Shown in pieces: positions 1-64,000 of a stretch of 64,000 nucleotides of DNA. Numbering within the stretch: the stretch's first letter is position 1; the number at the start of each line of letters is the position of its first letter. The notes beneath the pieces were generated by a model. It searched no databases and was not told where the DNA came from. It was given only the letters and a program-made list of their open reading frames with translations. The position numbers and the translations under genes were made by a program. Location of the stretch: NCBI GenBank assembly GCA_020429915.1, contig JAGQKV010000016.1, positions 69,137 through 133,136 on the forward strand. The letters run 5' to 3'. Source of the DNA: Candidatus Omnitrophota bacterium (lineage in GTDB: Bacteria > Omnitrophota > Gorgyraeia > Zapsychrales > Zapsychraceae).

Positions 1-1014
1 CGCGGCGCGGGGCGCCTTTTGGCGGACGAGCTGTGCACGAATTTCGCGTAGCGCGCGCAACACGTACCCCGCGTCCGTGTAGCCGGGTTTGACTTTCTTG
101 AGCAGATCCTCGATGCGCCGGCGGATGCGCTCGTCCACGTGAAAAGGGCTGTGCAGGTCGTCGGGCTGAAAGTCTTCGGCCGAGACCCCGGTCGCGTGGG
201 AAAGTTCGGCCAGCAAATGCGTCAGTTGCGCGCGGACGAGTTTGACGGCCAGCTCATGCTGCAGGCGCGCGGCCTTTAGGCTGATCGCCGGGGTTACGAA
301 CGGATTGCCGTCCCGGTCGCCGCCGACCCAGCTGCCGAAGCGCAGAAAGGTGCGTTTCAGTTTGATGTCCGGGTAAGCGCGGGCGAGTTCCTTTTCGAAG
401 AGCCGCATGAAATCGGCGACGCTTTGAAAGATCGTGCGCTCGAAATAAAACAGGCAGTTCTGGACCTCATTGAGCGGGGACATCCGTCGGTCGCGGATCT
501 CGCGGGTCTGCCACAGCGCCTCGAGGATTTCGTCGATATTTTCCAGTTCTTCATCGAGACGCATGATTTGCATCTTGCTGGTGCGGCGTTTGCTCTCCGT
601 CGGGTGAGCTGTGAGCACCGGTTCGATCTCCATCTGTGCCAGGCATTGTTCAACCCGTTCGGCCGTGACGCCGGAGCGCTTCAGGTTGGCGAACAGGTCG
701 CGTAGCGAATGCCGCAGGTCGGCGCGGGCCACGATATTGCGGCGTCGGGCGCGTTCCTCGCACAGGTTCAACAGTTGAAAGAAGAGATTGAAGGCGTGGA
801 CGACCGCGTAGATTTCTTCGGGGTCCATCTCAACGAATAGCCGGCGTTTTTCCGCGATGTCTTTTTGGCGGTGATGGCGGCGCACAGCCACCGACGCGGC
901 CAGGATTTTGTCGAAGGTTTGGTAGACCTCATCGCCGGCCTGTTCGCGGATGATCATGCGCAGCCGTTCGTTGATCAGTTTGAATTCCCGGTTAAGGATC
1001 TCGCCGCGCGCCAT
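1..1014 (-). CDS. ppc: Phosphoenolpyruvate carboxylase, N-terminal 338 codons; the C-terminus runs off the left window edge
   Basis: Reverse-strand translation begins MARGEILNREFKLINERL at 1014. It contains PVLTAHPTE at about residue 135 and FGSWVGGDRDGNPF at about residue 230, both hallmark PEPC motifs. The frame stays open to position 1. It was not in the ORF track because there is no in-window stop. Confidence 0.85.
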   Translation of the reverse strand, partial: MARGEILNREFKLINERLRMIIREQAGDEVYQTFDKILAASVAVRRHHRQKDIAEKRRLFVEMDPEEIYAVVHAFNLFFQLLNLCEERARRRNIVARADLRHSLRDLFANLKRSGVTAERVEQCLAQMEIEPVLTAHPTESKRRTSKMQIMRLDEELENIDEILEALWQTREIRDRRMSPLNEVQNCLFYFERTIFQSVADFMRLFEKELARAYPDIKLKRTFLRFGSWVGGDRDGNPFVTPAISLKAARLQHELAVKLVRAQLTHLLAELSHATGVSAEDFQPDDLHSPFHVDERIRRRIEDLLKKVKPGYTDAGYVLRALREIRAQLVRQKAPRAA

Positions 1015-2456
1015 TATTCTCCCTGGGCCTGGGAATAGCCCCGTTCTCCGTTAAAGGTGTAAAGATTTTCCGTTTTGATGATCTCGTAGCCGTGTCCGGT
1101 GAGCAGGGTCAGCAGGGTGATGATGTCCTTGTAACTGGCCTGCTGGCCGTTGGCCGGGACAAAACGGCAGCGCCAGTGGTCGGTGTTGAAGGTTTCGGGC
1201 AGACCTTGCGGGTAAACCTTGACCCCGCGGTTGGTGATCATCGTCAGCTTCCACAACGGGCTCTGCGCTTCTTCCAGCCCTTTGCCGAGGACGTCGGCGT
1301 CGCGGCCGTGATCGGACCAGTCCAGAAAGATGTCCACGCCGACGAGATCTTTGGCAGCCGGTTCCTGGGAAGGCGGGGTGATCGTAATCTTGCCTCCGTG
1401 ATAATGCACGGGTGTCAATGTTTGCGGTTCTTCGCCGAGGCGGTCGATGATCGCATTCGTAAAGTCCGTGGTACCGACCTCGCGCTGGCTCAAGCCTTCA
1501 CGATAAACATCCGCGGGATGGATCCCGCTTTCCAGCGTCGACAACCACGCGTTGTTGATGAGCTCCGCGGTCTTCGCTTCCCCGAGGTGCACAAGCATCT
1601 GGATCGCCGAGATCAGTAATCCCGAGGGATTGGCGATGTCCTTGCCGGCGATGTCGGGCGCCGAGCCGTGCACCGCCTCGAACATCGCCATGTCCGTGCC
1701 GACGTTGGCCGAACCGGCCAGCCCGACCGATCCGCTGACCTGCGCGGCGATATCGGAGAGGATGTCGCCGTAGAGATTCAGCGTGACGATCACGTCGAAG
1801 CGCTCCGGCTGGGCGGCCAGCCGCGCGGCACCGATGTCGATGATCTGATGGTCGCTTTGAATGTCCGGATATTGGGCCGCGATCCGTTCGAAGACGCGGT
1901 GGAAGCGCCCGTCGGTGATCTTCATGATGTTATCCTTGGTCATGCACGTGACGCGTTTGCGGCCATAGAGCCGGGCATATTCAAAGGCGTAACGGATGAT
2001 CCGTTCGGACCCGGGACGGCTGATCAGCTTAAGGACTTGTGTGACCTCATCGGTCTGCCGGTGTTCGATGCCTGTATAGAGATCTTCTTCGTTCTCGCGG
2101 ATGATCACCATATTGATCCCGGGGTGAGGGGAGGCCACGAACGGCGCGTAGGATTTCACCGGCCGCACGTTGGCGAACAGATTGAGCGTCGTGCGGATGG
2201 TTACGTTGAGGCTCTTGTACCCGCCGCCCAGCGGCGTGGTGATGGGGGCCTTTAAGAGGACCTTGTTCCGGCGGATGATGTCCCAGGATTCGGGCCCGAT
2301 GCCGGTGGTCTCGCCGCTTTTGTACAGGTTTTCACCGATGGGGATTTCGTCGTATTCGATCGGTGCCTTGGCGGCCTTGAGGATGCGCAGGGTGGCGTCC
2401 ATGATTTCCGGGCCGATCCCGTCGCCGTGCGCCACGGTAATGCGTTTGAGTGCCAT
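1014..2456 (-). CDS. icd: Isocitrate dehydrogenase (beta-decarboxylating dehydrogenase family) with a ~135-aa C-terminal extension of unknown function
   Basis: 480 aa. Motifs GDGIGPEI, GGGYKSLNVTIR..NLFANVRP, TKDNIMKITDGRF and NLYGDILSD. The stop TAA overlaps the ppc ATG by 1 nt (TAATG). Confidence 0.8.
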   Translation of the reverse strand: MALKRITVAHGDGIGPEIMDATLRILKAAKAPIEYDEIPIGENLYKSGETTGIGPESWDIIRRNKVLLKAPITTPLGGGYKSLNVTIRTTLNLFANVRPVKSYAPFVASPHPGINMVIIRENEEDLYTGIEHRQTDEVTQVLKLISRPGSERIIRYAFEYARLYGRKRVTCMTKDNIMKITDGRFHRVFERIAAQYPDIQSDHQIIDIGAARLAAQPERFDVIVTLNLYGDILSDIAAQVSGSVGLAGSANVGTDMAMFEAVHGSAPDIAGKDIANPSGLLISAIQMLVHLGEAKTAELINNAWLSTLESGIHPADVYREGLSQREVGTTDFTNAIIDRLGEEPQTLTPVHYHGGKITITPPSQEPAAKDLVGVDIFLDWSDHGRDADVLGKGLEEAQSPLWKLTMITNRGVKVYPQGLPETFNTDHWRCRFVPANGQQASYKDIITLLTLLTGHGYEIIKTENLYTFNGERGYSQAQGE

Positions 2457-2723
2457 ATCTAACCTCCTGAAGTTGCGCTGCCGTTACCCGCGCTATCCCC
2501 GCCACGGCTGTCTAAACGAATTTGATTCAGGGTACAGAATAAGGGATTCGCGGGTGTTTGTAAAATAGATTATTCCTCCGGGCAAGACGGCGAGAGCCCA
2601 AAGGCGCGCCGGCAGGCGGTTGTCAATACCTGCATTCCCGAGTTTCCCGGATTCTCTGTTTGTGCTAGGATATAGTCACATATCGAAAACCAACTCAGGC
2701 GCAATCGGAAGGCCTTTCGGGGG

Positions 2724-3206
2724 ATGGACCGTTCGATGAAACTGATCATCGTATTTCTCATCTTTCTGACTATCATATTTTTCCTTGTCCGTTACAAGCC
2801 GCGGGTGGTATTGCCGGTCACTGTGACCGTCAATGAGGTCCCGCGGGTCTTCGCTAAACTTAAGGCGAACGGAGCCGACGGGGCATTCGCCACGTTTGCC
2901 TTTTTGCCGGACAACGCGCAGGGCGGCGAAGACGCGGTCAATATCCAGTTTTCCGTTGAAAACGGCCGTATCGGTCTCGACTGGGTCCTGGAGGGGCCTA
3001 CCAATATCCGTGACCAAGAGAAGATTAACGTTTTTATGCGCGGTGAGGGGTTTATGCCGGAGCGCCGCGAGGTCAACGATGTGGCGTACTGGCGGGTGGA
3101 GAAAGGCGATCTGGCCGCGCTCTGTCAGAAGATCATCCGCGAAGTCTATCACAAACCGTCGGACATGCCGCTGGAATTTATTTATGAGGGGTTTCGCTGG
3201 CCTTAA
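2724..3206 (+). CDS. Hypothetical membrane-anchored protein (N-terminal TM helix)
   Basis: 160-aa ORF with a hydrophobic N-terminus (LIIVFLIFLTIIFFLV). No recognisable domain. Confidence 0.45.
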   Translation: MDRSMKLIIVFLIFLTIIFFLVRYKPRVVLPVTVTVNEVPRVFAKLKANGADGAFATFAFLPDNAQGGEDAVNIQFSVENGRIGLDWVLEGPTNIRDQEKINVFMRGEGFMPERREVNDVAYWRVEKGDLAALCQKIIREVYHKPSDMPLEFIYEGFRWP

Positions 3207-3224
3207 GAGCAGCGGATAGCGTTT

Positions 3225-3293
3225 AGCGGTTAGTGAATAGAAAGGTAATAGTGAGTAGGTAATATGGGTGGCAGATTAAAAGTAACTAACCGC
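3225..3293 (+). repeat. Divergent copy of the GTGA(A/T)AG / GGTAATA tandem short-repeat element, enclosed in a 10-bp inverted repeat (agcggttagt ... actaaccgct)
   Basis: It sits directly 3' of the upstream stop. Related arrays occur at 25236, 31987, 42726 and 22800. Confidence 0.4.
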
Positions 3294-3372
3294 TGTTGAC
3301 TAACCACAAGATGTCACATCATGAACACTCGCCGCTAGTCGCTTGAGCATGGGGTGAGAATACGCGAATACC

Positions 3373-4002
3373 ATGGCAGACAACACCGCAAATGCCCTGC
3401 GCCGGATTTTTAATGCCGTCGAGACGATCTTTGACGGCGGCGGACTAAAGCAAGAACAGCGTTTTACCCGCTCGGCTTTGACCACCAGCGGTGCGTTGAC
3501 CCTCGGCGCGGTCTACGCGTTATGCCAAAACATTGCCCAGGACCTGGAGGCCCAGCCGCGTCTGACCATGGTCGCGGCCCCCGAAGGTACCGACCGTTTC
3601 GGCGCCGCCCGGCGCTGGGAGCTTTTTTTTCATTTGCCCAGGCAGCGCGCCACCCTGGAATGCGCCTGGATGATCTTCGAAGACGATCAGCAGGAGGCGC
3701 GCATCGACTGCGTGGTCCGGCCGTTCCCGCCCGCCGACAGTCCGCTGCGCAAGCTGGTTGAACAGGGTAAGCTCCTGCGCCGCCAGCTCCAGGGGATGTG
3801 GCGCGAGGAGCTCAGGAAACACCCGGCCCTGCCCAAACACTTCTATAACAGCGACGCCGCGCTCAACAAGTTCGTCCAGCAGGGACTCGACCCGGCCAAG
3901 GAAGAGTTCAGCCTGACGGCGAAGTACGACAACCGGGCGGCGTTATGGGTTTTGCAGACCCGGGATAAGACCTATCAAGTGCCGTTTGAATTGCAGATGT
4001 GA
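3373..4002 (+). CDS. Hypothetical protein
   Basis: 209-aa ORF at typical GC with no recognisable motifs. Confidence 0.45.
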   Translation: MADNTANALRRIFNAVETIFDGGGLKQEQRFTRSALTTSGALTLGAVYALCQNIAQDLEAQPRLTMVAAPEGTDRFGAARRWELFFHLPRQRATLECAWMIFEDDQQEARIDCVVRPFPPADSPLRKLVEQGKLLRRQLQGMWREELRKHPALPKHFYNSDAALNKFVQQGLDPAKEEFSLTAKYDNRAALWVLQTRDKTYQVPFELQM

Positions 4003-4023
4003 TTTGCCAGACTGCTCGAATTC

Positions 4024-4731
4024 GTGCGGGGATCAACTATGAAAGAGACAGACATGTACTCCCCTATCAAGAAACACCTCGAAAGGGACGGGTTCACCGT
4101 TCATTCCGAGGTGGAAGGGATTGATATCCTGGCGCAGAAGGGGGAGGAGATGATTGCCGTCGAGATGAAGATGGCGTTCAATCTCAAGCTCGTCTATCAG
4201 TTGATCGAACGGCGCAAGATCGTTGACAAGGTCTACGCGTATGTCCCGCTCGGCAAGGGCGGGCGCTGGCCCAAGGAATACAAGCGCATGTGCGGGCTGA
4301 TCAAGCGCCTTGAATGCGGGTTGATCACCCTCGATGTCCGCGGACGCAAAAAGACGGTCACTGTCGAATTCGACCCGGCCCCGTTCACCCACCGCAAGAA
4401 TTACGCCAAGAAGAAGATCGCGTTAAAAGAGTTCAACAGCCGCAGCATCGACCTGAACAGGGCCGGCAGCCGTAGCGAGCTGTTGTTCACCGCTTACAAG
4501 GAAAAGGCAATCCGCGTGGCGTTGTATCTCTATGAGAACGGCCGCGCCACGCCCAGGGACGTCGCCGAAACCCTCGGCATCGACAACGCGCAGCGAATCC
4601 TGCAAAGCAATTACCATTATTGGTTCGATCGCGTCGAACGCGGGATTTACCAGATCACTCCGGAGTTTGAAAAATTCCTGATGTCCAACCGCAAAAAGAT
4701 CGGCAAGTACGCGTTTTCACCGGATTTGTGA
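4024..4731 (+). CDS. Predicted PD-(D/E)XK nuclease-fold protein with a C-terminal wHTH-like domain (DUF2161-like)
   Basis: N-terminus HSEVEGIDILAQKGEEMIAVEMK gives a D...E.K catalytic-like triad. The C-terminal basic and helical region (RATPRDVAETLGI) resembles a wHTH. The family assignment is from memory. Confidence 0.45.
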   Translation: MRGSTMKETDMYSPIKKHLERDGFTVHSEVEGIDILAQKGEEMIAVEMKMAFNLKLVYQLIERRKIVDKVYAYVPLGKGGRWPKEYKRMCGLIKRLECGLITLDVRGRKKTVTVEFDPAPFTHRKNYAKKKIALKEFNSRSIDLNRAGSRSELLFTAYKEKAIRVALYLYENGRATPRDVAETLGIDNAQRILQSNYHYWFDRVERGIYQITPEFEKFLMSNRKKIGKYAFSPDL

Positions 4732-4743
4732 AATTCATACGTT

Positions 4744-5289
4744 GTGTGGTGGAGCAATCTATTGAAAATCGACCCGATTAAAATTCTGCTTACCGTCATA
4801 GCGATAGTATTGTTGATTATGGTCGGCTCGAATATCTACTACGATGAGGTAGTCCGGCCCAGCCGAATCCGTAAACTAAAAAACAGTGCCGATTCCTATT
4901 ATTTCGGCCGTATCGCCGATGTCATCGACCGGCAAACTTTGCGCCTGCAAGGCGGCCATACCCTCCGGTTGTTGGGTTGCCGGGTTCGGGACATCGAATG
5001 GTTTAAGAGTCTGAGACTGAAAGGCCAACCAGTCATGGTGGAATTGCCAGCCGTCGCTGAAAAGGGTGAAACAATGGCGGGCTACGTTTTTCTCTCTGTC
5101 GAAGCCCGAGGATTATTGGAGGATGCCGGCATGACCCCGGTTCGCCAATTCGGATCTATTATACCGAGTAAACTCCATGATATATTCTTAAATGCCACAC
5201 TTGTCCGTTCCGGTTTTGCAGATATTGATGATCTGCCTCCGGATTCGCCGTACCGAAACCTTTTCGAACCGCCTGGAACGGTGAGGTAG
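4744..5289 (+). CDS. Membrane-anchored SNase-like (thermonuclease OB-fold) protein, possibly catalytically degenerate
   Basis: N-terminal TM helix. GRIADVIDRQTLRL...TLRLLGCRVRD resembles the SNase DGDT/RLxGIDxPE core with substitutions. Confidence 0.4.
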   Translation: MWWSNLLKIDPIKILLTVIAIVLLIMVGSNIYYDEVVRPSRIRKLKNSADSYYFGRIADVIDRQTLRLQGGHTLRLLGCRVRDIEWFKSLRLKGQPVMVELPAVAEKGETMAGYVFLSVEARGLLEDAGMTPVRQFGSIIPSKLHDIFLNATLVRSGFADIDDLPPDSPYRNLFEPPGTVR

Positions 5290-5293
5290 GCGT

Positions 5294-5662
5294 GTGAAAT
5301 ATGTCGCATGGTTATATATCGCCGGTATCATCTTAACAATCTTTCTGGCTAACACCGACCGCTTGGGGCTGGCGGCGGGGATGATCCGTCGCGTTCCCTA
5401 CGACGATGCCGTCCTGCACGCGCTGTTGATGGGATTTTTGGCCGTGGCGGTGAATCAATTGCTCAACGGCCGCACGGTCCGGGCGGGACGGGTGACCGTG
5501 CTGCTCGGCACACTGCTAGTGGTCGCTTTTGTGATGATCGAGGAAGCGACCCAGCTGTTTATCGCCAGCCGCACCTTTTCCCTGATCGACCTCGGCGCGG
5601 ATTTTATCGGGATCGGTCTGGCGGGGATCATCCGGCGGAGAATTGGCAGACAGCAGGGGTAA
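5294..5662 (+). CDS. VanZ-like family membrane protein
   Basis: 122 aa with 3-4 TM helices and the EEATQLFIASRTFSLIDLGADFIGIGLG motif typical of VanZ. GTG start. Confidence 0.5.
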   Translation: MKYVAWLYIAGIILTIFLANTDRLGLAAGMIRRVPYDDAVLHALLMGFLAVAVNQLLNGRTVRAGRVTVLLGTLLVVAFVMIEEATQLFIASRTFSLIDLGADFIGIGLAGIIRRRIGRQQG

Positions 5663-5682
5663 TCGAAATTAACGGAGGCCAG

Positions 5683-6375
5683 GTGATGCGAACATATTTG
5701 TTCAGCGGACTGCTTTTCGCCGTGATGTTGCTGCCGGCGGCAGGTTGTGCCGATGGTTCGTGGGCGACGGCTGAGAAACGCTGGAAGGAATTTACGACCT
5801 ATCACTACGATATGGTGAAATACTTATATTACGAAGGAGACGAACCGCTCAGTTCCGCGATCGACCACAATCTCTACCGGCCGTTTCAACGCGAGAAAAA
5901 CCGGATTCTCAAGAAGTATCTTCCCGACACCCGTGTTTATCATCACTACCACACGCTCGTCCTGCGAAAGGACGGGACCATTCTCGATGTCCGTCAGCCC
6001 CGCGAGGACGGAGAGGATCTGGAATACCATTACCATCCCGACCGCGAGCGGGTCGACTTCGCCGATTTCGTGAGCCGGCAGCACTGGCAGGTTCACAATG
6101 AGCAGGATGCCTATGATATGGCGGAAATATATGACACCCTCAATTATTGGGGGGGCTTTCACCGTAGTAAGTACCGGAAATTCGAAGCCGAGGACATGGG
6201 CGACGGGACATGGCGCGTGGAGCGAATCTATGCCGCTCCGCCGTACGTGCAGCTGCCGCCGCCGAGTTACTATCTCGTCCATGTGGACCGGGACGGGTAC
6301 GTGACCGATATTACGGACCATATGGTGACGTTTAAGGACCAGTCGAATAACCATTTTAAGGACGCACTACCATGA
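5683..6375 (+). CDS. Hypothetical lipoprotein
   Basis: Signal peptide with lipobox LLPAAGC. The mature protein is His/Tyr-rich with no known domain. Confidence 0.5.
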   Translation: MMRTYLFSGLLFAVMLLPAAGCADGSWATAEKRWKEFTTYHYDMVKYLYYEGDEPLSSAIDHNLYRPFQREKNRILKKYLPDTRVYHHYHTLVLRKDGTILDVRQPREDGEDLEYHYHPDRERVDFADFVSRQHWQVHNEQDAYDMAEIYDTLNYWGGFHRSKYRKFEAEDMGDGTWRVERIYAAPPYVQLPPPSYYLVHVDRDGYVTDITDHMVTFKDQSNNHFKDALP

Positions 6376-7412
6376 CTGAGGAAGCCGGTATGAACGCGAA
6401 TCAGCTCACCCAACAATTGCTCCACCGCGTCAACGCCAGCTGGATCGCGCAGGCAGTCTACGCGGCGGTGGAACTGGGACTGCCCGAACGGCTGGCGCAC
6501 GGGCCGCGGGCGGTCGCGGACCTGGCCGGTGAATGTCATGTCCCGGTGTATACGCTTGAACGGCTGCTGCGCGCGCTGATCACGGTGGACGTGTTTGTAC
6601 AGAACCCCGACGGGACATTCGCGTTGACCGAAACAGGCCGGCGTTTATGCGCCGACCATCCCGAATCGATCCGGTCTTGGGTGATCTGGTGGACGTCCAA
6701 CCTTGCCTATGCCTGGGCGGAATTACTCTATAGCATACGTACCGGCAAAAGCGCGCGTACGCTGGTGCACGGTGTCGAAGGCTTTGAGCATCTCGATCAA
6801 AATCCCGAACAGGCGGCGGTTTTCAATCAGGCGCTGTTGGAGTTGACCCGGCTGACCGCCGTGTCGATCGCCGGGCATTACGACTTTTCTTCCTTTCGGT
6901 GCGTGATGGATGTCGGCGGCGGTTACGGTGAATTGCTGCGTGTCATCCTGCAGAATAATCCGCGGACGCGCGGGATCCTTTTCGACCGCGCCCACGCGCT
7001 GGGCGGCGCGTTGGAACGGTTTCAACAGGAAGGCCTCGCGGAGCGTTGCGAGTTTCTGGAAGGAAATTTCTTTGAAGAGGTCCCACCGGGTGCCGACGCC
7101 ATGGTGCTCAAAAGTATTATCCACGACTGGCCCGATGAGAAAGCCGCTCTTATCCTCGCGAACTGCCGCAAGGCCATGCCCGCCGCGGGAAAACTCCTGG
7201 TGATCGGCCGCATCATGCCGGCCAGACTGGAGTCGACCGACGAGCACCGCGATATGGTGCGCAGCGACCTGACCATGCTGGTTGCCCTGGGTGCAGGCGA
7301 ACGCAGTGAAGACCAATACCGTGTGTTGCTGGAGAATGCCGGCTTTGACGTCGGCCGTACAGTTTCCGTCGGTATGGGCCACAGTATGATTGAGGCGTCG
7401 CCGCGACCTTAA
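6372..7412 (+). CDS. Class I SAM-dependent O-methyltransferase (family 2, with N-terminal dimerisation domain)
   Basis: VMDVGGGYGELL (motif I) and LKSIIHDWPDEKA (plant/bacterial OMT signature). 346 aa. ATGA overlap with the upstream gene. Confidence 0.85.
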   Translation: MTEEAGMNANQLTQQLLHRVNASWIAQAVYAAVELGLPERLAHGPRAVADLAGECHVPVYTLERLLRALITVDVFVQNPDGTFALTETGRRLCADHPESIRSWVIWWTSNLAYAWAELLYSIRTGKSARTLVHGVEGFEHLDQNPEQAAVFNQALLELTRLTAVSIAGHYDFSSFRCVMDVGGGYGELLRVILQNNPRTRGILFDRAHALGGALERFQQEGLAERCEFLEGNFFEEVPPGADAMVLKSIIHDWPDEKAALILANCRKAMPAAGKLLVIGRIMPARLESTDEHRDMVRSDLTMLVALGAGERSEDQYRVLLENAGFDVGRTVSVGMGHSMIEASPRP

Positions 7413-8077
7413 AACTTTTGAGAAGAATTCCGGCAGGCCCAGGCCAGGGCCCGTTTGAGGAGGGTCGTCACCGGCGGAGTGTCCAAGACATCCACCGTGT
7501 GGCCGAGCGCGCAATAAAAGACGCGGCCGCGGCCCCATTTCTTCTTCCACGCCATCGGCATCGTGACGCCTTTCAGCCATCTCTGATCGCCACCGTGCAT
7601 CGGTGAGGCGGCCAGTACCTTCACAGCCGGGTCCACCAGCAGGTAGTACTGCTCGGAGCGGACCGTCACGTCCTTTAAACCCTTAACCAGCGGATCGTTA
7701 TTGAGAAAGCGGACCGGGTATTTGATGTGATTTCCGCCCGGATGCCCGACGAACTGACCGCCGAGCATGAACTTGTGAGGTCGACATTCCAGAAACGAAC
7801 TGGCGTTGCCGTGCCAGCCGACATATCCCAATCCCCCCGCCACAGCCTCGAGCAGCGCATTTTGCTGTTTGTCCGAGAGCTTACCGAAGGTCCAGATGGG
7901 CAACAGACACTCGAATCCGTCCAGATAGGGACGGCGCAGCGCGCGCAGGCTTTCGCTGCAGGTTACGTCATATTCCGTCAACAATTTGGTCAGGGCAAAA
8001 TCGGCGAAGCGTTTGGGGCTGTGTCCCCGCCAGCCGCCGTATAACAGCAGGATGCGTTTTTGTTTCGCGGCGGGCAT
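7409..8077 (-). CDS. ThuA-like (class I glutamine amidotransferase-like) protein
   Basis: ILLLYGGWRGHSP, GLGYVGWHG and GRVFYCALGH motifs characteristic of the ThuA family. Confidence 0.7.
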   Translation of the reverse strand: MPAAKQKRILLLYGGWRGHSPKRFADFALTKLLTEYDVTCSESLRALRRPYLDGFECLLPIWTFGKLSDKQQNALLEAVAGGLGYVGWHGNASSFLECRPHKFMLGGQFVGHPGGNHIKYPVRFLNNDPLVKGLKDVTVRSEQYYLLVDPAVKVLAASPMHGGDQRWLKGVTMPMAWKKKWGRGRVFYCALGHTVDVLDTPPVTTLLKRALAWACRNSSQKF

Positions 8078-8099
8078 GGCGGCGGTCTCCTCGGCGGAT

Positions 8100-9983
8100 T
8101 TAAGAAATATTCTTCCGGAAAATCAGCGTCGGGCAGCGTTCGCCCAGCGGATACACCGGGACGTGCGAGACGGTATGCTCAAAGCCACCGGGATCCCGTG
8201 TAAATATCCGCTTGATCTGCTCGGTGTCCACGAAGTGGTATCGGTTCGGACTGTCCTGGTAGGCGTCGATGGCCTCGAGGTGTTCAAGAGGCCAATTGAC
8301 GAGCGCGGCCAGATTCTTCCAGGGGCCCGCATCGCGGTTCAGTTTTTCCCAGATATCATGAACGGCGACGCCGGCGACCGGGTCCGGCTGCATGGCCATG
8401 GCCAACCGGAGTTTGAGCAGGTTCAGGTTGGGAATCTTGCCCTGGACAAGGTCCGCGATGATAAAGACGGTATCCTCACGGTCAACCGGCGGCGTAAACA
8501 GACGCACGATGAACAATCCCTCGGGCGCCAGCACGCGATGCAGTTCGCGCACCAGGGCCTGTTGTCCGTCCGGATAGGACAGCAGGTGAAATCCCCCGTC
8601 ACAAACAACGACATCTTTGGATCCGTCCTCGAACGGCAATGCGGTCCATTCCCCGCAGCGGGCGCTGTCCGCGGGGCCGGGCCAAATCGTATCGATCATG
8701 ATCTGGTTGTGGTCCACGGCCTGCAGTTCGGTGCCGTACGGCCAGGCCAGATCATAAAGTTCAGGCGTGACCCCCAGAATCAGCGCGCGAGGGCGCAGCA
8801 TTTTCTGCAGTTCGGCGGTCACGAAATTAAGATCTTCCTTGGCGGGACGCAGCGGCGGTCCGACGAGTCGCCAGTTGGCGGCAATCTTGTCCCAGTAACC
8901 GGGGTCTCCCGGAGCGACCGGCACCGGCGACGGTGTCGCCGAACGGTCCGGCGCGGGATATTCCGGCGCGATCGCCGGCATGGACATTCCCGGCGGCTGC
9001 GGAGTCTGCGAAGGTTCGGCCTGGGGCGCGGGACCGGGAGCCGGGGGCGGTGGGGGAGCGGATGCGACGGTCCCGGCTGGCGGCGGTAAAGGCGACGGTG
9101 CCCGCCGCGCCGCCAGTGCGGCCGCGGCCCGTTGAATGTCGCCGGGCAGCAGGGAATGAATCCCCTCGGCAAGTTTGCGGATGCCGGGCATAAATTCTTC
9201 CGTCGCGAACGCGCCCAGCGTCGGAGTCGGGTTGACATCGAACAGGACCACTTCGCCTTTGTTGATCGCGTAATCGAATTTGCCGAAGGCGAATCCTAAC
9301 TCATCCCGCCGGCGGCGCAGTTCTTGGGGGACATCTCCCAGTTCCTCGCGGCGGATGACATTCGACGATTTAACCACCGGTTCCTTGGCGTAACAGATCG
9401 AATGGGTCTCGCGATCGCCGAGAAAGACCCAGGTGCGCAGCGCGTAGAGGTCGTCCTGTTTCTCCGGACGGAATTTTTCGACCACGAATTGCGGATTATC
9501 CCACACCTTGCGCGGGACCTTGGAGGTGGCTTTAAGAATGGGATAGGTGTACAGTGTCTGCGCGCGCATGCGCCACGGCAACTTGTCGTCGAGCCAGCGC
9601 TGCCAGCGGCCGCCCAGCGATTGTTGCGCGGCCAGATTGGCTTCTTTGTAGCCGCCGCAGTTGTTGTCGGTCTTGATAATCACCCGGCCGCCGAACAGAT
9701 CAGAGCGTTCAAGGACGTTGGGGCTGATTTGGCTCTTGCGGATATCACCGGTAGATGTGTTGACGCTATGAGGGAAGGCGCGGGCAAAGGCCAAATAGTC
9801 GAGCGGAATGACGGTGAGGTCGACATGGAGAAAGAGGAGGTCGGCGGCAAACCGCTCCGCGATCCCGTTGTGGACGCTAACCGAAAATCCCATTTCCCGC
9901 CAGACTTGGCTGATGTGCCGGAGAAAATAAGTTTCCTCCTGAAAGCGGTCTTGTTCATGTACCAAAATGCCGATGTGCGCCAT
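8100..9983 (-). CDS. Fusion protein: N-terminal ATP-grasp ligase domain, Pro-rich linker, C-terminal class I SAM-dependent methyltransferase domain
   Basis: The N-terminal half carries GGRVIIKTDNNCGGYKE and DYAINKGEVVLFDVNPTPTLGAF (ATP-grasp). A linker of about 90 aa is rich in P/A/S. The C-terminal half carries DVVVCDGGFHLL and LAPEGLFIV (MTase motifs I and post-I). Confidence 0.7.
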   Translation of the reverse strand: MAHIGILVHEQDRFQEETYFLRHISQVWREMGFSVSVHNGIAERFAADLLFLHVDLTVIPLDYLAFARAFPHSVNTSTGDIRKSQISPNVLERSDLFGGRVIIKTDNNCGGYKEANLAAQQSLGGRWQRWLDDKLPWRMRAQTLYTYPILKATSKVPRKVWDNPQFVVEKFRPEKQDDLYALRTWVFLGDRETHSICYAKEPVVKSSNVIRREELGDVPQELRRRRDELGFAFGKFDYAINKGEVVLFDVNPTPTLGAFATEEFMPGIRKLAEGIHSLLPGDIQRAAAALAARRAPSPLPPPAGTVASAPPPPPAPGPAPQAEPSQTPQPPGMSMPAIAPEYPAPDRSATPSPVPVAPGDPGYWDKIAANWRLVGPPLRPAKEDLNFVTAELQKMLRPRALILGVTPELYDLAWPYGTELQAVDHNQIMIDTIWPGPADSARCGEWTALPFEDGSKDVVVCDGGFHLLSYPDGQQALVRELHRVLAPEGLFIVRLFTPPVDREDTVFIIADLVQGKIPNLNLLKLRLAMAMQPDPVAGVAVHDIWEKLNRDAGPWKNLAALVNWPLEHLEAIDAYQDSPNRYHFVDTEQIKRIFTRDPGGFEHTVSHVPVYPLGERCPTLIFRKNIS

Positions 9984-10036
9984 TCATTTCTCCCAAGTAT
10001 TTAGGGTAGAGTATAGCACGTCAGCCCGACCTGCCG

Positions 10037-10107
10037 AAAAAAAAAGGGACAGACTCCAATTTCTCCGGTAATCGCCGGAGTCTGGAAATTGGAGTCTGTC
10101 CCTTTTT
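10037..10107. terminator. Bidirectional intrinsic terminator: perfect 18-bp stem (gggacagactccaatttc / gaaattggagtctgtccc) with a nested small hairpin in the loop, flanked by A9 and T5
   Basis: Read directly. It is positioned at the 3' end of the minus-strand lipoprotein operon. Confidence 0.75.
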
Positions 10108-10113
10108 AGGATC

Positions 10114-10710
10114 TTACCAAATGGGGACTTTCTTTCCGCCGCGTTTCAGGATCCTCACCTGTTTTTGCCAAAAGCGCAGTCCGGTGCGCAGATCGGTGAC
10201 GATCAATTCGATATAATACTCCACCTGCTTTTTGTGGTTGTCGTAATGCACCACGCGCTCGAAGATCTTGCCGGAGACGCTGAGGTCCGGTCCGATGAGC
10301 TGGCCCATGGCCTGCACGGTGCCCTGGTCGAATTCGTCGGAGTCGCGCAGTTTGCGCGCTTCGTTGATCATGCTGTCTCCGGTCGTCCCGATCGATGAGG
10401 TAAAATCGACGACATTGCTGCGCAGCAGTTCTTCCTCGATGGAGGCCAGCAGCTGGCGCGTATCGATGCGCTGGGTGGTGTCGTTGACCACCTGACCGGT
10501 GGTGACCACATATTTGCCGCCGCCGGGTTTGCGGATTTTACCCTCGGTCAACAGCGACTGGGTCATCTCGCGGATGGCAATGTCAAAGTCGCGATAATCC
10601 AGCGACAACACGACCTTGCCGGTATCGTTATCGGGGTCCACGTAGACCGTCTTGGGCGCGCAGCCGGCGATGAGTACGGTCAAGGTTAAGAAAAGCATCA
10701 ACTTCTTCAT
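10114..10710 (-). CDS. LpoB-like (COG3417) lipoprotein
   Basis: Signal peptide with lipobox LIAGC (MKKLMLF start at 10710). The mature region VVNDTTQRIDTRQLLASIEEELLRSNVVDFTS resembles the LpoB fold core. Confidence 0.5.
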   Translation of the reverse strand: MKKLMLFLTLTVLIAGCAPKTVYVDPDNDTGKVVLSLDYRDFDIAIREMTQSLLTEGKIRKPGGGKYVVTTGQVVNDTTQRIDTRQLLASIEEELLRSNVVDFTSSIGTTGDSMINEARKLRDSDEFDQGTVQAMGQLIGPDLSVSGKIFERVVHYDNHKKQVEYYIELIVTDLRTGLRFWQKQVRILKRGGKKVPIW

Positions 10711-10738
10711 GGTTCTCTCCTTCAGGCCAGGGCCTGTC

Positions 10739-12115
10739 TCAGAATTTAATAAGGTCAATCGCCGGGTAAACCCCTTTGGCAACCGAACGGATGTATATTA
10801 TCACATTCCGGCAGTCGTCCGGAATATTAATAGGGAAGCGGGTGCCGCCGGCCGGCTGCACGACCACTTTGCGGTCGTGTGGCATGCGCAGATGCGCCAG
10901 CTGAAAATCGGTGGGCAGTGCCGACCACATCCGCAGGTCCGCGCGCGTGGTCGCGGCCTGATAGATGCCGGCGATGATCCCGCCGCCGGTGCCGTAGCGT
11001 TCCCGCATTTCATATTGAAAATAAGTCTTCAGCGCGGCGCGTGCCACTTCACGGGCGGTGATCGCGCTGAGTTCCTTTTTGAAATCCGTATAAATCACCG
11101 CGTCCATGTCGGCGATTGACTCGGTGGACACCGGAGATCCCGAATCGGACTCGACGGTGACAAAGGGATAGGCCTCGCGGCCGGGCAACAATTCGGGAAA
11201 GGCGGCGCCCACATAGTAAACCGGCGCGGCCTCGATCAGGATCGGCAGGTCGATACGCACCTCGGCGCGGCGTGGGGCCAGTCCGTTTTCAAAGATGACC
11301 CACACCTCCCCGGACGGGGCGATGCCGCGGTCGGCGCGTCTGAAGTCATCTGCCACCACGGGATGCCGACCGCTCATCGCATAAGCTTCCTTCAATATGT
11401 CGACGGCCTTGTCGCGGTCCCCGCTCAGCCAAAAATAAAGCCCGGCCACGTATGTGGTAAACGGATTGACGAAATCAGCGTAGACGGCAAGTGAGTCAAG
11501 GTTCCGGTACTTATCACTGAGGGCGCGGTCGAGACGTCCGCTGTTCAGTGAGCGGTCGACCATGCGGTACTGTCCGTAGCGGGCTTCCTCCGCCGCGATG
11601 GTTTGCCGCAGCTCTTCGGTCTGGCGGGCAAAGATTTGCTTGGCGTCACTCTGGCGCTGCAGGGCCCGGTTGAATTCGACGCGCGCGTTGGCGCGGTCGC
11701 CCAGCACGGCAAAGTTCAGCGCTTTGTAGGTATTGACCATGATACGGTCATAGCTCCGGCCGGTATACGGCAGGGCCGTGTCGTTGATCAGCAATCCGCC
11801 CGCGGTCTGGGCGGAGCGGCCGGCCCACAGCTGTTGGTCGTAATGGGCAAAGGCCTGCTCGGCGCGGTCGAAAGCGGAGTTACTGGCTTCATAGCGTTGC
11901 AGGATGCGGTCCATGGCCCCGGTCTGCAGGACCCACAGCAGTTCTCGGGGGGAAGGATTGGTGCCGGCGTTGGTGCCGGCGATCTCCCGGGCGCGCTCGG
12001 TGTCCCCGGCCGCCAGCGCGGCGTCAAAGGTCTGCAGCGGCACGCGGACGGTGGCGCAGCCGGCGGCGGTCGACAGCAGGAATATCAGTGGGATGTGATA
12101 AAGGCGTATTTTCAT
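10739..12115 (-). CDS. COG3014-like putative lipoprotein (helical/TPR-like)
   Basis: Lipobox STAAGC. 458 aa. This family is typically encoded next to COG3417/LpoB-like genes. Confidence 0.5.
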   Translation of the reverse strand: MKIRLYHIPLIFLLSTAAGCATVRVPLQTFDAALAAGDTERAREIAGTNAGTNPSPRELLWVLQTGAMDRILQRYEASNSAFDRAEQAFAHYDQQLWAGRSAQTAGGLLINDTALPYTGRSYDRIMVNTYKALNFAVLGDRANARVEFNRALQRQSDAKQIFARQTEELRQTIAAEEARYGQYRMVDRSLNSGRLDRALSDKYRNLDSLAVYADFVNPFTTYVAGLYFWLSGDRDKAVDILKEAYAMSGRHPVVADDFRRADRGIAPSGEVWVIFENGLAPRRAEVRIDLPILIEAAPVYYVGAAFPELLPGREAYPFVTVESDSGSPVSTESIADMDAVIYTDFKKELSAITAREVARAALKTYFQYEMRERYGTGGGIIAGIYQAATTRADLRMWSALPTDFQLAHLRMPHDRKVVVQPAGGTRFPINIPDDCRNVIIYIRSVAKGVYPAIDLIKF

Positions 12116-12356
12116 ACAGCGAGTAATCTAGCATGGAAATTCATGGGGGGCTATAATTTAGTGAAGACGACCCCCCGGAGGCTTTTGCTTTGGACATCCC
12201 GGCCGCCGGGAAAGTTCCCTGCTTTGCCCATCAATCCCCGTACAGACGCCTGCAGCGGCCTGAGAGTCCCGAAAATAGGGTTTGCCAAACACCAGAATTC
12301 TGTTAAAATCGGAGCTTTATCAACGTTAAACCTGCTCAACAAACGGACTTTGCCCT

Positions 12357-13439
12357 ATGAAAAATGCTATTACCACCACATTCCGAACTCTATTTACGGC
12401 AGCGGTTATCAGTTGTCTCCTGACCGCCGCCCGGCCGACCCCGGCCGCCGCCGACCAGGTTTTCCTGCAGAACGGCAGCATCATCAACGGCCGCATCAAA
12501 ACCTTTAGCGGCGATACCCTTGAGGTCGAAACCAATTTCGCGGGGACCCTTCAGATCAAGGCCGACAAGATCAAAGGTCTGGCCACGGACATGCCGATGA
12601 CCGCCCGTATGGACAACGGCGACACCTTCGTAGCCCAGCTGGCGTATGACGATGACGACGGCCAGCGCCTGAGCAACAGCAGTCTGGGGACTATCAAGCT
12701 CGCCGCCTCCGAAATCAAGGCGGTCTGGCCGAAGAACCAGCCCGACCCGGAGGCCCCGGCCGCGGCCCGTACCGCGGATGACGTTTGGTCCGCCAAGGCG
12801 ACGCTAGGTTTGTCCGCGTCCGAAGGCAACACCGACAAGACCAATCTCAACGGTAAATTTACCACCACCCGCAAAACCGATTTCGACCGGCTTAACCTCG
12901 GTGTACAGGGCCGCTACGCCACGGACGAAGGCGAAGAAACCGAGAACGAGATCATCGCCACGGGGAAGCTCGAACGGGATTTCTCCGATCACTTATTCGC
13001 CTTCGGATCGCTCAAGCTCGAACGCGATAAATTCGAAGACCTCGACCTGCGCAGCAACCTGACCGTCGGTCTCGGGTACTTTGTCATCAAGGAAGAAGGG
13101 CATGAGTTCAAACCGCGGCTCGGTTTCGGTTACGAGGTCTCGGCCTTTCAATCGTCTCCCAATGAAGAGAGCTTCGTTCTGTCCGCCGGCTGGGACTACA
13201 AGCGGGATTTGTGGAAGGATTTGACTTTCACTCACGCCTTCACGTATCTGCCGGTCCTGGAAGAGCCCACGGATGAGTACCGGCTGGAAAGCGAGGCCAT
13301 CGTTTCGTACCCGTTCGCGGGCGGGACTGGCTGGAATCTCGACTTCAGCATCCGCCATCAATACGACAATTCCCCCGCGGCCAACGTCGACCGTCTCGAT
13401 ACCTATTATTCACTGGGACTGACACGCGAATTTAAATAA
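12357..13439 (+). CDS. DUF481 (YdiY-like) outer-membrane beta-barrel protein
   Basis: Signal peptide. The C-terminal region has alternating amphipathic strands and conserved DUF481 blocks (GLGYFVIKEE, FTHAFTYLP, C-terminal YSLGLTREFK). Confidence 0.7.
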   Translation: MKNAITTTFRTLFTAAVISCLLTAARPTPAAADQVFLQNGSIINGRIKTFSGDTLEVETNFAGTLQIKADKIKGLATDMPMTARMDNGDTFVAQLAYDDDDGQRLSNSSLGTIKLAASEIKAVWPKNQPDPEAPAAARTADDVWSAKATLGLSASEGNTDKTNLNGKFTTTRKTDFDRLNLGVQGRYATDEGEETENEIIATGKLERDFSDHLFAFGSLKLERDKFEDLDLRSNLTVGLGYFVIKEEGHEFKPRLGFGYEVSAFQSSPNEESFVLSAGWDYKRDLWKDLTFTHAFTYLPVLEEPTDEYRLESEAIVSYPFAGGTGWNLDFSIRHQYDNSPAANVDRLDTYYSLGLTREFK

Positions 13440-13444
13440 CAGCG

Positions 13445-13490
13445 GACCGCGTCCGTCATCCGAACGGGGTTTTACGGGTGACGGACGCGA
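13445..13490 (+). terminator. GC-rich stem-loop after the DUF481 gene (cgcgtccgtca...tgacggacgcg) with no clear U-tract
   Basis: An 11-bp stem with an internal hairpin. Its terminator function is uncertain. Confidence 0.3.
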
Positions 13491-13615
13491 ACCGTTGTCT
13501 TCCGGCCGATATCATCTATCGATTCCCGCCCCGCGCCTCGGCTCCGTAATATCACCCTGCCATCCCCAGAAAAACTTTGGACACCCCGGCATTTTTATCA
13601 TAAAGTAGTGAAGGT

Positions 13616-13870
13616 ATGAGACTGAATATCCGCGCATTCGCGTTGGCCCTCGGAATCCACTGGGGACTGGGGTGTTTTATCATGGGGCTGGCCGGCATCA
13701 AGCACGAGGCCCCGGCCACGTTTGTGCGGACTGTGGGGACGATGTATTACGGTTATGCCCCGACACCCTTGGGCAGCCTCGCCGGCATGTTCTGGGGATT
13801 TCTTGACGCGGCTGTTGCCGGGGCATTGCTGGCCTGGCTGTACAACATGTTATTGAAGAGGTTTGTGTAA
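13616..13870 (+). CDS. Small hypothetical membrane protein (2 TM)
   Basis: 84 aa, hydrophobic. Its stop overlaps the next start (TAATG). Confidence 0.4.
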   Translation: MRLNIRAFALALGIHWGLGCFIMGLAGIKHEAPATFVRTVGTMYYGYAPTPLGSLAGMFWGFLDAAVAGALLAWLYNMLLKRFV

Positions 13871-14088
13871 TGATCGTATCCGAAATGCTCAACACATCCG
13901 CTTTGGCGGTGGGATTCGTCCCGGGAAGCGTCGACGGTTCCGAAGGGGCGATCAACTTTATCGGTCTGCTCTACATTCTGACTCATCTCCTGTACTTTAC
14001 GTTTTATGTCTCGCGGGATCACCGGGTGCGCTGGACCGCGACCTCCGTTTGCCTGGCCACGCTGGTTGCCTGGCATTTCTTTGCCTAA
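13870..14088 (+). CDS. Small hypothetical membrane protein (2 TM)
   Basis: 72 aa, hydrophobic, translationally coupled to the upstream gene. Confidence 0.35.
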   Translation: MIVSEMLNTSALAVGFVPGSVDGSEGAINFIGLLYILTHLLYFTFYVSRDHRVRWTATSVCLATLVAWHFFA

Positions 14089-14108
14089 GTCTTTTTAGGG
14101 AAGCAAAG

Positions 14109-14483
14109 ATGACCATCGCTTATCTGTGTATCGTTATCAGTATTTTTATCCCGATATGTTGCGCGGGTTATGCCAAATTTTCCACCAAGGGCTATAACAA
14201 CCGTTCCCCGCGCGAATTCCTCTCGTCGCTGGAAGGCGCCGGCAAGCGCGCCAACTTCGCCCAGCAAAATTTCTATGAGACGTTTCCCGCCTTTGCCGTG
14301 GGCGTGGTCGTTGCCCACTTAATGGAGGCGGCGCAGTGGAAGATCGACTTTACCGCAGTGATATACGTCACCGGCCGTATTCTTTACGCGGTTTTTTATA
14401 TCGCCGATCAGCACATGCTGCGCTCAACGGCGTGGGCCGTGGCCTTCGGAGCGATGATCGCCCTGTATTTTATCGGCGGGTAA
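14109..14483 (+). CDS. MAPEG-family membrane protein (microsomal GST/LTC4-synthase-like)
   Basis: 4 TM helices and the VTGRILYAVFYI motif. The ATG at 14109 was chosen over the long Arg-rich upstream extension of the 13863 ORF. Confidence 0.6.
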   Translation: MTIAYLCIVISIFIPICCAGYAKFSTKGYNNRSPREFLSSLEGAGKRANFAQQNFYETFPAFAVGVVVAHLMEAAQWKIDFTAVIYVTGRILYAVFYIADQHMLRSTAWAVAFGAMIALYFIGG

Positions 14484-14577
14484 TCTCCGCCGGAGGGACC
14501 GCGGTTCCGTCACGCCGACGCGGCAGCAACTCCCTTATGAAAATTGTTCCCGATTTTAGACAAAGGAGCTCAGCAAC

Positions 14578-15876
14578 ATGAATGCCGCAACACGTGTGTT
14601 TGAGGAACTCAACTTTGAAATCAAACAGGATAACATATACTATCAAACCATCAACAACCTCCTGGCCGCGGCCGAACGGATCAATGCACCGCACCGTCTG
14701 CGCCTGATCCTGGCGCAACCCAAGAACGAATTGATCGTGCACTTCCCGGTTCGGATGGACGACGGGTCATTCCGGTTGTTCAAAGGTTATCGCGTCCAGC
14801 ATAATAACGTCCTGGGGCCGTACAAGGGCGGGATCCGTTACGACAATTCGGTCCACCTCGATCATATCAAGGCCCTGGCCGCAGTGATGACCATCAAATG
14901 CGCGCTGGTGCAGCTGCCGCTAGGCGGGGCAAAGGGCGGCGTGCAGTTTGATCCGCGCACCCTGTCGGCGGAGGAACTCATGCGCCTGACCCGGCGTTTT
15001 ACCAGCGCCTTGGGAAACAATATCGGTCCGGACATCGACATGCCCGCCCCCGACGTCGGGACCAACGCACAGATCATGGCCTGGATGGCCGACACCTACA
15101 TGAATCTGGATGCCAGCCGGAAGTTGAACGGGCTGGGAATCGTTACCGGCAAACCGTTGCATTTCGGCGGTTCGCACGGACGGGAAAAGGCCACCGGCCA
15201 GGGAGTTGTTTACGTCCTGGAAGAAATGCTTCCGGAGTACGGGATCGCCATGGACAAGACCACTTTCAGCCTGATCGGTTTCGGTAATGTCGGGTCCTGG
15301 ACGGGGAAACTGCTGCAGGAGCGCGGCGCGGTCCTGCGGGCGGTCGGCGACCACACCGGATTCCTGTATCGTGCCGAGGGCATCGACACCGTCCGGCTGG
15401 ACGAGTACGTGCGCCGGCATGGAGGGGTGGCCGGTTATCCGGATGCGGACGAAATCAGCGAGGAAGAATTCTATAAAGTCCAGGTCGATCTGTTTATCCC
15501 GGCGGCCCTGGAGCAGATGATCGACCGTCCGAAGGCGGAGCTGCTCAACTGCCGTGTCGTCGTTGAGGCCGCCAATATTCCGCTGCAACCGGAGGCGGAG
15601 AATTATCTGGTTGAGAAGGGTGTCGGCATCCTGCCGGCCGTCCTGTGCAATGCCGGCGGTGTGACGGTGAGTTTCTTTGAATGGAAGCAGAACCGGCAGG
15701 CCGAGACTTGGGACCTTGATGTTGTGGACCGGCAGCTGAAGATCATGATCACGCGGGCCGCGCGGCGGGTCAAGGAGATCGCCAGGGAAACGGGATCCGA
15801 CTTGCGCATGGCCGCCTATTGCGCCGCTTTGCAGCATATCGACCGCGTCTATGAAATCCGCGGGATATTTCCATAA
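14578..15876 (+). CDS. gdhA: Glutamate dehydrogenase (Glu/Leu/Phe/Val dehydrogenase family)
   Basis: KGGIRY, PLGGAKGGV and DMPAPDVGTN motifs. 432 aa. Confidence 0.9.
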   Translation: MNAATRVFEELNFEIKQDNIYYQTINNLLAAAERINAPHRLRLILAQPKNELIVHFPVRMDDGSFRLFKGYRVQHNNVLGPYKGGIRYDNSVHLDHIKALAAVMTIKCALVQLPLGGAKGGVQFDPRTLSAEELMRLTRRFTSALGNNIGPDIDMPAPDVGTNAQIMAWMADTYMNLDASRKLNGLGIVTGKPLHFGGSHGREKATGQGVVYVLEEMLPEYGIAMDKTTFSLIGFGNVGSWTGKLLQERGAVLRAVGDHTGFLYRAEGIDTVRLDEYVRRHGGVAGYPDADEISEEEFYKVQVDLFIPAALEQMIDRPKAELLNCRVVVEAANIPLQPEAENYLVEKGVGILPAVLCNAGGVTVSFFEWKQNRQAETWDLDVVDRQLKIMITRAARRVKEIARETGSDLRMAAYCAALQHIDRVYEIRGIFP

Positions 15877-15913
15877 TTAAGTTTACCGGCAACATCATCC
15901 CGGGTGGTCCGAT

Positions 15914-16255
15914 ATGGCATATGATTTTCACCTCGGAGAAGATCAACGAGAAGCATCGAGAAATCCACCCGTATTGCAGGTGGACTATTATGTGGCACAG
16001 GATTTTGTGGAGTGTGCCAAAGGATTGTTCAAGAGCAATGAGCATATTGCCCGTTTGGGAAAAATAGGTGACTATTATGGTCGCGAAGCAGAACTCCGGT
16101 ATTTGCCGGATGAATTTGACGCTCTGCTCGTGGGACTGGCCCGGCTCAAGCCTCAAGTGGAAAATAGGAACGTGTTGTCGTTTATAGGTACTCTTGAAGA
16201 TGTGATCAAAGAAGCGAAGACCGAGAACAAGACCCTATTCGGGTTTGCTGATTGA
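15914..16255 (+). CDS. Hypothetical protein in a locally low-GC (~48%) islet
   Basis: 113-aa ORF. The composition is clearly lower in GC than the flanks. Confidence 0.35.
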   Translation: MAYDFHLGEDQREASRNPPVLQVDYYVAQDFVECAKGLFKSNEHIARLGKIGDYYGREAELRYLPDEFDALLVGLARLKPQVENRNVLSFIGTLEDVIKEAKTENKTLFGFAD

Positions 16256-16339
16256 GAATGGTCCGGAAAAAAGGGTGACAACCGGCGGAATATCGACTAA
16301 CCTTTAAGTAGTCAATCCGACGATCCTGAGGAGTTAGGA

Positions 16340-16813
16340 ATGAAATTACAAAAAATCTGCACCGCTATGGCGGCTTTATTATTATTGGTTTCCGGGGCCG
16401 ACGCGCAAACCTGTCCGGTGTGCAAGGAGGAGTACGATCTGGCCTCGTCGCTGGCCGAAGCGGAATTCATTTTGCTGGTGGAATTGAAACGCGAGGGGCC
16501 GCGTAACGACAACGGCGAGGGATGGGGCGGCCCCGATTGGGTGGAAGTCGAAGTGAAGGGCCGTCTGCGCGGACGGCGATTGCCGCCGCGTATCAAGGTC
16601 AACTTTTGGGAAGGAACGTGCGCGAAGGGTTTTGATCTCGAATATGGGAAGGAATATGTCCTGTTGGTCGTCGAAAATGAAGTGTCGCGTAAGCCCTACC
16701 GTTTTGACGTGGTCCTGAACGGTTGCGGGATCAAGTCGCTGCCGGTGGAAGACGACTTCATCGTCATCAACGGCGCGCGCTGGACCGTGGAAGAATTCGA
16801 GTCGCTCCTGTAA
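16340..16813 (+). CDS. Hypothetical secreted protein with CPVC and two further Cys
   Basis: Signal peptide (LLLLVSGADAQ). Confidence 0.45.
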   Translation: MKLQKICTAMAALLLLVSGADAQTCPVCKEEYDLASSLAEAEFILLVELKREGPRNDNGEGWGGPDWVEVEVKGRLRGRRLPPRIKVNFWEGTCAKGFDLEYGKEYVLLVVENEVSRKPYRFDVVLNGCGIKSLPVEDDFIVINGARWTVEEFESLL

Positions 16814-16850
16814 GGGGCCTGCCTAATATCCAACCAAAATGGGGGATCCG

Positions 16851-17339
16851 ATGAAATATGTAGTCGCTTTGTGGCTGTTACTGGCCGGGATTGTCCCGCC
16901 GGTGTTCGCCGGACAGGCCCCGAAGTCGACCGGGTCGGTCGATACCTATACGGATTACGTCAAGATCCGTTACATGCCGTCGCGGTCCGGATTTATCAAG
17001 GAAAAAGAACCGGTGACCGAACTCAGCGGGGAAGCCAGCACCATCGTGGCCAAACATGACGGCTCCGTGATGGGGACGAACGAACAGATCAAGGACCTGT
17101 ACAAACGGGCCGCGGCGTTGCGGGCGGAAGGGATCGGTACCAATCAACAGCATTTTCATGTTGCGGTCACGCGCCTGGAGGTGTGCTACCGCGGGGAGAC
17201 CGTGACCCTCGAGTATGCGGGCGCCACCGGCGAAGAAAAGTTCGCCGCCTATGAGCAGGCCTGGCAGGAATTATATGCAGCGGCCTACCGGTTTCTGACG
17301 GATCGTTTGCAGCCGGGGCCGGCGGGAACGCAACCTTAG
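16851..17339 (+). CDS. Hypothetical secreted protein
   Basis: Signal peptide (MKYVVALWLLLAGIVPPVFAG). Confidence 0.45.
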   Translation: MKYVVALWLLLAGIVPPVFAGQAPKSTGSVDTYTDYVKIRYMPSRSGFIKEKEPVTELSGEASTIVAKHDGSVMGTNEQIKDLYKRAAALRAEGIGTNQQHFHVAVTRLEVCYRGETVTLEYAGATGEEKFAAYEQAWQELYAAAYRFLTDRLQPGPAGTQP

Positions 17340-17351
17340 GAAGGCGAGCCG

Positions 17352-18944
17352 ATGCGTAAAATCTTTCTGATCTTTGCCTCGCTGGTGATTTTGCATACCG
17401 TTCTGGCGGCCTTTTACTACCCGCCGCTGTTGTGGTCGTTGCTCGTCCTCGGACCATTGCTGGCGCTGGGGACGTACGACTTTTTCCAGCACCGTCACGC
17501 GATCCTGCGCAATTATCCCATCCTCGGTCATTTTCGTTACCTTCTTGAAGAGATTCGTCCTGAAATTTATCAGTACTTTATCGAAAGCAATACCTCCGGG
17601 CGGCCCTATCACCGCGAGGACCGTTCCCTGATTTATCAGCGCGCCAAGGGCGTACTCGATACGCTGCCCTTCGGCACGCAGCAGAACTTGTATGATATCG
17701 GCTACGAATGGGTCAATCATTCGCTGCGCCCGACGCATGTCCTGCCCGAAGCCCTGCGGGTGACCATCGGCGGGATCGACTGCAAGCAACCTTACCAGGC
17801 CAGCATCCTGAACATCAGCGCGATGAGTTACGGATCGCTGAGCAAGAACGCGATCATGGCCCTGAACCGCGGCGCCAAGATCGGCGGTTTCGCGCACAAT
17901 ACCGGCGAAGGCAGCATCAGCCCGTATCATCAACAGGGCGGCGATTTAATCTGGCAGATCGGCACCGGATATTTCGGCTGCCGGACCCCCGAGGGCAAGT
18001 TTTGTGAAGAGACCTTTGCCGACCGGGCCGCATTGCCACAGGTCAAGATGATCGAGGTCAAGCTGTCCCAGGGCGCCAAGCCGGGACACGGCGGAATCCT
18101 GCCGGGCAGCAAAGTGACCGAGGAAATCGCTGCCATTCGCGGTGTCCCCATGGGCCGGGACGTACTATCCCCGCCGGGGCATACCGCTTTTAGCACGCCG
18201 CTGGAGTTGCTGGGATTTCTGCAGAAGTTACGCGAACGCAGCGGCGGCAAACCGGTGGGCTTTAAACTGTGCGTAGGTAAACGCCGCGAATTTATTGCCA
18301 TCTGCAAGGCGATGATCGAGACCGGCATCACACCCGACTTCATCACCGTCGACGGCGGTGAGGGCGGGACCGGGGCCGCCCCGCTGGAGTTTTCCAACAG
18401 CATCGGCTCGCCGCTGGTGGAGGGGTTAATCTTCGTCAGCAACTGCCTGACCGGATTCGATCTGCGTCACCGGATCAAGATCATTGCCAGCGGCAAGGTC
18501 AGCACCGGTTTCGGTATCATCAAGCGTATCGCCATCGGCGCGGATGTGTGCTGCGCGGCGCGCGCGATGATGATGTCGCTGGGATGCATTCAGGCGCTGA
18601 AGTGCAACACCAACAAATGCCCCACCGGCGTAGCCACCCAAGACCCGGCGCTGATTAAGGGATTGATCGTCGAAGACAAGGACAAACGGGTCGCCAACTT
18701 TCACAAGGAAACGGTCGAGAGCGTGGCCGAGATGCTGGGGGCGATGGGGTTGCATCATACCGCGGACCTGCGACCGTGGCACGTCGTCCGCCGGGTCAGC
18801 GCCACCAAGGTGAGACACTACGGGGAATTGTACCGCTACGTGGACCCCGGATCCCTGCTTAACGAACCGTATCCCGAACATTACGTCAGGGCCATGCAGT
18901 CATCCGCGTCCGATACCTTTGAGTACCGGGCCTTGCATGGCTGA
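17352..18944 (+). CDS. Membrane-anchored FMN-binding glutamate synthase family protein (GltB domain-2-like, COG0069)
   Basis: N-terminal TM helix. ISAMSYGSLS, KLSQGAKPGHGG and DGGEGGTGAAP motifs. Confidence 0.85.
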   Translation: MRKIFLIFASLVILHTVLAAFYYPPLLWSLLVLGPLLALGTYDFFQHRHAILRNYPILGHFRYLLEEIRPEIYQYFIESNTSGRPYHREDRSLIYQRAKGVLDTLPFGTQQNLYDIGYEWVNHSLRPTHVLPEALRVTIGGIDCKQPYQASILNISAMSYGSLSKNAIMALNRGAKIGGFAHNTGEGSISPYHQQGGDLIWQIGTGYFGCRTPEGKFCEETFADRAALPQVKMIEVKLSQGAKPGHGGILPGSKVTEEIAAIRGVPMGRDVLSPPGHTAFSTPLELLGFLQKLRERSGGKPVGFKLCVGKRREFIAICKAMIETGITPDFITVDGGEGGTGAAPLEFSNSIGSPLVEGLIFVSNCLTGFDLRHRIKIIASGKVSTGFGIIKRIAIGADVCCAARAMMMSLGCIQALKCNTNKCPTGVATQDPALIKGLIVEDKDKRVANFHKETVESVAEMLGAMGLHHTADLRPWHVVRRVSATKVRHYGELYRYVDPGSLLNEPYPEHYVRAMQSSASDTFEYRALHG

Positions 18945-18965
18945 GCCCAACAATCCAGGAGACGC

Positions 18966-19251
18966 CATGACCGATCCCGACCGCATCCCCATGAAGTGGG
19001 AAGAAGAGACGGAGAGAAAATTCAACATTGTCCTCGAACAGATTCCGGCGTTGATCCGGGGCGTCGCCGAAACCTTGGTCAGCAAGAAGGCGGTGCGCAT
19101 CGTACGCGAAGACAACCGCCAGCTGGTCGAGGAAAAAGACATGGTGGCCGCCTTTTTCTCGGAGACGCCGGCCGGATTCCGCAAGGATATGATCCGCAGT
19201 CTTGAGGAACTGGGAGTGGACTACAAAGCCTACGGGTTCAACGCCGACTAG
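18966..19251 (+). CDS. PCP_red-domain (protochlorophyllide reductase ChlB C-terminal-like) family protein
   Basis: MKWEEETERKFNIVLEQIPALIRGVA matches the PCP_red core (W..E....IP..R). RBS aggaga upstream of the ATG at 18966. Confidence 0.5.
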
Positions 19252-19260
19252 GAGCCGTCT

Positions 19261-19695
19261 GTGGAGTCCCGACCAAACCCGATTTCGGCCCGGGCCGGGG
19301 TCCTGGCCTGTTACGCCCTGGCGCTGTTGTGCCTGGCCGGAGGCGGCTATCGGACCCGTCAGTTGACGACACTGGCAAACGATGGTGTCACGGTCGCCGC
19401 TGTTGTCGACGGTATCCATCGCGGGACCAAAGGACTGAAGTCCGCCGAACTGCGTTTTACCACGCGGGAGGGCGAGGAGATTACGGCCCGGGATATTTTG
19501 CCCATGATGATCTTTCGTTTCAGGAAAGGCGACAGCGTCCGGGTGATTTATCACCCGCCGGATCCCCGGCTTGTCACCGTAGATTTGGGGAGATGGATTT
19601 GGCTGCAGCCGGTCGTATTTTTTGCGGGCGCAGTCCTCCTGACCGTCCTGGCTATTGTGATGCCGCGAAGGCCCGCGCCTCCGGTGAAGAATTAA
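19261..19695 (+). CDS. DUF3592-like membrane protein
   Basis: TM - beta-rich middle - TM architecture. 144 aa. Confidence 0.45.
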   Translation: MESRPNPISARAGVLACYALALLCLAGGGYRTRQLTTLANDGVTVAAVVDGIHRGTKGLKSAELRFTTREGEEITARDILPMMIFRFRKGDSVRVIYHPPDPRLVTVDLGRWIWLQPVVFFAGAVLLTVLAIVMPRRPAPPVKN

Positions 19696-19735
19696 CGTGA
19701 CGTCCGGTCGGAAGACGAACAACTGATCAGGCCAT

Positions 19736-20365
19736 TTGTTTATGAAAGATGCCCATCCCGTCGTTTACACCATCGGCCATTCCAATCACACTTTGGCCAA
19801 GTTTATCGCGTTATTACAGGGGCAGCAGATTAATGTGCTGGTGGATGTGCGCAGCGCGCCTTACAGCAAGTATGTCTCGCATTTTAACAAAGACGCATTG
19901 AAGGAGGCGGTGGAAGGCGCAGGCATGTCTTATGTCTATATGGGGAATGTCCTCGGCGGACGCTGGCTGGATCCGGAATTGTGTTTTTCCGACGGGACCG
20001 TCGACTACGGCCTGGTCGCGCAGACCGACGAGTTTCGTAAGGGATTGCAGACGCTGATCAAGAATATCCGCAACGGCGCGCGGGCCGCCCTGATGTGCTG
20101 CGAGAAAGACCCCTACGATTGTCACCGCTTCGCGCTTGATGCGCGCTTCCTTCAAGAGGAAGGGGTGGCGGTCCGGCATATCCTGGAGGATGGGCGGGTC
20201 ATCGAAAACAGTGATCTGGAAGCGCGGCTGTTGGCGGACTATCCGACGGCCATCGATTTGTTCAGCGCCACGCCGGACAAAGGCCAGGCCTTGGTCCGGG
20301 CCTATGAAGACCGCAATCGGGATATCGCCTATGTCCTGGATTTGGGGAGCCAATCCCGGTCGTGA
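19736..20365 (+). CDS. DUF488 family protein
   Basis: YTIGHSNH...VLVDVRSAPYS and the LGG/CCEKDPYDCHR motifs typical of DUF488. Confidence 0.75.
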   Translation: MFMKDAHPVVYTIGHSNHTLAKFIALLQGQQINVLVDVRSAPYSKYVSHFNKDALKEAVEGAGMSYVYMGNVLGGRWLDPELCFSDGTVDYGLVAQTDEFRKGLQTLIKNIRNGARAALMCCEKDPYDCHRFALDARFLQEEGVAVRHILEDGRVIENSDLEARLLADYPTAIDLFSATPDKGQALVRAYEDRNRDIAYVLDLGSQSRS

Positions 20366-20397
20366 ATTTCACACAGGAGTATGGTAGAATAGCCCTC

Positions 20398-21027
20398 ATG
20401 CGTCCTTCCCGATTAATGATCAGCCTTCTGGCCGCGGTCCTGTTGATTTTGCCGGGATATGCCGGTGCCCAGGAATCCACACGTATCTTGTGGCGCGATG
20501 AACCGCGGCAACAACTTCACATCAACCGTGACTATATTAACAGCTCGCCCGAGCACATCCGCGCGATCCTCGCGTTCTTGAGCACACGCGCGGGCACGGC
20601 CTGCCAACAGACCGAGCCGAACGTGATCGCCGTCGATCTGAACGACCCGGACCTGCTCGAGATGGGGTTGGCCGACTTGTTTACGCCGGCCAAACTGGCC
20701 TGTGAACTGACCGCCGGAGTGGGGTATGACGACCAGTGTTCCGAAGAGCACATCCGCTTCGTCAAGAAATGGTTCCGTCGCGATGCGGCCATATTTCAGG
20801 AGCTGGACAGCTGCGCGCGGGCGGCGGCGACCGACGGGAACCGGACCGTGTTCGATCTTCTGGAAATAGAAGCGGACGCGGCGGCGGTCACGGTCCGCTA
20901 CACGATCACCCAGTGGAATCCCTTCGGCACCAAGACGGAGTCGTTCTCCGACCGTTACGAGCTGCAATACGACACCCTGCAGCGGACCGCGCACGAGATC
21001 GTCGACAGCAATATGGCGCGTTTCTGA
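20398..21027 (+). CDS. Hypothetical secreted protein
   Basis: Signal peptide MRPSRLMISLLAAVLLILPGYAGAQ. An alternative ATG at 20362 overlaps the DUF488 stop. Confidence 0.45.
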   Translation: MRPSRLMISLLAAVLLILPGYAGAQESTRILWRDEPRQQLHINRDYINSSPEHIRAILAFLSTRAGTACQQTEPNVIAVDLNDPDLLEMGLADLFTPAKLACELTAGVGYDDQCSEEHIRFVKKWFRRDAAIFQELDSCARAAATDGNRTVFDLLEIEADAAAVTVRYTITQWNPFGTKTESFSDRYELQYDTLQRTAHEIVDSNMARF

Positions 21028-21224
21028 AGCCGCCTTTTTCTTCCTTTCAAAGAGCCTTGACCACGCCTCACCGCACAGATTTATTTTCCGGCGAAGCAAA
21101 GAGCGGCTCCGGCGTTTTCAGCCGGGCGCGCCATTACGTAGTTTTACATATTGTTACGAATATCACCGGCTGATAAGATACTTTGATAAAGTAAGTGGAC
21201 CATCTTCACGGGGGGAATCGAATT

Positions 21225-22667
21225 ATGGCAAAATCCATTCTTGGCGTCGTTCTCATTGGAATTCCGCTGATGAGTACGGCTGTTTACGCACAGTCCGGCC
21301 TGCCGACTGAAATCAGTTCGCAAACCAAAGATTGTCTGACCTGTCATCAGGACCAGACGCCTGTCATCTATGAGCAATGGGGGACCAGCAAACACTTTCG
21401 TGCGAATGTGGGATGTTATGAGTGCCACATGGCCAACGAAGGGGAGCCCGATGCGTTTGATCATTACGGCCAGTTGATCTCCGTCATTGTGTCGCCGACC
21501 GATTGCGCGCGGTGCCATGCCAAGGAGGTAAAGGAGTTTAATGCGTCGCATCACTCCAAGGGCGGGCGGATCATCGGGTCGCTGGATAACCGGTTGGCGG
21601 AAGTCGTCGAAGGAAATCGCGCCATGATGACACCGGGTTTCCCGGAAGGGAACTCCGCTGCGGCGGTCATGGGCTGTTGGCAATGCCACGGTTCCGTGGT
21701 TAAGGTGTTGGAGGACGGGTCGTTGGATCCGGCCACCTGGCCGAATACCGGTATCGGCCGGATCAATCCCGACGGATCCGAAGGTTCCTGTTCGGCCTGT
21801 CACGCCCGCCACGAGTTTTCCGTGGTGCAGGCGCGCGCTCCGGAGAATTGCGGCCGTTGCCATATGGGACCGGACCACCCGCAGAAGGAAATTTACGAAG
21901 AATCCAAACACGGGATCGCCTTTTATTCCCATCGCGAAAAGATGAATCTCGACAATGAGAAATGGATTCTCGGCGAAGATTACAGCGCAGCGCCCACCTG
22001 CGCCACTTGCCATATGAGCGCTACCACCGACCAGCCGGTCACGCACGACGTGGGATTGCGCATCAGCTGGAATAACCGTCCGGTCACTTCGATCCGTCCG
22101 GAGGTGTCGGATGCCAAACTCGGCCTGCCGGGTAAGGATATTCCATGGGACACCCGTCGCGAAAATATGAAGAACGTGTGTCTGCACTGCCATAATCAGA
22201 ATTACGTCGATAACTTTTATGTGCAGTACGACGCCCTTATCGAACTGTACAACAACAAGTTCGCCGTTCCCGGCCGGGACCTGATGGCGTTGGCCAAGCC
22301 GCTGCTGAAGCCCAGCGTGTTCTCAAATAAACTCGATTTTATCTGGTTTGAGATTTGGCATCACGAAGGACGGCGCGCGCGGCACGGTGCGTCCATGATG
22401 GGGCCTGACTACACGCATTGGCACGGCACGTATGAAGTGGCCAAACGGTTTTATACCGAGTTGATTCCTGAACTGGAGGAATTGGCCGAGAAGTATATGG
22501 CCGATGAGGATCCGCAAAAGGCCGAGCAGGCGCAGAAGCTGATGCACAAGATCGAGGAAGTCCTGAATTCCACCGATCACAAGTGGTATCTTGACAAGAT
22601 GGATCCTGAGGAGAAGACCCGCCGTCAGCAGGCCGCGGAGGAATTCAAGAAGCAGTACCAACCGTAA
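21225..22667 (+). CDS. Octaheme c-type cytochrome, hydroxylamine-oxidoreductase (HAO/epsilon-Hao)-like
   Basis: Signal peptide. Eight CxxCH motifs (CLTCH, CYECH, CARCH, CWQCH, CSACH, CGRCH, CATCH, CLHCH). The spacing and long helical C-terminus resemble the HAO family. Confidence 0.75.
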   Translation: MAKSILGVVLIGIPLMSTAVYAQSGLPTEISSQTKDCLTCHQDQTPVIYEQWGTSKHFRANVGCYECHMANEGEPDAFDHYGQLISVIVSPTDCARCHAKEVKEFNASHHSKGGRIIGSLDNRLAEVVEGNRAMMTPGFPEGNSAAAVMGCWQCHGSVVKVLEDGSLDPATWPNTGIGRINPDGSEGSCSACHARHEFSVVQARAPENCGRCHMGPDHPQKEIYEESKHGIAFYSHREKMNLDNEKWILGEDYSAAPTCATCHMSATTDQPVTHDVGLRISWNNRPVTSIRPEVSDAKLGLPGKDIPWDTRRENMKNVCLHCHNQNYVDNFYVQYDALIELYNNKFAVPGRDLMALAKPLLKPSVFSNKLDFIWFEIWHHEGRRARHGASMMGPDYTHWHGTYEVAKRFYTELIPELEELAEKYMADEDPQKAEQAQKLMHKIEEVLNSTDHKWYLDKMDPEEKTRRQQAAEEFKKQYQP

Positions 22668-22799
22668 TTTGCCAGATCAATGTTCGTCGTCAAGCCGCCA
22701 GCCATCCGGTTGGCGGCTTGCCACATATAAGTTGACCCCGACCGGAATCTCCCCTAAAATCATCCCACATAACCTTATTTGTGAAATACATACTTAATC

Positions 22800-22832
22800 A
22801 GTGGATACTGTTCGTATCCCGTATCACTTATC
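22800..22832 (-). repeat. Reverse-orientation copy of the GGGATAAGTGATACGGGATA octamer element, with an adjacent 6-bp palindrome (ggatac/gtatcc)
   Basis: The reverse complement of tatcccgtatcacttatcccg. Confidence 0.4.
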
Positions 22833-22847
22833 CCGAAACAGCACGTC

Positions 22848-23510
22848 ATGAAAAACGAACCCCTCATCAAGAAAACACTCCGCACTCTCCGCCGGGCGGT
22901 GAACCAGTCCGGGTTGGATGAAAAGGACGCGGGCTCCGATCCGATCGCGTTGTTCGAAAAGTGGATCGTCACGGCGGTGGAGAAGGAGGCGTTCGAACCC
23001 AACGCGATGGTGCTGGCCACCGCGTCGCCGGACGGTCATCCCACCGCGCGCACCGTTTTGCTCAAGGACTACGGACCGGACGGTTTTGTTTTTTTTACCA
23101 ACTATGCCAGTCGCAAGGGAGAGCAGTTGACCGCCAATCCGCGCGCGGGCCTTGTGTTTTACTGGGGGATCCTGATGCGCCAGGTGCTTATTGACGGGAG
23201 CATAACCAGGACCGACCGGAAAACTTCCGAAGAGTACTTTCATTCCCGCCCGCGCGGCAGCCGGCTGGCCGCGCTCGTTTCCGCCCAGAGCCGTCCCGTC
23301 GCTAATCGCGCCGAACTCGAGCAGTTGCTTAAAGACGCTGAAGAGAAGTACAAGGACAGCGAAGTCCCGTGTCCGGAAGGTTGGGGAGGATATGTCCTGA
23401 ATCCCACACGCATCGAATTCTGGCAGGGCCGGGCGGATCGAATGCATGACCGCTTGTGCTATACGCGCGTTTCTGACGGAAACTGGAAACTTGAGCGCCT
23501 GGCGCCCTGA
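22848..23510 (+). CDS. pdxH: Pyridoxamine 5'-phosphate oxidase
   Basis: MVLATASPDGHPTARTVLLKDY..GFVFFTNYASRKG and C-terminal WGGYVLNPTRIEFWQGRADRMHDR. Confidence 0.85.
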   Translation: MKNEPLIKKTLRTLRRAVNQSGLDEKDAGSDPIALFEKWIVTAVEKEAFEPNAMVLATASPDGHPTARTVLLKDYGPDGFVFFTNYASRKGEQLTANPRAGLVFYWGILMRQVLIDGSITRTDRKTSEEYFHSRPRGSRLAALVSAQSRPVANRAELEQLLKDAEEKYKDSEVPCPEGWGGYVLNPTRIEFWQGRADRMHDRLCYTRVSDGNWKLERLAP

Positions 23511-23846
23511 TAGTGATTGGGGATTTGAATCAAGAGTGTGTATTTGAATCCATCTTGCGGAAATCGTATTCACCTATTTGGCCTCTTACTATCCAAATCA
23601 AACCGAACTTCTGCTCGGTGTAATCAATGTCTCCTGGCCGTAAACTGTTCTAATCCCAAATCACTAATCCCACCTTGCACCTCCCCGCATCCTGATGACA
23701 ACTTGTTTACAACAATTTACATCCCCATGACAACTCCCCCCGCGGATTGTGCGAAACTTTTAGCGGTTGATTTGATTCCGCGGTCCGCAGTTCTTTCCCA
23801 GGGTCGTTGATATAGACAAACATTTAATTTCATCAGGAGACATGTT

Positions 23847-25235
23847 ATGTCCAATAAAAGTGTATTGTTTGTATCGATATTCAGCATCTCGCTGGTGCTG
23901 GCCCTGATCGGTTTCACCGCGTGCCCTTCCCTTTACGGTCATCAGATTTTTCCTCAATACGGTCGCGGATCCTACGGCGACCACGGTTCCATATCCTTTT
24001 ATCATGAATTCGATCACCCGGTCGTTCTCACGGACCGGCCCAACCGCGTTGTGCTGCGCGTCGGGGCAAAAGCGCCCCTGGCCAGCGCAAGTTGGGAACG
24101 GCTGCCGTTAAACCTGGCGATCGTACTCGACCAGTCCGGCTCAATGCGCAGCCAGGACAAGATACAGAACGCCAAACGGGGGGCGATCGACATGATCCGC
24201 CAGCTTAATAAAGATGATGTCGTGTCCTTGATCGTTTTTTCCACTTCGGCAGAGATCATGATCCCGGCCCAGCATTTGACGGACAAGTCCAAATTCATCC
24301 GCGCCATCCGCAGTATTCGTGCCGACGGTTCCACGGCGTTGTATGACGGGCTGGAATGCGCCTTGCGGGAACTGAAGCGGCATGCGTCGTCCGGTTATCT
24401 CAACCGTATCGTGTTGTTGTCCGATGGGCTGGCGAACATCGGTCCGCAGGACAATAATGTCTTCCTCCGGTTGGGCAGCCGCAATATGGAAGAGGGAATC
24501 CATGTCTCGGCGATCGGCCTGGGGCTGGATTTTAATTCCGAGTTGCTGACCGGGTTGGCCGAGAACAGCGGGGGGAATTATTATTACGCCCGGCACGGCC
24601 ATCAATTGCCCGATATTTTCAACCGGGAGATCAACCGCAGCATAACGATACTGGCCCAGGATGTCCGCATTCGCGTCCATACCATCAACGGCAGCCGCAC
24701 CGGCGGGGTCATCGGGCCTGCCAATGTCGTGGACACCCAGACGGCGGAGACCTGGATCCCGTTTATGTATGCCGGCGACGACAAATACCGGCTCGTCGAG
24801 ATCGATCTGCCTGTACTCGACCGTGAAAAAGAGTTCACGGTCGCCCGGTTGGATATCCAGTATTACGATCCGTTTGCGGGACAGACCAAGTATGTGCACG
24901 AGTTGTTGTCCGTGGACGGCAGCAACGATGACCGCTTGGTCGAGCGGCAAACCAACAGGGACGTGATCAAGGACAGTTACCTCAGGCGGATGGCCGTGCA
25001 AAAGGAAGAAGCGGTCCGCTACGCCCGGTCCGGGGACTACCGGGGGGCCGCGCGCGTGATGATCAATACCAGTGTGGAGCTGCAGAACGCGGCCGATCAA
25101 TACAATGATCCGGAGCTGCGGCGGGCCTCGCAACAAAACCGCCGGAGTTACCGCCAGATCATGGATGAAGGCGAGGTCTCCCTGGAGCTGATGAATTCGG
25201 AGATCATGAATATTAATCAGGAGTTTTGGGGGTGA
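23847..25235 (+). CDS. von Willebrand factor A domain protein (YfbK-like: N-terminal TM, VWA with MIDAS, C-terminal helical domain)
   Basis: DQSGSM (DxSxS MIDAS), GSTALYDGL, VLLSDGLAN. Confidence 0.8.
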   Translation: MSNKSVLFVSIFSISLVLALIGFTACPSLYGHQIFPQYGRGSYGDHGSISFYHEFDHPVVLTDRPNRVVLRVGAKAPLASASWERLPLNLAIVLDQSGSMRSQDKIQNAKRGAIDMIRQLNKDDVVSLIVFSTSAEIMIPAQHLTDKSKFIRAIRSIRADGSTALYDGLECALRELKRHASSGYLNRIVLLSDGLANIGPQDNNVFLRLGSRNMEEGIHVSAIGLGLDFNSELLTGLAENSGGNYYYARHGHQLPDIFNREINRSITILAQDVRIRVHTINGSRTGGVIGPANVVDTQTAETWIPFMYAGDDKYRLVEIDLPVLDREKEFTVARLDIQYYDPFAGQTKYVHELLSVDGSNDDRLVERQTNRDVIKDSYLRRMAVQKEEAVRYARSGDYRGAARVMINTSVELQNAADQYNDPELRRASQQNRRSYRQIMDEGEVSLELMNSEIMNINQEFWG

Positions 25236-25272
25236 TACAGTGATGAGTGATGGGTGATGAGTGATGATGGTA
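25236..25272 (+). repeat. Tandem octamer array GTGATGAG TGATGGG TGATGAG TGATGATGG directly 3' of the vWA gene stop
   Basis: Read directly. A variant of the GTGATAAG family. Confidence 0.45.
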
Positions 25273-25601
25273 TTCGACGCGGCGGGATATTCGCCCAGCT
25301 GCCACAGCCCCTTGCTGACATCACTCAGCACGCACCACTCATTATTTTTCAGTTATCCCGAAGCACCCACCCCCGCCGGGATATCCCGGCCGGAGAGGCT
25401 CCGCTGGCGTTAACTCTCCGGTCGGTCCCCGGCGGCCCTTTAGTATTTGATATTACAGGAATACTATGATATCTTAAAAGTGTCCTGCGGGACGAACATT
25501 CCCCAATCCTACCGAATTTTACCCGACTTTAGTTGCAGCATTTTGTCCTTCCGGGCTGTTTTGTGTCCCGGAATTTATCGGTTTTAAAGGTGTAACCATC
25601 T

Positions 25602-28600
25602 ATGTCTATTAGGCTTACAAGAAAGAGTCCGACTGTCCGGCCGCTGGTCGCGATGCTGCTGATCGCCCTGCTCGGGGGGCTGATCACGCCGCCCGCCGTG
25701 CGGGCGGAGACGGTCCTCGACCTGCCCGAACCCGGCAGTCTGGTGACGCTCAGCGCGCCTTACGCGCCGGCACAACTGATGGGCATCAACGTCGACCCGC
25801 ATCGGCCGCTGGCCTTCGATTTCATCATTGATCAGGGCGACGACCGGCTGGAAGGGGACCATCTGCAGCAAGAAGGGGCGCGGCTGGTGAAGTACTTTTT
25901 GGCCTCACTGACCGTTCCGGAGGACGAGATGTGGGTCAATCTTTCTCCGTACGAGGAGAACCGCATTATTCCTGCGGATTTCGGCCGTACGCAAATGGGC
26001 CGCGATCTGCTCGCCCTGGACTACATGCTCAAGCAATTGTCCTCGACTCTGATGCATCCGGACGACCGTCTGGGCAGCGACTTCTGGCAGCGCGTCTACC
26101 AAAAGGCGCAGGAGCGTTTCGGCACCACCGACATCCCGGTCAATACCTTCAATAAAATCTGGATCGTTCCCGAACAGGCGACCGTTTACGAACATCCCGG
26201 CGGCGCGTTTATCGTGGACAGTCATCTGAAAGTCATGCTCGAAGAAGATTACCTGGCGTTGCAGGCCAATCAGGACAGCACCAAGCACGGCTTGGGGGAT
26301 ATGACCGTCGATAAAGTCGAGGTGATCAGCGGGGTTTCCGGGGAGATCGTGCGTTCGGTCCTGCTGCCGGAAATCGAACGGGAGGTCAACTCCGGCCGGA
26401 CCTTTGCCAAATTGCGGCAGATCTATCATGCCATGTTGCTGGCGTCCTGGTACAAGAAACGGTTGAAGGAGAGTTTTCTGGGTCAGATTTACGTCGACAA
26501 AAAACGCGTGGAAGGAATCGACATCCGTGACCGGGAAATCAACCACAAAATATACGAACAGTACGTCGCGTCTTTCAAGAAAGGCGTGTTCAACCTGATC
26601 AAAGAAGACACCGATCCGGAGACGCATGAGGTAATTCCGCGCAAGTATTTCTCCGGCGGGGTGGAACTCAACGGCGACCAGGCCACGCTGTCCGCCGTCG
26701 ACACGGCCGGTGACGCCGCGCTGCGCGAACACGTCCGGTCGGCGGCACGGCGCCTGCAGGCGGGACTGCGAATGACCGTCGGATTGAACGAAGCCGGTCC
26801 GCAACGCAGCGACCGCGCCATGCTCAGCCACGATCAGGCCGTGGTCGAGGGTGTCGCCCAACGGGTTGCCCGGGAAGAGACGGATGAATCTTCGGAGGCG
26901 TTCCGGCAGTGGTACGACGAAATCCTGGGGGCCTTTCGACTACGCTTCGGCATGATCAGCGGATATCTTGAGGGAGACGACGCGCACAGTCTGGAAGCCT
27001 ATCTGCAATTCAACCGTAACGATGTGATCAATTTATTCGATGCCCGCAATCTCCTCAAGAAAACGGACGACTCCGGACGGCCCACCCTGCTGGAGCTGGG
27101 GTCCGGCGACACCCGGGTGGCCTTGGCGATCGCGCAGCGCAATCCCGGCATGGACGTCATCGCCACCGACGTCTGGCAGACCGACCCCAAGGATTCCCTG
27201 CGCCAATATGTCGTCGATGCACGGGCCTTTGAAGACGGACTGCTCCCCGCCCAGACAACGCCATTGTCCAACCTCGCGGCGGTCCGCGCGCAGGCCGATC
27301 TTATCGGTCACCTGCCCGACGGATCGCTTGACTATATTCTCTTGGTGAACCCCTCCCGCGGGGCGATATACGATCTGGTGGTGATGGCCCGGGAATTCGG
27401 TTTGGCCGACAAACTGCGGCCCGGGGGTCAAATCATAATGAAGGCCACGAATGCCGTGGAACCGTTTTTCAATCTCATGAACGACAGTTTTCACTTTTTG
27501 GCCGTCGACGACTTTGAATTTCTCGGTGTGGATTTGCATGCCGAGTCCGCGTGGCAGGAAGATTTCCTGAAAGGCAACGTCTACGTTGGTTCCCGGCTGG
27601 AAGATATGCTCGGTGAGTTGTATCAACTGGATGTCCCGCGACAAAAGATCGGCGATAATGCCGTTCTGGCGATGGTGGCGGATATGGCCACACGTTACCA
27701 CATGGAGTCCAACATGGTGGAAAGCATTATCGCCAATAATCTGGACGTCGATATATTTGTCGGCGGTCTCATTACGGAAATTAAACGCCGGAATCCCGCC
27801 AGCGAGATGACACCGGAGGCTATGCAAAAATATCTGCGTCGACGCGGTTATCTGATCGCGGGTATTCTCGACCAGCAGGTGGTGTCCGAAGCGTTTAACA
27901 TGATCGAGGAGCCGGTCAATCCCGAGGATGATCCATGGGTGTATGCCATCGATGGGGATGCCTATCAGACGATTTTGCGGGGGGCGCTCAATACCGGAAG
28001 CATGGCCCGTCAGCTGGCGCGGATGCGCGGCGTGGCGCGAAAGCTTTGGGACCTGCGCACGGGTGTCGGTATGTACATGAAGTCCGCCGGACCTCACACG
28101 CGGAAGTATCTTGATGAAATGAACGCTGCCGACCGCCAACGGGTGGCGGAAATTCAGCAGATCTATGGCGTCTCTGAAAGCGTGGCCGTGGCCCGTCTGC
28201 TGAATCAGAAGGATGTCGACGAACGGCAGCGGGTAGCGATACGCTCGATGGAACACACGGCAAGCGCCGCGGTGGATCCGTTCGGAAAACTGTCCGTCCT
28301 GGCGACCTGGTTTGCCACGGCAGCCATGGTCGGCGATTTCGACACGACGGTTCGTGCGGAATTTCAGGGGCTTCACCGGGACCTGCAACAGCTGAACCTC
28401 GCGCTGCGGGCCTTTGCCTCGCAGGATCCCATGCAGCCCGATTTCCGTTACACCCGGATTTATGATTTCGAGGCGCGCTGGCAAAGTCTGGAGCGGACCA
28501 TTCGTGATTATATGGGGCTCATTCGGGAAGTGGCCCAACGTCCGACGACCCAATTGGAAGACAGTGAGCACATGGTGGACAGGATGAGCGAGCTCATCGA

Positions 28601-30974
28601 AGGGATCGGCAACGATTTCGCATCGCAAATGGCCTTCGCTCTGGGGGACGTCGAATATAATCGCCAACGGACCGACATTGCCGACACCGTCCGGGCCGTG
28701 GTCCGGCGTTTGTCCGAAGACCGGGGCTTCCGGGACAATTATGTCAGGATCGATGTGACACCCGCTGCGGAAGGGATGACCGTTAATGTCAATCCCGGCT
28801 GGCTGTCGCTGATTGTCAGCAATTTCGTCAACAATGCCCACGATGAGATTTACAAGCAAGTCGTTACCGGCGACCGTACCGATTTCGCGGACGGCGACAT
28901 CCGCATCACCCTGGATTATCTTCCCCGGACTGGTAGAGCGATATTGCGTGTGCACGACAAGGCGCGCGGTATCGATCCTGAGTCGCCGATACTCGAGAAG
29001 AAGTTCGGCCGGCCGAAGATCTACCGGCTGGGCGGTACGATCGGCAAATCTGCGGCGACCGGCAGCGGCACCGGTGTGGGCTTGGCTGAGGTGTATCACA
29101 TCGCCCGGATGATGGATTGGGAGCTGGCGCTGAATCCGCAAAAGAAATTCAACGGCGGTGATGCCATGGGAGCGGAATTTACGGTGACCATACCGGATGT
29201 GACGGCCAAGTCCGATAACGCGGTCTTGACCAATGTCCGGACCGTGGCCCGTCAATTTGAAATGGACGAAGGGGTGGTCCAAGGGATTATGGCTTCCAAT
29301 ATCCCTGTCGACAGACTGGTCCGCGAGTTGCTCAAGACAATTCGGCGGCGTAATGCCCTGACGCAACTTGATGAGCCGGCGATTCTCCGTCAATTAACGG
29401 AGAAGGGATTGGTCCGGGACGATCTACTGTCCAAAGATTTTCTCAATGGGAATTTGGTGCTGACCGAACCGGATGTGGTCGAGGGCCTTGAGGCCGACCG
29501 GTATGCCGTCTCCGATGCCGAATTGGATGACATCGTCACGGATACGCTGACCATGGAATCATTCGCGATGCAGGTCATCCGGATGCGGGCCGTGGCGCAG
29601 GACAAGGACCGGGTCGCTTCCATAACGGAAACGGACCTCGCGGACATCGGCGCACACCTGGAGGAATATTTATCTCAACTGAACGCACAGGAACGCGGGC
29701 AGGTCGACTTCCTCACCAATGACGAGGGCCTGAGCCGTACCGAGGCGGTGGCCTGGGTGTTGGGCGAGAAGATGATCGAAGAGCGCCGGCGGGTGGCGGT
29801 GCAGTCTATGCATCATAGTGCCAGCGCGGCGGTGGACCCGTTTGAAAAGCTTGGTTCGCTCGGCGGCCTGTTCGGTTTGGCGGCGACTCTGAGCGATTAC
29901 GGAGAAGCGGATAAGGAACGTTTCCGGGCCATGAGCAATACCATCGATCAATTCAAGGCGCGGTTGGGGGCCTTTGCCCGCGATGCCTCCGAACCGCAGT
30001 TTAATTATCAGCGCATCTATGCCCTGGAAAGCATCTGGCGCAAATTGCTGGGACCCTTAAGCGAATTCGTCGGACTATTCCGCGGACAAGCGGCACGGTT
30101 TGACACCGACAGTGTGACCAATAAGTTTATCGCCGATCAGACGGTGAGTTTGATTCAAGGGATCAACGCTGACTTGCAGGGGCAGATCGCCTTCGCCCAA
30201 GGCAATCTCACCTTCAACCGGGACCGGATCAATTTGGCCGCGACGATCAAATCCGCCGCGGAGGAGCTATCCCTTAAACGCGGTTATCCGAAGGACCTCA
30301 TTTCTATCGAAATATCCTCTGATGCGCAGACAGCGGAATTGGATATCAATCCCGTTTGGGTTTCTTTGATCGTTACCAATTTGATCAAGAATGCCTATGA
30401 CGAATTGAGCAAACAGGTGGCAACGGGGACCCGAGCCGGTCTTCGTTCCGGAGAAATCCGGGTGTCATTAAATTACTTTGAACGCGCCAATCAATTGGAG
30501 CTGGCCGTCCATGATGCCGCCGGCGGGATCGCCGCGGACTCTCCGCTGTTGGCGCAGCGACTCGGGCGGGAGCGTATCTTTGAGCTGGGCCAGACAGCCG
30601 GTAAGGAGCGCGGTACGGGTGTCGGGCTGGCCGAGGTCTACCATATTTCCCGGCTGATGAGATGGCCGCTGGAACTGACTCCCCGGGCCGTCATGCCCAA
30701 TTCCGACGCCTTCGGCGCGCGCTTCGTTTTGACCATTCCCTATAAACCGGGGGAGGCCGACAGCGCCGTCCTGGCCGACCGGCAAGACGAGGTCGGGGGG
30801 ATCGACATGAACCCGGCGCTGGCCGATATCCGTTTCACCGCGGCGGACGGTGCCGCGCCGGCGTCCCTTGTCCGGCTGCCGCCGGCGCTCGACATCGAGG
30901 TGGAGGGATTTGTGCCGGTGATCCTCAACGCGGTCCCCATCCGCAACATCCCCCTGCTGCTGGGTCTGGATTAG
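25602..30974 (+). CDS. Giant (1790-aa) multidomain protein: signal/TM anchor, ~450-aa unknown region, Rossmann class-I-MTase-like domain, then an internally duplicated ~520-aa module ending in a degenerate histidine-kinase-type GHKL ATPase (N, G1, G2 boxes)
   Basis: LLELGSGDTRVALAIA..DVIATDV and YILLVNPS (MTase-like). Two GHKL copies: IVSNFVNNAHDE..HDKARGID..GTGVGLAEVYHI and IVTNLIKNAYDE..HDAAGGIA..GTGVGLAEVYHI. Confidence 0.8.
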   Translation: MSIRLTRKSPTVRPLVAMLLIALLGGLITPPAVRAETVLDLPEPGSLVTLSAPYAPAQLMGINVDPHRPLAFDFIIDQGDDRLEGDHLQQEGARLVKYFLASLTVPEDEMWVNLSPYEENRIIPADFGRTQMGRDLLALDYMLKQLSSTLMHPDDRLGSDFWQRVYQKAQERFGTTDIPVNTFNKIWIVPEQATVYEHPGGAFIVDSHLKVMLEEDYLALQANQDSTKHGLGDMTVDKVEVISGVSGEIVRSVLLPEIEREVNSGRTFAKLRQIYHAMLLASWYKKRLKESFLGQIYVDKKRVEGIDIRDREINHKIYEQYVASFKKGVFNLIKEDTDPETHEVIPRKYFSGGVELNGDQATLSAVDTAGDAALREHVRSAARRLQAGLRMTVGLNEAGPQRSDRAMLSHDQAVVEGVAQRVAREETDESSEAFRQWYDEILGAFRLRFGMISGYLEGDDAHSLEAYLQFNRNDVINLFDARNLLKKTDDSGRPTLLELGSGDTRVALAIAQRNPGMDVIATDVWQTDPKDSLRQYVVDARAFEDGLLPAQTTPLSNLAAVRAQADLIGHLPDGSLDYILLVNPSRGAIYDLVVMAREFGLADKLRPGGQIIMKATNAVEPFFNLMNDSFHFLAVDDFEFLGVDLHAESAWQEDFLKGNVYVGSRLEDMLGELYQLDVPRQKIGDNAVLAMVADMATRYHMESNMVESIIANNLDVDIFVGGLITEIKRRNPASEMTPEAMQKYLRRRGYLIAGILDQQVVSEAFNMIEEPVNPEDDPWVYAIDGDAYQTILRGALNTGSMARQLARMRGVARKLWDLRTGVGMYMKSAGPHTRKYLDEMNAADRQRVAEIQQIYGVSESVAVARLLNQKDVDERQRVAIRSMEHTASAAVDPFGKLSVLATWFATAAMVGDFDTTVRAEFQGLHRDLQQLNLALRAFASQDPMQPDFRYTRIYDFEARWQSLERTIRDYMGLIREVAQRPTTQLEDSEHMVDRMSELIEGIGNDFASQMAFALGDVEYNRQRTDIADTVRAVVRRLSEDRGFRDNYVRIDVTPAAEGMTVNVNPGWLSLIVSNFVNNAHDEIYKQVVTGDRTDFADGDIRITLDYLPRTGRAILRVHDKARGIDPESPILEKKFGRPKIYRLGGTIGKSAATGSGTGVGLAEVYHIARMMDWELALNPQKKFNGGDAMGAEFTVTIPDVTAKSDNAVLTNVRTVARQFEMDEGVVQGIMASNIPVDRLVRELLKTIRRRNALTQLDEPAILRQLTEKGLVRDDLLSKDFLNGNLVLTEPDVVEGLEADRYAVSDAELDDIVTDTLTMESFAMQVIRMRAVAQDKDRVASITETDLADIGAHLEEYLSQLNAQERGQVDFLTNDEGLSRTEAVAWVLGEKMIEERRRVAVQSMHHSASAAVDPFEKLGSLGGLFGLAATLSDYGEADKERFRAMSNTIDQFKARLGAFARDASEPQFNYQRIYALESIWRKLLGPLSEFVGLFRGQAARFDTDSVTNKFIADQTVSLIQGINADLQGQIAFAQGNLTFNRDRINLAATIKSAAEELSLKRGYPKDLISIEISSDAQTAELDINPVWVSLIVTNLIKNAYDELSKQVATGTRAGLRSGEIRVSLNYFERANQLELAVHDAAGGIAADSPLLAQRLGRERIFELGQTAGKERGTGVGLAEVYHISRLMRWPLELTPRAVMPNSDAFGARFVLTIPYKPGEADSAVLADRQDEVGGIDMNPALADIRFTAADGAAPASLVRLPPALDIEVEGFVPVILNAVPIRNIPLLLGLD
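27690..30800 (+). repeat. Intragenic tandem duplication (2 x ~1555 nt) inside the giant ORF
   Basis: Paired segments: SIIANNLDVD../GIMASNIPVD.., RVAIRSMEHTASAAVDPFGKL/RVAVQSMHHSASAAVDPFEKL, and the two GHKL domains. The constant offset between paired segments is 1553-1560 nt. Confidence 0.7.
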
Positions 30975-31098
30975 CCCGGCCGCGTTCCCGCATTCTCCTC
31001 ATCACAATATCTTGATCTGTGCCAATCTGTGTTAGAATGAGTTTACTCGCGAATCAGTCTCAACGTCAACGCACCCCCCACCCGTAGGACGGATAGCC

Positions 31099-31986
31099 AT
31101 GACCAAGAAGACCTCATCGAAGAAGAAACCGGCCAAGAAGAAAAAATCCACCGTCAAGAAAGCCGCACGTCACGGTGTCGGTAAACAATCGGCGCGCCCT
31201 GCCCCCAAGCCCAAGCTGGGCAAGAAATATTACGAAGATGAACTGGAACGCTTGCAGGCCGAACTGGTAAAACTTCAGGAATGGATCAGGGACCGGGGGC
31301 TGCGGGTAATTGTTGTGTTTGAAGGGCGGGACGCCGCCGGCAAGGGCGGGGTGATTAAACGCATTCAGGAACGGACCAATCCGCGCGTGGTGCGCGTGGC
31401 CGCCCTGGGCACTCCCACCGAAAAAGAAAAGACGCAATGGTATTTTCAACGCTACGTGGAGCATCTGCCGGCCGGCGGGGAAATGGTCCTGTTCGACCGC
31501 AGCTGGTACAATCGCGCCGGGGTGGAGCGCGTGATGGGGTTTTGCACGGAGGAACAATATTGGGAGTTCCTGCGGTCCTGTCCCGAGTTTGAGGGGATGC
31601 TGCAGCGCGCCGGGATCATCCTGATCAAGTATTGGTTTTCCGTCAGCGACGAGGTGCAGGAGAAACGGTTTCAGGAGCGCATGACCGATCCGCGCAAATA
31701 CTGGAAGCTGAGCCCCATGGATCTGAAGTCGCGCGAGAAATGGTTCGAATACTCCAAAGCCAAGGACGTGATGTTCCAGTACACCGATACCAAGGATTCC
31801 CCGTGGTACGTGGTCAATGCCGACGACAAGCGCCGGGCGCGGCTGAATTGCATTACGCATCTGTTGTCGATGATCGAATATGAGGACCTCTCGCCGAAAC
31901 CGCGCAAACTGCCGCCGCGGCCGAAGAAATCCAAGTACGTCCGTCCGCCGCTGCATGAGCAGAATTTTATTGCGGAGGTGTATTGA
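31099..31986 (+). CDS. ppk2: Polyphosphate kinase 2 (PPK2) with a ~40-aa lysine-rich N-terminal tail
   Basis: FEGRDAAGKGG (Walker A), WYFQRY, FDRSWYNRAGVERV. The N-terminus is MTKKTSSKKKPAKKKKSTVKKAARHG. Confidence 0.85.
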   Translation: MTKKTSSKKKPAKKKKSTVKKAARHGVGKQSARPAPKPKLGKKYYEDELERLQAELVKLQEWIRDRGLRVIVVFEGRDAAGKGGVIKRIQERTNPRVVRVAALGTPTEKEKTQWYFQRYVEHLPAGGEMVLFDRSWYNRAGVERVMGFCTEEQYWEFLRSCPEFEGMLQRAGIILIKYWFSVSDEVQEKRFQERMTDPRKYWKLSPMDLKSREKWFEYSKAKDVMFQYTDTKDSPWYVVNADDKRRARLNCITHLLSMIEYEDLSPKPRKLPPRPKKSKYVRPPLHEQNFIAEVY

Positions 31987-32024
31987 TCAGTGGTAAGGGA
32001 TAAGTGATAGGGGATAAGAGATCG
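31987..32024 (+). repeat. Tandem octamer array TCAGTGGTAAGGGATAAGTGATAGGGGATAAGAGATCG directly 3' of the ppk2 stop
   Basis: Read directly. It shares the GATAAGAGAT(C/T) end with the 42726 copy. Confidence 0.45.
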
Positions 32025-32055
32025 ACCCGTTGGGTCCGGTCTCAAGGAGGGAACG

Positions 32056-32520
32056 GTGATTAACATTCGAAAGATTTTGACGCCGATCGATATCGATCCG
32101 GATCCGAAAAACGAGTTACATATCGATATGCCCAATGTGGCGGCGCTGAAATACGGCTGTGAGTTTGCCGGTCGTTTCGGGGCGGAGCTGCATATCCTCC
32201 ACGTTGTCGAGGACATCACCGAGCTGGAAGATTGCACGCATGAAGCCGAGCGCGAGGAGGCAGGGGTCCTGCACAAGCTGAAAATCGTACCGCCCGCCGG
32301 CGGGGGCAAGGTGGTCCGGGCAATCCGCAAAGGTCGGCCGTTTGTCGAGATCATTGCCTACGCGCGCGAGCAGGCCGTCGATCTGATCATTATGGGGACC
32401 CACGGCCGGACGTCCCTGCCGCATTTACTGATCGGCAGCGAAACTGAAAATACCGTCCGCAAGGCCCCGTGCCCGGTGCTGGTTGTCCGCCATCCCGAGC
32501 ATGAATTCGTGTTGCCGTGA
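32056..32520 (+). CDS. Universal stress protein (UspA family)
   Basis: LHILHVVED, IIMGTHGRTSLPHLLIGSETENTVRKAPCPVLVV. GTG start after the RBS aaggaggg. Confidence 0.8.
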   Translation: MINIRKILTPIDIDPDPKNELHIDMPNVAALKYGCEFAGRFGAELHILHVVEDITELEDCTHEAEREEAGVLHKLKIVPPAGGGKVVRAIRKGRPFVEIIAYAREQAVDLIIMGTHGRTSLPHLLIGSETENTVRKAPCPVLVVRHPEHEFVLP

Positions 32521-32562
32521 AGTCCGGCGAGATAATCGAAACCCGATCATCAAAGGGATAAA

Positions 32563-33144
32563 ATGATACGTATATTCGGAAGCCTGTTATGCTGGTTCAT
32601 GCCCGACAAAATTATGGAGGAAGTGGTCTCCGATGACCGGCTGCCTGTGGATATGGGTTCCAACTTCATCGCCACAGCGCTGGTAAGTTTTGGTGGCTGG
32701 CGTCTGGTCGCTACGCTCAAAGGGCTGCCTCAAGGCGATGGGAACCTGATCGGCGAGCTACTCATTGGGCCGTTGGGACCATTCATCGCCAATATGGTAA
32801 TCGTCGCGATTTTTACCTGGGCGATGGGGCAGGCTCTAAGCAGCAATAACGTCAGGGCGGGCGGCAAACCGGTGCAGCCGGAATTCGGAGAACTCTTCCC
32901 GGCGCACCTGCACGCATGGGCCGTGATGATGATGCTGATTTTTCTGGGCGCGGTCACCCGCCTGCCTCTGTTGCTGGTGTTAATGGCGGTGGCGGTCGTC
33001 CGGACGGCGGATATCGAGGCCCGCCTGATGCGCAACCTGTATGCGATTTCATTACAAGAGGCCTATAAGATCGTCCTGTTTGTCTTCGGCGTTATGACCG
33101 TGGGAATCGCCGTCGCCGCCGTCTTTATTAAAATCACCGGATAG
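32563..33144 (+). CDS. Hypothetical polytopic membrane protein
   Basis: 193 aa with about 5 hydrophobic segments. Confidence 0.4.
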   Translation: MIRIFGSLLCWFMPDKIMEEVVSDDRLPVDMGSNFIATALVSFGGWRLVATLKGLPQGDGNLIGELLIGPLGPFIANMVIVAIFTWAMGQALSSNNVRAGGKPVQPEFGELFPAHLHAWAVMMMLIFLGAVTRLPLLLVLMAVAVVRTADIEARLMRNLYAISLQEAYKIVLFVFGVMTVGIAVAAVFIKITG

Positions 33145-33175
33145 TTAAACCCCGGAACTGTCCCCCGAAAAGGCA

Positions 33176-33640
33176 ATGTGTATGCATCAAATCCGTTTGG
33201 TATCATTCGGCAGGATTCTGGCCGGTCTGGTTTGTCTCGTGATGATTGTGGCGGCCGGATGCTCGGGGCAGCCTGCGGTGGAAGACCTGTCCGTTCATTA
33301 CGAGCATGTCCCGTGCGAGGATCCGCTCGAATTGTACGGTTGCAAACCCACGATGATCCACGCGATCGATCAGCGCGACCTCGAGTGGGTGAAACGTTTG
33401 GTGGAAGAGGAGGGGGTGGACGTCAACATCGGCTACCCGTATTATTACGGCGTTACCGCACTGATGGCGGCGGTCCAACGGAACTATGAAGAGGCGGCGC
33501 TGTACCTTATCGAACAAGGCGCGGACGTGAATGAGGTGATCCCGCTCGATCCCCTCACGGAAGCGGAGCAGAACGGAATGACGCGCACGGCCGAAGCCAT
33601 CCGGCAGCGGCGCGGCAGTTGGCCGGAAGACTCCCGGTAA
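33176..33640 (+). CDS. Ankyrin-repeat lipoprotein
   Basis: Lipobox VAAGCSG. Two ANK repeats (TMIHAIDQRDLEWVKRLVEEEGVDVN; TALMAAVQRNYEEAALYLIEQGADVNE). Confidence 0.55.
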   Translation: MCMHQIRLVSFGRILAGLVCLVMIVAAGCSGQPAVEDLSVHYEHVPCEDPLELYGCKPTMIHAIDQRDLEWVKRLVEEEGVDVNIGYPYYYGVTALMAAVQRNYEEAALYLIEQGADVNEVIPLDPLTEAEQNGMTRTAEAIRQRRGSWPEDSR

Positions 33641-33657
33641 TGAGTAAAGGCTAGCCG

Positions 33658-34086
33658 TCAGCTGGCCGCGTCGGCAAAGGTCCAGTCGGTGTAGCATTCC
33701 CGCATGTGCGAATCGATGCGGCAGATATGGTGGACCGTCCAGTTGCGCAGCATGGTGTGTAGTTCCACCGCCAAGTCCATACTACCGTCCCCGGAGCGGA
33801 AGCGGTCGGTGAAATTTTCGTAGGCCCGAATGAATTTGTTGTGAGCGTCACAGTTCTTTTGCGCGAACGGGCAGTGGTTGGCCGCCATGCAATTTTCTTC
33901 CTGGCCGAAGTGATTCTTGATGTAGTCGTTCAGAAATGCGAGATAAGCCTCGATTTCTTCCTGCGCCTGTTCCGTCTCGATATTGTCTCCCAACTCATTG
34001 ATAAATTCGAAAAGCTTTTTGTGCTGCTGGTCGATGGTGTCAAAACCTGTGGCGTATGCCTCTTCATCCCATAGCAGTTTGTCCAT
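33658..34086 (-). CDS. Hemerythrin-like (bacteriohemerythrin) protein
   Basis: WDEEAYATGFDTIDQQHKKLFEFINEL and downstream H/E ligand positions. Confidence 0.7.
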   Translation of the reverse strand: MDKLLWDEEAYATGFDTIDQQHKKLFEFINELGDNIETEQAQEEIEAYLAFLNDYIKNHFGQEENCMAANHCPFAQKNCDAHNKFIRAYENFTDRFRSGDGSMDLAVELHTMLRNWTVHHICRIDSHMRECYTDWTFADAAS

Positions 34087-34239
34087 GACGGCCTCCTTTC
34101 GTTATCTTTTGAACGATTTATCCTAGCATACAAAACGGGTTTTGTGTCAAAAAAATAGCACCTGTGGGTGTGATTAGCGGTGGGGGATCCCGGCGCGCCG
34201 CGGCCGGTCCGGTGGATTTTCCGGAGAAACATTATTTCT

Positions 34240-34270
34240 TTGACAAACCGGATGAATTAAGCCATACTAT
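34240..34270 (+). promoter_or_regulatory. Candidate sigma70-type promoter for cspA (TTGACA-N17-CATACT) followed by a ~200-nt 5' UTR
   Basis: Read directly. Long structured leaders are typical of cold-shock genes. Confidence 0.3.
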
Positions 34271-34470
34271 TGCCAACGTGAAGTAATACCGAAGAAAGAG
34301 ATCGTAAGCCGCTGGAATGTGGTTCAATTTCTGCGGCTTTCTTTATGGGGTCCTCCTCAAGGGAACTTGTAAAGTCGAACACCCCCAACAAGCGAACATT
34401 GTGAGCGAGTTGAAAGGGCGTCAATCTTTCAGAACGGTCTCACAATCTTGTTGGAAAGGAGGAAACAAAC

Positions 34471-34671
34471 ATGCCCCAAGGAACAGTAAAATGGTTCAGC
34501 GACCAAAAGGGATACGGATTCATCTCATATGAAGGCGGCGATGACGTTTTCGTTCATCACTCCGCTATTCAAATGGACGGATTCAAGACCCTTTCTGAAG
34601 GTCAAGCGGTCGAATTCGAGATCGAAGAAGGCCCGAAAGGCGCTCAAGCCGCCAACGTGACCGTCAGCTAA
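34471..34671 (+). CDS. cspA: Cold-shock protein (CspA family)
   Basis: [30 protein letters not shown] (RNP1/RNP2 motifs). 66 aa. Confidence 0.9.
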
Positions 34672-34697
34672 ATTTCGCTCGACGTAAGAAAATGACG

Positions 34698-34740
34698 GTT
34701 ACCCCTTAGTGGGTAACCGTCATTTTTTTTGTCCCGGGCC
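34698..34740 (+). terminator. Rho-independent terminator: 14-bp perfect stem (aatgacggttaccc/gggtaaccgtcatt), 6-nt loop, T8 tract
   Basis: Read directly downstream of cspA. Confidence 0.85.
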
Positions 34741-34777
34741 CGGCCCTCCCGCCTTATGAGTACCACCATCAATCGCC

Positions 34778-35761
34778 ATGAAACACATTACACCTGAAAA
34801 GACGACGCATCACGCCGAGCTCCTCGGTAACCGCGTCCGCAAACAATACCGTCATCTGCGCAAGCGCTTCAAGCGCGCCGGCATCGATTGCTTCCGCCTT
34901 TACGACTGGGATATCCCCGAGGTGCGGGCGGTGGTCGACTGGTGTGCGGGTCACGCGGTTATCGCCGAATACGTGCGCAAACAGACCGGGCCGGAGTGGC
35001 TGCCGGCCATGGCCGAGGCAGTGCGCGCGGCGCTGGACCTGCCCGCAGATCATGTCCACGTCAAACAGCGTCGCACCAAGACGGAGGATGAACTGCGCTA
35101 CACGCGGCTGGCCGAAGACAACAAACGCTTCACGGTCAGCGAACGCGACCTCAAATTTTGGGTCAACCTCGATGATTTTCTCGACACCGGGCTTTATTCC
35201 GATCACCGCGACACCCGGGTGCTGGTCCGCGACTTGGCGGCCGGGCAAGACTTTCTGAATCTGTTTGCCTACACGGGCGCGTTTTCCTGCGCAGCCGCAG
35301 CCGGAGAGGCGGCTTCGACCGGAACCGTGGACCGTTCGCAGACCAACCTCGACTGGGCGCGCGACAACATGCAGCTCAACGGATTTGCGGGCGACGCGCA
35401 CCGCTTTGAACAGGCCGACGTCGACACCTTTCTCAGCCGGGCCGCCAAGCGGGGGGAGAGCTGGTCGCTCGTCTTCTGTGATCCGCCGTCCTTCTTCAAA
35501 GACGTCAAGGCGGGCAAGGCTTTCGATATCAACCGTGATCATATTCGTCTGCTGCGCCAGGTTCTGAAAGTAACTCGCCCGGGAGGCACGGTTTTCTTTT
35601 CCACCAATCATCAACGCTTTGAACCCCGGCTGACGGAACTGTCCGTGGACGGTCTGCGGGAACTCACGCCCAAGACCATACCCGAGGACTATCGCAACCG
35701 GCGTATCCACCGCTGTTGGCGGATGACGGCGCGGGGATCCGGCCGGCCGAACCGCGGTTGA
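34778..35761 (+). CDS. Class I SAM-dependent RNA methyltransferase (RlmI/RlmK C-terminal-domain-like, COG1092)
   Basis: LNLFAYTGAFSCAAAA (motif I) and VFCDPPSF (motif IV DPPxF). Confidence 0.65.
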   Translation: MKHITPEKTTHHAELLGNRVRKQYRHLRKRFKRAGIDCFRLYDWDIPEVRAVVDWCAGHAVIAEYVRKQTGPEWLPAMAEAVRAALDLPADHVHVKQRRTKTEDELRYTRLAEDNKRFTVSERDLKFWVNLDDFLDTGLYSDHRDTRVLVRDLAAGQDFLNLFAYTGAFSCAAAAGEAASTGTVDRSQTNLDWARDNMQLNGFAGDAHRFEQADVDTFLSRAAKRGESWSLVFCDPPSFFKDVKAGKAFDINRDHIRLLRQVLKVTRPGGTVFFSTNHQRFEPRLTELSVDGLRELTPKTIPEDYRNRRIHRCWRMTARGSGRPNRG

Positions 35762-35906
35762 AAGCCCGAAAATTAACTGTACAAATTTCTTTCCGGGGCC
35801 GTCTTAGGCCTCTTTCGAAAAAATAATATTTTGTCAATTTGGTGTTTTAAACGTCTGTAGATGCCGTTCTGGGGTGGGTTCCCGAAAAACGGGAAAATAA
35901 TTTGTT

Positions 35907-35935
35907 GACATAACGCCCGGAATGTAATATTCAAA
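35907..35935 (+). promoter_or_regulatory. Candidate sigma70 promoter TTGACA-N17-TATTCA in an AT-rich region upstream of the biosynthetic operon
   Basis: Read directly. Confidence 0.3.
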
Positions 35936-35993
35936 ACATATACAAACAATCGCGAAACGCCGTACGGACACCCGGTGTATATAGGATGGGCAA

Positions 35994-36024
35994 AGGAATC
36001 TGGAAGACGGATTCCTTATTTTTA
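35994..36024 (+). promoter_or_regulatory. Short hairpin plus U-run (aggaatc-tggaagacg-gattcct-tattttta) inside the ~170-nt leader: possible attenuator or riboswitch expression platform
   Basis: Read directly. Weak stem. Confidence 0.25.
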
Positions 36025-36107
36025 TGGGTACAGATTAACAGTAATGACCAGGCAGGAGGCCCGTCCTTACAGACACCAACCCCTGTCGTACAAGCATCGG
36101 GAGAAAA

Positions 36108-36530
36108 ATGAAAACAAATACTCAGGGATCAAGAATGGGTGTTGCCTGCGCAGCCGGACCAGCCAAGGCCGTAAAGGATCAGGTGTGGGGCATCGCCAGC
36201 AGTTTTGACATTTATGACTGCGATCCGGCGACCATCCGGGACGCCGACCGTATCCGCGACTTTGTGGCGCAACTGTGCGAGCTGATCGAAATGAAGCGCT
36301 TCGGCGAAACCCAAGTGGTCCACTTCGGCGAAGACGAGAAGGTGGCCGGTTTTTCCATGGTCCAGCTGATCGAAACGTCGCTCATCTCGGCGCACTTCGC
36401 GAATCTCACCAACACCGTCTACCTCGACGTCTTCAGCTGCAAACCTTACGACATCCAGATTGTGGAACGTTTTGCCGTTGATTTCTTCCAGGGTTCGCAT
36501 TGCATCATACACACGTCCTACCGCTATTGA
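36108..36530 (+). CDS. Pyruvoyl-dependent S-adenosylmethionine decarboxylase family protein (SpeH/class 1b-like)
   Basis: GIASSFDIYDCD, VQLIETSLISAHFANLTNTVYLDVFSCKPYD (ES self-cleavage site plus the DVFTC-like motif). Confidence 0.6.
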   Translation: MKTNTQGSRMGVACAAGPAKAVKDQVWGIASSFDIYDCDPATIRDADRIRDFVAQLCELIEMKRFGETQVVHFGEDEKVAGFSMVQLIETSLISAHFANLTNTVYLDVFSCKPYDIQIVERFAVDFFQGSHCIIHTSYRY

Positions 36531-36531
36531 G

Positions 36532-37470
36532 ATGTTCACGCTGACATCCGTCACCGACCCGGGCGTATGCCGGGACCTGTGGGAGCGGTACATTCCGCAG
36601 GAACACATCACCGATCAATGGGAAGTCCGCGAATGTTTTCGCGAGGCCTTCGGCAGTGAGTTGCTCTTTCTGCATGTGACTGAGGACAACGAGCCGGTCG
36701 GCCTCCTGCCGCTGTGTTATGTTCCGGAACAGGATTACTATGCCTATTTTCCGGGTGAGCACTGGCAGGGCAAGACCTGGCTGGAGCGCAACCGGCTGCC
36801 CGTGCGGGATGCCGATATCGCCCGAGCCCTGCTGGACTGGTGTGAAGAGCGTCGCATGGGTTACCATCTGCGTTATCTTCTGCCGGACGACCGTCTGCAA
36901 AAGGGCGGTCCGTTGGTCGACGAAATCGGGTACCTCTTCCGGCCGGCAGACTTCGACTATAATATGGACCGGTATTTTGACGGGTTTTCCCGTAAGTCGA
37001 TCAAATCCATCCTGAAAGAGGTGCGGGTCTTTGAGGCACGCGGCCTCGAGTATCGCCTGGACGATTTCAGTGATTTCGACCTGCTGGTCGCGATGAACCG
37101 GGAACGTTTCGGGCAAACCTCATACTTCGCGGACCCGCGATTTACCGACGGCATGGAAAAGCTGACGGATCTGATGCAGGCGCGTGGCTGGCTGCGTATG
37201 GTCACCGTCTTGGTGGAGGGCCGGGCCGCAGCGGTGGACATGGGCTGCCTTTATAACGGCACGCTGACATTGCTGGCCGGCGGCACCGGTTCCGATTTTC
37301 GAGGGATTGCCAAGGTGATCAATCTTTATCACATGCGCCGCGCCTGTGAAGAACGGCTGGAAGAGGTCGATTTTCTGTGCGGTGACTTTCTCTGGAAACC
37401 GATGTTTCATCTTCATCCCAGGCCGCTCTATCAGCTGAGCAACCGGCCGGATTTAATCCACAAAGGATAA
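36532..37470 (+). CDS. FemAB-like GNAT-fold (Acetyltransf_6 / CelD-like) protein
   Basis: The C-terminal half (VTVLVEGRAAAVDMGCLYNGTLTLLAGG...) resembles FemAB-type GNAT. The start follows 2 nt after the upstream stop. Confidence 0.45.
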   Translation: MFTLTSVTDPGVCRDLWERYIPQEHITDQWEVRECFREAFGSELLFLHVTEDNEPVGLLPLCYVPEQDYYAYFPGEHWQGKTWLERNRLPVRDADIARALLDWCEERRMGYHLRYLLPDDRLQKGGPLVDEIGYLFRPADFDYNMDRYFDGFSRKSIKSILKEVRVFEARGLEYRLDDFSDFDLLVAMNRERFGQTSYFADPRFTDGMEKLTDLMQARGWLRMVTVLVEGRAAAVDMGCLYNGTLTLLAGGTGSDFRGIAKVINLYHMRRACEERLEEVDFLCGDFLWKPMFHLHPRPLYQLSNRPDLIHKG

Positions 37471-37474
37471 GCCG

Positions 37475-38773
37475 ATGTCCCCCCGTCCGCAGGTGCTCGT
37501 CATTGGGACGACTGCCGACTATATTGATGATTTGCGCCAACGCGTCCCCGGACGGTTATTGTTCCTGACGGACCCGGCGGAGAGGGACCGTTTCACCGGA
37601 CCGGCACCGGCGGGGCATGAGGAAATCTTGTGTCCTCTGGAAGATTCGGATCTGGTGACGACCGCGGTGCGCCGTTTTGTGGAGCGTCACGGTGTCGAGA
37701 TCGCCGGGATTACCTGCTACGACTGCGAATCCCTGGCGTTGACGGCACGAATTGCGGGTGCCTTGGGGTTGCCTTTTCATTCGCCGGCGGCGATCGGGCG
37801 GGCGCGGTCGAAGTTCCACGCCAAACTGCGCTGGCAGGAGGCGGGGCTGACCGCGCCGCGGGTCAAGCTCATGCGCAACATTACGGATGTCCTCGAGTTC
37901 TGGCGCGCGGCGGGCCGGGATATCGTTCTCAAGCCGCTGGCGGGCAGCGGCAGTGAGTTTGTCTTTCGCTGCCGGGACGAACAGGCGTGTTTGCAGGCCA
38001 TACGGACGATGCAGGAACGGATTCCCGTGCATCCCAACCGCCGGATGTATGCTTTGGAACGGCTGCCGGACCATGTTTCTCCGGTGGACACGTTTTGCGC
38101 CGAAACCTACGTTGGCGGGGCCGAGTACAGCTGCGACGCGGTGATCAGCAACGGAGAATTGCGCGTGGTGCGTCTCACTAGAAAACTTCCCCTTGACGAC
38201 GAGGAGTTCGGGACCACGATGGCGTATCAGATACTCAATGACTATCCGCGGTATCTGCCGGAGCGGGAGCTGCGTGTCGTGTTAAAGAACGCGGCCCGGA
38301 GCCTGGGACTGTATCATGCCTGGTTTATGGCGGATTTCAAACTTTTCAGAAACCGGATATGGTTATTGGAGGTGACTCCGCGGCCCGGCGGGGATTGCCT
38401 GCCGGCCCTGGTGTCCGCTGCCGGAGGTCCGGATATACGTTTGGCCGTCCTCGATTTTGCCGCCGGTCAACGCGTGTCACTACCTCAGCTCGCAGAATAC
38501 CGTCCGCTGGTGGGATTGCAATGCTTTGCCAGCCGGGAGGGACGCCTGAGTCAACTGGAAATGCCCGAAGACTTTGTGCGATCCAAACTGGTGCAGGTGT
38601 GCCTTAACAAGCGTCCCGGTGACGTTGTCCGGCTGCCGCCGGAAGACTATGATTCACGCAAGTTGGGTACGATTATTTTCGAACCGGTCGCACGAATCCC
38701 CGTGGAGGCCCAGTGTCGCGAGATACGCAAGGCTTTAAAGGTGGAGATGGAGGAGACGGCTCATGCAACGTGA
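37475..38773 (+). CDS. ATP-grasp domain carboxylate-amine ligase
   Basis: SKFHAKLRWQEAGLTAPR, IVLKPLAGSGSEFVF, GAEYSCDAV, WLLEVTPRPGGD. Confidence 0.7.
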   Translation: MSPRPQVLVIGTTADYIDDLRQRVPGRLLFLTDPAERDRFTGPAPAGHEEILCPLEDSDLVTTAVRRFVERHGVEIAGITCYDCESLALTARIAGALGLPFHSPAAIGRARSKFHAKLRWQEAGLTAPRVKLMRNITDVLEFWRAAGRDIVLKPLAGSGSEFVFRCRDEQACLQAIRTMQERIPVHPNRRMYALERLPDHVSPVDTFCAETYVGGAEYSCDAVISNGELRVVRLTRKLPLDDEEFGTTMAYQILNDYPRYLPERELRVVLKNAARSLGLYHAWFMADFKLFRNRIWLLEVTPRPGGDCLPALVSAAGGPDIRLAVLDFAAGQRVSLPQLAEYRPLVGLQCFASREGRLSQLEMPEDFVRSKLVQVCLNKRPGDVVRLPPEDYDSRKLGTIIFEPVARIPVEAQCREIRKALKVEMEETAHAT

Positions 38774-40061
38774 GGAAATTCTCCGCCGGGCGGCTGAAAT
38801 GCTCGATCAGGAAGTTCCCGGACTGGACAGAGACCTGCTGCGCAATCATGTGCGGCGTTTCCTGGACCGGCGCGACGTATACCTCAGCGCGCGTGAGGAA
38901 AAGGGATCTCCCCTGTACCTGTTCGACGAACGGGCCTTGGTCAAGGCGGCCGAAGAATTCCGCGGCACTTTTCAGGCGGCGATTCCGGATGTGTCCTGCT
39001 TTTACGCCATAAAAAGCAATTATCACTCATTCTTTCTGGGAACGCTGGCACGGCTCGGTTACGGTCTGGACGTTTCCAGCGGAGATGAACTTATGAGGGC
39101 CGTTGAATTCGGCCCGACTGCTGTTATTTTCAGCGGGCCGGGAAAAACGCCCGCCGAGCTTGCGGCCGCCTGTTCCGTGTCCGGCCGTGTCACTGTGTTG
39201 ATCGACAGTTTCGGTGAACTCGACCGTCTGCAGGCCGCCGCCGAGGCGGCCGCCGTCAACGTGACGGCCGGGGTGCGCGTTTCCGTCGAAGACCGCGGAT
39301 TGTGGCGCAAGTTCGGTATTCCGGTCAGCCGGCTTCAGGAGTTTCTCCGCCGCGCAGCGAAGTGTTCGCGCGTGCGGGTCGAGGGGATCCAGTACCATAC
39401 CAGCTGGAATCTCGACACCGCCTCCCATGAACGCTTTTTAAACAAACTCGGCGGTCACCTGCAAGCCCTGACAACCGCGGAACGGGAGGTGCTACATTTT
39501 CTCGATATCGGCGGCGGGTTTTGGCCGGCGGAGGGAGAGTGGCTGCACGCCGCAGTCACCCCGTCCGGACAGTTGCGCCATTTTGTTGACCCCGGCATCC
39601 TGCCCGGCAGTGACCACCGATGTTCCCGGGCCTTGACGATTCACGATTTCGCCCAAGGCATCCGCAGTGCCTTGGAACGGGACATCTATCCGTACTGGAA
39701 ACCGCAGATTTATCTGGAGCCCGGACGCTGGATATGCCATTCGGCCATGCACATCCTGCTGACCGTCGTCGACAAGAAATCGCCGGACCTGGTCATTACT
39801 GACGGCGGGACCAATAGCGTCGGTTGGGAGCGTTACGAACATGATTACTTTCCGGTCATTAATCTTTCGCGGCCGTCCCTGCGTGAAAAAAGTTGTCTGA
39901 TTTGCGGGGCGCTGTGCACTCCGCACGACCTTTGGGGATATCACTATTTTGGCGAGGATATTGAGGCCGGAGATGTCCTGTTGATTCCTGATCAGGGCGC
40001 GTATACCTACAGCCTCCGCCAGCAATTTATCAAGTCCCTTCCCGGCGAAGCCGTTATCTGA
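38763..40061 (+). CDS. PLP-dependent fold-III decarboxylase (ornithine/diaminopimelate/carboxynorspermidine decarboxylase family)
   Basis: FYAIKSNYH (PLP-Lys motif), IFSGPGKT, GGG..., C-terminal beta-domain. 11-nt overlap with the upstream gene. Confidence 0.8.
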   Translation: MQREEILRRAAEMLDQEVPGLDRDLLRNHVRRFLDRRDVYLSAREEKGSPLYLFDERALVKAAEEFRGTFQAAIPDVSCFYAIKSNYHSFFLGTLARLGYGLDVSSGDELMRAVEFGPTAVIFSGPGKTPAELAAACSVSGRVTVLIDSFGELDRLQAAAEAAAVNVTAGVRVSVEDRGLWRKFGIPVSRLQEFLRRAAKCSRVRVEGIQYHTSWNLDTASHERFLNKLGGHLQALTTAEREVLHFLDIGGGFWPAEGEWLHAAVTPSGQLRHFVDPGILPGSDHRCSRALTIHDFAQGIRSALERDIYPYWKPQIYLEPGRWICHSAMHILLTVVDKKSPDLVITDGGTNSVGWERYEHDYFPVINLSRPSLREKSCLICGALCTPHDLWGYHYFGEDIEAGDVLLIPDQGAYTYSLRQQFIKSLPGEAVI

Positions 40062-40126
40062 CGCGTTTCCGTCCGTGACCCGACCCGGAGCTTGACAACC
40101 GGACGGCGTCCCGATACATTACCCTT

Positions 40127-40396
40127 ATGAAAGCTTTCCTTGCCGGCATCATGATCGTATTGATGACTTTGGTCTTCACAACCGGCGGCGCAGTCCTTTC
40201 GGCGGACGCGGCCGTTGAGGCCCACGAACAACTTCCCGACGAAATCCAGGATTCCCCCGAAGAAGAGGCCGACATGCCCGAATTTCACTTCGCGCCCGAC
40301 CGGCTGCGCCTGCGATTAAATGCCCATCCCACCGCGAATCTCTACCGCGATCCCGTCATTGCCGTTTTAATCAGACCCCCCAAGACACACGCGTAA
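40127..40396 (+). CDS. Small acidic secreted hypothetical protein
   Basis: Signal peptide. 89 aa. Confidence 0.35.
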   Translation: MKAFLAGIMIVLMTLVFTTGGAVLSADAAVEAHEQLPDEIQDSPEEEADMPEFHFAPDRLRLRLNAHPTANLYRDPVIAVLIRPPKTHA

Positions 40397-40492
40397 ACAA
40401 CCCATCGGTGAAACCGTGTCGTCGCGGGGTGTGACCGACCGTCACCACCCCGGGCGTCCGCGTCGACGACTGTTTACGCAGGGGGTGTCTCT

Positions 40493-41365
40493 GTGCCTTT
40501 CTCGTTCTTTCTCTGCTTGTATGAGCATTTTCAAAAGAAGCATGCCGAAGACTTTGATCAAAACAACAGGATCCTTTCGCCGGAGGATATCCGGGGACTG
40601 CTGCGCAGCGCCGACCGCGCGCGGGCGCTGCGCGTCCTGCGGTCCGCCGTCGTGGACCATCACCCGGTGGACGGTGTCCCGTACCATTTGCGGTATCCGG
40701 TCAATGAGCTCTTTTATCACGACCGTTTTAAGCGCGCGGTCATCGCCGCGGGCATCGGCCGCGAGTTGGAGCCGGTCGATAAACGCGAGCTGGAGGACGC
40801 GCTGGCGATACTCCATGCCCTGATCGATCCGGGGTATAATGCCGGTTTTGTGGTCCTGCTGGCTTGGGACGCCCTTGGGCATCTGAACGCCGGAGAGCCT
40901 GCCGTCATGGAGCGGTTCGCGCCGGACTTACGGCGGGCCCTGGCCGGACCCGTAGGAGGCGCGATCGGCGCGCTGGTCTATTGTGACCACGCGCGTTCGG
41001 CAGGAACGGCAAATGCCGTTATGCCTATTCTTTTGGCCGCCGCCGGCGAAGTCCGCTTCCGGCTGCAGAAGGTGTTACTGCGTTATTATCTGGAGCAATT
41101 TCCCGCCGCGATGGCCGGTCCGGCGATCGCAACCTTGTCCGCGGGGTCGGGCATCGGGCGGTTCGTCCGGGAAGTCCGCGACGGCCGATCCTGGTCGCAG
41201 GCCGACATTACCGAGGGGTTGGTCCAGATCGATCTCTTCGGCGTGAGTCAGGAACGGACCTTTTGGGACAATACACCCCATGCCGAAGTCGGCCGGCTGG
41301 TCACGGCCGCGGCGCAGGAGTATCTGCGCATCTGCGGGGCCTACACCAACGGAGTCCGTAGCTAG
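40493..41365 (+). CDS. Hypothetical protein
   Basis: 290-aa ORF at typical GC with no recognisable motif. Confidence 0.4.
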   Translation: MPFSFFLCLYEHFQKKHAEDFDQNNRILSPEDIRGLLRSADRARALRVLRSAVVDHHPVDGVPYHLRYPVNELFYHDRFKRAVIAAGIGRELEPVDKRELEDALAILHALIDPGYNAGFVVLLAWDALGHLNAGEPAVMERFAPDLRRALAGPVGGAIGALVYCDHARSAGTANAVMPILLAAAGEVRFRLQKVLLRYYLEQFPAAMAGPAIATLSAGSGIGRFVREVRDGRSWSQADITEGLVQIDLFGVSQERTFWDNTPHAEVGRLVTAAAQEYLRICGAYTNGVRS

Positions 41366-41382
41366 GGCCTGTTTCACCGCAT

Positions 41383-41411
41383 TTCCCACCTTGCCAACTT
41401 TATGCTACAAT
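41383..41411 (+). promoter_or_regulatory. Candidate promoter TTCCCA-N17-TACAAT
   Basis: Read directly. The -35 element is weak. Confidence 0.2.
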
Positions 41412-41516
41412 AATCGCTCCACCCGATTTGAATTCGAACCGATGCATAACGGCGGGAGGAGGATACGAGTGTCATCGTGGAGCGCTTCCGGCCCAACCTT
41501 TATCCAAGGAGTTTGA

Positions 41517-42404
41517 ATGAGCTCAGCTGTCTTTTCCAAAAAAGAGGCCCTTTCGCACGGGTTTTATCAAACACAAAAATACATCGGCCTTATCTTGCTC
41601 ATCGGCCTGACCTTTTTTCTCATGAGCATCGTCACCGGTATCTTCGACGCCTTTGCCGGCAAGGGAACCTTGAGCCAACCGCCGCATACGGAGATGGACA
41701 TCACGGAGGAGCAGTCCAACATGCTGATGAAAGTCCTGGTGGACGACGGTTATGTCACCAAGCTCGGCTTGGTCACCGGGAAATTACGGTATCTGGACGA
41801 TCCTAACGAACTGGATCTGCCGTTCCAGCTGGAACCTAAGCGCAAGGAGATCTTCGCCTATCTGCAGCAGTTCCGCTACAAACTTCCGTTTCCGCGGCCC
41901 GTTTTCTTTGTGCTGCGGGTATTGCTGTGGTCCGTGACCATGCTGATGAATATCGGGTACATCAAAATGACACTGCTGATGTCCCGCGATCAAAAACCGC
42001 GATTGTCCGAATTGTTCTCCAACCTCGACTATCTTATCGCCTACATTCTCGGCACCCTGTGTTATACCGCGGCCTTGGTGGGAGGGTTGCTTTTATTGAT
42101 CGTCCCGGGGATCATCTTCGGCGTTATGTGTCAGTTGTATACGTTCCTGATTATCGACCAGGGCCTGGGGCCGATCGAGTCGCTGAAGCGCAGTGCGCAG
42201 CTGACCAAAGGTTCGCGGATGAACCTCTTTGTGCTGGGCATACTCTACGTATTGATCAATATCGCCGGCGCGCTGTGCTTGCTGGTCGGCCTTATCTGGA
42301 GCATTCCCACGACGTCGATCGCCATGGCCTACGTATTCGATCGGCTGTCAGCCGCCGAATCCGGCGGCAGCGGAAGCCTGGAGGATATTATCAAGTCGGT
42401 TTAG
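41517..42404 (+). CDS. Polytopic membrane protein (DUF975-like architecture)
   Basis: 295 aa with 5-6 TM segments. Confidence 0.45.
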   Translation: MSSAVFSKKEALSHGFYQTQKYIGLILLIGLTFFLMSIVTGIFDAFAGKGTLSQPPHTEMDITEEQSNMLMKVLVDDGYVTKLGLVTGKLRYLDDPNELDLPFQLEPKRKEIFAYLQQFRYKLPFPRPVFFVLRVLLWSVTMLMNIGYIKMTLLMSRDQKPRLSELFSNLDYLIAYILGTLCYTAALVGGLLLLIVPGIIFGVMCQLYTFLIIDQGLGPIESLKRSAQLTKGSRMNLFVLGILYVLINIAGALCLLVGLIWSIPTTSIAMAYVFDRLSAAESGGSGSLEDIIKSV

Positions 42405-42431
42405 ACTATCATCTGGAGAAAGACACATCGC

Positions 42432-42725
42432 ATGAAACGGCAATTGACACCGATCATCATGACAGCCGTGATCGCGGCTACGGTTTCAGGTAATCCCGTC
42501 GCGGCAGACGTTAAGGAAAAATCCAGGAAGACCGAACTGGTCACCTACGCGACCGGCCCGGCGGGGGAGGCCGATCCCGGCCGGCTGGGTGTTCGGGAGG
42601 TGGAGGTGGTCCGGCCGGACAGCGACGGATGGGCCGCGCTCAAGACCGGAGGGCGTTTCGTATTCGATGTGCTCACCCTGCCGGTGGAAATCGTTCGGGT
42701 CCTGTGGGAGTCGGCCACGGAATAG
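42432..42725 (+). CDS. Small secreted hypothetical protein
   Basis: Signal peptide. 97 aa. Confidence 0.35.
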   Translation: MKRQLTPIIMTAVIAATVSGNPVAADVKEKSRKTELVTYATGPAGEADPGRLGVREVEVVRPDSDGWAALKTGGRFVFDVLTLPVEIVRVLWESATE

Positions 42726-42764
42726 ATAAGTGATAAGGGATAGGTGATAAGTGATAAGAGATTT
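42726..42764 (+). repeat. Tandem octamer array ATAAGTGATAAGGGATAGGTGATAAGTGATAAGAGATTTG (GTGATAAG/GGGATAAG family)
   Basis: Read directly. It lies between a stop codon and the next gene's signal-peptide ATG. Confidence 0.5.
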
Positions 42765-42777
42765 GAACATATATCGG

Positions 42778-43353
42778 ATGTTGATCACGGTGTGCGGGCC
42801 GGGTCTGGTGCTTACCGGTGTTTTGTTCACGGCTCCCCGGGCCGGGGCATTGACGACGATGGATTTGATGAGCTGGCAGTACCCGACGGATCAGGAATTA
42901 ACGGGTCTGGCGGTGGAGCACGGTTTAATCAAGCCGGATCTGCGCGATCGCTACAAGGCGAATGATACGGCTACCAACTGGAAGTTGTGGATTATCCGTT
43001 CACGGGAGGAAAAACGGCTGCTGATCAAACAGATGAAGGATGTCTTTGCCGAAGCCGACAATGCCGTTATCCTGAAGCCGGACGAACACTATGTGGACGA
43101 AATCAATATCCGGATTCAGAATATCCTCAAAGAGGGGAATATCGACTATTTCAACAAGGTGACCGTCCCGACGCTGTTCAAGAGTCTGGCGATCATTGAA
43201 GGCGACTATAACGACGGCCGTACCCAGCCGTTGCAGCTGATCCGCAATTGGTTCGGTGAAACCGGTGTCGAACAGATGAAGGAGCGTTTTCCGGAACGCT
43301 ATGAACAGTTGAAACAGCAGGAACTGGACGCGGCTTTGCAACCCCGACCGTAA
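42778..43353 (+). CDS. Hypothetical secreted protein
   Basis: Signal peptide MLITVCGPGLVLTGVLFTAPRAGA. The track ORF began at a GTG inside the repeat. Confidence 0.45.
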   Translation: MLITVCGPGLVLTGVLFTAPRAGALTTMDLMSWQYPTDQELTGLAVEHGLIKPDLRDRYKANDTATNWKLWIIRSREEKRLLIKQMKDVFAEADNAVILKPDEHYVDEINIRIQNILKEGNIDYFNKVTVPTLFKSLAIIEGDYNDGRTQPLQLIRNWFGETGVEQMKERFPERYEQLKQQELDAALQPRP

Positions 43354-43368
43354 AGGACCGCGCACGCC

Positions 43369-45069
43369 ATGCCTATTTCCATCCGCCGTATCGGAAAGAT
43401 CGAAAAGACCTACCAGCATTTCAAACGCTTCGAAGAAATCATTTATATCGTATTCAAGTACGGCCTGCAGGACGCCATTCGCGGTTTCGATCTGCCCGGT
43501 CCGCTGAAGGCCTTAAGTGAGCGCGTCTGGGACAAAAAGGTGCGTGCCCTGCACAAAGAGCCGTTTGCCAAGCGCCTGCGACTGGCCTTGATCGAAATGG
43601 GCCCCACCTTCGTCAAGTTCGGCCAGATTATGTCGATGCGTGTGGAATTCTTTTCATCCGATATTATCGAGGAGCTGACTCAACTTCAGGACGCGGTCCC
43701 CGCGTTTCCCTTTGAGGAGGTGGAGAAGACCGTTACCGCCGAACTGGGCGGCATGCTTCACAAAAATTTTCCCCAGTTCGAGGAAGAACCCATCGGTTCG
43801 GCTTCACTCGGGCAGGTTCACCGTGCCCGGCTGCCCGACGGACGGCGGGTGGTCGTCAAAGTCCAGCGGCCCGAAATAAAAGGCCGGATTGAAATCGATC
43901 TGGAGATCATGATGCATCTGGCGGAATGGGCGGAGAATAATATCGAGGAGTTCCAGTACCGCCGGCCGGCCCAGTTCCTGGAAGAATTCGCCTATGCCAT
44001 CGAAAGGGAACTGGATTATAAACAGGAGGAAGCCAATATTCAGAGATTTCAGGAGCTATTCCGGAGCGATCCCGGTGTGCACATCATGGGGTGCTATCCG
44101 GATCTCTCCACCGAACGGGTACTGACCCTGGAAGAGATCGAGGGCGTCAGGGTGCGCGAACTCGGCCGCTTGGAGCAGGAAGGATTTGACCGGCGCGTTC
44201 TCGCCGACCGCGGCGTAGACTGCGTGCTGAGCCAAATCTTTGATCACGGGTTCTTCCACGCCGATCCGCATCCGGGAAATATCTTCGCGACCACCGGAAA
44301 TGTCGTGTCCTTTATTGACTTCGGGATGGTGGGGCGGCTTAACCGGCGGCATCGGGAGCTGATGGCCGATTTTCTGTACGCGGTCAATCAGCGGGATGCG
44401 GGCCGGGCGGTGAAGTATCTGGTGAAGATCACGACGGACGCACGGGAGGCGGACCTTCCGCGGCTGGAGAAGGAGATCGGGGAGCTGATCGACCGCTATG
44501 TCAGCAAGCCGATCAAAGAGGTGTCTTTTGCCGAATTGTTCGCACGGCTCAGCGGTGTCCTGGCCGATCACCACATGACGATACCGGCCGATTTTTCCAT
44601 GATGCTCAAGTCGATTTCGACTCTGGAGGGAGTGGGGCGGTCGCTTGATCCGGATATCAATCTCACCCGTAAACTTGTGCCGTACCTCTACCGGTTGAGG
44701 ATTGCCCGGTTGCGTCCGACGCATGTCGCCGGCGACATCACCGACTCGACGATTCAGTTTGTCGAACTCTTCCAGGATATTCCCGAGAAAGTCCGCGACT
44801 TTCTCCAGCTGTCACTCAAGGGAGAGGCGCAGATCCGCGTAGAGCATCGGCAAAGTGAGTCTTTCAAGATTTTCTGGAATCAACTCACCAACCGTTTGGC
44901 TGTGGCGTTGATTCTTTCGGCTCTGCTCATCGGTTCATCGATTATTGTGCTTTCGGGCCTGCCGCCAAAATGGAACGACATTCCGATCGTCGGGCTGATA
45001 GGTTTTATCTTGGCGGGGCTGATGAGTCTCAGCCTGTTATTTTCCATCTGGCGCAGCGGTAAGTTCTAG
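43369..45069 (+). CDS. ubiB: ABC1/UbiB atypical kinase family protein with C-terminal TM helices
   Basis: GPTFVKFGQIMS, PIGSASLGQVHRA, VVVKVQRP, FFHADPHPGNIF. Confidence 0.85.
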   Translation: MPISIRRIGKIEKTYQHFKRFEEIIYIVFKYGLQDAIRGFDLPGPLKALSERVWDKKVRALHKEPFAKRLRLALIEMGPTFVKFGQIMSMRVEFFSSDIIEELTQLQDAVPAFPFEEVEKTVTAELGGMLHKNFPQFEEEPIGSASLGQVHRARLPDGRRVVVKVQRPEIKGRIEIDLEIMMHLAEWAENNIEEFQYRRPAQFLEEFAYAIERELDYKQEEANIQRFQELFRSDPGVHIMGCYPDLSTERVLTLEEIEGVRVRELGRLEQEGFDRRVLADRGVDCVLSQIFDHGFFHADPHPGNIFATTGNVVSFIDFGMVGRLNRRHRELMADFLYAVNQRDAGRAVKYLVKITTDAREADLPRLEKEIGELIDRYVSKPIKEVSFAELFARLSGVLADHHMTIPADFSMMLKSISTLEGVGRSLDPDINLTRKLVPYLYRLRIARLRPTHVAGDITDSTIQFVELFQDIPEKVRDFLQLSLKGEAQIRVEHRQSESFKIFWNQLTNRLAVALILSALLIGSSIIVLSGLPPKWNDIPIVGLIGFILAGLMSLSLLFSIWRSGKF

Positions 45070-45365
45070 TCGGATTTGGACCGTAATATGTCCAGGGTTC
45101 TGGTTACGCCTTTTTTAAGTTCGGAGACGGCGTTTTCCAAACCTTTATGCGCCTCATCGAATGCCTGTTGCGAGATATCGGTCAGTTTAACGAGACGTTC
45201 CTGCGCTTTGCTCAGTTCGGATTCCAAACGGTCGATTTCCGGTTTGAGTTTGTCACGCGCTTCCATTTCAAGAAGTTTTGCCTGCACGCGCGCTTCTTCC
45301 AGCTTGGTTTCCAGGAGATCGATTTCTTCGCGGATAATGTCGATAATATCTTTGCGTTCTGTCAT
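45066..45365 (-). CDS. Small coiled-coil hypothetical protein
   Basis: 99 aa with heptad-rich sequence. It lies in a gap with no + strand gene. Confidence 0.4.
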   Translation of the reverse strand: MTERKDIIDIIREEIDLLETKLEEARVQAKLLEMEARDKLKPEIDRLESELSKAQERLVKLTDISQQAFDEAHKGLENAVSELKKGVTRTLDILRSKSD

Positions 45366-45650
45366 GATTAACTCCTTGGGCTAGAGATATTAGGGGGTTG
45401 TGTTCCCTATTATAAATCCGGGACGTCCGTTGTGCAAATGGGGAAAATGCGCAAATCCTCTTAAACTGTTGAAGATAAGCGCCTTATCAGGGATCACTTG
45501 AAGAAAATGGAATTTGCCGCTACAATAGAGCTCTGCCTTTTTGACATCGTCAAAACTTCGCCCGCGAAACGGCAGGGGCCTGACCCTGCCAGTACCAAAC
45601 GATAACAACAGCCAATACCCAGGGATGATATCCCAAAAGGACTGGTATAT

Positions 45651-47649
45651 GCCGACCAAGACAGCCAAGAAAACTTCCCGCCGCAAGTCCGCGACCGTCG
45701 CGGTGTTGCAGCGTGTTGTCATAGAAGATGTTAAGCCCCAGATCGACGGCGGGGCCTTTCCCGTCAAACGTGTGCCCGGAGAATATGTCACCGTCACCGC
45801 CACGGTCTATGCGGACGCCCATGACGACGTTGAGGCGGTATTGCTCGTCCGCCGCCGGAGCGAAACTCAGTGGCGCGAGATTCCGATGCGCAGGGGGATC
45901 AATGACCTGTGGACCGCCGATTTTCTTATCGAGCACCAGGAAGACTATGTATACACGGTGGCGGGCTGGATTGACGAGTTCTCCACCTGGCGCCGCAAAC
46001 TGGTCAAGCTGTGGGAGGCCGGCCAGGATGTGCGGCTGGAGATGAAGGTCGCCGCCCAACTGCTCGACACGGCGGCCGTCAACGTCAACGGTTCGCTGCA
46101 GGATGGACGCTGGCTCAAGAAATGGGCTCGGGATTTTACCCGGGAGGGGGACGTGTTCGCCAGTGCGTACATCGGGATGAGCCGGCCGCTCTTTGATCTG
46201 ATGAAGCGTTTCGGCGAGCGCAAGTCTTACCGCCGCTTCACGCATGAATTGACCGTGCGCGTCGACCGGCAGCGTGCGCTGTACAGCACCTGGTATGAAC
46301 TCTTTCCGCGTTCCTGGAGCCTCACACAGGGACAACACGGTACGTTCAAGGATTGTGAGCGGCTGCTGCCGGAACTCGCGCGAATGGGATTCGATGTGCT
46401 TTACTTTCCGCCGATTCATCCGATCGGTTCCACGCACCGCAAGGGCGGCAACAACAGCCTGACCGCCGGAGTAACGGACCCGGGCAGCCCGTGGGCGGTC
46501 GGCAACACCGACGGCGGCCACAAGGCGATCCACGCGCAATTGGGTACGCTCAAGGACTTCAAGAATCTTATGGCGGCGGCTGCCAAGCACGGCATCGAGA
46601 TAGCCCTCGACATCGCTTTTCAGTGCTCGCCGGACCACCCGTACGTGAAGCAACATCCGCAGTGGTTCAAATGGCGCCCGGACAAGACCATCCAGTACGC
46701 CGAGAATCCGCCGAAGAAGTATGAAGACATCTATCCGATCAACTTTGACAGTGATGATTATCAAAATCTGAAAGAAGAACTGAAGGACGTCTTTGTCTAC
46801 TGGCTTAAGCAGGGGATCCGTATCTTTCGCGTCGACAATCCGCACACCAAACCGTTCCCGTTTTGGGACGAGGTGATCGGCGCGGTCCGGGAAGATTTCC
46901 CCGACGTGATCTTCCTCGCCGAGGCCTTTACCCGGCCGCACGTGATGCAACGGCTGGCCAAAGGCGGCTTCCATCAGTCTTACACGTACTTTACATGGCG
47001 CAATTCCCGGCATGAGTTTCGCGAATACATGCATGAACTCACGCGTACCGAAATGCGGGAATATTTCCGTCCCAATTTCTGGCCCAACACCCCCGACATC
47101 CTGCCGCCGCACCTGCAACACGGCGGACGTCCGGCGTTCATGCAGCGGTTGGTGCTGGCCGCGACGTTGTCCTCGAACTACGGGATCTACGGGCCGGCGT
47201 TTGAACTTTGCCTGTGGGAACCTTTCCCCGGGAAGGAAGAATACGTTCATTCCGAAAAGTACGAACTGAAAGATTGGGATTGGGACGCGCCCTGGAATCT
47301 TAAGGATTTTATCACCCGCATCAACCGGATTCGCCGCGACAACCCGGCTCTGCAGACGACCTGGAACTACGGGCCGTGCGAATCCAGCAATGAGAACCTG
47401 TATTGTTATCACAAGGCCACCGCCGACCGCGGCAACATCCTCTTGATCGTGGTCAACATGGACCCGTATCAAACTCACAGCGGGCAGGTGTGCGTGCCGG
47501 TGGAGGAGTTGGGGATCGGATGGAACCGGCATTACCGTGTTCACGATCTGATCAGTAATGACCGGTACACCTGGTACCGCGACTGGAATTACGTCGAGCT
47601 GGACCCGTTCCGTTGTCCGGCGCATATATTTAAAATCACCTGGGATTGA
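45651..47649 (+). CDS. glgE: Alpha-1,4-glucan:maltose-1-phosphate maltosyltransferase
   Basis: GH13_3 motifs DIYPINFDS and IFRVDNPHTKPFPFW. 666 aa. Confidence 0.85.
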
Positions 47650-47656
47650 GACTGAC

Positions 47657-50600
47657 ATGATAAAAGACCCCGCCATCGATGAGGAAAGCCTCTGGTACAA
47701 AGATGCCGTCATATACCAGTTACATGTGAAGACGTTTTATGACAGTGACAACGACGGCGTCGGCGATTTTCAGGGATTGACCCAAAAACTGGACTATCTC
47801 AAATCGCTGGGCATCACGGCCATTTGGCTGTTGCCGTTTTACCCCTCGCCATTACGCGACGACGGTTACGACATCGCCGACTACTACGACGTGCATCCGC
47901 AGTACGGGAGCATCAAGGACTTCAAGGAGTTTCTCAGGCAGGCGCACAAACGCGATTTGAGGGTGATTACCGAGCTGGTGATCAATCACACGTCGAGCGA
48001 ACACGCCTGGTTCAAGCGCGCGCGGCATGCCAAACCCGGCTCGCCCGAACGGGATTTTTATGTATGGAATGATACCGCGGATAAATACCGGGACGCCCGC
48101 ATCATCTTTAAGGACTTCGAGCATTCCAACTGGGCATGGGATCCGGTGGCCAAAGCTTATTATTGGCACCGGTTCTATTCACATCAACCCGATCTAAACT
48201 TCGATAATCCGCGGATGCAGAAAGAATTGTTCAAGGTCTGCGACTTCTGGTTCGGCATGGGCGTCGACGGCATGCGCCTGGACGCCGTTCCGTACTTATT
48301 TGAGAGAGAAGGCACGAACTGCGAAAACCTGCCCGAGACCTACGAGTTCCTCAAAAAGATGCGGGCGTATGTCGACCGCAAGTTCAAGAACAAGCTCTTT
48401 CTGGCGGAGGCCAATCAGTGGCCGGAGGACGCGGCGGCGTATTTCGGGGACGGCGACGAGTGTCATATGAACTTTCATTTTCCGCTGATGCCGCGGATGT
48501 ACATGGCCCTGCAGATGGAAGACCGTTATCCGATCATCGACATCCTGGAGCAGACCCCGGCGATCCCGGATGCATGCCAGTGGGCGATCTTTTTGCGCAA
48601 TCATGATGAGCTGACCTTGGAGATGGTCACCGACGAGGAACGCGACTACATGTACAAGGCCTTTGCCGAGGACGCACGGATGAAGATCAACCTGGGGATC
48701 CGCCGCCGGCTGATCCCGCTGCTGGACAACGATCGCAAACGCATCGAGCTGATGAACGTGCTGCTGTTCAGTCTCCCCGGTTCGCCGATCGTTTACTACG
48801 GCGATGAGATCGGCATGGGTGACAACTATTATCTGGGGGACCGCGACGGGGTTCGTACCCCGATGCAGTGGAGCCCGGATCGGAATGCCGGTTTCTCCAA
48901 GGTGAATCCGCATCAGCTGTACCTGCCGGTCATCATCGATCCGGAATATCACTATGAAGCGGTCAACGTGGAGACACAGGACCGCAACCTGTCTTCGTTG
49001 TTGTGGTGGATGCGCCGGGTGATCGACAAACGCAAGAAGTTTAAGGCGTTCAGCCGCGGGACGATCGAATTTTTCTATCCTGAAAACGCCAAGGTCCTGG
49101 CCTTTGTCCGCCGTTACGAAGAAGAAATCATCCTTGTGGTGATCAACCTGTCGCGTTTCTGTCAGGCCGTTCAGCTCAACCTGCATGAATACAAAGGCTA
49201 CACGCCGGAGGAAGTCTTCAGTTTCAACCGGTTCCCGCGGATCAAGGACAGCCATTACACGCTGACGATGATGCCGCACAGCCACTATTGGCTGCAGCTC
49301 AAAAAGGACGAAGATTTCGCCGATGCCCACTCTCCGGAACGTCAGGTGACCCTCACCGCGAAGAAAAGTTGGGAGGAGGTACTTAGCGACAAGAATATCG
49401 CGCGCTTTACCGATAAGATCTTGGCGCACTATCTCTACCGGTGCCGCTGGTTCGGCGGGAAGTCCAAGGTGATCCAGTCGATTCGCATCGTCAATGATTT
49501 TGCGCTGAACGTGGAGAACGCGGTGATCCGGATGCTATCCTTCGATGTTAAGTTTACGGACGGCAACAGCAATGTCTATGTGCTGCCGCTCACATTCGGC
49601 GACAAGGCACATTTGACCCAGCTCGTTAAAGACACGCCGCAGGCGGTGGTCGCCGAAGTCACGGTAGGCGACACGCAAGGGTTGCTTTACGACGGAGTTT
49701 ACAATAAAGAGTTTCATTTTTATCTGTTCGATCTGATCGCCAAGGGAAAAAAGATCAAGCAGTCCAAAGGAGATTTGGTCGGGTGTCCGGGCAAAAAGAG
49801 CCGCAGCACCCTGCGCAAGTATGTTCCGCGACGGACTTCGGAGGTCCTCAAGGCCGAGCAAAGCAACACGTCGATTATCATCGACAATACCTACTTCATG
49901 AAGATTTTCCGTAAGTTGGAGGAAGGCTTGAATCCGGACACGGAGATCGTGAGCTATCTGACCGATGAGCAGCCTTTTCCGCATGTCCCGTCGTTCGTCG
50001 GCGCCATTGAGTATCAGCGGCCCAAGAAAGAGCGGGTGGTGATTTGTTTGATGCAGGAATGCGTCATCAATGAAGGCGACGCCTGGTCCTTCACCTTTGA
50101 CCGTCTGAAAGGCTATTACGACCAGATTTTGGCCACCCGGGCCAAGGCCGACAAAGTTTCTCGGCCGCCGTCCTCATTGCTGGATATCGACATCGCCGGG
50201 GTGCCGGAGCTGGTGAAAGAATATATCGGCACGTTTTATCTGGAGATGGTCCGGTTGCTGGGCCAGCGCACCGCTGAGATGCATCTGCGGTTTGCCGCGG
50301 ACCATGAAAATCCGAATTTCTCGCCGGAGAATTTCTCAACGTTGTACCAGCGGTCGGTGTACCAGTCCATGCGCGGACTGACCAACAAAGTCCTGCAGGA
50401 CCTGAAAAAGAACGTGACCAAGCTGAGCACGGAAGACCGCCGGGAGGCGCGCGCCCTGCTGAAACGCGACAAGGAGATCGGGGCCTGTCTCAAGCGGATC
50501 ACGCAGAAGAAGTTCTCTGCCCTGAAAATCCGTATCCACGGCGACTATCATCTCGGTCAGGTGCTGTATACGGGAAAAGATTACGTGATCATCGACTTCG

Positions 50601-50980
50601 AAGGGGAGCCGGCCCGTTCGCTCACGGAACGCCGCTTGAAACGGTCCGTGTTGCGGGATGTCGCCGGTATGATCCGCTCGTTTCATTACGCGGCCTACGG
50701 AGCGTTGTTCCTTAATACGTCGGTTCTGCCGGAGGACATCAAGTCGCTGGAACCGTGGGCCGAACAGTGGTTTCACTACGTCGCGGGTGTGTATCTGGAT
50801 TCGTATCTCAATACGCTCGGAGAAGCGCCGCTGGTCCCCCGCGACCGGCAGGATCTTGAGGTCTTGTTGAATGTGTTTCTTTTGGAAAAAGCCGTGTATG
50901 AGCTCGGCTATGAACTGAACAACCGGCCCGACTGGGTCTCCATCCCGTTGAAGGGGATTAAGCATATATTGGCGTCGTAA
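47657..50980 (+). CDS. treS: Trehalose synthase / maltokinase fusion (TreS-Mak)
   Basis: N-terminal GH13 (DAVIYQLHVKTFYDSDNDGVGDF, GMRLDAVPY, FLRNHDELT). C-terminal aminoglycoside-phosphotransferase-like maltokinase (IHGDYHLGQVLYTGKDYVIIDFEGEP). Confidence 0.85.
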   Translation: MIKDPAIDEESLWYKDAVIYQLHVKTFYDSDNDGVGDFQGLTQKLDYLKSLGITAIWLLPFYPSPLRDDGYDIADYYDVHPQYGSIKDFKEFLRQAHKRDLRVITELVINHTSSEHAWFKRARHAKPGSPERDFYVWNDTADKYRDARIIFKDFEHSNWAWDPVAKAYYWHRFYSHQPDLNFDNPRMQKELFKVCDFWFGMGVDGMRLDAVPYLFEREGTNCENLPETYEFLKKMRAYVDRKFKNKLFLAEANQWPEDAAAYFGDGDECHMNFHFPLMPRMYMALQMEDRYPIIDILEQTPAIPDACQWAIFLRNHDELTLEMVTDEERDYMYKAFAEDARMKINLGIRRRLIPLLDNDRKRIELMNVLLFSLPGSPIVYYGDEIGMGDNYYLGDRDGVRTPMQWSPDRNAGFSKVNPHQLYLPVIIDPEYHYEAVNVETQDRNLSSLLWWMRRVIDKRKKFKAFSRGTIEFFYPENAKVLAFVRRYEEEIILVVINLSRFCQAVQLNLHEYKGYTPEEVFSFNRFPRIKDSHYTLTMMPHSHYWLQLKKDEDFADAHSPERQVTLTAKKSWEEVLSDKNIARFTDKILAHYLYRCRWFGGKSKVIQSIRIVNDFALNVENAVIRMLSFDVKFTDGNSNVYVLPLTFGDKAHLTQLVKDTPQAVVAEVTVGDTQGLLYDGVYNKEFHFYLFDLIAKGKKIKQSKGDLVGCPGKKSRSTLRKYVPRRTSEVLKAEQSNTSIIIDNTYFMKIFRKLEEGLNPDTEIVSYLTDEQPFPHVPSFVGAIEYQRPKKERVVICLMQECVINEGDAWSFTFDRLKGYYDQILATRAKADKVSRPPSSLLDIDIAGVPELVKEYIGTFYLEMVRLLGQRTAEMHLRFAADHENPNFSPENFSTLYQRSVYQSMRGLTNKVLQDLKKNVTKLSTEDRREARALLKRDKEIGACLKRITQKKFSALKIRIHGDYHLGQVLYTGKDYVIIDFEGEPARSLTERRLKRSVLRDVAGMIRSFHYAAYGALFLNTSVLPEDIKSLEPWAEQWFHYVAGVYLDSYLNTLGEAPLVPRDRQDLEVLLNVFLLEKAVYELGYELNNRPDWVSIPLKGIKHILAS

Positions 50981-51031
50981 ACACGCGGCGGCAAACGTGG
51001 ACAGATCGCAAGCGTGAAAAGAGGTATTCTC

Positions 51032-53023
51032 ATGGCCAAGAAATCGCAAACCCGGACGATCGAACCCAAGCAGAACGCCAAGCCCGAGAAAAAACGGGTG
51101 CCCGGCGATATCATTCACGGGGTCAGTCGGATGACCGAACAGGATGTCTACCTGTTCAATGAGGGAAGCCATTTCCGGTTGTACGAAAAGCTGGGAGCCC
51201 ATCAGATGGAAGTCGACGGAACCGCGGGGACTCATTTCGCGGTGATGGCCCCCAATGCCAAACACGTGACGGTGATGGGGGATTTTAACGGCTGGAACAA
51301 AGCGTCGCATCCGCTGGCTTCGCGCTGGGACGACAGCGGGATTTGGGAAGGTTTTATCCCGCATGTGGGCAAAGGAGATTTGTATAAATTCTTCATTCAT
51401 TCGCATCACGACGATTATTGCGTCGACAAACGCGATCCGTTCGCCAACTATTGCGAGGTTCCGCCGAACACATCCTCCATCATCTGGGACCTGGACTATC
51501 AGTGGCAGGACGCGCAGTGGATGAAGAAGCGCAAAGAATACAACGCCCTGAACGCGCCGCTGGCCGTTTACGAGATCCACTTCGGCTCCTGGCGGCGCAA
51601 AGTGGAAGAGGACAACCGGTCATTAACGTACCGCGAGATGGTAGACCACCTGGTCGGCTATATCCGCGAAATGGGTTTCACCCACGTGGAGTTTTTGCCG
51701 CTGATGGCCTTTCCCTTTGAGGGATCCTGGGGATATCAGACCGTGGGCTACTTTGCCCCGACCAGCCGCTACGGGACGCCGCAGGATTTTATGTATCTGG
51801 TGGACCAGCTGCATCAAAATGAAATCGGCGTGATCCTCGACTGGGTGCCGTCTCATTTTCCGTCCGACGAACACGGTTTATGCTATTTCGACGGGACGCA
51901 TCTCTTCGAGCATGCGGACGACCGACAAGGGTATCATCCGGACTGGAAGAGTTACATCTATAATTACGGCCGGCGCGAGGTCATGAATTTTCTGATCAGC
52001 AGCGCCCTGTTCTGGCTGGACAAATACCACATCGACGGACTGCGCGTGGACGGCGTGGCCTCCATGCTGTATCTGGACTATTCCCGCAACGAGGGCGAAT
52101 GGATTCCCAATGAGCACGGCGGCCGTGAGAATCTGGAGGCGATCAACATGTTGCAACGGCTGAACGCCGTGGTCTACCAGGAATATCCCGACGTGCAGAT
52201 GATGGCCGAGGAATCGACGGCTTGGCCCGGCGTATCACGGCCGACATACACGGGCGGTCTCGGTTTCGGCATGAAATGGAATATGGGCTGGATGCACGAC
52301 ACGTTAAGCTATTTTCAAAAGGACCCGGTGTATCGCAAACATCATCACAACGAATTAACCTTCAGCATGGTTTATGCCTTTACCGAGAACTTCATGCTGT
52401 CGCTCTCACACGACGAGGTGGTCCACGGCAAGGGATCTTTGCTCAACAAGATGCCCGGTGACGAATGGCAACGCTTTGCAAATTTGCGTCTGCTGTACGG
52501 TTATATGTATGCCCATCCGGGTAAAAAACTGTTGTTCATGGGCGCTGAAATCGGTCAGGGAAATGAATGGAACCATGACAGCAGCATCGAGTGGCATCTC
52601 TTGCAGTACGATTGTCACCGCACCCTGCAGCAATGGGTCAAGGACCTCAATGCGGTGTACCGACATGAAGCCGCGTTGTCCTATGACGACTTTTCGCCGG
52701 AAGGCATGGAATGGATCGATCACAATGACTGGCAAAACAGTATATTGACGTTTATGCGCAAAGGACCGCGGGAAGAGGATGCCTTGATCGTGGTCTGTAA
52801 TTTTACGCCGATTGTGCGTGAGAACTATCACATCGGCGCGCCGTCCGGCGGGATATGGGAGGAAGTCCTCAACAGTGACGCCGGTGAATACGGCGGCAGT
52901 GGCGTGAGGAATCCCGGCGGGATCGAAGCCAATCCGATCTGCTGCCACGGCCGTTATCACACACTGAATCTGACGTTGCCGCCGCTGGGCGTGCTGTTCC
53001 TCAAGAAAGCCGCCGGCAGATGA
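51032..53023 (+). CDS. glgB: 1,4-alpha-glucan branching enzyme
   Basis: YEIHFGSWRR, GFTHVEFLPLMAFPFEGSWGYQ, GVILDWVPSHFP. The ATG at 51032 follows the RBS aagagg. Confidence 0.9.
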   Translation: MAKKSQTRTIEPKQNAKPEKKRVPGDIIHGVSRMTEQDVYLFNEGSHFRLYEKLGAHQMEVDGTAGTHFAVMAPNAKHVTVMGDFNGWNKASHPLASRWDDSGIWEGFIPHVGKGDLYKFFIHSHHDDYCVDKRDPFANYCEVPPNTSSIIWDLDYQWQDAQWMKKRKEYNALNAPLAVYEIHFGSWRRKVEEDNRSLTYREMVDHLVGYIREMGFTHVEFLPLMAFPFEGSWGYQTVGYFAPTSRYGTPQDFMYLVDQLHQNEIGVILDWVPSHFPSDEHGLCYFDGTHLFEHADDRQGYHPDWKSYIYNYGRREVMNFLISSALFWLDKYHIDGLRVDGVASMLYLDYSRNEGEWIPNEHGGRENLEAINMLQRLNAVVYQEYPDVQMMAEESTAWPGVSRPTYTGGLGFGMKWNMGWMHDTLSYFQKDPVYRKHHHNELTFSMVYAFTENFMLSLSHDEVVHGKGSLLNKMPGDEWQRFANLRLLYGYMYAHPGKKLLFMGAEIGQGNEWNHDSSIEWHLLQYDCHRTLQQWVKDLNAVYRHEAALSYDDFSPEGMEWIDHNDWQNSILTFMRKGPREEDALIVVCNFTPIVRENYHIGAPSGGIWEEVLNSDAGEYGGSGVRNPGGIEANPICCHGRYHTLNLTLPPLGVLFLKKAAGR

Positions 53024-53051
53024 CCGGACCATTAACAGGTAAGGAGCCAAG

Positions 53052-53390
53052 ATGAAAGAGCAAATCATCGATGTCGCGGGCAAGACATATCAGTTTCTGG
53101 GACAAAACGGGGAGACCGAGATCGGCGCATTATCGCGCGGTTTAAAAGAAGAGAAAGATCTCGTCCTGCAGTCCCTCGGATGGCTGGCACGCGAAGATAA
53201 AATACTTTTCTCCCAACGCAGCAGCAAGACGTTTGTCGCCTTGATGGAGGCTGAACGCGACGCCTTCAGCCGGATCGCTCACGCCATCACCACTGCCGTG
53301 CCGAGGCCGGATGCAAAACCAGCCCCAAAGACCGTTAAGAAGACGGTCCGCAAGGCTGCCCGCAAAATTACCCGCAAGAAGGCCAAGTAA
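53052..53390 (+). CDS. Small winged-helix-like protein with a lysine-rich (histone H1-like) C-terminal tail
   Basis: 112 aa. The C-terminus is PKTVKKTVRKAARKITRKKAK. Confidence 0.45.
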   Translation: MKEQIIDVAGKTYQFLGQNGETEIGALSRGLKEEKDLVLQSLGWLAREDKILFSQRSSKTFVALMEAERDAFSRIAHAITTAVPRPDAKPAPKTVKKTVRKAARKITRKKAK

Positions 53391-53409
53391 GACGAAAAGC
53401 CCGTTGTCT

Positions 53410-55236
53410 ATGACTCTCGGACCCCAATGGATATCCTCCGGGCAGGTGACGTTCACGGTGTGGGCGCCGCTGCGCGAGCGGATGGAGCTGCACGTCGTGT
53501 CTCCGCGTGATGCCGTCTACCCCATGGACAAGAATGAACAGGGATACTGGCAGGTCACCGTTGCCGCTCTCGACGCGGATGCCCGTTATCTGTACCGTCT
53601 CGACGGCGGGGAGGAGCGGCCGGATCCCGCGTCGCCCTATCAACCGGATGGTGTACACAAACCGTCGGCTACGGTTAATCATGCCGCCTTTGCCTGGACC
53701 GACGCCGACTGGCGTCCCCCGGCGTTGGCTGACTGGATCATTTATGAATTGCATGTCGGCACGTTTACCGCGGAGGGGACCTTTGCCTCCGTCATCCCGC
53801 GTCTGCCGGAACTGCGCGATCTCGGGATCAATACGATCGAACTCCTGCCCGTGGCCCAGTTTCCCGGTGACCGTAACTGGGGTTATGATGGCGTTTATCC
53901 GTATGCCGCGCAAAACAGCTACGGCGGTCCGCACGGGCTGAAGGCCCTTGTCGATGCCTGCCACAAGGAGGGCTTCGCGGTGGTCCTCGATGTGGTCTAC
54001 AACCATCTCGGTCCCGAGGGCAACTACCTGCACGGTTACGCGCCCTACTTTACCCGCAAATATCATACCCCCTGGGGGGAGGCCCTGAATTTCGACGACG
54101 CCGACAACGGCGGGGTCCGCGAGTATTTTATTCAAAACGCGTTGCACTGGCTGCGCGACTATCATATGGACGGACTGCGGCTGGATGCCGTGCACGCGAT
54201 TTTCGATCAGAGTGCCAAGCCTTTTTTGCAGGAACTCCACGAGAAGGTCACGGACTGGTCAGCGCAACAGGACCGGCAGGTCATCCTGATCGCCGAAAGT
54301 GATCTCAATGACGTGCGGGTGATCCGCAGCCGTGACCGGGGCGGGTTCGGCCTGGAGACGCAGTGGTCGGATGATTTTCACCACGCCGTCCACACCGTGC
54401 TGACCGGCGAACGCGACGGCTATTATGCCGACTTCCGTGATATTCGCGACGTTCACAAGGCATTGACCGACTCTTTTGTTTACGACTGGCGGTATTCCGT
54501 CCACCGCAGGCGCTATCACGGCAGCCGCGCGGCCGAATGTCCGCCGGAACAATTCGTTATCAGCCTGCAGAATCACGATCAGGTCGGCAACCGCATGTTC
54601 GGGGAACGGTTGAGCAAACTGGTCCCGTTTGAAGCGCAGAAACTGGCCGCCGGGGTGATGCTGCTGTCGCCCTATATTCCGATGATCTTTATGGGGGAGG
54701 AGTACGGCGAGGAGACTCCTTTCTACTACTTTGTAAGCCATTCGGACGCGGGATTGATCGATGCGGTCCGCAACGGGCGCCGCGAGGAGTTTGCCGCCTT
54801 TCAGTGGCGGGGTGAGCCTCCGGACCCCCAGGCCGCGGAGACATTTGCCGCGTCGAAACTCAACTGGGAGTCCCGTGACACCGGACGGCACGGCGCCCTG
54901 CGGGCCTATTGGCGGGAGCTTATCCGGCTGCGCCGGACGTGCCCGGCGCTCAAGAATCTGAGCCGGGAGAATATGAAAATAGTGTGTTGGGAATCCGAGA
55001 ATGTGCTGTATTGTAAAAGATGGACGGACAGCGACGTCGTCGCGTGGTTTGCCAACTTCAGTCCGCAACCGCAGTCCGTGGCATTAGACCGCCGCGACGG
55101 ACAGTGGGTTTCCCTGATCGATTCTTACCACGGGCCTTGGAGCGGCCCGGGCAGTTCCCTGAATAACGAAACCGGCTTTGCGGAGACCATATCCCTCGGC
55201 CCTTATCAATTTGCCCTTTATCAAAGGAAGCTATAG
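53410..55236 (+). CDS. treZ: Malto-oligosyltrehalose trehalohydrolase
   Basis: VTFTVWAPLRERMEL (N-terminal CBM48-like), IYELHVGTFT, GFAVVLDVVYNH, GLRLDAVHAI. Confidence 0.85.
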   Translation: MTLGPQWISSGQVTFTVWAPLRERMELHVVSPRDAVYPMDKNEQGYWQVTVAALDADARYLYRLDGGEERPDPASPYQPDGVHKPSATVNHAAFAWTDADWRPPALADWIIYELHVGTFTAEGTFASVIPRLPELRDLGINTIELLPVAQFPGDRNWGYDGVYPYAAQNSYGGPHGLKALVDACHKEGFAVVLDVVYNHLGPEGNYLHGYAPYFTRKYHTPWGEALNFDDADNGGVREYFIQNALHWLRDYHMDGLRLDAVHAIFDQSAKPFLQELHEKVTDWSAQQDRQVILIAESDLNDVRVIRSRDRGGFGLETQWSDDFHHAVHTVLTGERDGYYADFRDIRDVHKALTDSFVYDWRYSVHRRRYHGSRAAECPPEQFVISLQNHDQVGNRMFGERLSKLVPFEAQKLAAGVMLLSPYIPMIFMGEEYGEETPFYYFVSHSDAGLIDAVRNGRREEFAAFQWRGEPPDPQAAETFAASKLNWESRDTGRHGALRAYWRELIRLRRTCPALKNLSRENMKIVCWESENVLYCKRWTDSDVVAWFANFSPQPQSVALDRRDGQWVSLIDSYHGPWSGPGSSLNNETGFAETISLGPYQFALYQRKL

Positions 55237-57672
55237 ATGAATTCCAACCGTTATGTCTGCATCCACGGACATTTTTATCAGCCGCCGCGTGAAAATCCGT
55301 GGCTGGAAGAGATCGAAGTCCAGGAATCCGCCCATCCCTACCATGACTGGAATGAGCGTATCACCCAGGAATGTTATGCCCCGAATTCGGCCAGCCGCAT
55401 CCTCGGTGGAGACTACCGCACGATCGTGAAAATCGTGAACAATTATGCCGGTATGAGTTTCAACTTCGGGCCCACGCTGTTGTCGTGGCTGGAACGAAAC
55501 AACAGGAATTTTTACCGCCGGATCCTGCAGGCCGACAAGGATAGCCAAAAACGATTTTCCGGACACGGATCGGCGCTGGCGCAGGTCTACAACCACATGA
55601 TTATGCCGCTGGCCAGCACCCGGGACGAGCGCACGCAGATATTTTGGGGCATTCGTGATTTTGAGTACCGCTTCGGACGCATGCCCGAGGGAATGTGGCT
55701 GGCGGAGACCGCGGTGAACACCGAGACCCTTGAACTGCTGGCGGAGTACGGGATCAAATTCACCATCTTGGCACCGCATCAGGCCAAACGAGTCCGTCCG
55801 CTCGGCACCGAGAAATGGATCGACGTTCAGGGCGGTAAGATCGACCCGCAGGTAGCCTACGTTTGTCCGCTGCCGAATGGCAAAAGCATCAACCTTTTCT
55901 TTTACGACGGTCCTATCTCGCAGGAATTGGCCTTTCAGGACCTGCTGCGCGACGGGGGCCGGTTTGCCGACCGTTTGGTGTCGACCTTCCCCAAGCAGAC
56001 GAAGGAACAGCGTCTGGTGCACATCGCTACCGACGGGGAAACCTACGGCCATCATCAAAACTTCGGAGACATGGCCCTGGCCTTTTGCCTGCATAAGATT
56101 GAAAGTGAGAAAATGGCCCAGGTCACTATCTACGGGGAGTTTCTGGAAAAGTTTCCTCCGGTCCATGAGGTAGAAATTATCGACAACAGCTCGTGGAGTT
56201 GTATCCACGGCATCGAACGCTGGAAGTCGGACTGCGGCTGTTGCAGCGGCGGTTATCCCGATTGGAACCAGGCGTGGCGTGAACCGTTGCGCAACAGTCT
56301 GGATTGGCTGCGTAATAATATCGCCCCGCATTACGAGCGGGCGATGGGTGAATTCTGCGACGATCCGTGGAAGGCGCGGGATCACTTTATCGAGGTCATG
56401 CTCGACCGTTCGACCAAATCCACCGAGCGTTACTTCGCGGAAAACTGTCGCCCGGATTTGACGCCTCAGGATAAAATCAGAATTCTCAAATTACAAGAGA
56501 TGCAGCGGCACGCGATGTTGATGTATACCAGCTGCGGGTGGTTTTTCGACGAGATATCGGGATTGGAAACCACCCAGATCCTGAAGTACGCGGCGCGGGT
56601 TCTGCAGTTGGCCAAAGAGACCACCGGCGCGGACCTGGAGGGGGATTTTGTCAACAGCCTGCGCTACGCGCCGAGCAATGTCCCGGATCTCTATAACGGG
56701 GCGGTGGTCTATGAGCAATTCGTCAAGCCCTCTTCGGTCGATATTTTACGGGTCGGCGTGCACTACGCGATCGATTCGCTTTTCAAGGACCACACTACGA
56801 AAAGCAAGACTTACTGTTACACCGCCGACAGTGATTTTTACGAAACCTTGGAAGCGGGGCATCAGAAAATGGCCATCGGCCGCGCCGCCATCCGCTCGGA
56901 CATCACCTGGGAGGAAGAGCAGGTGACCTTCGCGGTGCTGCATTTCGGCGATCACAATCTCTCCGGCGGGGTCAGGCCGCATGTCGGTGACGAAGCCCTT
57001 CAAGGTATGTATCACCAAATTAAAGAGGCCTTCGAGGCCAGTGACATCCCCGAGGTGATCCGGTTGATGAATGAGCACTTCGGCCGCAACAATTATTCCC
57101 TCAAGCACCTGTTCAAGGATGAACAGAAAAGGATCTTCAACGAAATCATCGCCTCCGCCCTGGACGACATCGAGGCGCATTTCCGGCAGATCTACACCCA
57201 CTATTATCCGCTGATGCAGGCCCAGCAACAGCTGCAGATCCCGCTGCCGCCGGCCATGGCGACTTCGGTGGAATTTATCCTTAATAAGGATTTGTCCGCC
57301 CTGTTGGAGGAGGAAAAACTCAAGATCCGGGCGGTCAAGAAGGTCGTCGATGAGGTCCGGCGTTTCAGCTTTCAGATCGACAAGGCCGCGATCCGCTTTA
57401 TTGCCGCAAAGCGGATCAATGTCCTGATGGAACGGTTCAAAGCCGCGCCGACGAATCTCAAGGCTTTGCAGGCCCTGGAGGCTTTCTTGCGTGTGCTGAG
57501 CCCGTTGGACCTGGAGATGAACCTGTGGCTGGTGCAGGACGATTATTTCCGCATCAACCGCCGGCGGATCGAGGAAAAGAAGGTCGACGGGGAAAATGTC
57601 GCGGGTCTTCCGACGAAGTGGCACGAGTTGTTCAAGAGTGTCGGCGAGCAGCTGCGGATCGCGATCGAATAA
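55237..57672 (+). CDS. Glycoside hydrolase family 57 protein with C-terminal DUF3536
   Basis: The N-terminal [15 protein letters not shown] is the GH57 signature. 811 aa. Confidence 0.8.

Positions 57673-64000: not shown

Follow-up and report, generated by a model that had tools for sequence, protein, structure and literature searches.

Two neighbouring genes in the window

The window analysed is a stretch of 64,000 nucleotides from the genome of an uncultured member of the Candidatus Omnitrophota. Two genes lie side by side on its forward strand: one for a protein with a vWA domain and one, here called the giant ORF, for a protein of 1790 residues. The ORF list and the translations bear out both genes of a preliminary description of this DNA, at the same coordinates. 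Their features are collected in Table 1.

Table 1. Features of the vWA gene, the spacer and the giant ORF.
Feature	Residues	Nucleotide positions	Strand	Basis or sequence
vWA/MIDAS protein	462 aa	23847..25235	+	ORF call and Pfam VWA
Lipoprotein-type signal of vWA protein	1–26			leader ...LIGFTAC
VWA domain of vWA protein	89–259	24111–24623	+	Pfam VWA, E 3e-19
About five tandem GTGATGR heptads		25239..25270	+	straight after vWA stop codon; also in the orthologous spacer (spacer alignment, blastn)
Conserved non-coding block upstream of giant gene		25444..25532	+	promoter scan and comparison with locus L001
Giant ORF, bookend-family member	1790 aa	25602..30974	+	ORF list, homologues
Sec-type leader	1–35	25602..25706	+	MSIRLTRKSPTVRP / LVAMLLIALLGGLI / TPPAVRA-E, read from sequence
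Conserved N-domain	36–353	25707..26660	+	LDLPEPG ... WVNLSPYE ... NTFNKIWI ... MLEEDY ... IPRKYFSGG
Cassette 1, methyltransferase-like	404–684	26811..27653	+	begins at DRAML
Cassette 2, HK-like module 1	685–1204	27654..29213	+	begins at DNAVL
HATPase_c domain of module 1	1067–1199	28800–29198		Pfam HATPase_c
Cassette 3, HK-like module 2	1205–1719	29214..30758	+	begins at DNAVL
GHKL domain of module 2	about 1541–1715
Invariant His of module 1	H885	28254–28256		RSMxH[ST]ASAAVDPF
Invariant His of module 2	H1405	29814–29816		RSMxH[ST]ASAAVDPF
Family C-tail	1720–1790	30759..30971	+	junction DSAVL, then VGGIDMNPAL...GFVPVILNAVPIRNIPLLLGLD, then stop codon

The giant ORF: a genuine gene from a very large family of paralogues

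The giant ORF is a genuine gene. It belongs to a paralogous family of very large size, which we call the bookend family. The identical 1790-residue product has index entries in 47 blocks and is encoded on at least 24 contigs; these reach the size class of 0.2–1 Mb, and one of them, ERZ27309349:k141_20044, is 208 kb long. An orthologue, P0002 at locus L001, is full length, 61% identical at 99% coverage, and contains the same two kinase-like modules. Between the two proteins, module 1 matches module 1 with 54% and module 2 matches module 2 with 56% identity, compared with 41% for the cross-matches; like modules thus pair across the orthologues, and the duplication is older than the species split. 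An assembly chimera at the module junction near 29250, named in the preliminary description as a possible objection, is ruled out by the occurrence of the identical protein on so many contigs and by the orthologue of the same layout. Tandem repeats can cause misassembly, and a chimera or a decaying pseudogene could in principle have arisen by a misjoin near 29214–29250. However, the contigs were assembled independently, the repeats are just 36% identical and thus too diverged to mislead an assembler, and the catalytic boxes are all intact in both module copies. We regard the probability of such an artefact as negligible.

All members of the family share one plan: a leader, an N-domain of about 320 residues, one to many swappable cassettes with junction motifs, and a C-tail of about 60 residues. 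The leader of the giant ORF had been taken for a membrane anchor. It is better described as a Sec-type signal peptide, with a positive n-region, an h-region of 14 residues and the terminal sequence TPPAVRA-E (Table 1). The same design, a basic n-region followed by an uncharged run, is present in 178 of 181 family members as read from sequence patterns; the median charge of the n-region is +3, and 159 of the 178 leaders have an AxA-like site.

The remainder of what had been considered a large N-terminal region of unknown nature is the N-domain. A profile search with this domain retrieved about 8,250 cluster representatives (6,574 at E ≤ 1e-30), and it is N-terminal in all 150 profile matches listed. 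More than 3,000 proteins have N-termini with 50–65% identity to the N-domain of the giant ORF. The cargos behind these N-termini include phosphoglucose isomerase (PGI), PGM, UGPase, PGK, enolase, GAPDH, receivers, HEAT repeats, M48 and ABC1. The invariant columns of the domain (WVNLSPYE, NTFNKxWI, MLEEDY and KYFSGG in alignment A1) are all found in the giant ORF. Its architecture, which had not been recognised as that of any described family, is therefore no orphan but one case among these thousands of clusters with many other cargos.

At the other end, the C-tail has the consensus GGIDLNP...PVIINI.P..NLP.LLG, in a fuller form GGI(D/N)xNP ... GFxPVI(I/L)N..P..N(L/I)P.LLG. Residues 1731–1790 of the giant ORF align with 117 other tails in an alignment of 118. 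Among the 120 best homologues, the end motif of the N-domain is present in 118 and the C-tail, with its GGI(D/N)x motif 56–135 residues from the C-terminus, likewise in 118. The tail ends in ...IPLLLGLD without a transmembrane helix or a basic cluster, and Pfam at E ≤ 10 reported no T9SS C-terminal domain, no PEP-CTERM/LPXTG-type and no RTX/T1SS signal on it. In an AlphaFold2 (AF2) model calculated without a partner, its pLDDT is about 40.

Neither head nor tail matches any Pfam (E ≤ 10) or NCBIfam model, and we found no description of either domain in the literature searched. The N-domain has no PDB relative and no detectable relatives by fold or sequence, although the pLDDT of its model is only moderate (67.7), so that the failure to match a described fold may in part be due to the model. 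The family, as defined in the present analysis, is apparently undescribed. What is new with respect to Pfam, NCBIfam and the literature, as far as the available parts of the latter extend, is the head of about 320 residues, the universal tail of about 60 residues and the short motifs at every cassette border.

A scan with one genome per species revealed at least 573 family loci, with several paralogues per MAG. For all of the 79 loci that were kept, the MAG titles read Candidatus Omnitrophota/Omnitrophica, ‘uncultured Planctomycetales’ or unclassified ‘bacterium’. Judged by its relatives, the bacterium that carries the giant gene is almost certainly one of the Omnitrophota. Family genes sit among trp, tRNA-synthetase and regulator genes. 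No recurrent partner, protease, transporter or secretion gene was found among the clustered neighbours over 81 loci. By tblastn, the window contains no second family member.

The cassettes of the giant protein

A Rossmann methyltransferase-like domain had been proposed for the first cassette on the basis of GSGD and VNPS motifs. The motifs stand: GSGD is found at residue 500, within ELGSGD (residues 497–502), and VNPS at residue 582, within LLVNPS; there is also an ATD motif, and ELGSGD and ATD are invariant in the cassette-1 alignment. The assignment itself remains below threshold. Pfam Methyltransf_4 and Methyltransf_16 match residues 486–580 with E of about 0.06, under the gathering score, and a search of profile A5 against PDB gave sub-threshold matches to KsgA, TrmB, CFA synthase and MraW (E 0.1–0.4). 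From these motifs and matches, cassette 1 looks like a class-I methyltransferase. The methyltransferase-like unit occurs in seven members in all and takes differing positions in P0002, P0005, P0006, P0019, P0044 and P0055, so that cassette shuffling is directly visible.

Cassettes 2 and 3 go back to an ancient duplication of one histidine-kinase-like unit of atypical build. They are 36% identical over 527 residues (E 2e-111), and two stretches of the giant ORF match Pfam HATPase_c (E 1.2e-20). The N box (NF/LxxNA), G1 (VHDxAGGI) and G2 (GTGVGLAEV) are conserved in both. These data confirm that each of the two modules of about 520 residues ends in a GHKL ATPase with intact boxes, as had been noticed from the sequence. 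In each cassette, a small alpha/beta subdomain precedes a helical region that holds an invariant His; a His-less DHp-like hairpin and the GHKL domain follow. On the N-subdomain Pfam had no match at E ≤ 10, and on the helical region no HisKA, HPt or other Pfam model matched even at that level; a phmmer search of PDB sequences with the C-terminal half of the module gave no match either.

The reported absence of a canonical H-box/DHp also holds. There is no HisKA match, and the DHp-like hairpin preceding the CA domain (module positions 267–329) has no conserved His. Profile–profile alignment (hhalign) to a canonical histidine kinase extends over no more than the CA domain and the last part of DHp helix 2. 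For lack of a canonical H-box it had been suggested that the modules may act as Ser/Thr kinases or scaffolds and not as two-component sensors. An invariant His is, however, present in the motif RSMxH[ST]ASAAVDPF upstream of the hairpin. In the AF2 model it lies at the end of helix 175–200 of the module, which is followed by helices 209–223 and 231–257; this is about 60 residues before the position expected for a DHp His. It precedes the N box by about 190 residues, the distance in canonical histidine kinases being about 110. This His and the N, G1 and G2 residues are invariant over seven module sequences that are 26–55% identical and come from only five proteins. Phosphotransfer to His is therefore conceivable.

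With sensor histidine kinases such as HK853, KdpD and CckA, the modules have in common the GHKL CA domain with its N, G1 and G2 boxes and a helical hairpin directly before it. They differ in having neither a HisKA match nor a histidine within the hairpin, in the tandem arrangement of two kinase units per chain, and in the lack of a transmembrane sensor and of a receiver found nearby. A receiver domain was detected neither in the giant protein nor in the 10 neighbouring ORFs scanned; a distant partner is possible. The likeness to CheA-type and mitochondrial PDK/BCKDK kinases is confined to the CA domain, and the modules have neither P2 nor P5.

The cassette appears to be a rare variant of the histidine-kinase core, its sole conserved His having moved out of the DHp hairpin. 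A scan of metagenome contigs with alignment A2 yielded just three ordinary NtrY-like kinases of about 25% identity. Protein-database searches with module 1 and A2 returned no matches and missed the known positives P0001–P0004 as well, so that the rarity of the module is only partly established.

The vWA gene and the spacer

The upstream gene encodes a protein with an intact MIDAS motif (DQSGS, starting at residue 95) and an N-terminus that resembles a lipoprotein signal, as read from its leader. It shares the VWA domain, the intact MIDAS and an N-terminal membrane or lipid anchor with generic bacterial vWA/MIDAS proteins (BatA/BatB-like, YfbK). The more specific label ‘YfbK-like’ given to it earlier cannot be upheld: at E ≤ 0.1, matches in Pfam and NCBIfam are to generic VWA models alone, no YfbK- or Bat-specific model reaches threshold, and the best NCBIfam scores are far under the cut-offs. 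The C-terminal half of the protein (200 residues) has no family assignment. PADLOC reported no anti-phage defence match for either the vWA protein or the giant protein.

The 336 bp in front of the vWA gene had been described as an AT-rich, promoter-like region. Its G+C content is indeed low (43–48% compared with about 57% locally), and a consensus scan revealed no sigma-70-like site in it. A promoter-like sequence is found in the 366-bp spacer between the two genes, which also contains a terminator-like hairpin. Within the conserved block of this spacer, the promoter scan identified TTGATA-17-TATCTT with a TG (25447–25475), downstream of which lies a conserved leader with a small hairpin, GTCCTGCGGGAC. 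The block is 92% identical to its counterpart at L001 over 52 nt, while the flanking proteins are just 58–61% identical. Rfam has no match over 23400–31200, this block included.

A vWA orthologue of 58% identity precedes the giant orthologue at L001. Across the 81 family loci searched, this was the only match; there was none at the 80 others, and the single-module relatives P0003 and P0004 also have no adjoining vWA gene. The restriction of the pairing to one orthologous locus and the spacer with its hairpin and promoter-like block make the two-gene unit suggested in the preliminary description a weak proposal. The vWA lipoprotein is probably a lineage-specific neighbour that is transcribed separately, and not a defining component.

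We accordingly consider it very unlikely that the locus is a stand-alone system of a vWA protein and a giant kinase, with His-less modules acting as Ser/Thr (anti-sigma-like) kinases or ATP-dependent scaffolds. The missing canonical H-box is in accord with that proposal, as is the adjacency of the vWA gene, which is kept in the 61% identical orthologue where the downstream neighbour is different. However, the giant ORF represents just one case in a family of about 8,250 clusters, the vWA gene is absent next to nearly all relatives, the giant gene has a conserved promoter-like block of its own behind a terminator-like hairpin, and the modules do contain an invariant His.

Junction motifs at the cassette borders

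The cassettes of the giant ORF are delimited by a short motif at exactly residues 404, 685, 1205 and 1720, and the 520-residue repeat spans from motif to motif. The motif is lineage-specific, being D-x-A-M/V-L in the giant ORF and SSP[VI] in most other lineages, and one type tends to dominate each protein. Both are strongly enriched in family proteins: SSP[VILMA] was observed 189 times (expected 12) and D.A[MVL].. 216 times (expected 65). In four paralogues, none of 19 junction motifs falls inside a Pfam enzyme envelope. The last motif is located 4–28 residues before the C-tail in 61 of 106 proteins.

In the giant gene, the junctions do not serve as internal translation starts: their codons are ATG, GTT, GTC and GTC, three of the four thus encoding Val, and no Shine-Dalgarno-like sequence precedes them.

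The precise position of the enriched, lineage-specific motifs at the module borders, and of the last one just before the C-tail, would suit a polyprotein, that is, a precursor cut at D-x-A-M/V-L or SSP[VI]. Such cuts would free the N-domain and the tail of the giant protein as well as one methyltransferase-like and two separate kinase-like proteins; modules that lack a signal would stay in the cytoplasm, and those with one would be exported singly. With its hydrophobic residue followed by a small one, the junction motif resembles the inter-effector sites of MARTX toxins. In several paralogues, the junction Met leads straight into sequences that are functional only at a free N-terminus: a Tat-like signal (RRNFVIGSGLLAAVAVFGGGVRAYA) in P0009, lipobox-like sequences (LAGAC, GGGC) in P0014 and P0017, and Sec-like leaders in P0011 and P0014. 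Signal-like sequences follow 13 of 527 junction-pattern matches (2.5%), compared with 0.8% of control internal Met residues. Cleavage of Omnitrophota giants has been proposed before, with the statement that no cleavage points were known (West-Roberts et al., 2023; 10.1101/2023.11.21.568195), and the junction motifs are concrete candidate sites for the question raised there.

Several observations argue against cleavage. The giant protein has no protease domain, and no protease recurs among the neighbours at the 81 loci. The AF2 model shows the motif not as a disordered linker but as the N-cap and opening turn of the helix with which the module begins. The junction Val residues exclude internal starts in this gene, and the internal signal peptides may be relics of captured genes. 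Processing at the junctions is on this evidence unlikely. We would be equally cautious about its extension to the phylum, namely that the Omnitrophota encode a sizeable share of their enzymes and regulators as bookended cassettes, in a format particular to the phylum, that the junctions are processing sites and that the pieces are routed individually. That some pieces use Sec, Tat or lipoprotein signals after a junction Met, with N-domain and C-tail serving as the handling machinery, is a tentative idea of similar standing. If the polyprotein interpretation were true, the giant ORF would give rise to one methyltransferase-like protein and two separate atypical kinases.

Comparison with known systems and possible function

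It is a paradox that leaders of the export type head chains rich in cytoplasmic enzymes that depend on ATP and NAD. If the leader exports the whole chain, no ATP is available to the kinase modules or to the glycolytic and other nucleotide-dependent enzymes of the paralogues. A destination with ATP would be the interior of another cell, and leader, N-domain and C-tail might constitute a two-step secretion or translocation device by which enzymes of varying kind reach the interior of prey or host cells. Such a device could be likened to the TPS domains of TpsA/CdiA, to T9SS C-terminal domains or to the MARTX bookends, with the junction motifs as recombination joints for cassette swaps in the manner of VENN in CdiA. 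TpsA/CdiA proteins combine a TPS domain with a VENN junction, T9SS cargo carries a signal peptide and a C-terminal domain, and MARTX toxins have conserved N- and C-terminal regions around effector arrays that are cut at Leu-small sites. By analogy, the bookend family seems to follow the same architectural logic of a leader, one or two conserved end domains, swappable cargo and short junction motifs.

The nearly universal leader, the conserved head straight behind it together with the conserved tail, and the extreme polymorphism of the cargo with many paralogues per genome are consistent with secreted effectors. Modelled on its own, the C-tail lacks order, which would befit a recognition signal; the vWA lipoprotein next door would reside on the same, exported side; and Omnitrophota have been interpreted as nanobacteria that live as predators or parasites (PMC10066038). 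On the other hand, the cargo is dominated by enzymes of the housekeeping type (PGI, PGK, enolase, GAPDH, UGPase), which would be odd effectors and are not toxins as in the systems above. The genes are embedded among biosynthetic and regulatory ones, with no cognate transporter, secretion gene or protease recurring nearby at the 81 loci, and there is no similarity in sequence or fold to TPS, T9SS C-terminal, RTX or CPD domains. Delivery into other cells therefore appears unlikely.

The function of the giant protein we infer as follows, in a reading that we prefer with a little more confidence than doubt: it is a bookend paralogue with a generic head and tail and a specific cargo, the kinase-like modules of which bind ATP. 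Head and tail would be targeting, anchoring or assembly devices common to all paralogues, the leader would direct the chain to the Sec translocon, and the cargo cassettes would provide the specific activity. Each kinase-like module is expected to bind ATP via its intact N, G1 and G2 boxes. The phosphate might then be passed to the invariant His in the upstream helical region of the same module, a split arrangement similar to that of CheA; alternatively, the module may phosphorylate another substrate in the style of PDK/BCKDK. The vWA lipoprotein could be a partner of the giant protein on the same side of the membrane.

The closest known counterparts are the long ‘multi-enzyme’ proteins of the same phylum, in which unrelated enzymes of the cytoplasmic type are likewise joined in one polypeptide (10.1101/2023.11.21.568195; bioRxiv 10.64898/2026.06.07.730766). 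According to the latter, HATPase_c domains are found together with methyltransferase domains in Omnitrophota proteins of at least 10,000 residues, and signal-peptide or transmembrane topology dominates among them. Domain co-occurrence, frequent N-terminal signal peptides and the question of cleavage are shared with the bookend family; the proteins differ in length, at least 10,000 residues against 1790 in the giant ORF. N-domain, C-tail and junction motifs are not described in the available portions of the two reports.

Bacteria of the Omnitrophota are widespread, uncultured and ultra-small, and they probably depend on a host; the bookend family makes up much of the unexplained large-protein content of this phylum. 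The giant gene is a tractable, ordinary-sized representative of the thousands of family members. Resolving the conflict between leader and cargo would give insight into the cell biology of these organisms or into their predatory strategy. The large antisense ORFs within the giant gene are an effect of G+C content only.

A common head and tail in a large protein family

With the complete 1790-residue giant protein as the query, over 3,000 proteins of 1,000–3,100 residues were found which match only its first ~20%, at 50–65% identity. This N-terminal region had been described as unknown. It has no relatives in Pfam or NCBIfam, but it is a head common to thousands of other proteins. Source names among the head-sharing proteins, where given, are Candidatus Omnitrophica or Omnitrophota. 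The Pfam domains they carry as cargo include PGI, PGM, UGPase, PGK, enolase, GAPDH, HPr and DnaJ, as well as receivers, HEAT repeats, M48, ABC1, acyltransferases and metallophosphatases.

One common design was found in the 57 family proteins inspected: a leader, a domain of ~320 residues (head), variable cargo and a tail of ~60 residues. The leader, present in 178 of 181 members, consists of a basic n-region of ~15 residues (median charge +3), an uncharged stretch, in most cases PP, and an AxA-like site (159 of the 178). The head starts with LNLPxPG and ends with IPRKYFSGG; an alignment of 28 heads has 69 invariant columns, including WVNLSPYE, NTFNKxWI, MLEEDY and LRQ. The tail has the pattern GGIDLNPxxLxL...I.GF.PVIINI.P..NLP.LLG. 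Among the 120 best homologues, the head-end motif is located at residues 307–399 in 118, and the tail motif 56–135 residues from the C-terminus likewise in 118. Neither head nor tail has an NCBIfam match or, even at E ≤ 10, a Pfam match, the head profile gave chance matches only against PDB sequences, and the tail modelled without a partner reached a pLDDT of ~40.

Against 1.84 billion cluster representatives, the head profile detected 8,250 proteins at E ≤ 1e-3, of which 6,574 reach E ≤ 1e-30. Each of the 150 matches listed begins at about residue 20–60, in proteins 420–5,312 residues long. Scanning a single genome per species revealed at least 573 family loci. The 79 loci kept are from MAGs labelled ‘Candidatus Omnitrophota/Omnitrophica’, ‘uncultured Planctomycetales’ or unclassified ‘bacterium’. 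Several paralogues occur per MAG (at least six in OFTM38, at least five in MAG246), and 14 of 81 loci contain two or more family genes (95 family ORFs overall). The window contains one bookend copy only, as revealed by tblastn; judged from these relatives, it almost certainly derives from an Omnitrophota genome. Two very large ORFs (2323 and 1666 residues, the latter with Peptidase_S8) lie upstream of the gene for the single-module relative P0003 in its locus (GCA_030429765.1, JAUIER010000011.1, 1–9901).

Omnitrophota proteins stringing unrelated enzymes together, including co-occurring methyltransferase and HATPase_c domains, are already described in two preprints (bioRxiv 10.64898/2026.06.07.730766; 10.1101/2023.11.21.568195). 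The conserved head, tail and junction motifs were not found in Pfam, NCBIfam or the accessible parts of the literature searched. We consider this family-level lead, bookends plus junction motifs, the most valuable result.

Junction motifs and cassette shuffling

Two short motifs that separate the cargo cassettes are over-represented in the 120 best homologues: SSP[VILMA] occurs 189 times versus 12 expected from shuffling, and D.A[MVL][LMVTIS] 216 times versus 65. A single type tends to dominate within each protein. The logo of the second reads D-x-A-M(80%)-[LVMT]-[ASGT]. In four paralogues with recognisable enzymes, the enzymes are flanked by motifs and none of 19 motifs falls inside a Pfam envelope; the last motif precedes the tail by 4–28 residues in 61 of 106 proteins. 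The four motifs of the giant protein are the exact borders of its methyltransferase-like cassette, two kinase-like cassettes and tail, its 520-residue repeat spanning motif to motif. The methyltransferase-like cassette changes position within the family, directly following the head in the homologues P0005 and P0019 and directly preceding the tail in P0006 and P0044.

Directly after the junction Met, a Tat-like, lipobox-like or Sec-like signal is present in 13 of 527 pattern matches (2.5%) versus 0.8% for control internal Mets. Such signals start exactly at the D-x-A-M Met deep in the ORFs of P0009 (residue 820), P0011 (382), P0014 (383, 1657) and P0017 (722), and likewise in P0015, P0090 and P0184. 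These signals suggest either the capture of complete genes as cassettes or the release of each cassette as a chain of its own. Internal translation starts are not the explanation in the giant gene, because its junction codons are ATG, GTT, GTC and GTC and no Shine-Dalgarno-like sequence lies upstream.

The leader may route the giant chain to the Sec translocon, with head and tail as generic handling, anchoring or assembly modules. The main difficulty is the ATP-dependent cargo behind an export-type leader, a topology paradox also noted for Omnitrophota proteins of at least 10,000 residues (bioRxiv 10.64898/2026.06.07.730766). It would be resolved if the chain were a polyprotein processed at the junction motifs, which echoes the cleavage of Omnitrophota giant proteins proposed by West-Roberts et al. 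(10.1101/2023.11.21.568195). Delivery of the cargo into host or prey cells would resolve it as well.

The giant gene and its cassettes

Both ORFs of the preliminary description, for the vWA and the giant protein, were confirmed.

Features of the vWA/giant gene region and of the giant protein (bp, window positions; aa, giant protein; module, residue of the kinase-like module in the AF2 model)
Feature	Position	Strand	Remark
vWA ORF	23847–25235	+	462 aa
Terminator-like hairpin	25420–25437		366-bp spacer
Conserved non-coding block	~25444–25532		spacer; 92% identity over 52 nt, window versus orthologous locus L001
Promoter-like TTGATA-17-TATCTT	25447–25475		spacer
Giant ORF	25602–30974	+	1790 aa
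DRAML	aa 404		junction motif
DNAVL	aa 685		junction motif
DNAVL	aa 1205		junction motif
DSAVL	aa 1720		junction motif
Small alpha/beta subdomain	module 1–111
Helices	module 114–155, 158–171, 175–200
Conserved loop, then helices	module 209–223, 231–257		helix positions
Helical hairpin	module 267–295, 300–329
GHKL domain	module 337–510

An assembly chimera was rejected, as the identical 1790-residue product occurs on at least 24 contigs and an orthologue has both modules. The index of the assembly collection lists the identical product for 47 blocks, and the contigs reach the 0.2–1 Mb size class; its neighbours on the displayed 208 kb contig are those of the window. The orthologue, P0002, is 61% identical over 99% of the length. 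The cluster representative P0001, listed at 100% identity, and the window protein disagree in at least two residues near the last junction (~1711–1727; FALTIP...LAGRQ against FVLTIP...LADRQ), which is strain-level variation. Long antisense ORFs in both genes (27033–29393, minus strand, 786 residues; 24141–25331, minus strand, 396 residues) we attribute to the high G+C content and do not regard as real genes.

The tandem arrangement of the modules proved correct: residues 685–1204 and 1205–1719 align end to end (36% identity, E = 2e-111), HATPase_c is matched in two stretches (Pfam, E = 1.2e-20), and both copies retain every catalytic box, with intact ATP-binding motifs. Between the giant protein and P0002, identity is 54% for module 1 and 56% for module 2, exceeding that of the cross-matches (41%); the duplication thus predates the species split.

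In the kinase-like cassette, the histidine-kinase core occurs in a variant form. Residues 1205–1790 gave a good AF2 model (pLDDT 82.5, pTM 0.71). Profile–profile alignment to a canonical kinase is confined to the CA domain plus the end of DHp helix 2 (95% probability), which identifies the helical hairpin as the DHp equivalent. The expected H-box His position of the hairpin is occupied by an invariant Phe, in agreement with the earlier statement that there is no canonical H-box. The sole invariant His across seven modules from five proteins (H885 in module 1, H1405 in module 2) lies in ERxRVAxRSMxH[ST]ASAAVDPF, where helix 175–200 ends, ~190 residues ahead of the N box. The modules may bind ATP and phosphorylate this upstream His or another substrate; a CheA-like reaction with the His on a helical element of its own or PDK-like Ser/Thr-type kinase activity is possible. 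Among 220 family members, the cassette occurs only in P0001–P0004 and partly in P0048.

The other cassette had been called methyltransferase-like. GSGD and VNPS are present, and its invariant residues comprise E-x-G-x-G, ATD and LLVNPS, but the profile matches are all sub-threshold (Pfam E ~0.06, around GSGD and VNPS; E 0.1–0.4 against PDB sequences of KsgA, TrmB, CFA synthase and MraW). Methyltransferase identity is plausible, not established.

The vWA neighbour and the spacer

The vWA protein has a lipoprotein-like leader ending in LIGFTAC and a VWA domain (residues 89–259, Pfam E = 3e-19) with an intact MIDAS, DQSGS. It matched generic VWA models only, so the label ‘YfbK-like’ could not be upheld. 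Neither it nor the giant protein matches a defence-system model.

The case for the proposed two-gene unit is weak: among 81 loci, a vWA gene (58% identity) is found only in L001, upstream of the giant orthologue, and the spacer contains a conserved promoter-like block. No vWA gene lies beside the single-module relatives P0003 and P0004, which share another neighbourhood, a DEAD-box helicase and an HI0933-like gene. Adjacency to vWA is a matter of lineage-specific synteny rather than of a defining pairing. The conserved block includes the promoter-like site and a small hairpin, GTCCTGCGGGAC, and has no Rfam match; the flanking proteins are only ~60% identical between the two species. Together with the terminator-like hairpin, these elements indicate that the giant gene probably has its own promoter.

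Directly after the vWA stop codon are about five tandem GTGATGR heptads (25239–25270), retained in the orthologous spacer (L001, 1534–1567). An imperfect reverse-complement copy at 25319–25342, present in the window only, could pair with them.

Other genes of the window

The flanks of the pair (21195–22667, 31099–33640) encode a multihaem cytochrome c, PNP oxidase, PPK2, a universal stress protein and an ankyrin-repeat protein; the gene downstream of the giant ORF is not conserved in L001. A second very large ORF (58038–63740, plus strand, 1900 residues) has a signal-peptide-like N-terminus, a Cys-rich C-terminal region of ~150 residues and no Pfam match at E ≤ 1e-5; it was rejected as a family member, lacking head and tail by tblastn. 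An alpha-glucan gene cluster (45541–57672, plus strand) comprises GlgE-like, TreS-maltokinase-like fusion (1140 residues) and GlgB-like genes, a second alpha-amylase-family gene with CBM48, and GH57/DUF3536. An ABC1 kinase is encoded at 43369–45069.

Follow-up and report, generated by a model that had tools for sequence, protein, structure and literature searches.

The question raised by this locus is what four tightly packed genes of an uncultured bacterium might make together. They lie at positions 36108-40061 of a 64,000-nt stretch of Candidatus Omnitrophota DNA (the window), all on the plus strand: ORF1 (36108-36530, 140 aa), ORF2 (36532-37470, 312 aa counted from its ATG), ORF3 (37475-38773, 432 aa) and ORF4 (38763-40061, 432 aa). 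A first-pass annotation had read them as a pyruvoyl AdoMetDC-like protein, a GNAT, an ATP-grasp ligase and a PLP decarboxylase in an operon distinct from the SpeD/SpeE route to spermidine. Pfam, PDB searches and Foldseek agreed with all four folds, and the distinction from the spermidine route also held. We found no description of the four-gene set in the searchable literature.

Operon layout and upstream region

The junctions were read directly from the sequence. ORF1 and ORF2 are separated by a 1-nt spacer (TGAgATG) and ORF2 and ORF3 by 4 nt (TAAgccgATG), while ORF3 and ORF4 overlap by 11 nt, with GGAGGAG 5' of the ORF4 start. The earlier reading of a single four-gene operon is thus retained; of its junction lengths, the 4 nt and the overlap were right and the first spacer, given as 2 nt, is corrected. 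The mechanical ORF list started ORF2 at a TTG (36460). We place the start at the ATG at 36532, because homologues at other loci align from there, right after the first gene. The ORF1 start at 36108 is kept because Omnitrophota homologues share its N-terminal extension; its ATG is preceded by a GGGAGA Shine-Dalgarno sequence.

The intergenic and leader region (35762-36107, plus strand) is indeed AT-rich, with a GC fraction of 0.43 against 0.57 for the window, and has a fold z-score of -3.2. Two terminator-like hairpins lie in it. The first, at 35879-35895, probably ends the upstream methyltransferase gene; the second, at 35993-36017, is followed by the T-run ATTTTTAT and lies about 90 nt 5' of ORF1. 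A TTGACA stands between them, at 35905. The structured leader proposed earlier reduces to the second, local hairpin, whose regulatory role would be putative at most: the region had no Rfam match, and the hairpin was not conserved among eight other Omnitrophota loci.

Conservation, gene order and fusions

Conservation of the cassette extends over several hundred species of uncultured anaerobes. A profile built on the ATP-grasp protein found relatives in 361 species genomes, the best 80 of which were all MAGs from more than ten phyla, and the ORF3 family forms 305 clusters at 50% identity (E<=1e-30). Wherever the contig allows, the GNAT, ATP-grasp and decarboxylase genes are adjacent and in the same order, and a gene of the ORF1 (SpeDC) type lies directly 5' of this trio in 62 of 72 loci. 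The same gene order in dozens of distantly related genomes is more than chance would give, and the four genes are strongly co-conserved. On long contigs, the closest homologues of ORF1 were all within the same cassette. Because the flanking genes vary by locus, the cassette is regarded as self-contained.

Natural fusions join GNAT to ATP-grasp (P0365) and ATP-grasp to decarboxylase, the latter in three distinct 50%-identity clusters (P0422, P0423, P0458); they show that ORF3 and ORF4 are closely coupled. One protein, P0417, consists of two ATP-grasp domains and a decarboxylase and stands alone, with neither a GNAT nor a SpeDC neighbour, which suggests that a second ATP-dependent amide ligation can stand in for the GNAT step. 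About 10 Desulfobacterota loci have the trio with no SpeDC gene within 10 kb. As SpeDC is missing both there and beside P0417, putrescine may be a non-obligatory building block.

P0417 also bears on another view of the cassette, in which the product is a specialised bioactive peptidyl-amine (a toxin, protease inhibitor, signal or metallophore) of the kind for which phevamine and E-64 are precedents. The amine would then come from an amino acid through ORF4, with two further amino acids added by the two ligases and SpeDC in an auxiliary role as supplier of precursor; the domains of P0417 fit two ligations and one amine-forming step. A distant ATP-grasp relative (P0489) is embedded in an NRPS. 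About half of the loci have a TetR regulator gene 5' of the cassette, and one adjoins an RND efflux pump. However, the cassette is single, compact and uniform over several hundred species, including some with genomes of ~2 Mb, its neighbourhoods lack conserved tailoring, export or immunity genes, known plasmids carry no close homologue, and ORF4 is without the acidic residue that binds basic side chains. We therefore consider such a product unlikely. Control of the cassette varies between lineages: Desulfobacterota loci have sigma-54 promoters and activators, and this window contains neither these nor a TetR gene. No carrier-protein or precursor-peptide gene is conserved beside the cassette, which favours small-molecule substrates.

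Predicted activities of the four proteins

ORF1 falls inside the AdoMetDC-like pyruvoyl family (PF02675 AdoMet_dc, E 7e-21, 75 bits), in line with the first description of it as a pyruvoyl SAM-decarboxylase-like protein. The family stands but the SAM decarboxylase activity does not. Over 114 aa, ORF1 shares 65% identity with the C-terminal ODC domain of the D. phosphitoxidans SpeD1SpeD2 fusion; it did not align to the AdoMetDC domain of the same protein, and with phmmer it found no AdoMetDC structure. Among 48 homologues the motif QLIETSLISxHF...YLDVFSC hardly varies; self-cleavage is predicted at T90|S91, with S91 giving the pyruvoyl group, and H96 and C111 would be catalytic. SpeDC is a pyruvoyl-dependent L-ornithine decarboxylase derived from AdoMetDC (Li, Liang, Phillips and Michael, JBC 2023, PMC10407285). 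ORF1 shares its Ser/His/Cys processing and catalytic residues, and Q86, T90, F97 and Y105 fit its Gln/Thr/Phe/Tyr diagnostic set. We predict from these sequence features that ORF1 is a proenzyme of the SpeDC clade that decarboxylates L-ornithine to putrescine, and it would thus be a source of putrescine and not of an aminopropyl donor. The assayed SpeDC enzymes have a low kcat/Km for ornithine (PMC10407285), so another physiological substrate is conceivable. Described speDC genes adjoin speD/speE, casdh/casdc or hss, whereas the partners of ORF1 are a Fem-type GNAT, an ATP-grasp ligase and an alanine-racemase-fold decarboxylase; this context is absent from PMC10407285, in which the words 'ligase', 'acetyltransferase' and 'GNAT' occur zero times.

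ORF4 (PF02784 and PF00278, E 1e-25) had been called an ODC/DapDC-type enzyme. The alanine-racemase-fold PLP decarboxylase is confirmed, and the ODC or DapDC specificity is withdrawn, the specificity residues being missing. Its sequence matches in the PDB were DapDC, L/ODC, FigC (7kh2) and, over the full length, BtrK; against the FslC model it scored 68 bits (cut-off 500). With roles taken from PMC7857480, the key positions are the Schiff-base K84, H212, a glycine loop at 250-252, E319/R322, the catalytic C385 and Y414. The C-loop reads C385-T-P-H388-D, is invariant as CTPHD in 72 homologues, and aligns with CMQHD of FigC and not with CESGD of DapDC. As in FigC, in which H357 was modelled as a ligand contact, position +3 is a His, and no acidic residue stands beside the Cys. 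Without an acid to bind basic side chains, a plain diamine-forming role is unlikely. The loop leads us to predict that ORF4 acts on the amino-acid moiety of a conjugate and not on free DAP, Orn or Lys.

Database labels would tell a simpler story, with ORF1 making spermidine as S-adenosylmethionine decarboxylase, ORF4 making lysine as LysA, and the GNAT and ATP-grasp genes adjacent incidentally. A near-identical genome does label ORF1 'S-adenosylmethionine decarboxylase', and lysA is the best NCBIfam match of ORF4. Yet both scores are well under the cut-offs (24 bits against 75.65 for the AdoMetDC equivalog TIGR03330, and 135 against 298 for lysA), and ORF1 aligns to the ODC domain of a verified fusion. 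Spermidine synthesis in E. coli without speD was not rescued by the assayed SpeDC proteins (PMC10407285), and spermidine synthase is missing from every annotated neighbourhood of the cassette. ORF4 also lacks the DAPDC C-loop acid and the aligned Arg on the specificity helix, and the adjacency is kept across phyla and backed by fusions. The labels are thus very improbable as a guide to function.

The ORF2 protein (PF13480 Acetyltransf_6, E 3e-21; AlphaFold model pLDDT 92.6) had its best Foldseek matches in the PDB in FemX, Sbb17, Sba18 and the A-PGS/L-PGS/MprF domains (E about 1e-12 to 1e-10, TM ~0.6). Sbb17 and Sba18 are aminoacyl-tRNA-dependent peptide synthases, and Fem/MprF GNAT enzymes use aminoacyl-tRNA. 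The model shows the tandem-GNAT architecture of FemX and Sbb17/Sba18, but identity to these is only 12-18%, at TM ~0.6, and a peptidoglycan precursor or aminosugar is an unlikely acceptor for ORF2. On this model, ORF2 is predicted to be a Fem/MprF-type tandem-GNAT that transfers an aminoacyl group to an amine, the donor being probably aminoacyl-tRNA. The fold also serves acyl-CoA-dependent enzymes, which counts against the reading that we prefer; VipF and the clavulanate tandem GNAT, both acyl-CoA-dependent, occur further down the same list.

The top structural relatives of ORF2 have peptidoglycan precursors or phosphatidylglycerol as substrates, and the trio might decorate the cell surface. 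It would build an amino-acid-derived amine substituent and transfer it onto an exopolysaccharide, peptidoglycan precursor or lipid head group, with SpeDC supplying diamine, as may be compared with FemX, MprF and the uncharacterised pairs of FemAB-like protein and PLP decarboxylase in PEP-CTERM/exosortase loci. At one Desulfobacterales locus (L012) the trio follows asparagine-synthase-like and glycosyltransferase genes, and at the locus L018 its 3' neighbours are a C39-like peptidase, a second Acetyltransf_6 protein and a GT4 glycosyltransferase. Such glycan genes occur at few loci, however, and unrelated housekeeping genes at most. The exosortase-associated matches were weak, 104 bits for TIGR03099 and 13 bits for TIGR03019, well under their cut-offs of 478 and 260 bits. 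The four proteins have no Pfam membrane or transporter domain, and mur, eps and exosortase genes are absent from the conserved neighbours. Surface decoration is therefore rather improbable.

ORF3 (PF13535 ATP-grasp_4, E 8e-10) matched 4dim (98 bits), the ligase BL00235 (3vot, 74 bits) and also BacD when its profile was searched against the PDB. Its AlphaFold model (pLDDT 92.1) had 3vot (TM 0.75-0.80), RizA and BacD/YwfE as top Foldseek matches. By its fold ORF3 is accordingly an ATP-grasp carboxylate-amine ligase of the L-amino-acid-ligase type. Ligases of this type ordinarily activate an alpha-carboxylate, with an amino acid as the nucleophile. Were ORF3 to behave so, ORF4 would require a diamino acid as the acceptor, and SpeDC would appear superfluous.

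Protein modification is known among ATP-grasp and Fem-type GNAT enzymes, and the cassette might equip a translation factor, ribosomal protein or tRNA encoded elsewhere with an amine-bearing side chain, much as in RimK glutamylation, EF-P lysylation or hypusination. At three loci (L092, L093, L026) the immediate 3' neighbour of the cassette is a RimK/RLAN/GNAT-C39 system. Against this, no candidate target gene is conserved beside the cassette, the nearest relatives of ORF3 are small-molecule dipeptide ligases and not RimK, and such a system offers no obvious task for a pyruvoyl ornithine decarboxylase. We regard macromolecule modification as a long shot.

Related systems and a possible pathway

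The amide-linked small molecule that we prefer has partial parallels. In the phevamine (hsv) operon of Pseudomonas syringae, the amidinotransferase HsvA works with two ATP-grasp ligases, HsvC and then HsvB, which add Val and then Phe to a polyamine (PMC6187163). It too is a small operon in which a polyamine is supplied or modified and two amino acids are joined by two successive amide-bond-forming enzymes. However, the cassette has a Fem-type GNAT for one ligase, except in the P0417 fusion, and two decarboxylases on the amine side instead of the amidinotransferase; hsv is a virulence operon of a plant pathogen, whereas the cassette is spread over uncultured anaerobes. In the rhizoferrin pathway (FigA/FigC, or FslA/FslC), N-citrylornithine synthetase is followed by N-citrylornithine decarboxylase (PMC7857480); ligation comes first, and the decarboxylase acts on an amino acid that is already conjugated. 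ORF4 resembles FigC in its C-loop, with His where H357 sits. The partner ligase differs, ATP-grasp in the cassette and an NIS synthetase in FigA, and the FigC route avoids free putrescine while the cassette encodes a putrescine-forming enzyme.

The butirosin side chain is made with BtrJ (ATP-grasp), BtrK (an alanine-racemase-fold PLP decarboxylase), BtrI (carrier protein) and BtrH (a papain-like acyltransferase). Amino-acid ligation by ATP-grasp is likewise coupled there to decarboxylation of the attached amino acid, by an enzyme to which ORF4 aligns full length, and a papain-fold C39-like gene lies 3' of the cassette in 11 loci. Butirosin differs in having neither pyruvoyl decarboxylase nor Fem-type GNAT, and a carrier-protein gene is not conserved near the cassette. 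In the glutathionylspermidine synthetase/amidase, an ATP-dependent ligase couples the carboxylate of a peptide to an amine of a polyamine, and its partner is a papain-like amidase, with which the same C39-like genes may be compared. Its ligase is of a different family, a thiol has no support in the cassette, and the window lacks an amidase-like gene.

We infer the substrates of all four enzymes from folds and a few residues. ORF1 would process itself and convert L-ornithine to putrescine, as its identity to the assayed ODC domain suggests. ORF3 would phosphorylate an amino-acid carboxylate and couple it to an amine, in the simplest case one of the amino groups of putrescine. ORF4, judging by its active-site loop, would strip the alpha-carboxyl from a moiety with a free alpha-amino acid end, such as side-chain-linked Glu or Asp, to give 4-aminobutyryl- or beta-alanyl-putrescine; decarboxylation before ligation would lead to the same compounds. 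ORF2 would attach a further aminoacyl group to a free amine, with aminoacyl-tRNA as the probable donor. How exactly the steps are ordered and which amino acids are used is more doubtful than the product class.

The acylated or peptidyl polyamine, or amino-acid conjugate, proposed at first is still the best reading of the folds, and we infer the product class from them. We give a probability of roughly 45% to the view that the operon is a self-contained biosynthesis of an amide-linked putrescine conjugate, that is, an aminoacyl- or peptidyl-diamine that may be called a 'pseudo-polyamine'.

Organization and conservation of the four-gene unit

The cassette consists of four consecutive open reading frames on the forward strand, namely ORF1 (36108-36530, 140 aa), ORF2 (36532-37470, 312 aa counted from the ATG), ORF3 (37475-38773, 432 aa) and ORF4 (38763-40061, 432 aa), at the coordinates stated in the first-pass annotation. 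We took the ATG as the start of ORF2 because the homologue alignments begin there; the longest mechanical ORF begins at TTG 36460. Direct reading of the sequence bore out the reported spacing of 4 nt between ORF2 and ORF3 (TAAgccgATG) and the 11-nt overlap of ORF3 and ORF4, which is preceded by GGAGGAG, but the first junction measures 1 nt (TGAgATG) and not 2 nt. The folds initially assigned to the four proteins all agreed with Pfam. None of the four reached the cut-off of a curated NCBIfam equivalog, and they are therefore divergent superfamily members and not orthologues of named enzymes.

A profile (A1) was built from 30 homologues of the ATP-grasp protein and searched against species-representative genomes, in 361 of which it found relatives. 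The best 80 of these 361 were metagenome-assembled genomes (MAGs) without exception, and belonged to Omnitrophota, Hydrogenedentota, Thermodesulfobacteriota/Desulfobacterales, Zixibacteria, Ignavibacteriales, Lentisphaerota, Planctomycetota (Sedimentisphaerales, Pirellulales, Brocadiaceae), Krumholzibacteriia, Anaerolineales, Armatimonadota and Verrucomicrobiota. When the four window proteins were compared with these loci by tblastn, the genes proved to be strongly co-conserved, which upholds the initial operon reading. The GNAT, ATP-grasp and decarboxylase genes were adjacent and in this order wherever the contig allowed, and an AdoMetDC-like gene stood directly 5' of this trio in 62 of the 72 loci whose upstream sequence was long enough to tell; in Desulfobacterota, some ten loci had the trio without it. 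The flanks of the cassette otherwise differed between loci.

Natural gene fusions were found among the 305 clusters of the ATP-grasp family (E<=1e-30) in a scan of 1.84 billion cluster representatives. One protein joins the GNAT to the ATP-grasp (P0365, 752 aa), and members of three separate clusters, each of about 865 aa, join the ATP-grasp to the PLP decarboxylase (P0422, P0423 and P0458). One fusion of the latter kind (L094, 8001-10604) occurs in a locus with the gene order SpeDC, GNAT, fusion. Because the gene order is kept across phyla and the genes are naturally fused, the cassette genes work together. A further protein, P0417 (1232 aa), consists of two ATP-grasp units followed by a decarboxylase, and its neighbours include neither a GNAT nor a SpeDC gene. 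From this architecture, the GNAT step would seem to form an amide bond, a task that a second ATP-grasp can take over. The architecture is also compatible with a specialised bioactive peptidyl-amine as the product; however, the cassette is uniform, lacks tailoring genes and is present in several hundred species, including some with genomes of about 2 Mb, and we consider such a role rather unlikely. Two other scanned proteins were a double ATP-grasp (P0478) and an NRPS (A-C-T-TE) with an ATP-grasp copy at its end (P0489).

The cassette proteins are 94-99% identical to those of Candidatus Omnitrophica MAG GCA_020429985.1, in which the gene order is the same. In the window, genes for a hemerythrin, a cold-shock protein and a SAM-dependent methyltransferase lie 5' of the cassette, and five small hypothetical genes followed by UbiB lie 3' of it. 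The five downstream genes (40127-43353) were found only in a near-identical genome (locus L001); the conserved unit therefore ends at 40061, where it had originally been drawn, and we rejected these genes as additional conserved members of the operon. In the stretch 40092-43353 (forward strand), a promoter-like TTGACA-17-TACATT stands 30 nt past the ORF4 stop, ahead of the five genes. The five products (89, 290, 295, 97 and 200 aa) matched no Pfam family above cut-off, and that of 89 aa has a signal-peptide-like N-terminus. Since there is no terminator between them, ORF4 and these genes may be co-transcribed.

Other neighbours (PIG-L, MFS, RimK/RLAN, GT4, M20) were all sporadic and were likewise rejected as operon members. 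The window has its cold-shock protein (CSD) gene at 34471-34671 (forward strand), and at least seven further loci (L006, L008, L016, L022, L031, L046, L069) also carry such a gene no more than a few kb from the cassette; in L006 and L008 it stands roughly 260 nt ahead of the start of the ORF1 homologue. This proximity may be a matter of chance, because csp genes are multi-copy. In eleven Desulfobacterota loci (L018, 12660-13397, and L012, L035, L036, L041, L050, L057, L064, L070, L073, L081), the cassette adjoins a gene for a papain-fold protein of about 245 aa (Peptidase_C39_2/C39), which recalls BtrH-type acyltransferases or the amidase half of glutathionylspermidine synthetase/amidase. In three loci (L092, 10035-12390; L093; L026), a second amidoligase system, made up of RLAN, a RimK ATP-grasp and a GNAT-DUF3335-C39 protein, lies directly 3' of the cassette.

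In L018, the region 3' of the trio (14117-19196) encodes a second Acetyltransf_6 protein, a GT4 glycosyltransferase, a 420-aa protein whose sole domain match was the CysS_C anticodon-binding domain, and a ThuA/GFO-IDH-MocA oxidoreductase. This set has a loose likeness to mycothiol- or bacillithiol-type logic and is conserved nowhere else. A low-molecular-weight thiol pathway, which the CysS_C protein and GT4 near L018 and a CysRS near L004 had brought to mind, was rejected because these genes are not conserved with the cassette. A mobile-element origin was also rejected, as no homologue above 30% identity was present among 72,556 plasmids. PADLOC returned no anti-phage defence matches, and there are no tRNA genes within the window.

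Predicted activities of the encoded enzymes

ORF1 lies within the AdoMetDC-like pyruvoyl family, where it had first been placed (PF02675 AdoMet_dc, 75 bits against a cut-off of 25, E 7e-21). Its reading as a SAM decarboxylase did not survive. The protein scored 23.8 bits against the AdoMetDC equivalog TIGR03330 (SAM_DCase), below the cut-off of 75.65, and phmmer with ORF1 retrieved none of the solved structures of AdoMetDC, even at E<=1. Anomalous homologues of SpeD have in many cases turned out to be L-ornithine decarboxylases of the pyruvoyl-dependent kind, named SpeDC, which are inactive on arginine and lysine and fail to complement a speD mutant of E. coli (Li et al., PMC10407285). We compared ORF1 with the D. 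phosphitoxidans SpeD1SpeD2 fusion, using the sequence text of Fig. S5 in that paper with OCR errors corrected by hand. ORF1 was 65% identical over 114 aa to the C-terminal ornithine decarboxylase domain, in which S229 is needed for activity (PMC10407285), and did not align with the N-terminal AdoMetDC domain. The processing serine S91 (in ETS), H96 and C111 are present within QLIETSLISAHF...VYLDVFSC, together with the four SpeDC diagnostic residues Q86, T90, F97 and Y105; all of these are common to both verified SpeDC domains of Fig. S5. The motif is nearly invariant among 48 cassette homologues. Judging from these residues and alignments, ORF1 is predicted to be of the ornithine decarboxylase (SpeDC) type and not a SAM decarboxylase.

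Homologues of ORF1 are 67-77% identical across phyla, compared to 37-56% for the other three proteins, and the closest ones on long contigs were every one inside this cassette. The contexts listed for speDC are speD/speE, casdh/casdc, hss and speY only (PMC10407285). The spermidine synthase (SpeE) Pfam family was absent from all annotated cassette neighbourhoods, a result that applies to neighbourhoods and not to whole genomes, and this agrees with the first impression that the cassette is not the canonical SpeH/SpeE spermidine route. Another Omnitrophota genome has, 3 kb 3' of the cassette, a further SpeDC-type gene that stands alone (L004, 15433-15846); it shares 71% identity with ORF1 and adjoins DUF4914, a DMT_6 transporter and Fur. 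In the public annotation of the sister genome, ORF1 is named S-adenosylmethionine decarboxylase and starts nine codons later, giving 131 aa (L001 8661, equivalent to window 36135). We favour the start at 36108, given the N-terminal extensions in other Omnitrophota (MEKTQ...) and the GGGAGA Shine-Dalgarno sequence.

ORF3 matched PF13535 ATP-grasp_4 (E 8e-10), with weak matches to ATPgrasp_N and LAL_C2. Its family profile found 4dim and the L-amino-acid ligases BL00235 (3vot, 74 bits) and BacD in the PDB. The AlphaFold model (pLDDT 92.1) superposed best on BL00235 (3vot; Foldseek, TM 0.75-0.80), then on RizA and BacD/YwfE, and biotin carboxylases and PurK ranked behind the L-amino-acid ligases. 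The LAL C-terminal domain PF18603 appeared in the precomputed listing of many homologues and reached 28.9 bits in P0365 and 14 bits in ORF3, against a cut-off of 29.4. From profile and model, ORF3 is predicted to be an amide-forming carboxylate-amine ligase of the L-amino-acid-ligase type.

ORF2 matched PF13480 Acetyltransf_6 with 77 bits (E 3e-21). The best PDB matches to its AlphaFold model (38 homologues, pLDDT 92.6) were FemX, Sbb17/Sba18 and the aminoacyl-phosphatidylglycerol synthase domains A-PGS/L-PGS/MprF (Foldseek E 1e-12 to 1e-10, TM about 0.6), and the acyl-CoA-using tandem GNATs stood lower in the list. This modelled structure establishes the fold class as a tandem GNAT of the Fem/MprF type. 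Fem/MprF-type GNAT ligases use aminoacyl-tRNA as the acyl donor, and Sbb17 and Sba18 are aminoacyl-tRNA-dependent peptide synthases; ORF2 may share this donor.

ORF4 matched Orn_Arg_deC_N and Orn_DAP_Arg_deC (E 1e-25) and has the catalytic set of the alanine-racemase fold (K84, H212, the glycine loop, EPGR, C385 and Y414). Its best curated-model match was lysA (TIGR01048), with 134.7 bits, below the cut-off of 297.9, and the FslC model gave 67.9 bits against 500. Its PDB relatives by sequence were DapDC, L/ODC, FigC (N-citrylornithine decarboxylase) and BtrK, the last over the full length. In LysA, ODC, LDC and ADC of this fold, an acidic residue beside the catalytic cysteine binds the side-chain amine of the substrate; it is replaced in FigC, in which H357 is modelled as touching the citryl moiety, and DAPDC uses a specificity-helix arginine for the distal carboxylate (PMC7857480). 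In ORF4, the loop after the catalytic cysteine is C-T-P-H-D, invariant in the family, which aligns with CMQHD of FigC and not with C-E-S-x-D of DapDC, so that C385-T386 stands where DapDC has C-E. A tryptophan aligns with the arginine of 'MMRPAMY' in MjDAPDC, a correspondence that comes from alignment only, the arginine numbering not being reconciled with PMC7857480. Because the acid of the cysteine loop is absent and tryptophan stands at the arginine-aligned position, ORF4 is unlikely to be a plain DAP, ornithine, lysine or arginine decarboxylase, and its original ODC/DapDC-type label, which also fails the lysA cut-off, should be dropped.

Instead, ORF4 resembles the enzymes of 'clade 2', whose substrates are conjugated amino acids (FigC, SbnH, MccE, BtrK). 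The traits that it shares with conjugate-specific decarboxylases are a non-acidic residue after the cysteine, a histidine at +3 and a dedicated ligase partner; the ATP-grasp is its neighbour in every locus, and in four clusters the two are fused. We infer that a non-basic or conjugated amino acid would suit ORF4 as substrate and that the enzyme is physically coupled to the ATP-grasp. Compared with DapDC and ODC, the ORF4 family has some 40 additional residues, at positions ~253-296 (window ~39520-39650); alignments to these enzymes stop at 253 and resume at 297, and a conserved GGGFWP...GEW flanks the start of this insertion.

Taking the cassette at annotation level, as a SpeD together with a LysA, is hardly tenable, as the scores against the models, the domain-specific alignment of ORF1, the active-site residues and the conserved linkage all contradict it. 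Decoration of the cell surface would fit the glycan-gene neighbours in a few Desulfobacterales loci and the weak similarity to exosortase-associated FemAB/decarboxylase pairs. However, most loci have no glycan neighbours and the exosortase-associated models were far under their cut-offs (ORF2 against FemAB PEP-CTERM TIGR03019, 13.3 bits against 260.35; ORF4 against TIGR03099, 103.8 bits against 478.45), and we regard this explanation as improbable.

The upstream region and regulation

The AT-rich region reported upstream of ORF1 is real (346 nt, GC 0.43 compared to 0.57 for the window) and contains two terminator-like hairpins, the second (35993-36017) followed by a T-run. This element (35993-36026, forward strand) is a 10-bp hairpin, AAGGAATCTGGAAGACGGATTCCTT, followed by ATTTTTAT; it lies about 90 nt before ORF1 and 3' of a TTGACA at 35905, and is kept only in the near-identical genome. 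The hairpin could be a transcription attenuator or the terminator of a small RNA. Rfam gave no match at gathering thresholds in the whole window and none at E<=1 over 35700-36200, on which grounds we rejected a riboswitch or known RNA in the leader, and aligning the regions 5' of ORF1 from eight Omnitrophota loci revealed no conserved leader element. The attenuator idea therefore draws on the local hairpin, and the 'structured leader' of the first-pass annotation is not established.

In about half of the loci, a TetR-family gene of the same orientation immediately precedes the cassette. In Desulfobacterota loci, the cassette is accompanied by sigma-54 activators and TGGCAC-N5-xTGCT promoters; sigma-54-type promoter matches were found 94-366 nt 5' of the first cassette gene in 11 of them (L029, L045, L059, L069, L074, L080, L081, L083, L088-L090), with divergent or adjacent activator genes. 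Neither a TetR gene nor a sigma-54 promoter or activator was found in the window or the other Omnitrophota loci. As promoters and activators vary by locus, the regulatory wiring differs between phyla (TetR, sigma-54 or neither). In six loci (L021, L037, L042, L044, L052, L058), short ORFs whose translations are repeats such as VSFDYIVSFDYIVSFD occur about 700-1000 nt 5' of the cassette; these point to tandem DNA repeats ahead of the TetR gene in Planctomycetota-type loci, which may be operator arrays.

A possible putrescine conjugate and its meaning

When every ORF of 25-120 aa lying up to 1.2 kb from the cassette was clustered across about 85 loci, none proved to be conserved, and the recurring small ORFs were shadows of the TetR or sigma-54 activator genes. 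We thus rejected a dedicated carrier protein, as in the BtrI/J/K-type pathway, and a precursor peptide; the lack of a conserved carrier or precursor gene argues for small-molecule substrates. Modification of a macromolecule appears very unlikely, there being no conserved target gene.

The cassette thus offers a predicted putrescine-forming decarboxylase, two amide-bond formers with different activation chemistries and a second decarboxylase, and one scheme could give a role to each of them. ORF1 would convert ornithine to putrescine. ORF3 would then join a dicarboxylic amino acid to an amine of putrescine through the carboxyl that keeps the alpha-amino-acid end free, and ORF4 would decarboxylate this end to give an omega-aminoacyl-putrescine; alternatively, ORF4 might act first on the free amino acid and ORF3 ligate afterwards, with the same product. 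Finally, ORF2 would aminoacylate a free amine. There are precedents in HsvC and HsvB, which add two amino acids to a polyamine (PMC6187163), in FigA/FigC and BtrJ/BtrK, in which ligation is followed by decarboxylation, and in FemX and Sbb17, which aminoacylate amines from tRNA.

We consider an amide-linked amino-acid conjugate of putrescine as the product class with a probability of roughly 0.45, and hold the specific order of steps to be doubtful. Against a putrescine conjugate, the carboxylates that L-amino-acid ligases normally activate are those at the alpha position, SpeDC is missing from some loci and from P0417, and acyl-CoA is a possible donor for the GNAT. A more speculative version of the putrescine conjugate, which we think improbable, is that the cassette provides a SAM-independent and reductant-independent route to an amide-containing 'pseudo-polyamine', such as N-(beta-alanyl)- or N-(4-aminobutyryl)-putrescine, then aminoacylated by a tRNA-dependent transferase. 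Hundreds of anaerobic lineages without cultured members (Omnitrophota, Desulfobacterota, Planctomycetota, Zixibacteria, Hydrogenedentota and others) would use it as their main long-chain polycation, or as a protective metabolite based on a polyamine, in place of spermidine or alongside it.

A search of full text, the scope of which did not extend to the Iyer/Aravind 2009 amidoligase survey (PMC3268129), found no description of the four-gene combination. Each of the enzyme families has been described before, and so has the general logic; the arrangement and its product have not, in the texts searched. Polyamine metabolism is held to be well mapped. The four-enzyme set occurs in several hundred species of more than ten phyla, none of those examined being cultured, and has no known product. 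It is widespread, compact and currently mis-annotated, and the labels S-adenosylmethionine decarboxylase (ORF1, public) or lysA (ORF4), taken literally, would mislead metabolic reconstructions from MAGs. At about 4 kb and with no need for partner genes, the cassette lends itself to heterologous expression and so to direct testing. It ties the recently discovered SpeDC class to two amide-forming chemistries and an apparently conjugate-acting decarboxylase. Should the cassette yield a polyamine conjugate or pseudo-polyamine not described before, polyamine biochemistry would gain a branch, and the product would help to explain the supply of polycations in small-genome anaerobes such as Omnitrophota.

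Follow-up and report, generated by a model that had tools for sequence, protein, structure and literature searches.

Heptanucleotide repeat arrays anchored at stop codons in an Omnitrophota genome

The window analysed here, i.e. the whole stretch of 64,000 nucleotides, belongs to a member of the Omnitrophota, and the polyphosphate kinase 2 (PPK2) and UbiB proteins encoded in it share 98% identity with proteins named Candidatus Omnitrophica at NCBI. Public metagenome assemblies also contain this contig. It holds four arrays of tandem, imperfect short units, designated A1 to A4 ( Table 1 ). A1, A2 and A3 follow, respectively, the genes for a 97-residue protein, for PPK2 and for a VWA-domain protein, all on the forward strand, while the shorter A4 is read from the reverse strand. 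No known RNA families or tRNAs were found in the window. Given that no megablast match for the window was recovered in a phage collection and that its genes are ordinary chromosomal ones, a phage origin was discarded.

Table 1. Repeat arrays, predicted hairpin components and neighbouring genes in the window.
Feature	Coordinates	Strand	Sequence or remarks
Array A1	42725..42762	+	GATAAGT GATAAGG GATAGGT GATAAGT GATAAGA GAT; C-free
Array A2	31985..32022	+	GATCAGT GGTAAGG GATAAGT GATAGGG GATAAGA GAT
Array A3	25234..25269	+	GATACAGT GATGAGT GATGGGT GATGAGT GATGATG; 5' arm of long hairpin
Array A4 (short)	22812..22834	-	GG GATAAGT GATACGG GATACGA
Divergent, weaker heptamer run	3211..3270	+	TAGCGGA TAGCGTT TAGCGGT TAGTGAA, then GGTAATA GTGAGTA GGTAATA
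A3 partner arm, pyrimidine-rich	25319..25349	+	CATCACT CAGCACG CACCACT CATTAT, then TTTTT at 25345-25349
A2 last-unit hairpin	32018..32043	+	GAGAUC with GGUCUC; 12 nt before the Usp GTG at 32056, abutting its Shine-Dalgarno
A4 palindromic hairpin, 6 bp	22803..22819	.	GGATAC TGTTC GTATCC; predicted on both strands
97-aa gene	42432..42725	+	upstream of A1; no domain match
200-aa gene	42751..43353	+	downstream of A1; called start GTG 42751 inside array, alternative ATG 42778
PPK2 gene	31099..31986	+	upstream of A2
Universal stress protein (Usp) gene	32056..32520	+	downstream of A2; own AAGGAGG ribosome-binding site
VWA-domain gene	23847..25235	+	upstream of A3

Period-7 tandem arrays were reported by Tandem Repeats Finder at 42725-42762 (5.4 copies), 31984-32022 (5.6 copies) and 25239-25267 (4.1 copies). 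Three consecutive GATRRGN units, with up to two mismatches allowed, match the 64-kb window 11 times against 0.13 matches expected, and all 11 fall within A1, A2 and A3 on the forward strand and within 22813-22832 on the reverse strand. When lags of 4 to 12 were examined in the window, an excess of tandem similarity appeared at lag 7 alone. These results bear out the initial annotation in recognising a repeat family, and correct its unit, which had been given as an octamer. A1 to A3 are head-to-tail copies of 7 nt extending beyond chance length, with GAT-N-N-G-N as the consensus unit, in runs of about five imperfect copies, with almost no C and with stops in all three frames. A4 corresponds to the reverse-orientation copy that had been noticed near 22800-22832.

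The positions of the unit are unevenly conserved. In a tally of 38 units, which is indicative only, its register having been set by eye and the orthologous arrays in it not being independent, the information content reaches 1.5-1.7 bits at each of G1, A2, T3 and G6 and falls to about 0.5 bits at positions 4, 5 and 7; the conserved core is G-N-G-A-T plus two variable bases. Position 5 is A in 24 of these 38 units, and CTG, ATG and ACG are found in relatives. Sites of the HutP type consist of NAG repeated with 4-nt spacers. They were discarded as a model, because AG is not kept at a period of 7 nt and only its G (position 6) is conserved. Two-unit runs have 13 matches in the window, of which 11 belong to the arrays, compared with 3.6 expected, which in this small sample leaves no excess beyond the arrays.

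Several strings that had been grouped with the family were re-evaluated. GATAAG occurs outside the arrays at chance frequency (22 times versus 19.2 +/- 4.4 expected), and the copies that had been pointed out at 21160-21190 and 45470-45495 are single hexamers at that level (at 21172 and at 45474/45483) and were rejected as members; the reversed copy at 25335-25350 is relevant as part of the complementary arm of A3. The sequence at 3225-3270, taken earlier as a divergent copy inside an inverted repeat, is part of a different and weaker heptamer run, whose TAGCGGT-like portion spans 3211-3240 and which begins 5 nt 3' of the stop of ORF 2724-3206, an uncertain ORF with no supporting domain match; the 10-bp inverted repeat itself (3225-3234 with 3285-3294) is real. 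Also, A1 and A2 do both terminate in GATAAGAGAT, as had been stated. Arrays of relatives do not keep this ending, which is thus not a hallmark of the family, and a metagenome scan with GATAAGAGAT returned mostly plain (GATAAGA)n microsatellites; on both counts it was discarded as a family-specific 3' end. The proposal of a miniature proliferating repeat was not supported either, and dispersal of the MITE type was rejected, as A1 and A2 share no sequence outside the array.

Gene calls made independently on public contigs carrying the same DNA put the stop of the upstream gene within the opening unit of A1 (TAG, 42723-42725), A2 (TGA, 31984-31986) and A3 (TGA, 25233-25235), in agreement with the bias to positions just 3' of stops that had been described. 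In A1, the first G of the array is the final base of the TAG. A4 has the reverse arrangement: on its purine-rich strand, the 5' end is separated by 13-15 nt from the start of a forward-strand PNPOx gene (22848), while the stop of the preceding cytochrome gene is 145 nt away. In relatives without an array, PPK2 (ending in EVY) and the VWA protein (ending in EFWG) stop at the same codon, indicating that the arrays begin at the native stop and that the genes have not been truncated. Array and upstream gene point the same way, which makes it reasonable to expect a function in the 3' UTR or in the interval between two cistrons.

Comparison with related genomes revealed that the arrays occupy shared intergenic sites at which both length and sequence vary. 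At the PPK2 stop, a 98% relative (L122) carries 4.5 units (TAG TGAGTG ACAAGTG ATACGGG ATAAGTG AT), which are followed without a gap by the start codon (ATG) of an extra LysM gene, and a 94% relative (L124) carries 7 units versus 5 in the window, the alignment showing that the end next to the stop differs by an indel of 14 nt, or two units. Copy number thus changes by whole units between close relatives (5 versus 7 versus 4.5 at this site). Substitutions between A2 and its L124 counterpart amount to about 26%, a level about equal to that of the adjacent non-coding DNA. In the A1 orthologue of the 98% relative L252 the 5 units are kept and mutations occur in the edge units alone. At the VWA stop, 5 GTGATGR units beginning 4 nt 3' of the stop are present in L248, whose proteins are only 58% identical, a second 58% relative has remnants alone, and a 78% relative with rearranged gene order has no array. 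In some relatives (L247, L251 and L125) the arrays are gone or decayed, and in L254, whose UbiB is 57% identical, none was found within 21.7 kb.

These patterns are in part those expected of neutral microsatellites without function, made by slippage and surviving wherever nothing is disrupted. The bases after a stop are the least constrained part of a spacer, promoters and ribosome-binding sites being at its other end, and the substitution rate of A2, the whole-unit indel and the recurrent losses in relatives all agree with neutrality. Such an origin leaves unexplained, however, why one unit family should occupy four loci in 64 kb, why two-unit runs are scarce and why conservation within the unit is uneven.

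Folding predictions differ among the arrays. A3 together with its partner arm gives -58.7 kcal/mol (z = -5.0; none of 200 shuffles folds equally well) and is the sole inverted doublet in the window. Its stem-loop is followed by UUUUU, as in intrinsic (Rho-independent) terminators, an arrangement absent from A1 and A2, and was missed in a simple terminator scan because the loop and stem limits of the scan were too short. From this predicted fold, A3 and its partner arm look like an intrinsic-terminator-like element. A promoter-like site lies 3' of the hairpin (25447-25475), and this block is conserved in the 58% relatives. Neither A1 as a whole (z = +0.9) nor A2 as a whole (z = -0.3) has significant predicted structure. 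The hairpin formed by the last unit of A2 (-15.7 kcal/mol, z = -0.9) is not significant alone, and an equivalent one is predicted in L124 from its own last unit (AUGGGAU with GUCCCAU). Likewise, the hairpin of A4, which consists of the last unit and an adjacent inverted copy, is not significant alone. In L248 a strong hairpin is predicted downstream of the array from sequence that excludes the array, so a conserved A3-type hairpin was rejected for that relative, and retention of the array there is not explained through pairing alone. An attempt to derive the transcribed strand from G:U versus A:C mismatches in hairpin arms was uninformative (90 versus 74), because both strands of an array-plus-inverted-array hairpin read the purine arm first.

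The position and size of the arrays recall REP elements, which are sequences of about 35 nt present in many copies, located just after stops or between cistrons and acting on mRNA 3' ends, either as singlets or as inverted hairpin doublets (REPIN), each being palindromic, bearing a GTAG signature and mobilised by RAYT transposases. Like these, the arrays span about 35 nt, are post-stop or intercistronic and occur as singlets plus one inverted doublet (A3). Unlike them, neither individual palindromes nor the GTAG signature nor a RAYT transposase was seen, and no Y1 transposase was encountered among the scanned ORFs, which cover part of the 64-kb window.

The folds and the unit composition also bear on the suggestion that the arrays are GGA-rich 3' UTR sponges titrating CsrA/RsmA. 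One or two GGGAU motifs are indeed present in each of A1, A2 and A4. But GGA arises only where the variable seventh base is G, is entirely missing from A3 and from its L248 orthologue, and lies outside hairpin loops, the arrays being either unstructured or stem-forming. Since binding sites of this class require a conserved, loop-placed GGA, and no CsrA gene turned up among the small ORFs scanned in part of the 64-kb window, we consider this role highly improbable.

In order to gain insight into the wider distribution of the motif, 185,579 species genomes were scanned for four perfect units, which yielded at least 120 loci, with about one expected by chance by our own estimate. The matches listed come from Planctomycetota, Acidobacteriota (especially Pyrinomonadaceae), Gemmatimonadota, cyanobacteria, Bacteroidota, Chloroflexota, Nitrospirota, Proteobacteria and others. 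With crude gene calls in which the longest ORF was taken first, 80 of the 102 arrays among the matches listed are intergenic, 22 lie in antisense ORFs and none lies in a sense-strand gene, the last figure being true by construction because the units stop all frames. As the arrays close every forward frame, some of the cases with a stop inside the array may also be false ORFs.

Among the matches listed, arrays have a clear polarity. In the 48 solo intergenic arrays the median gap is 13.5 nt to the 5' neighbour and 82.5 nt to the 3' neighbour, the 5' gap being the smaller in 34 cases versus 13 (p = 0.003), and the upstream neighbour is co-oriented in 37 versus 11 (p = 2e-4). About half of the arrays listed from other bacteria have a full or partial inverted copy downstream and never upstream: an inverted partner within 160 nt is found downstream of 31 of the 102 arrays and upstream of none, and in the 66 arrays lacking a full partner a sequence complementary to their final 8 nt occurs at a distance of 3-60 nt downstream in 17 and upstream in none, versus 1.7 for a shuffled probe. 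GC skew on the array strand is positive at 38 loci and negative at 43 among those listed, indicating that orientation is not tied to replication, and polarity with respect to the replication strand was discarded. Properties of this sort had been published before for GGGNATC and TAACTGA heptamers. Neutral survival leaves the orientation bias (37 versus 11) and both partner asymmetries (31 versus 0 and 17 versus 0) of the matches listed without explanation, and we regard it as possible but on balance doubtful. As far as the matches listed go, orientation follows the upstream gene and not the replication strand, and inverted partners are found downstream only; taken together, these features argue for a role of the arrays, or at least a filter acting on them, at the level of the transcript.

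Among the in-phase runs of the Acidobacteria in the matches listed, those of four units number 32, compared with 10 two-unit, 9 three-unit and 2 five-unit runs. This sharp mode at four, together with the uneven conservation within the unit and the absence of a two-unit excess, is more easily reconciled with a sequence-reading factor or a fixed-size module than with free slippage.

Our preferred explanation, to which we give about even chances, is that the arrays are a lineage-specific family of transcribed, slippage-maintained repeats of gene 3' ends that often provide the purine-rich 5' arm of a post-stop hairpin. In the transcript of the upstream gene they would make up its 3' tail. Slipped-strand mispairing would create and resize them in the unconstrained DNA directly 3' of the stop, and gain or loss of 5' units would leave the protein unchanged because each unit begins with TGA or TAG. 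They may then persist in the role of a hairpin's purine-rich 5' arm, or as material from which such a hairpin can arise, and this hairpin would, in the manner of REP elements, terminate transcription or protect the mRNA 3' end. A3 with its partner arm and U-run would be a complete example, A2 and A4 would pair through their last unit alone, and A1 would be an orphan arm filling the 25-52 nt spacer before the next gene.

The arrays are a real heptanucleotide family of the prokaryotic long-simple-sequence-repeat kind, that is, a new unit family of a kind already described. With such repeats, and with the STRR sequences of cyanobacteria reportedly described by Mazel et al. in 1990, they share tandem 7-nt units, a mostly intergenic location, strain-variable length and a proposed origin by slippage. 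Unlike a freely slipping microsatellite, they are short, degenerate, unevenly conserved and strictly beside the stop codon. As summarised elsewhere, Mrazek et al. 2007 reported that in most prokaryotic genomes no long simple repeat is more common than heptamers (PMC4679880, PMC4692102) and proposed polymerase slippage as their origin (PMC4679880). Despite this reported abundance, no paper in the literature found on heptamer repeats demonstrates or assigns a function; a Nostoc preprint describes effects of other heptamer arrays on expression, with no mechanism identified. The family had been called uncharacterised, which holds for its function in the literature found and not for its kind (PMC4692102, PMC4679880).

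The closest published counterparts in position are the GGGNATC and GGGGA(C/T)T heptamer repeats of Xanthomonas and Nostoc (Rehm et al. 2015, PMC4692102). The GGGNATC repeats are nearer to their 5' neighbouring ORF, whatever the orientation of that ORF, prefer four units and, at the same gene pair in two species, are highly variable in length and sequence; the heptanucleotide arrays of these genera adjoin ORF ends, some of them overlapping the stop codon (PMC4692102). In A1 to A4, too, the 5' end of the G-rich strand lies 0-50 nt from a neighbouring ORF, near the stop where that ORF is co-oriented (A1-A3) and near the start where it is opposed (A4). Further likenesses are a heptamer that is G-rich on one strand, an intergenic location, a small and peaked unit number (4 in GGGNATC, about 5 here), placement upstream of ORFs solely on the non-coding strand, as in A4, and inverted pairs able to form stem-loops (PMC4692102). 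The differences are another unit, rich in stop codons, the Omnitrophota host, and the lack of the four G-tracts needed for a G-quadruplex. Tracts of at least two G number two in A1 and one in A3, and those of at least three G one in A1, two in A2 and one in A3, so that the G-quadruplex reading was rejected for A1-A3. Among the matches listed, the stop-anchoring rule of Xanthomonas and Nostoc extends across many phyla to an unrelated, non-G-quadruplex unit, and a new phylum and a new unit family are added to the heptamer repeats. This cross-phylum rule, the orientation and the downstream partners favour a transcript-level explanation over the G-quadruplex idea.

A second published family consists of the TAACTGA direct repeats of marine Beggiatoaceae, cyanobacteria and Bacteroidetes, which are rich in stop codons and lie directly before start codons, with S1, Csp and CsrA proposed as candidate readers and one dominant heptamer per lineage (MacGregor 2015, PMC4679880). 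The arrays resemble them in having a heptamer with two stops, in 2-6 copies per set and in being dominant in a lineage (PMC4679880). TAACTGA repeats fill short pre-start spacers in which canonical ribosome-binding sites are often missing (PMC4679880). However, the units here are GATRRGN, and TAACTGA repeats were described from the downstream start, whereas the present arrays are anchored at the upstream stop, the next gene being 330 nt away in A3. An array ends at the downstream start in L122 and possibly in A1 (GTG 42751), and does not in A2 and A3.

As proposed for the TAACTGA repeats (PMC4679880), the arrays could be intercistronic translation elements, that is, unstructured C-free spacers with stops in every frame and Shine-Dalgarno-like GGUGAU/AAGGG that would retain the terminating ribosome so that it re-initiates on the following gene. 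Every unit has TGA, TAA or TAG, and all three frames are consequently closed within 21 nt; in L122 the array fills the whole interval between one gene's stop and the ATG of the following gene, and gene callers begin the 200-aa gene at a GTG inside A1. Predicted pairing with the 16S tail, for which a generic tail was assumed, is -11.2 (A1), -8.5 (A2) and -9.8 (A3) kcal/mol, compared with -12.3 for the Usp ribosome-binding site and -11.2 for the first percentile of the window. Against translation elements stand the distance of A3 from its next gene, the independent strong ribosome-binding site that follows A2, and the existence elsewhere of stop-free units of the GATGGGG type and of AGAT/CGAT cores without a match to the anti-Shine-Dalgarno. 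This role is, in our opinion, improbable.

A third resemblance is to plasmid pSM19035, whose ribbon-helix-helix protein Omega binds operators and parS sites made up of 7-10 contiguous 5'-WATCACW-3' heptads, at least 4 being needed for full function (PMC9499535). The arrays share with these sites contiguous 7-bp heptads, an ATCAC/GTGAT core and variable flanks (PMC9499535). At least four contiguous heptads built on that core are present, with GTGAT itself occurring three times in A1, once in A2 and three times in A3. The arrays could be binding sites for an oligomeric protein, with one heptad per subunit, either on DNA (Omega-like) or on RNA (ring-shaped or of the cold-shock type). Consistent with this are the conserved G-N-G-A-T core with its two variable bases, the AGTGATA units, which match the Omega heptad exactly (WATCACW being the reverse complement of WGTGATW; PMC9499535), the unit numbers (about 5 here and a mode of 4 in Acidobacteria among the matches listed, versus at least 4 Omega heptads), the cold-shock-domain protein encoded at 34471-34671, and the lineage-specific dominant heptamers (PMC4679880), as a lineage-specific reader predicts.

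Other features speak against binding sites of this kind. Omega belongs to a Firmicutes plasmid system whose heptads overlap promoters and work in either orientation, whereas the arrays are located at stop codons and follow the upstream gene, and no ribbon-helix-helix gene that could encode a cognate protein was detected among the ORFs scanned in part of the 64-kb window. Also, GGGAT or AGAT cores are common among the units, and operator sites would show neither so wide a spread over phyla nor pure microsatellite forms. The likeness to Omega, based on one paper (PMC9499535), is best taken as a lead rather than a test, and binding sites of this type appear decidedly unlikely to us.

A broader reading, which we put forward as speculative and unlikely, is that stop-anchored (G-N-G-A-T-N-N) arrays of about 4-5 copies constitute a cross-phylum cis-element read heptad by heptad by an oligomeric factor. 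Candidate readers are a protein resembling ribbon-helix-helix factors that acts on DNA, one of the ring-shaped or cold-shock type that acts on RNA, and the 16S rRNA 3' tail. If this were true, the reader would set the fate of the ribosome or of the transcript at the gene end, and its footprints would be seen in the orientation rule, in the 31-to-0 asymmetry of partners, in a unit number that is peaked and in unit positions that are unevenly conserved. For genome annotation, heptamer arrays of this kind can give rise to false start codons and false antisense ORFs.

Gene content is altered at or near the array junctions in close relatives. At the PPK2 locus this is the case in two relatives of 98% and 94% identity (contigs L122 and L124, respectively), which carry an extra LysM gene and an additional exchanger gene (see table). 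At the VWA-gene locus, contig L247 (78% relative, region 1131-1558) lacks the gene for the 1790-aa HATPase_c protein and likewise lacks array A3. Upstream of this giant gene lies a promoter-like or leader block (TATTTGATATT ... TGATATCTTAAAA ... CATTCCCCAATCCT), which is retained in relatives L248 and L251 at only 58% protein identity.

Features in the window, its relatives and other contigs
Feature	Location	Strand	Remarks
1790-aa ORF with HATPase_c domain	window 25602-30974	+	
1900-aa ORF	window 58038-63740	+	
Promoter-like or leader block	window 25444-25520; L248 ~1740-1820; L251 ~2290-2370		sequence conservation
LysM gene	L122, region 5874-6665		between PPK2 array and Usp gene
Na+/H+ exchanger gene, added	L124, region 6322-7545		
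False antisense ORF spans through arrays	window 42486-42830 and 31671-32354	-	example stretch ...SLITYHLSLITYLF...
Perfect palindrome GATAAGCGCCTTATC	window 45474-45488		~55 nt upstream of GlgE-like gene
GlgE-like maltosyltransferase gene	window 45541-47649		
Heptad-built hairpin elements	L018, L020, L025, L084, L091, L092, L093, L099, L112		contigs of Acidobacteriota, Pyrinomonadaceae among them
Dispersed AT-rich element	L127, L128, L129, L131, L139, L152 and ~20 further contigs		metagenome Ga0307516

All three frames of the reverse complement of the window arrays are open, and consequently long false antisense ORFs run across them. Such ORFs contain 22 of the 102 arrays of the wider sample, among the matches listed, and constitute an annotation hazard.

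The acidobacterial elements, which resemble REPIN doublets, consist of four GAT[A/G]AGT units followed by aaaag, a loop, cttttc and four T[T/C]ATCAC units, and several copies occur per 4-8 kb. The number of units per arm has a sharp mode at exactly four among the matches listed, and the A/G choice within units varies from copy to copy and also from arm to arm. The Ga0307516 element, with a (GATAAGA)n core between conserved flanks (…ccaataggatatgagccagagataagaagataagga / agccaaacaaggacaaacaaagataaaatgaaatgaagtcagattcatgttgttgacctt), is probably of eukaryotic or organellar origin.

The palindrome preceding the GlgE-like gene is unrelated to the heptamer arrays and may represent a transcription-factor site.
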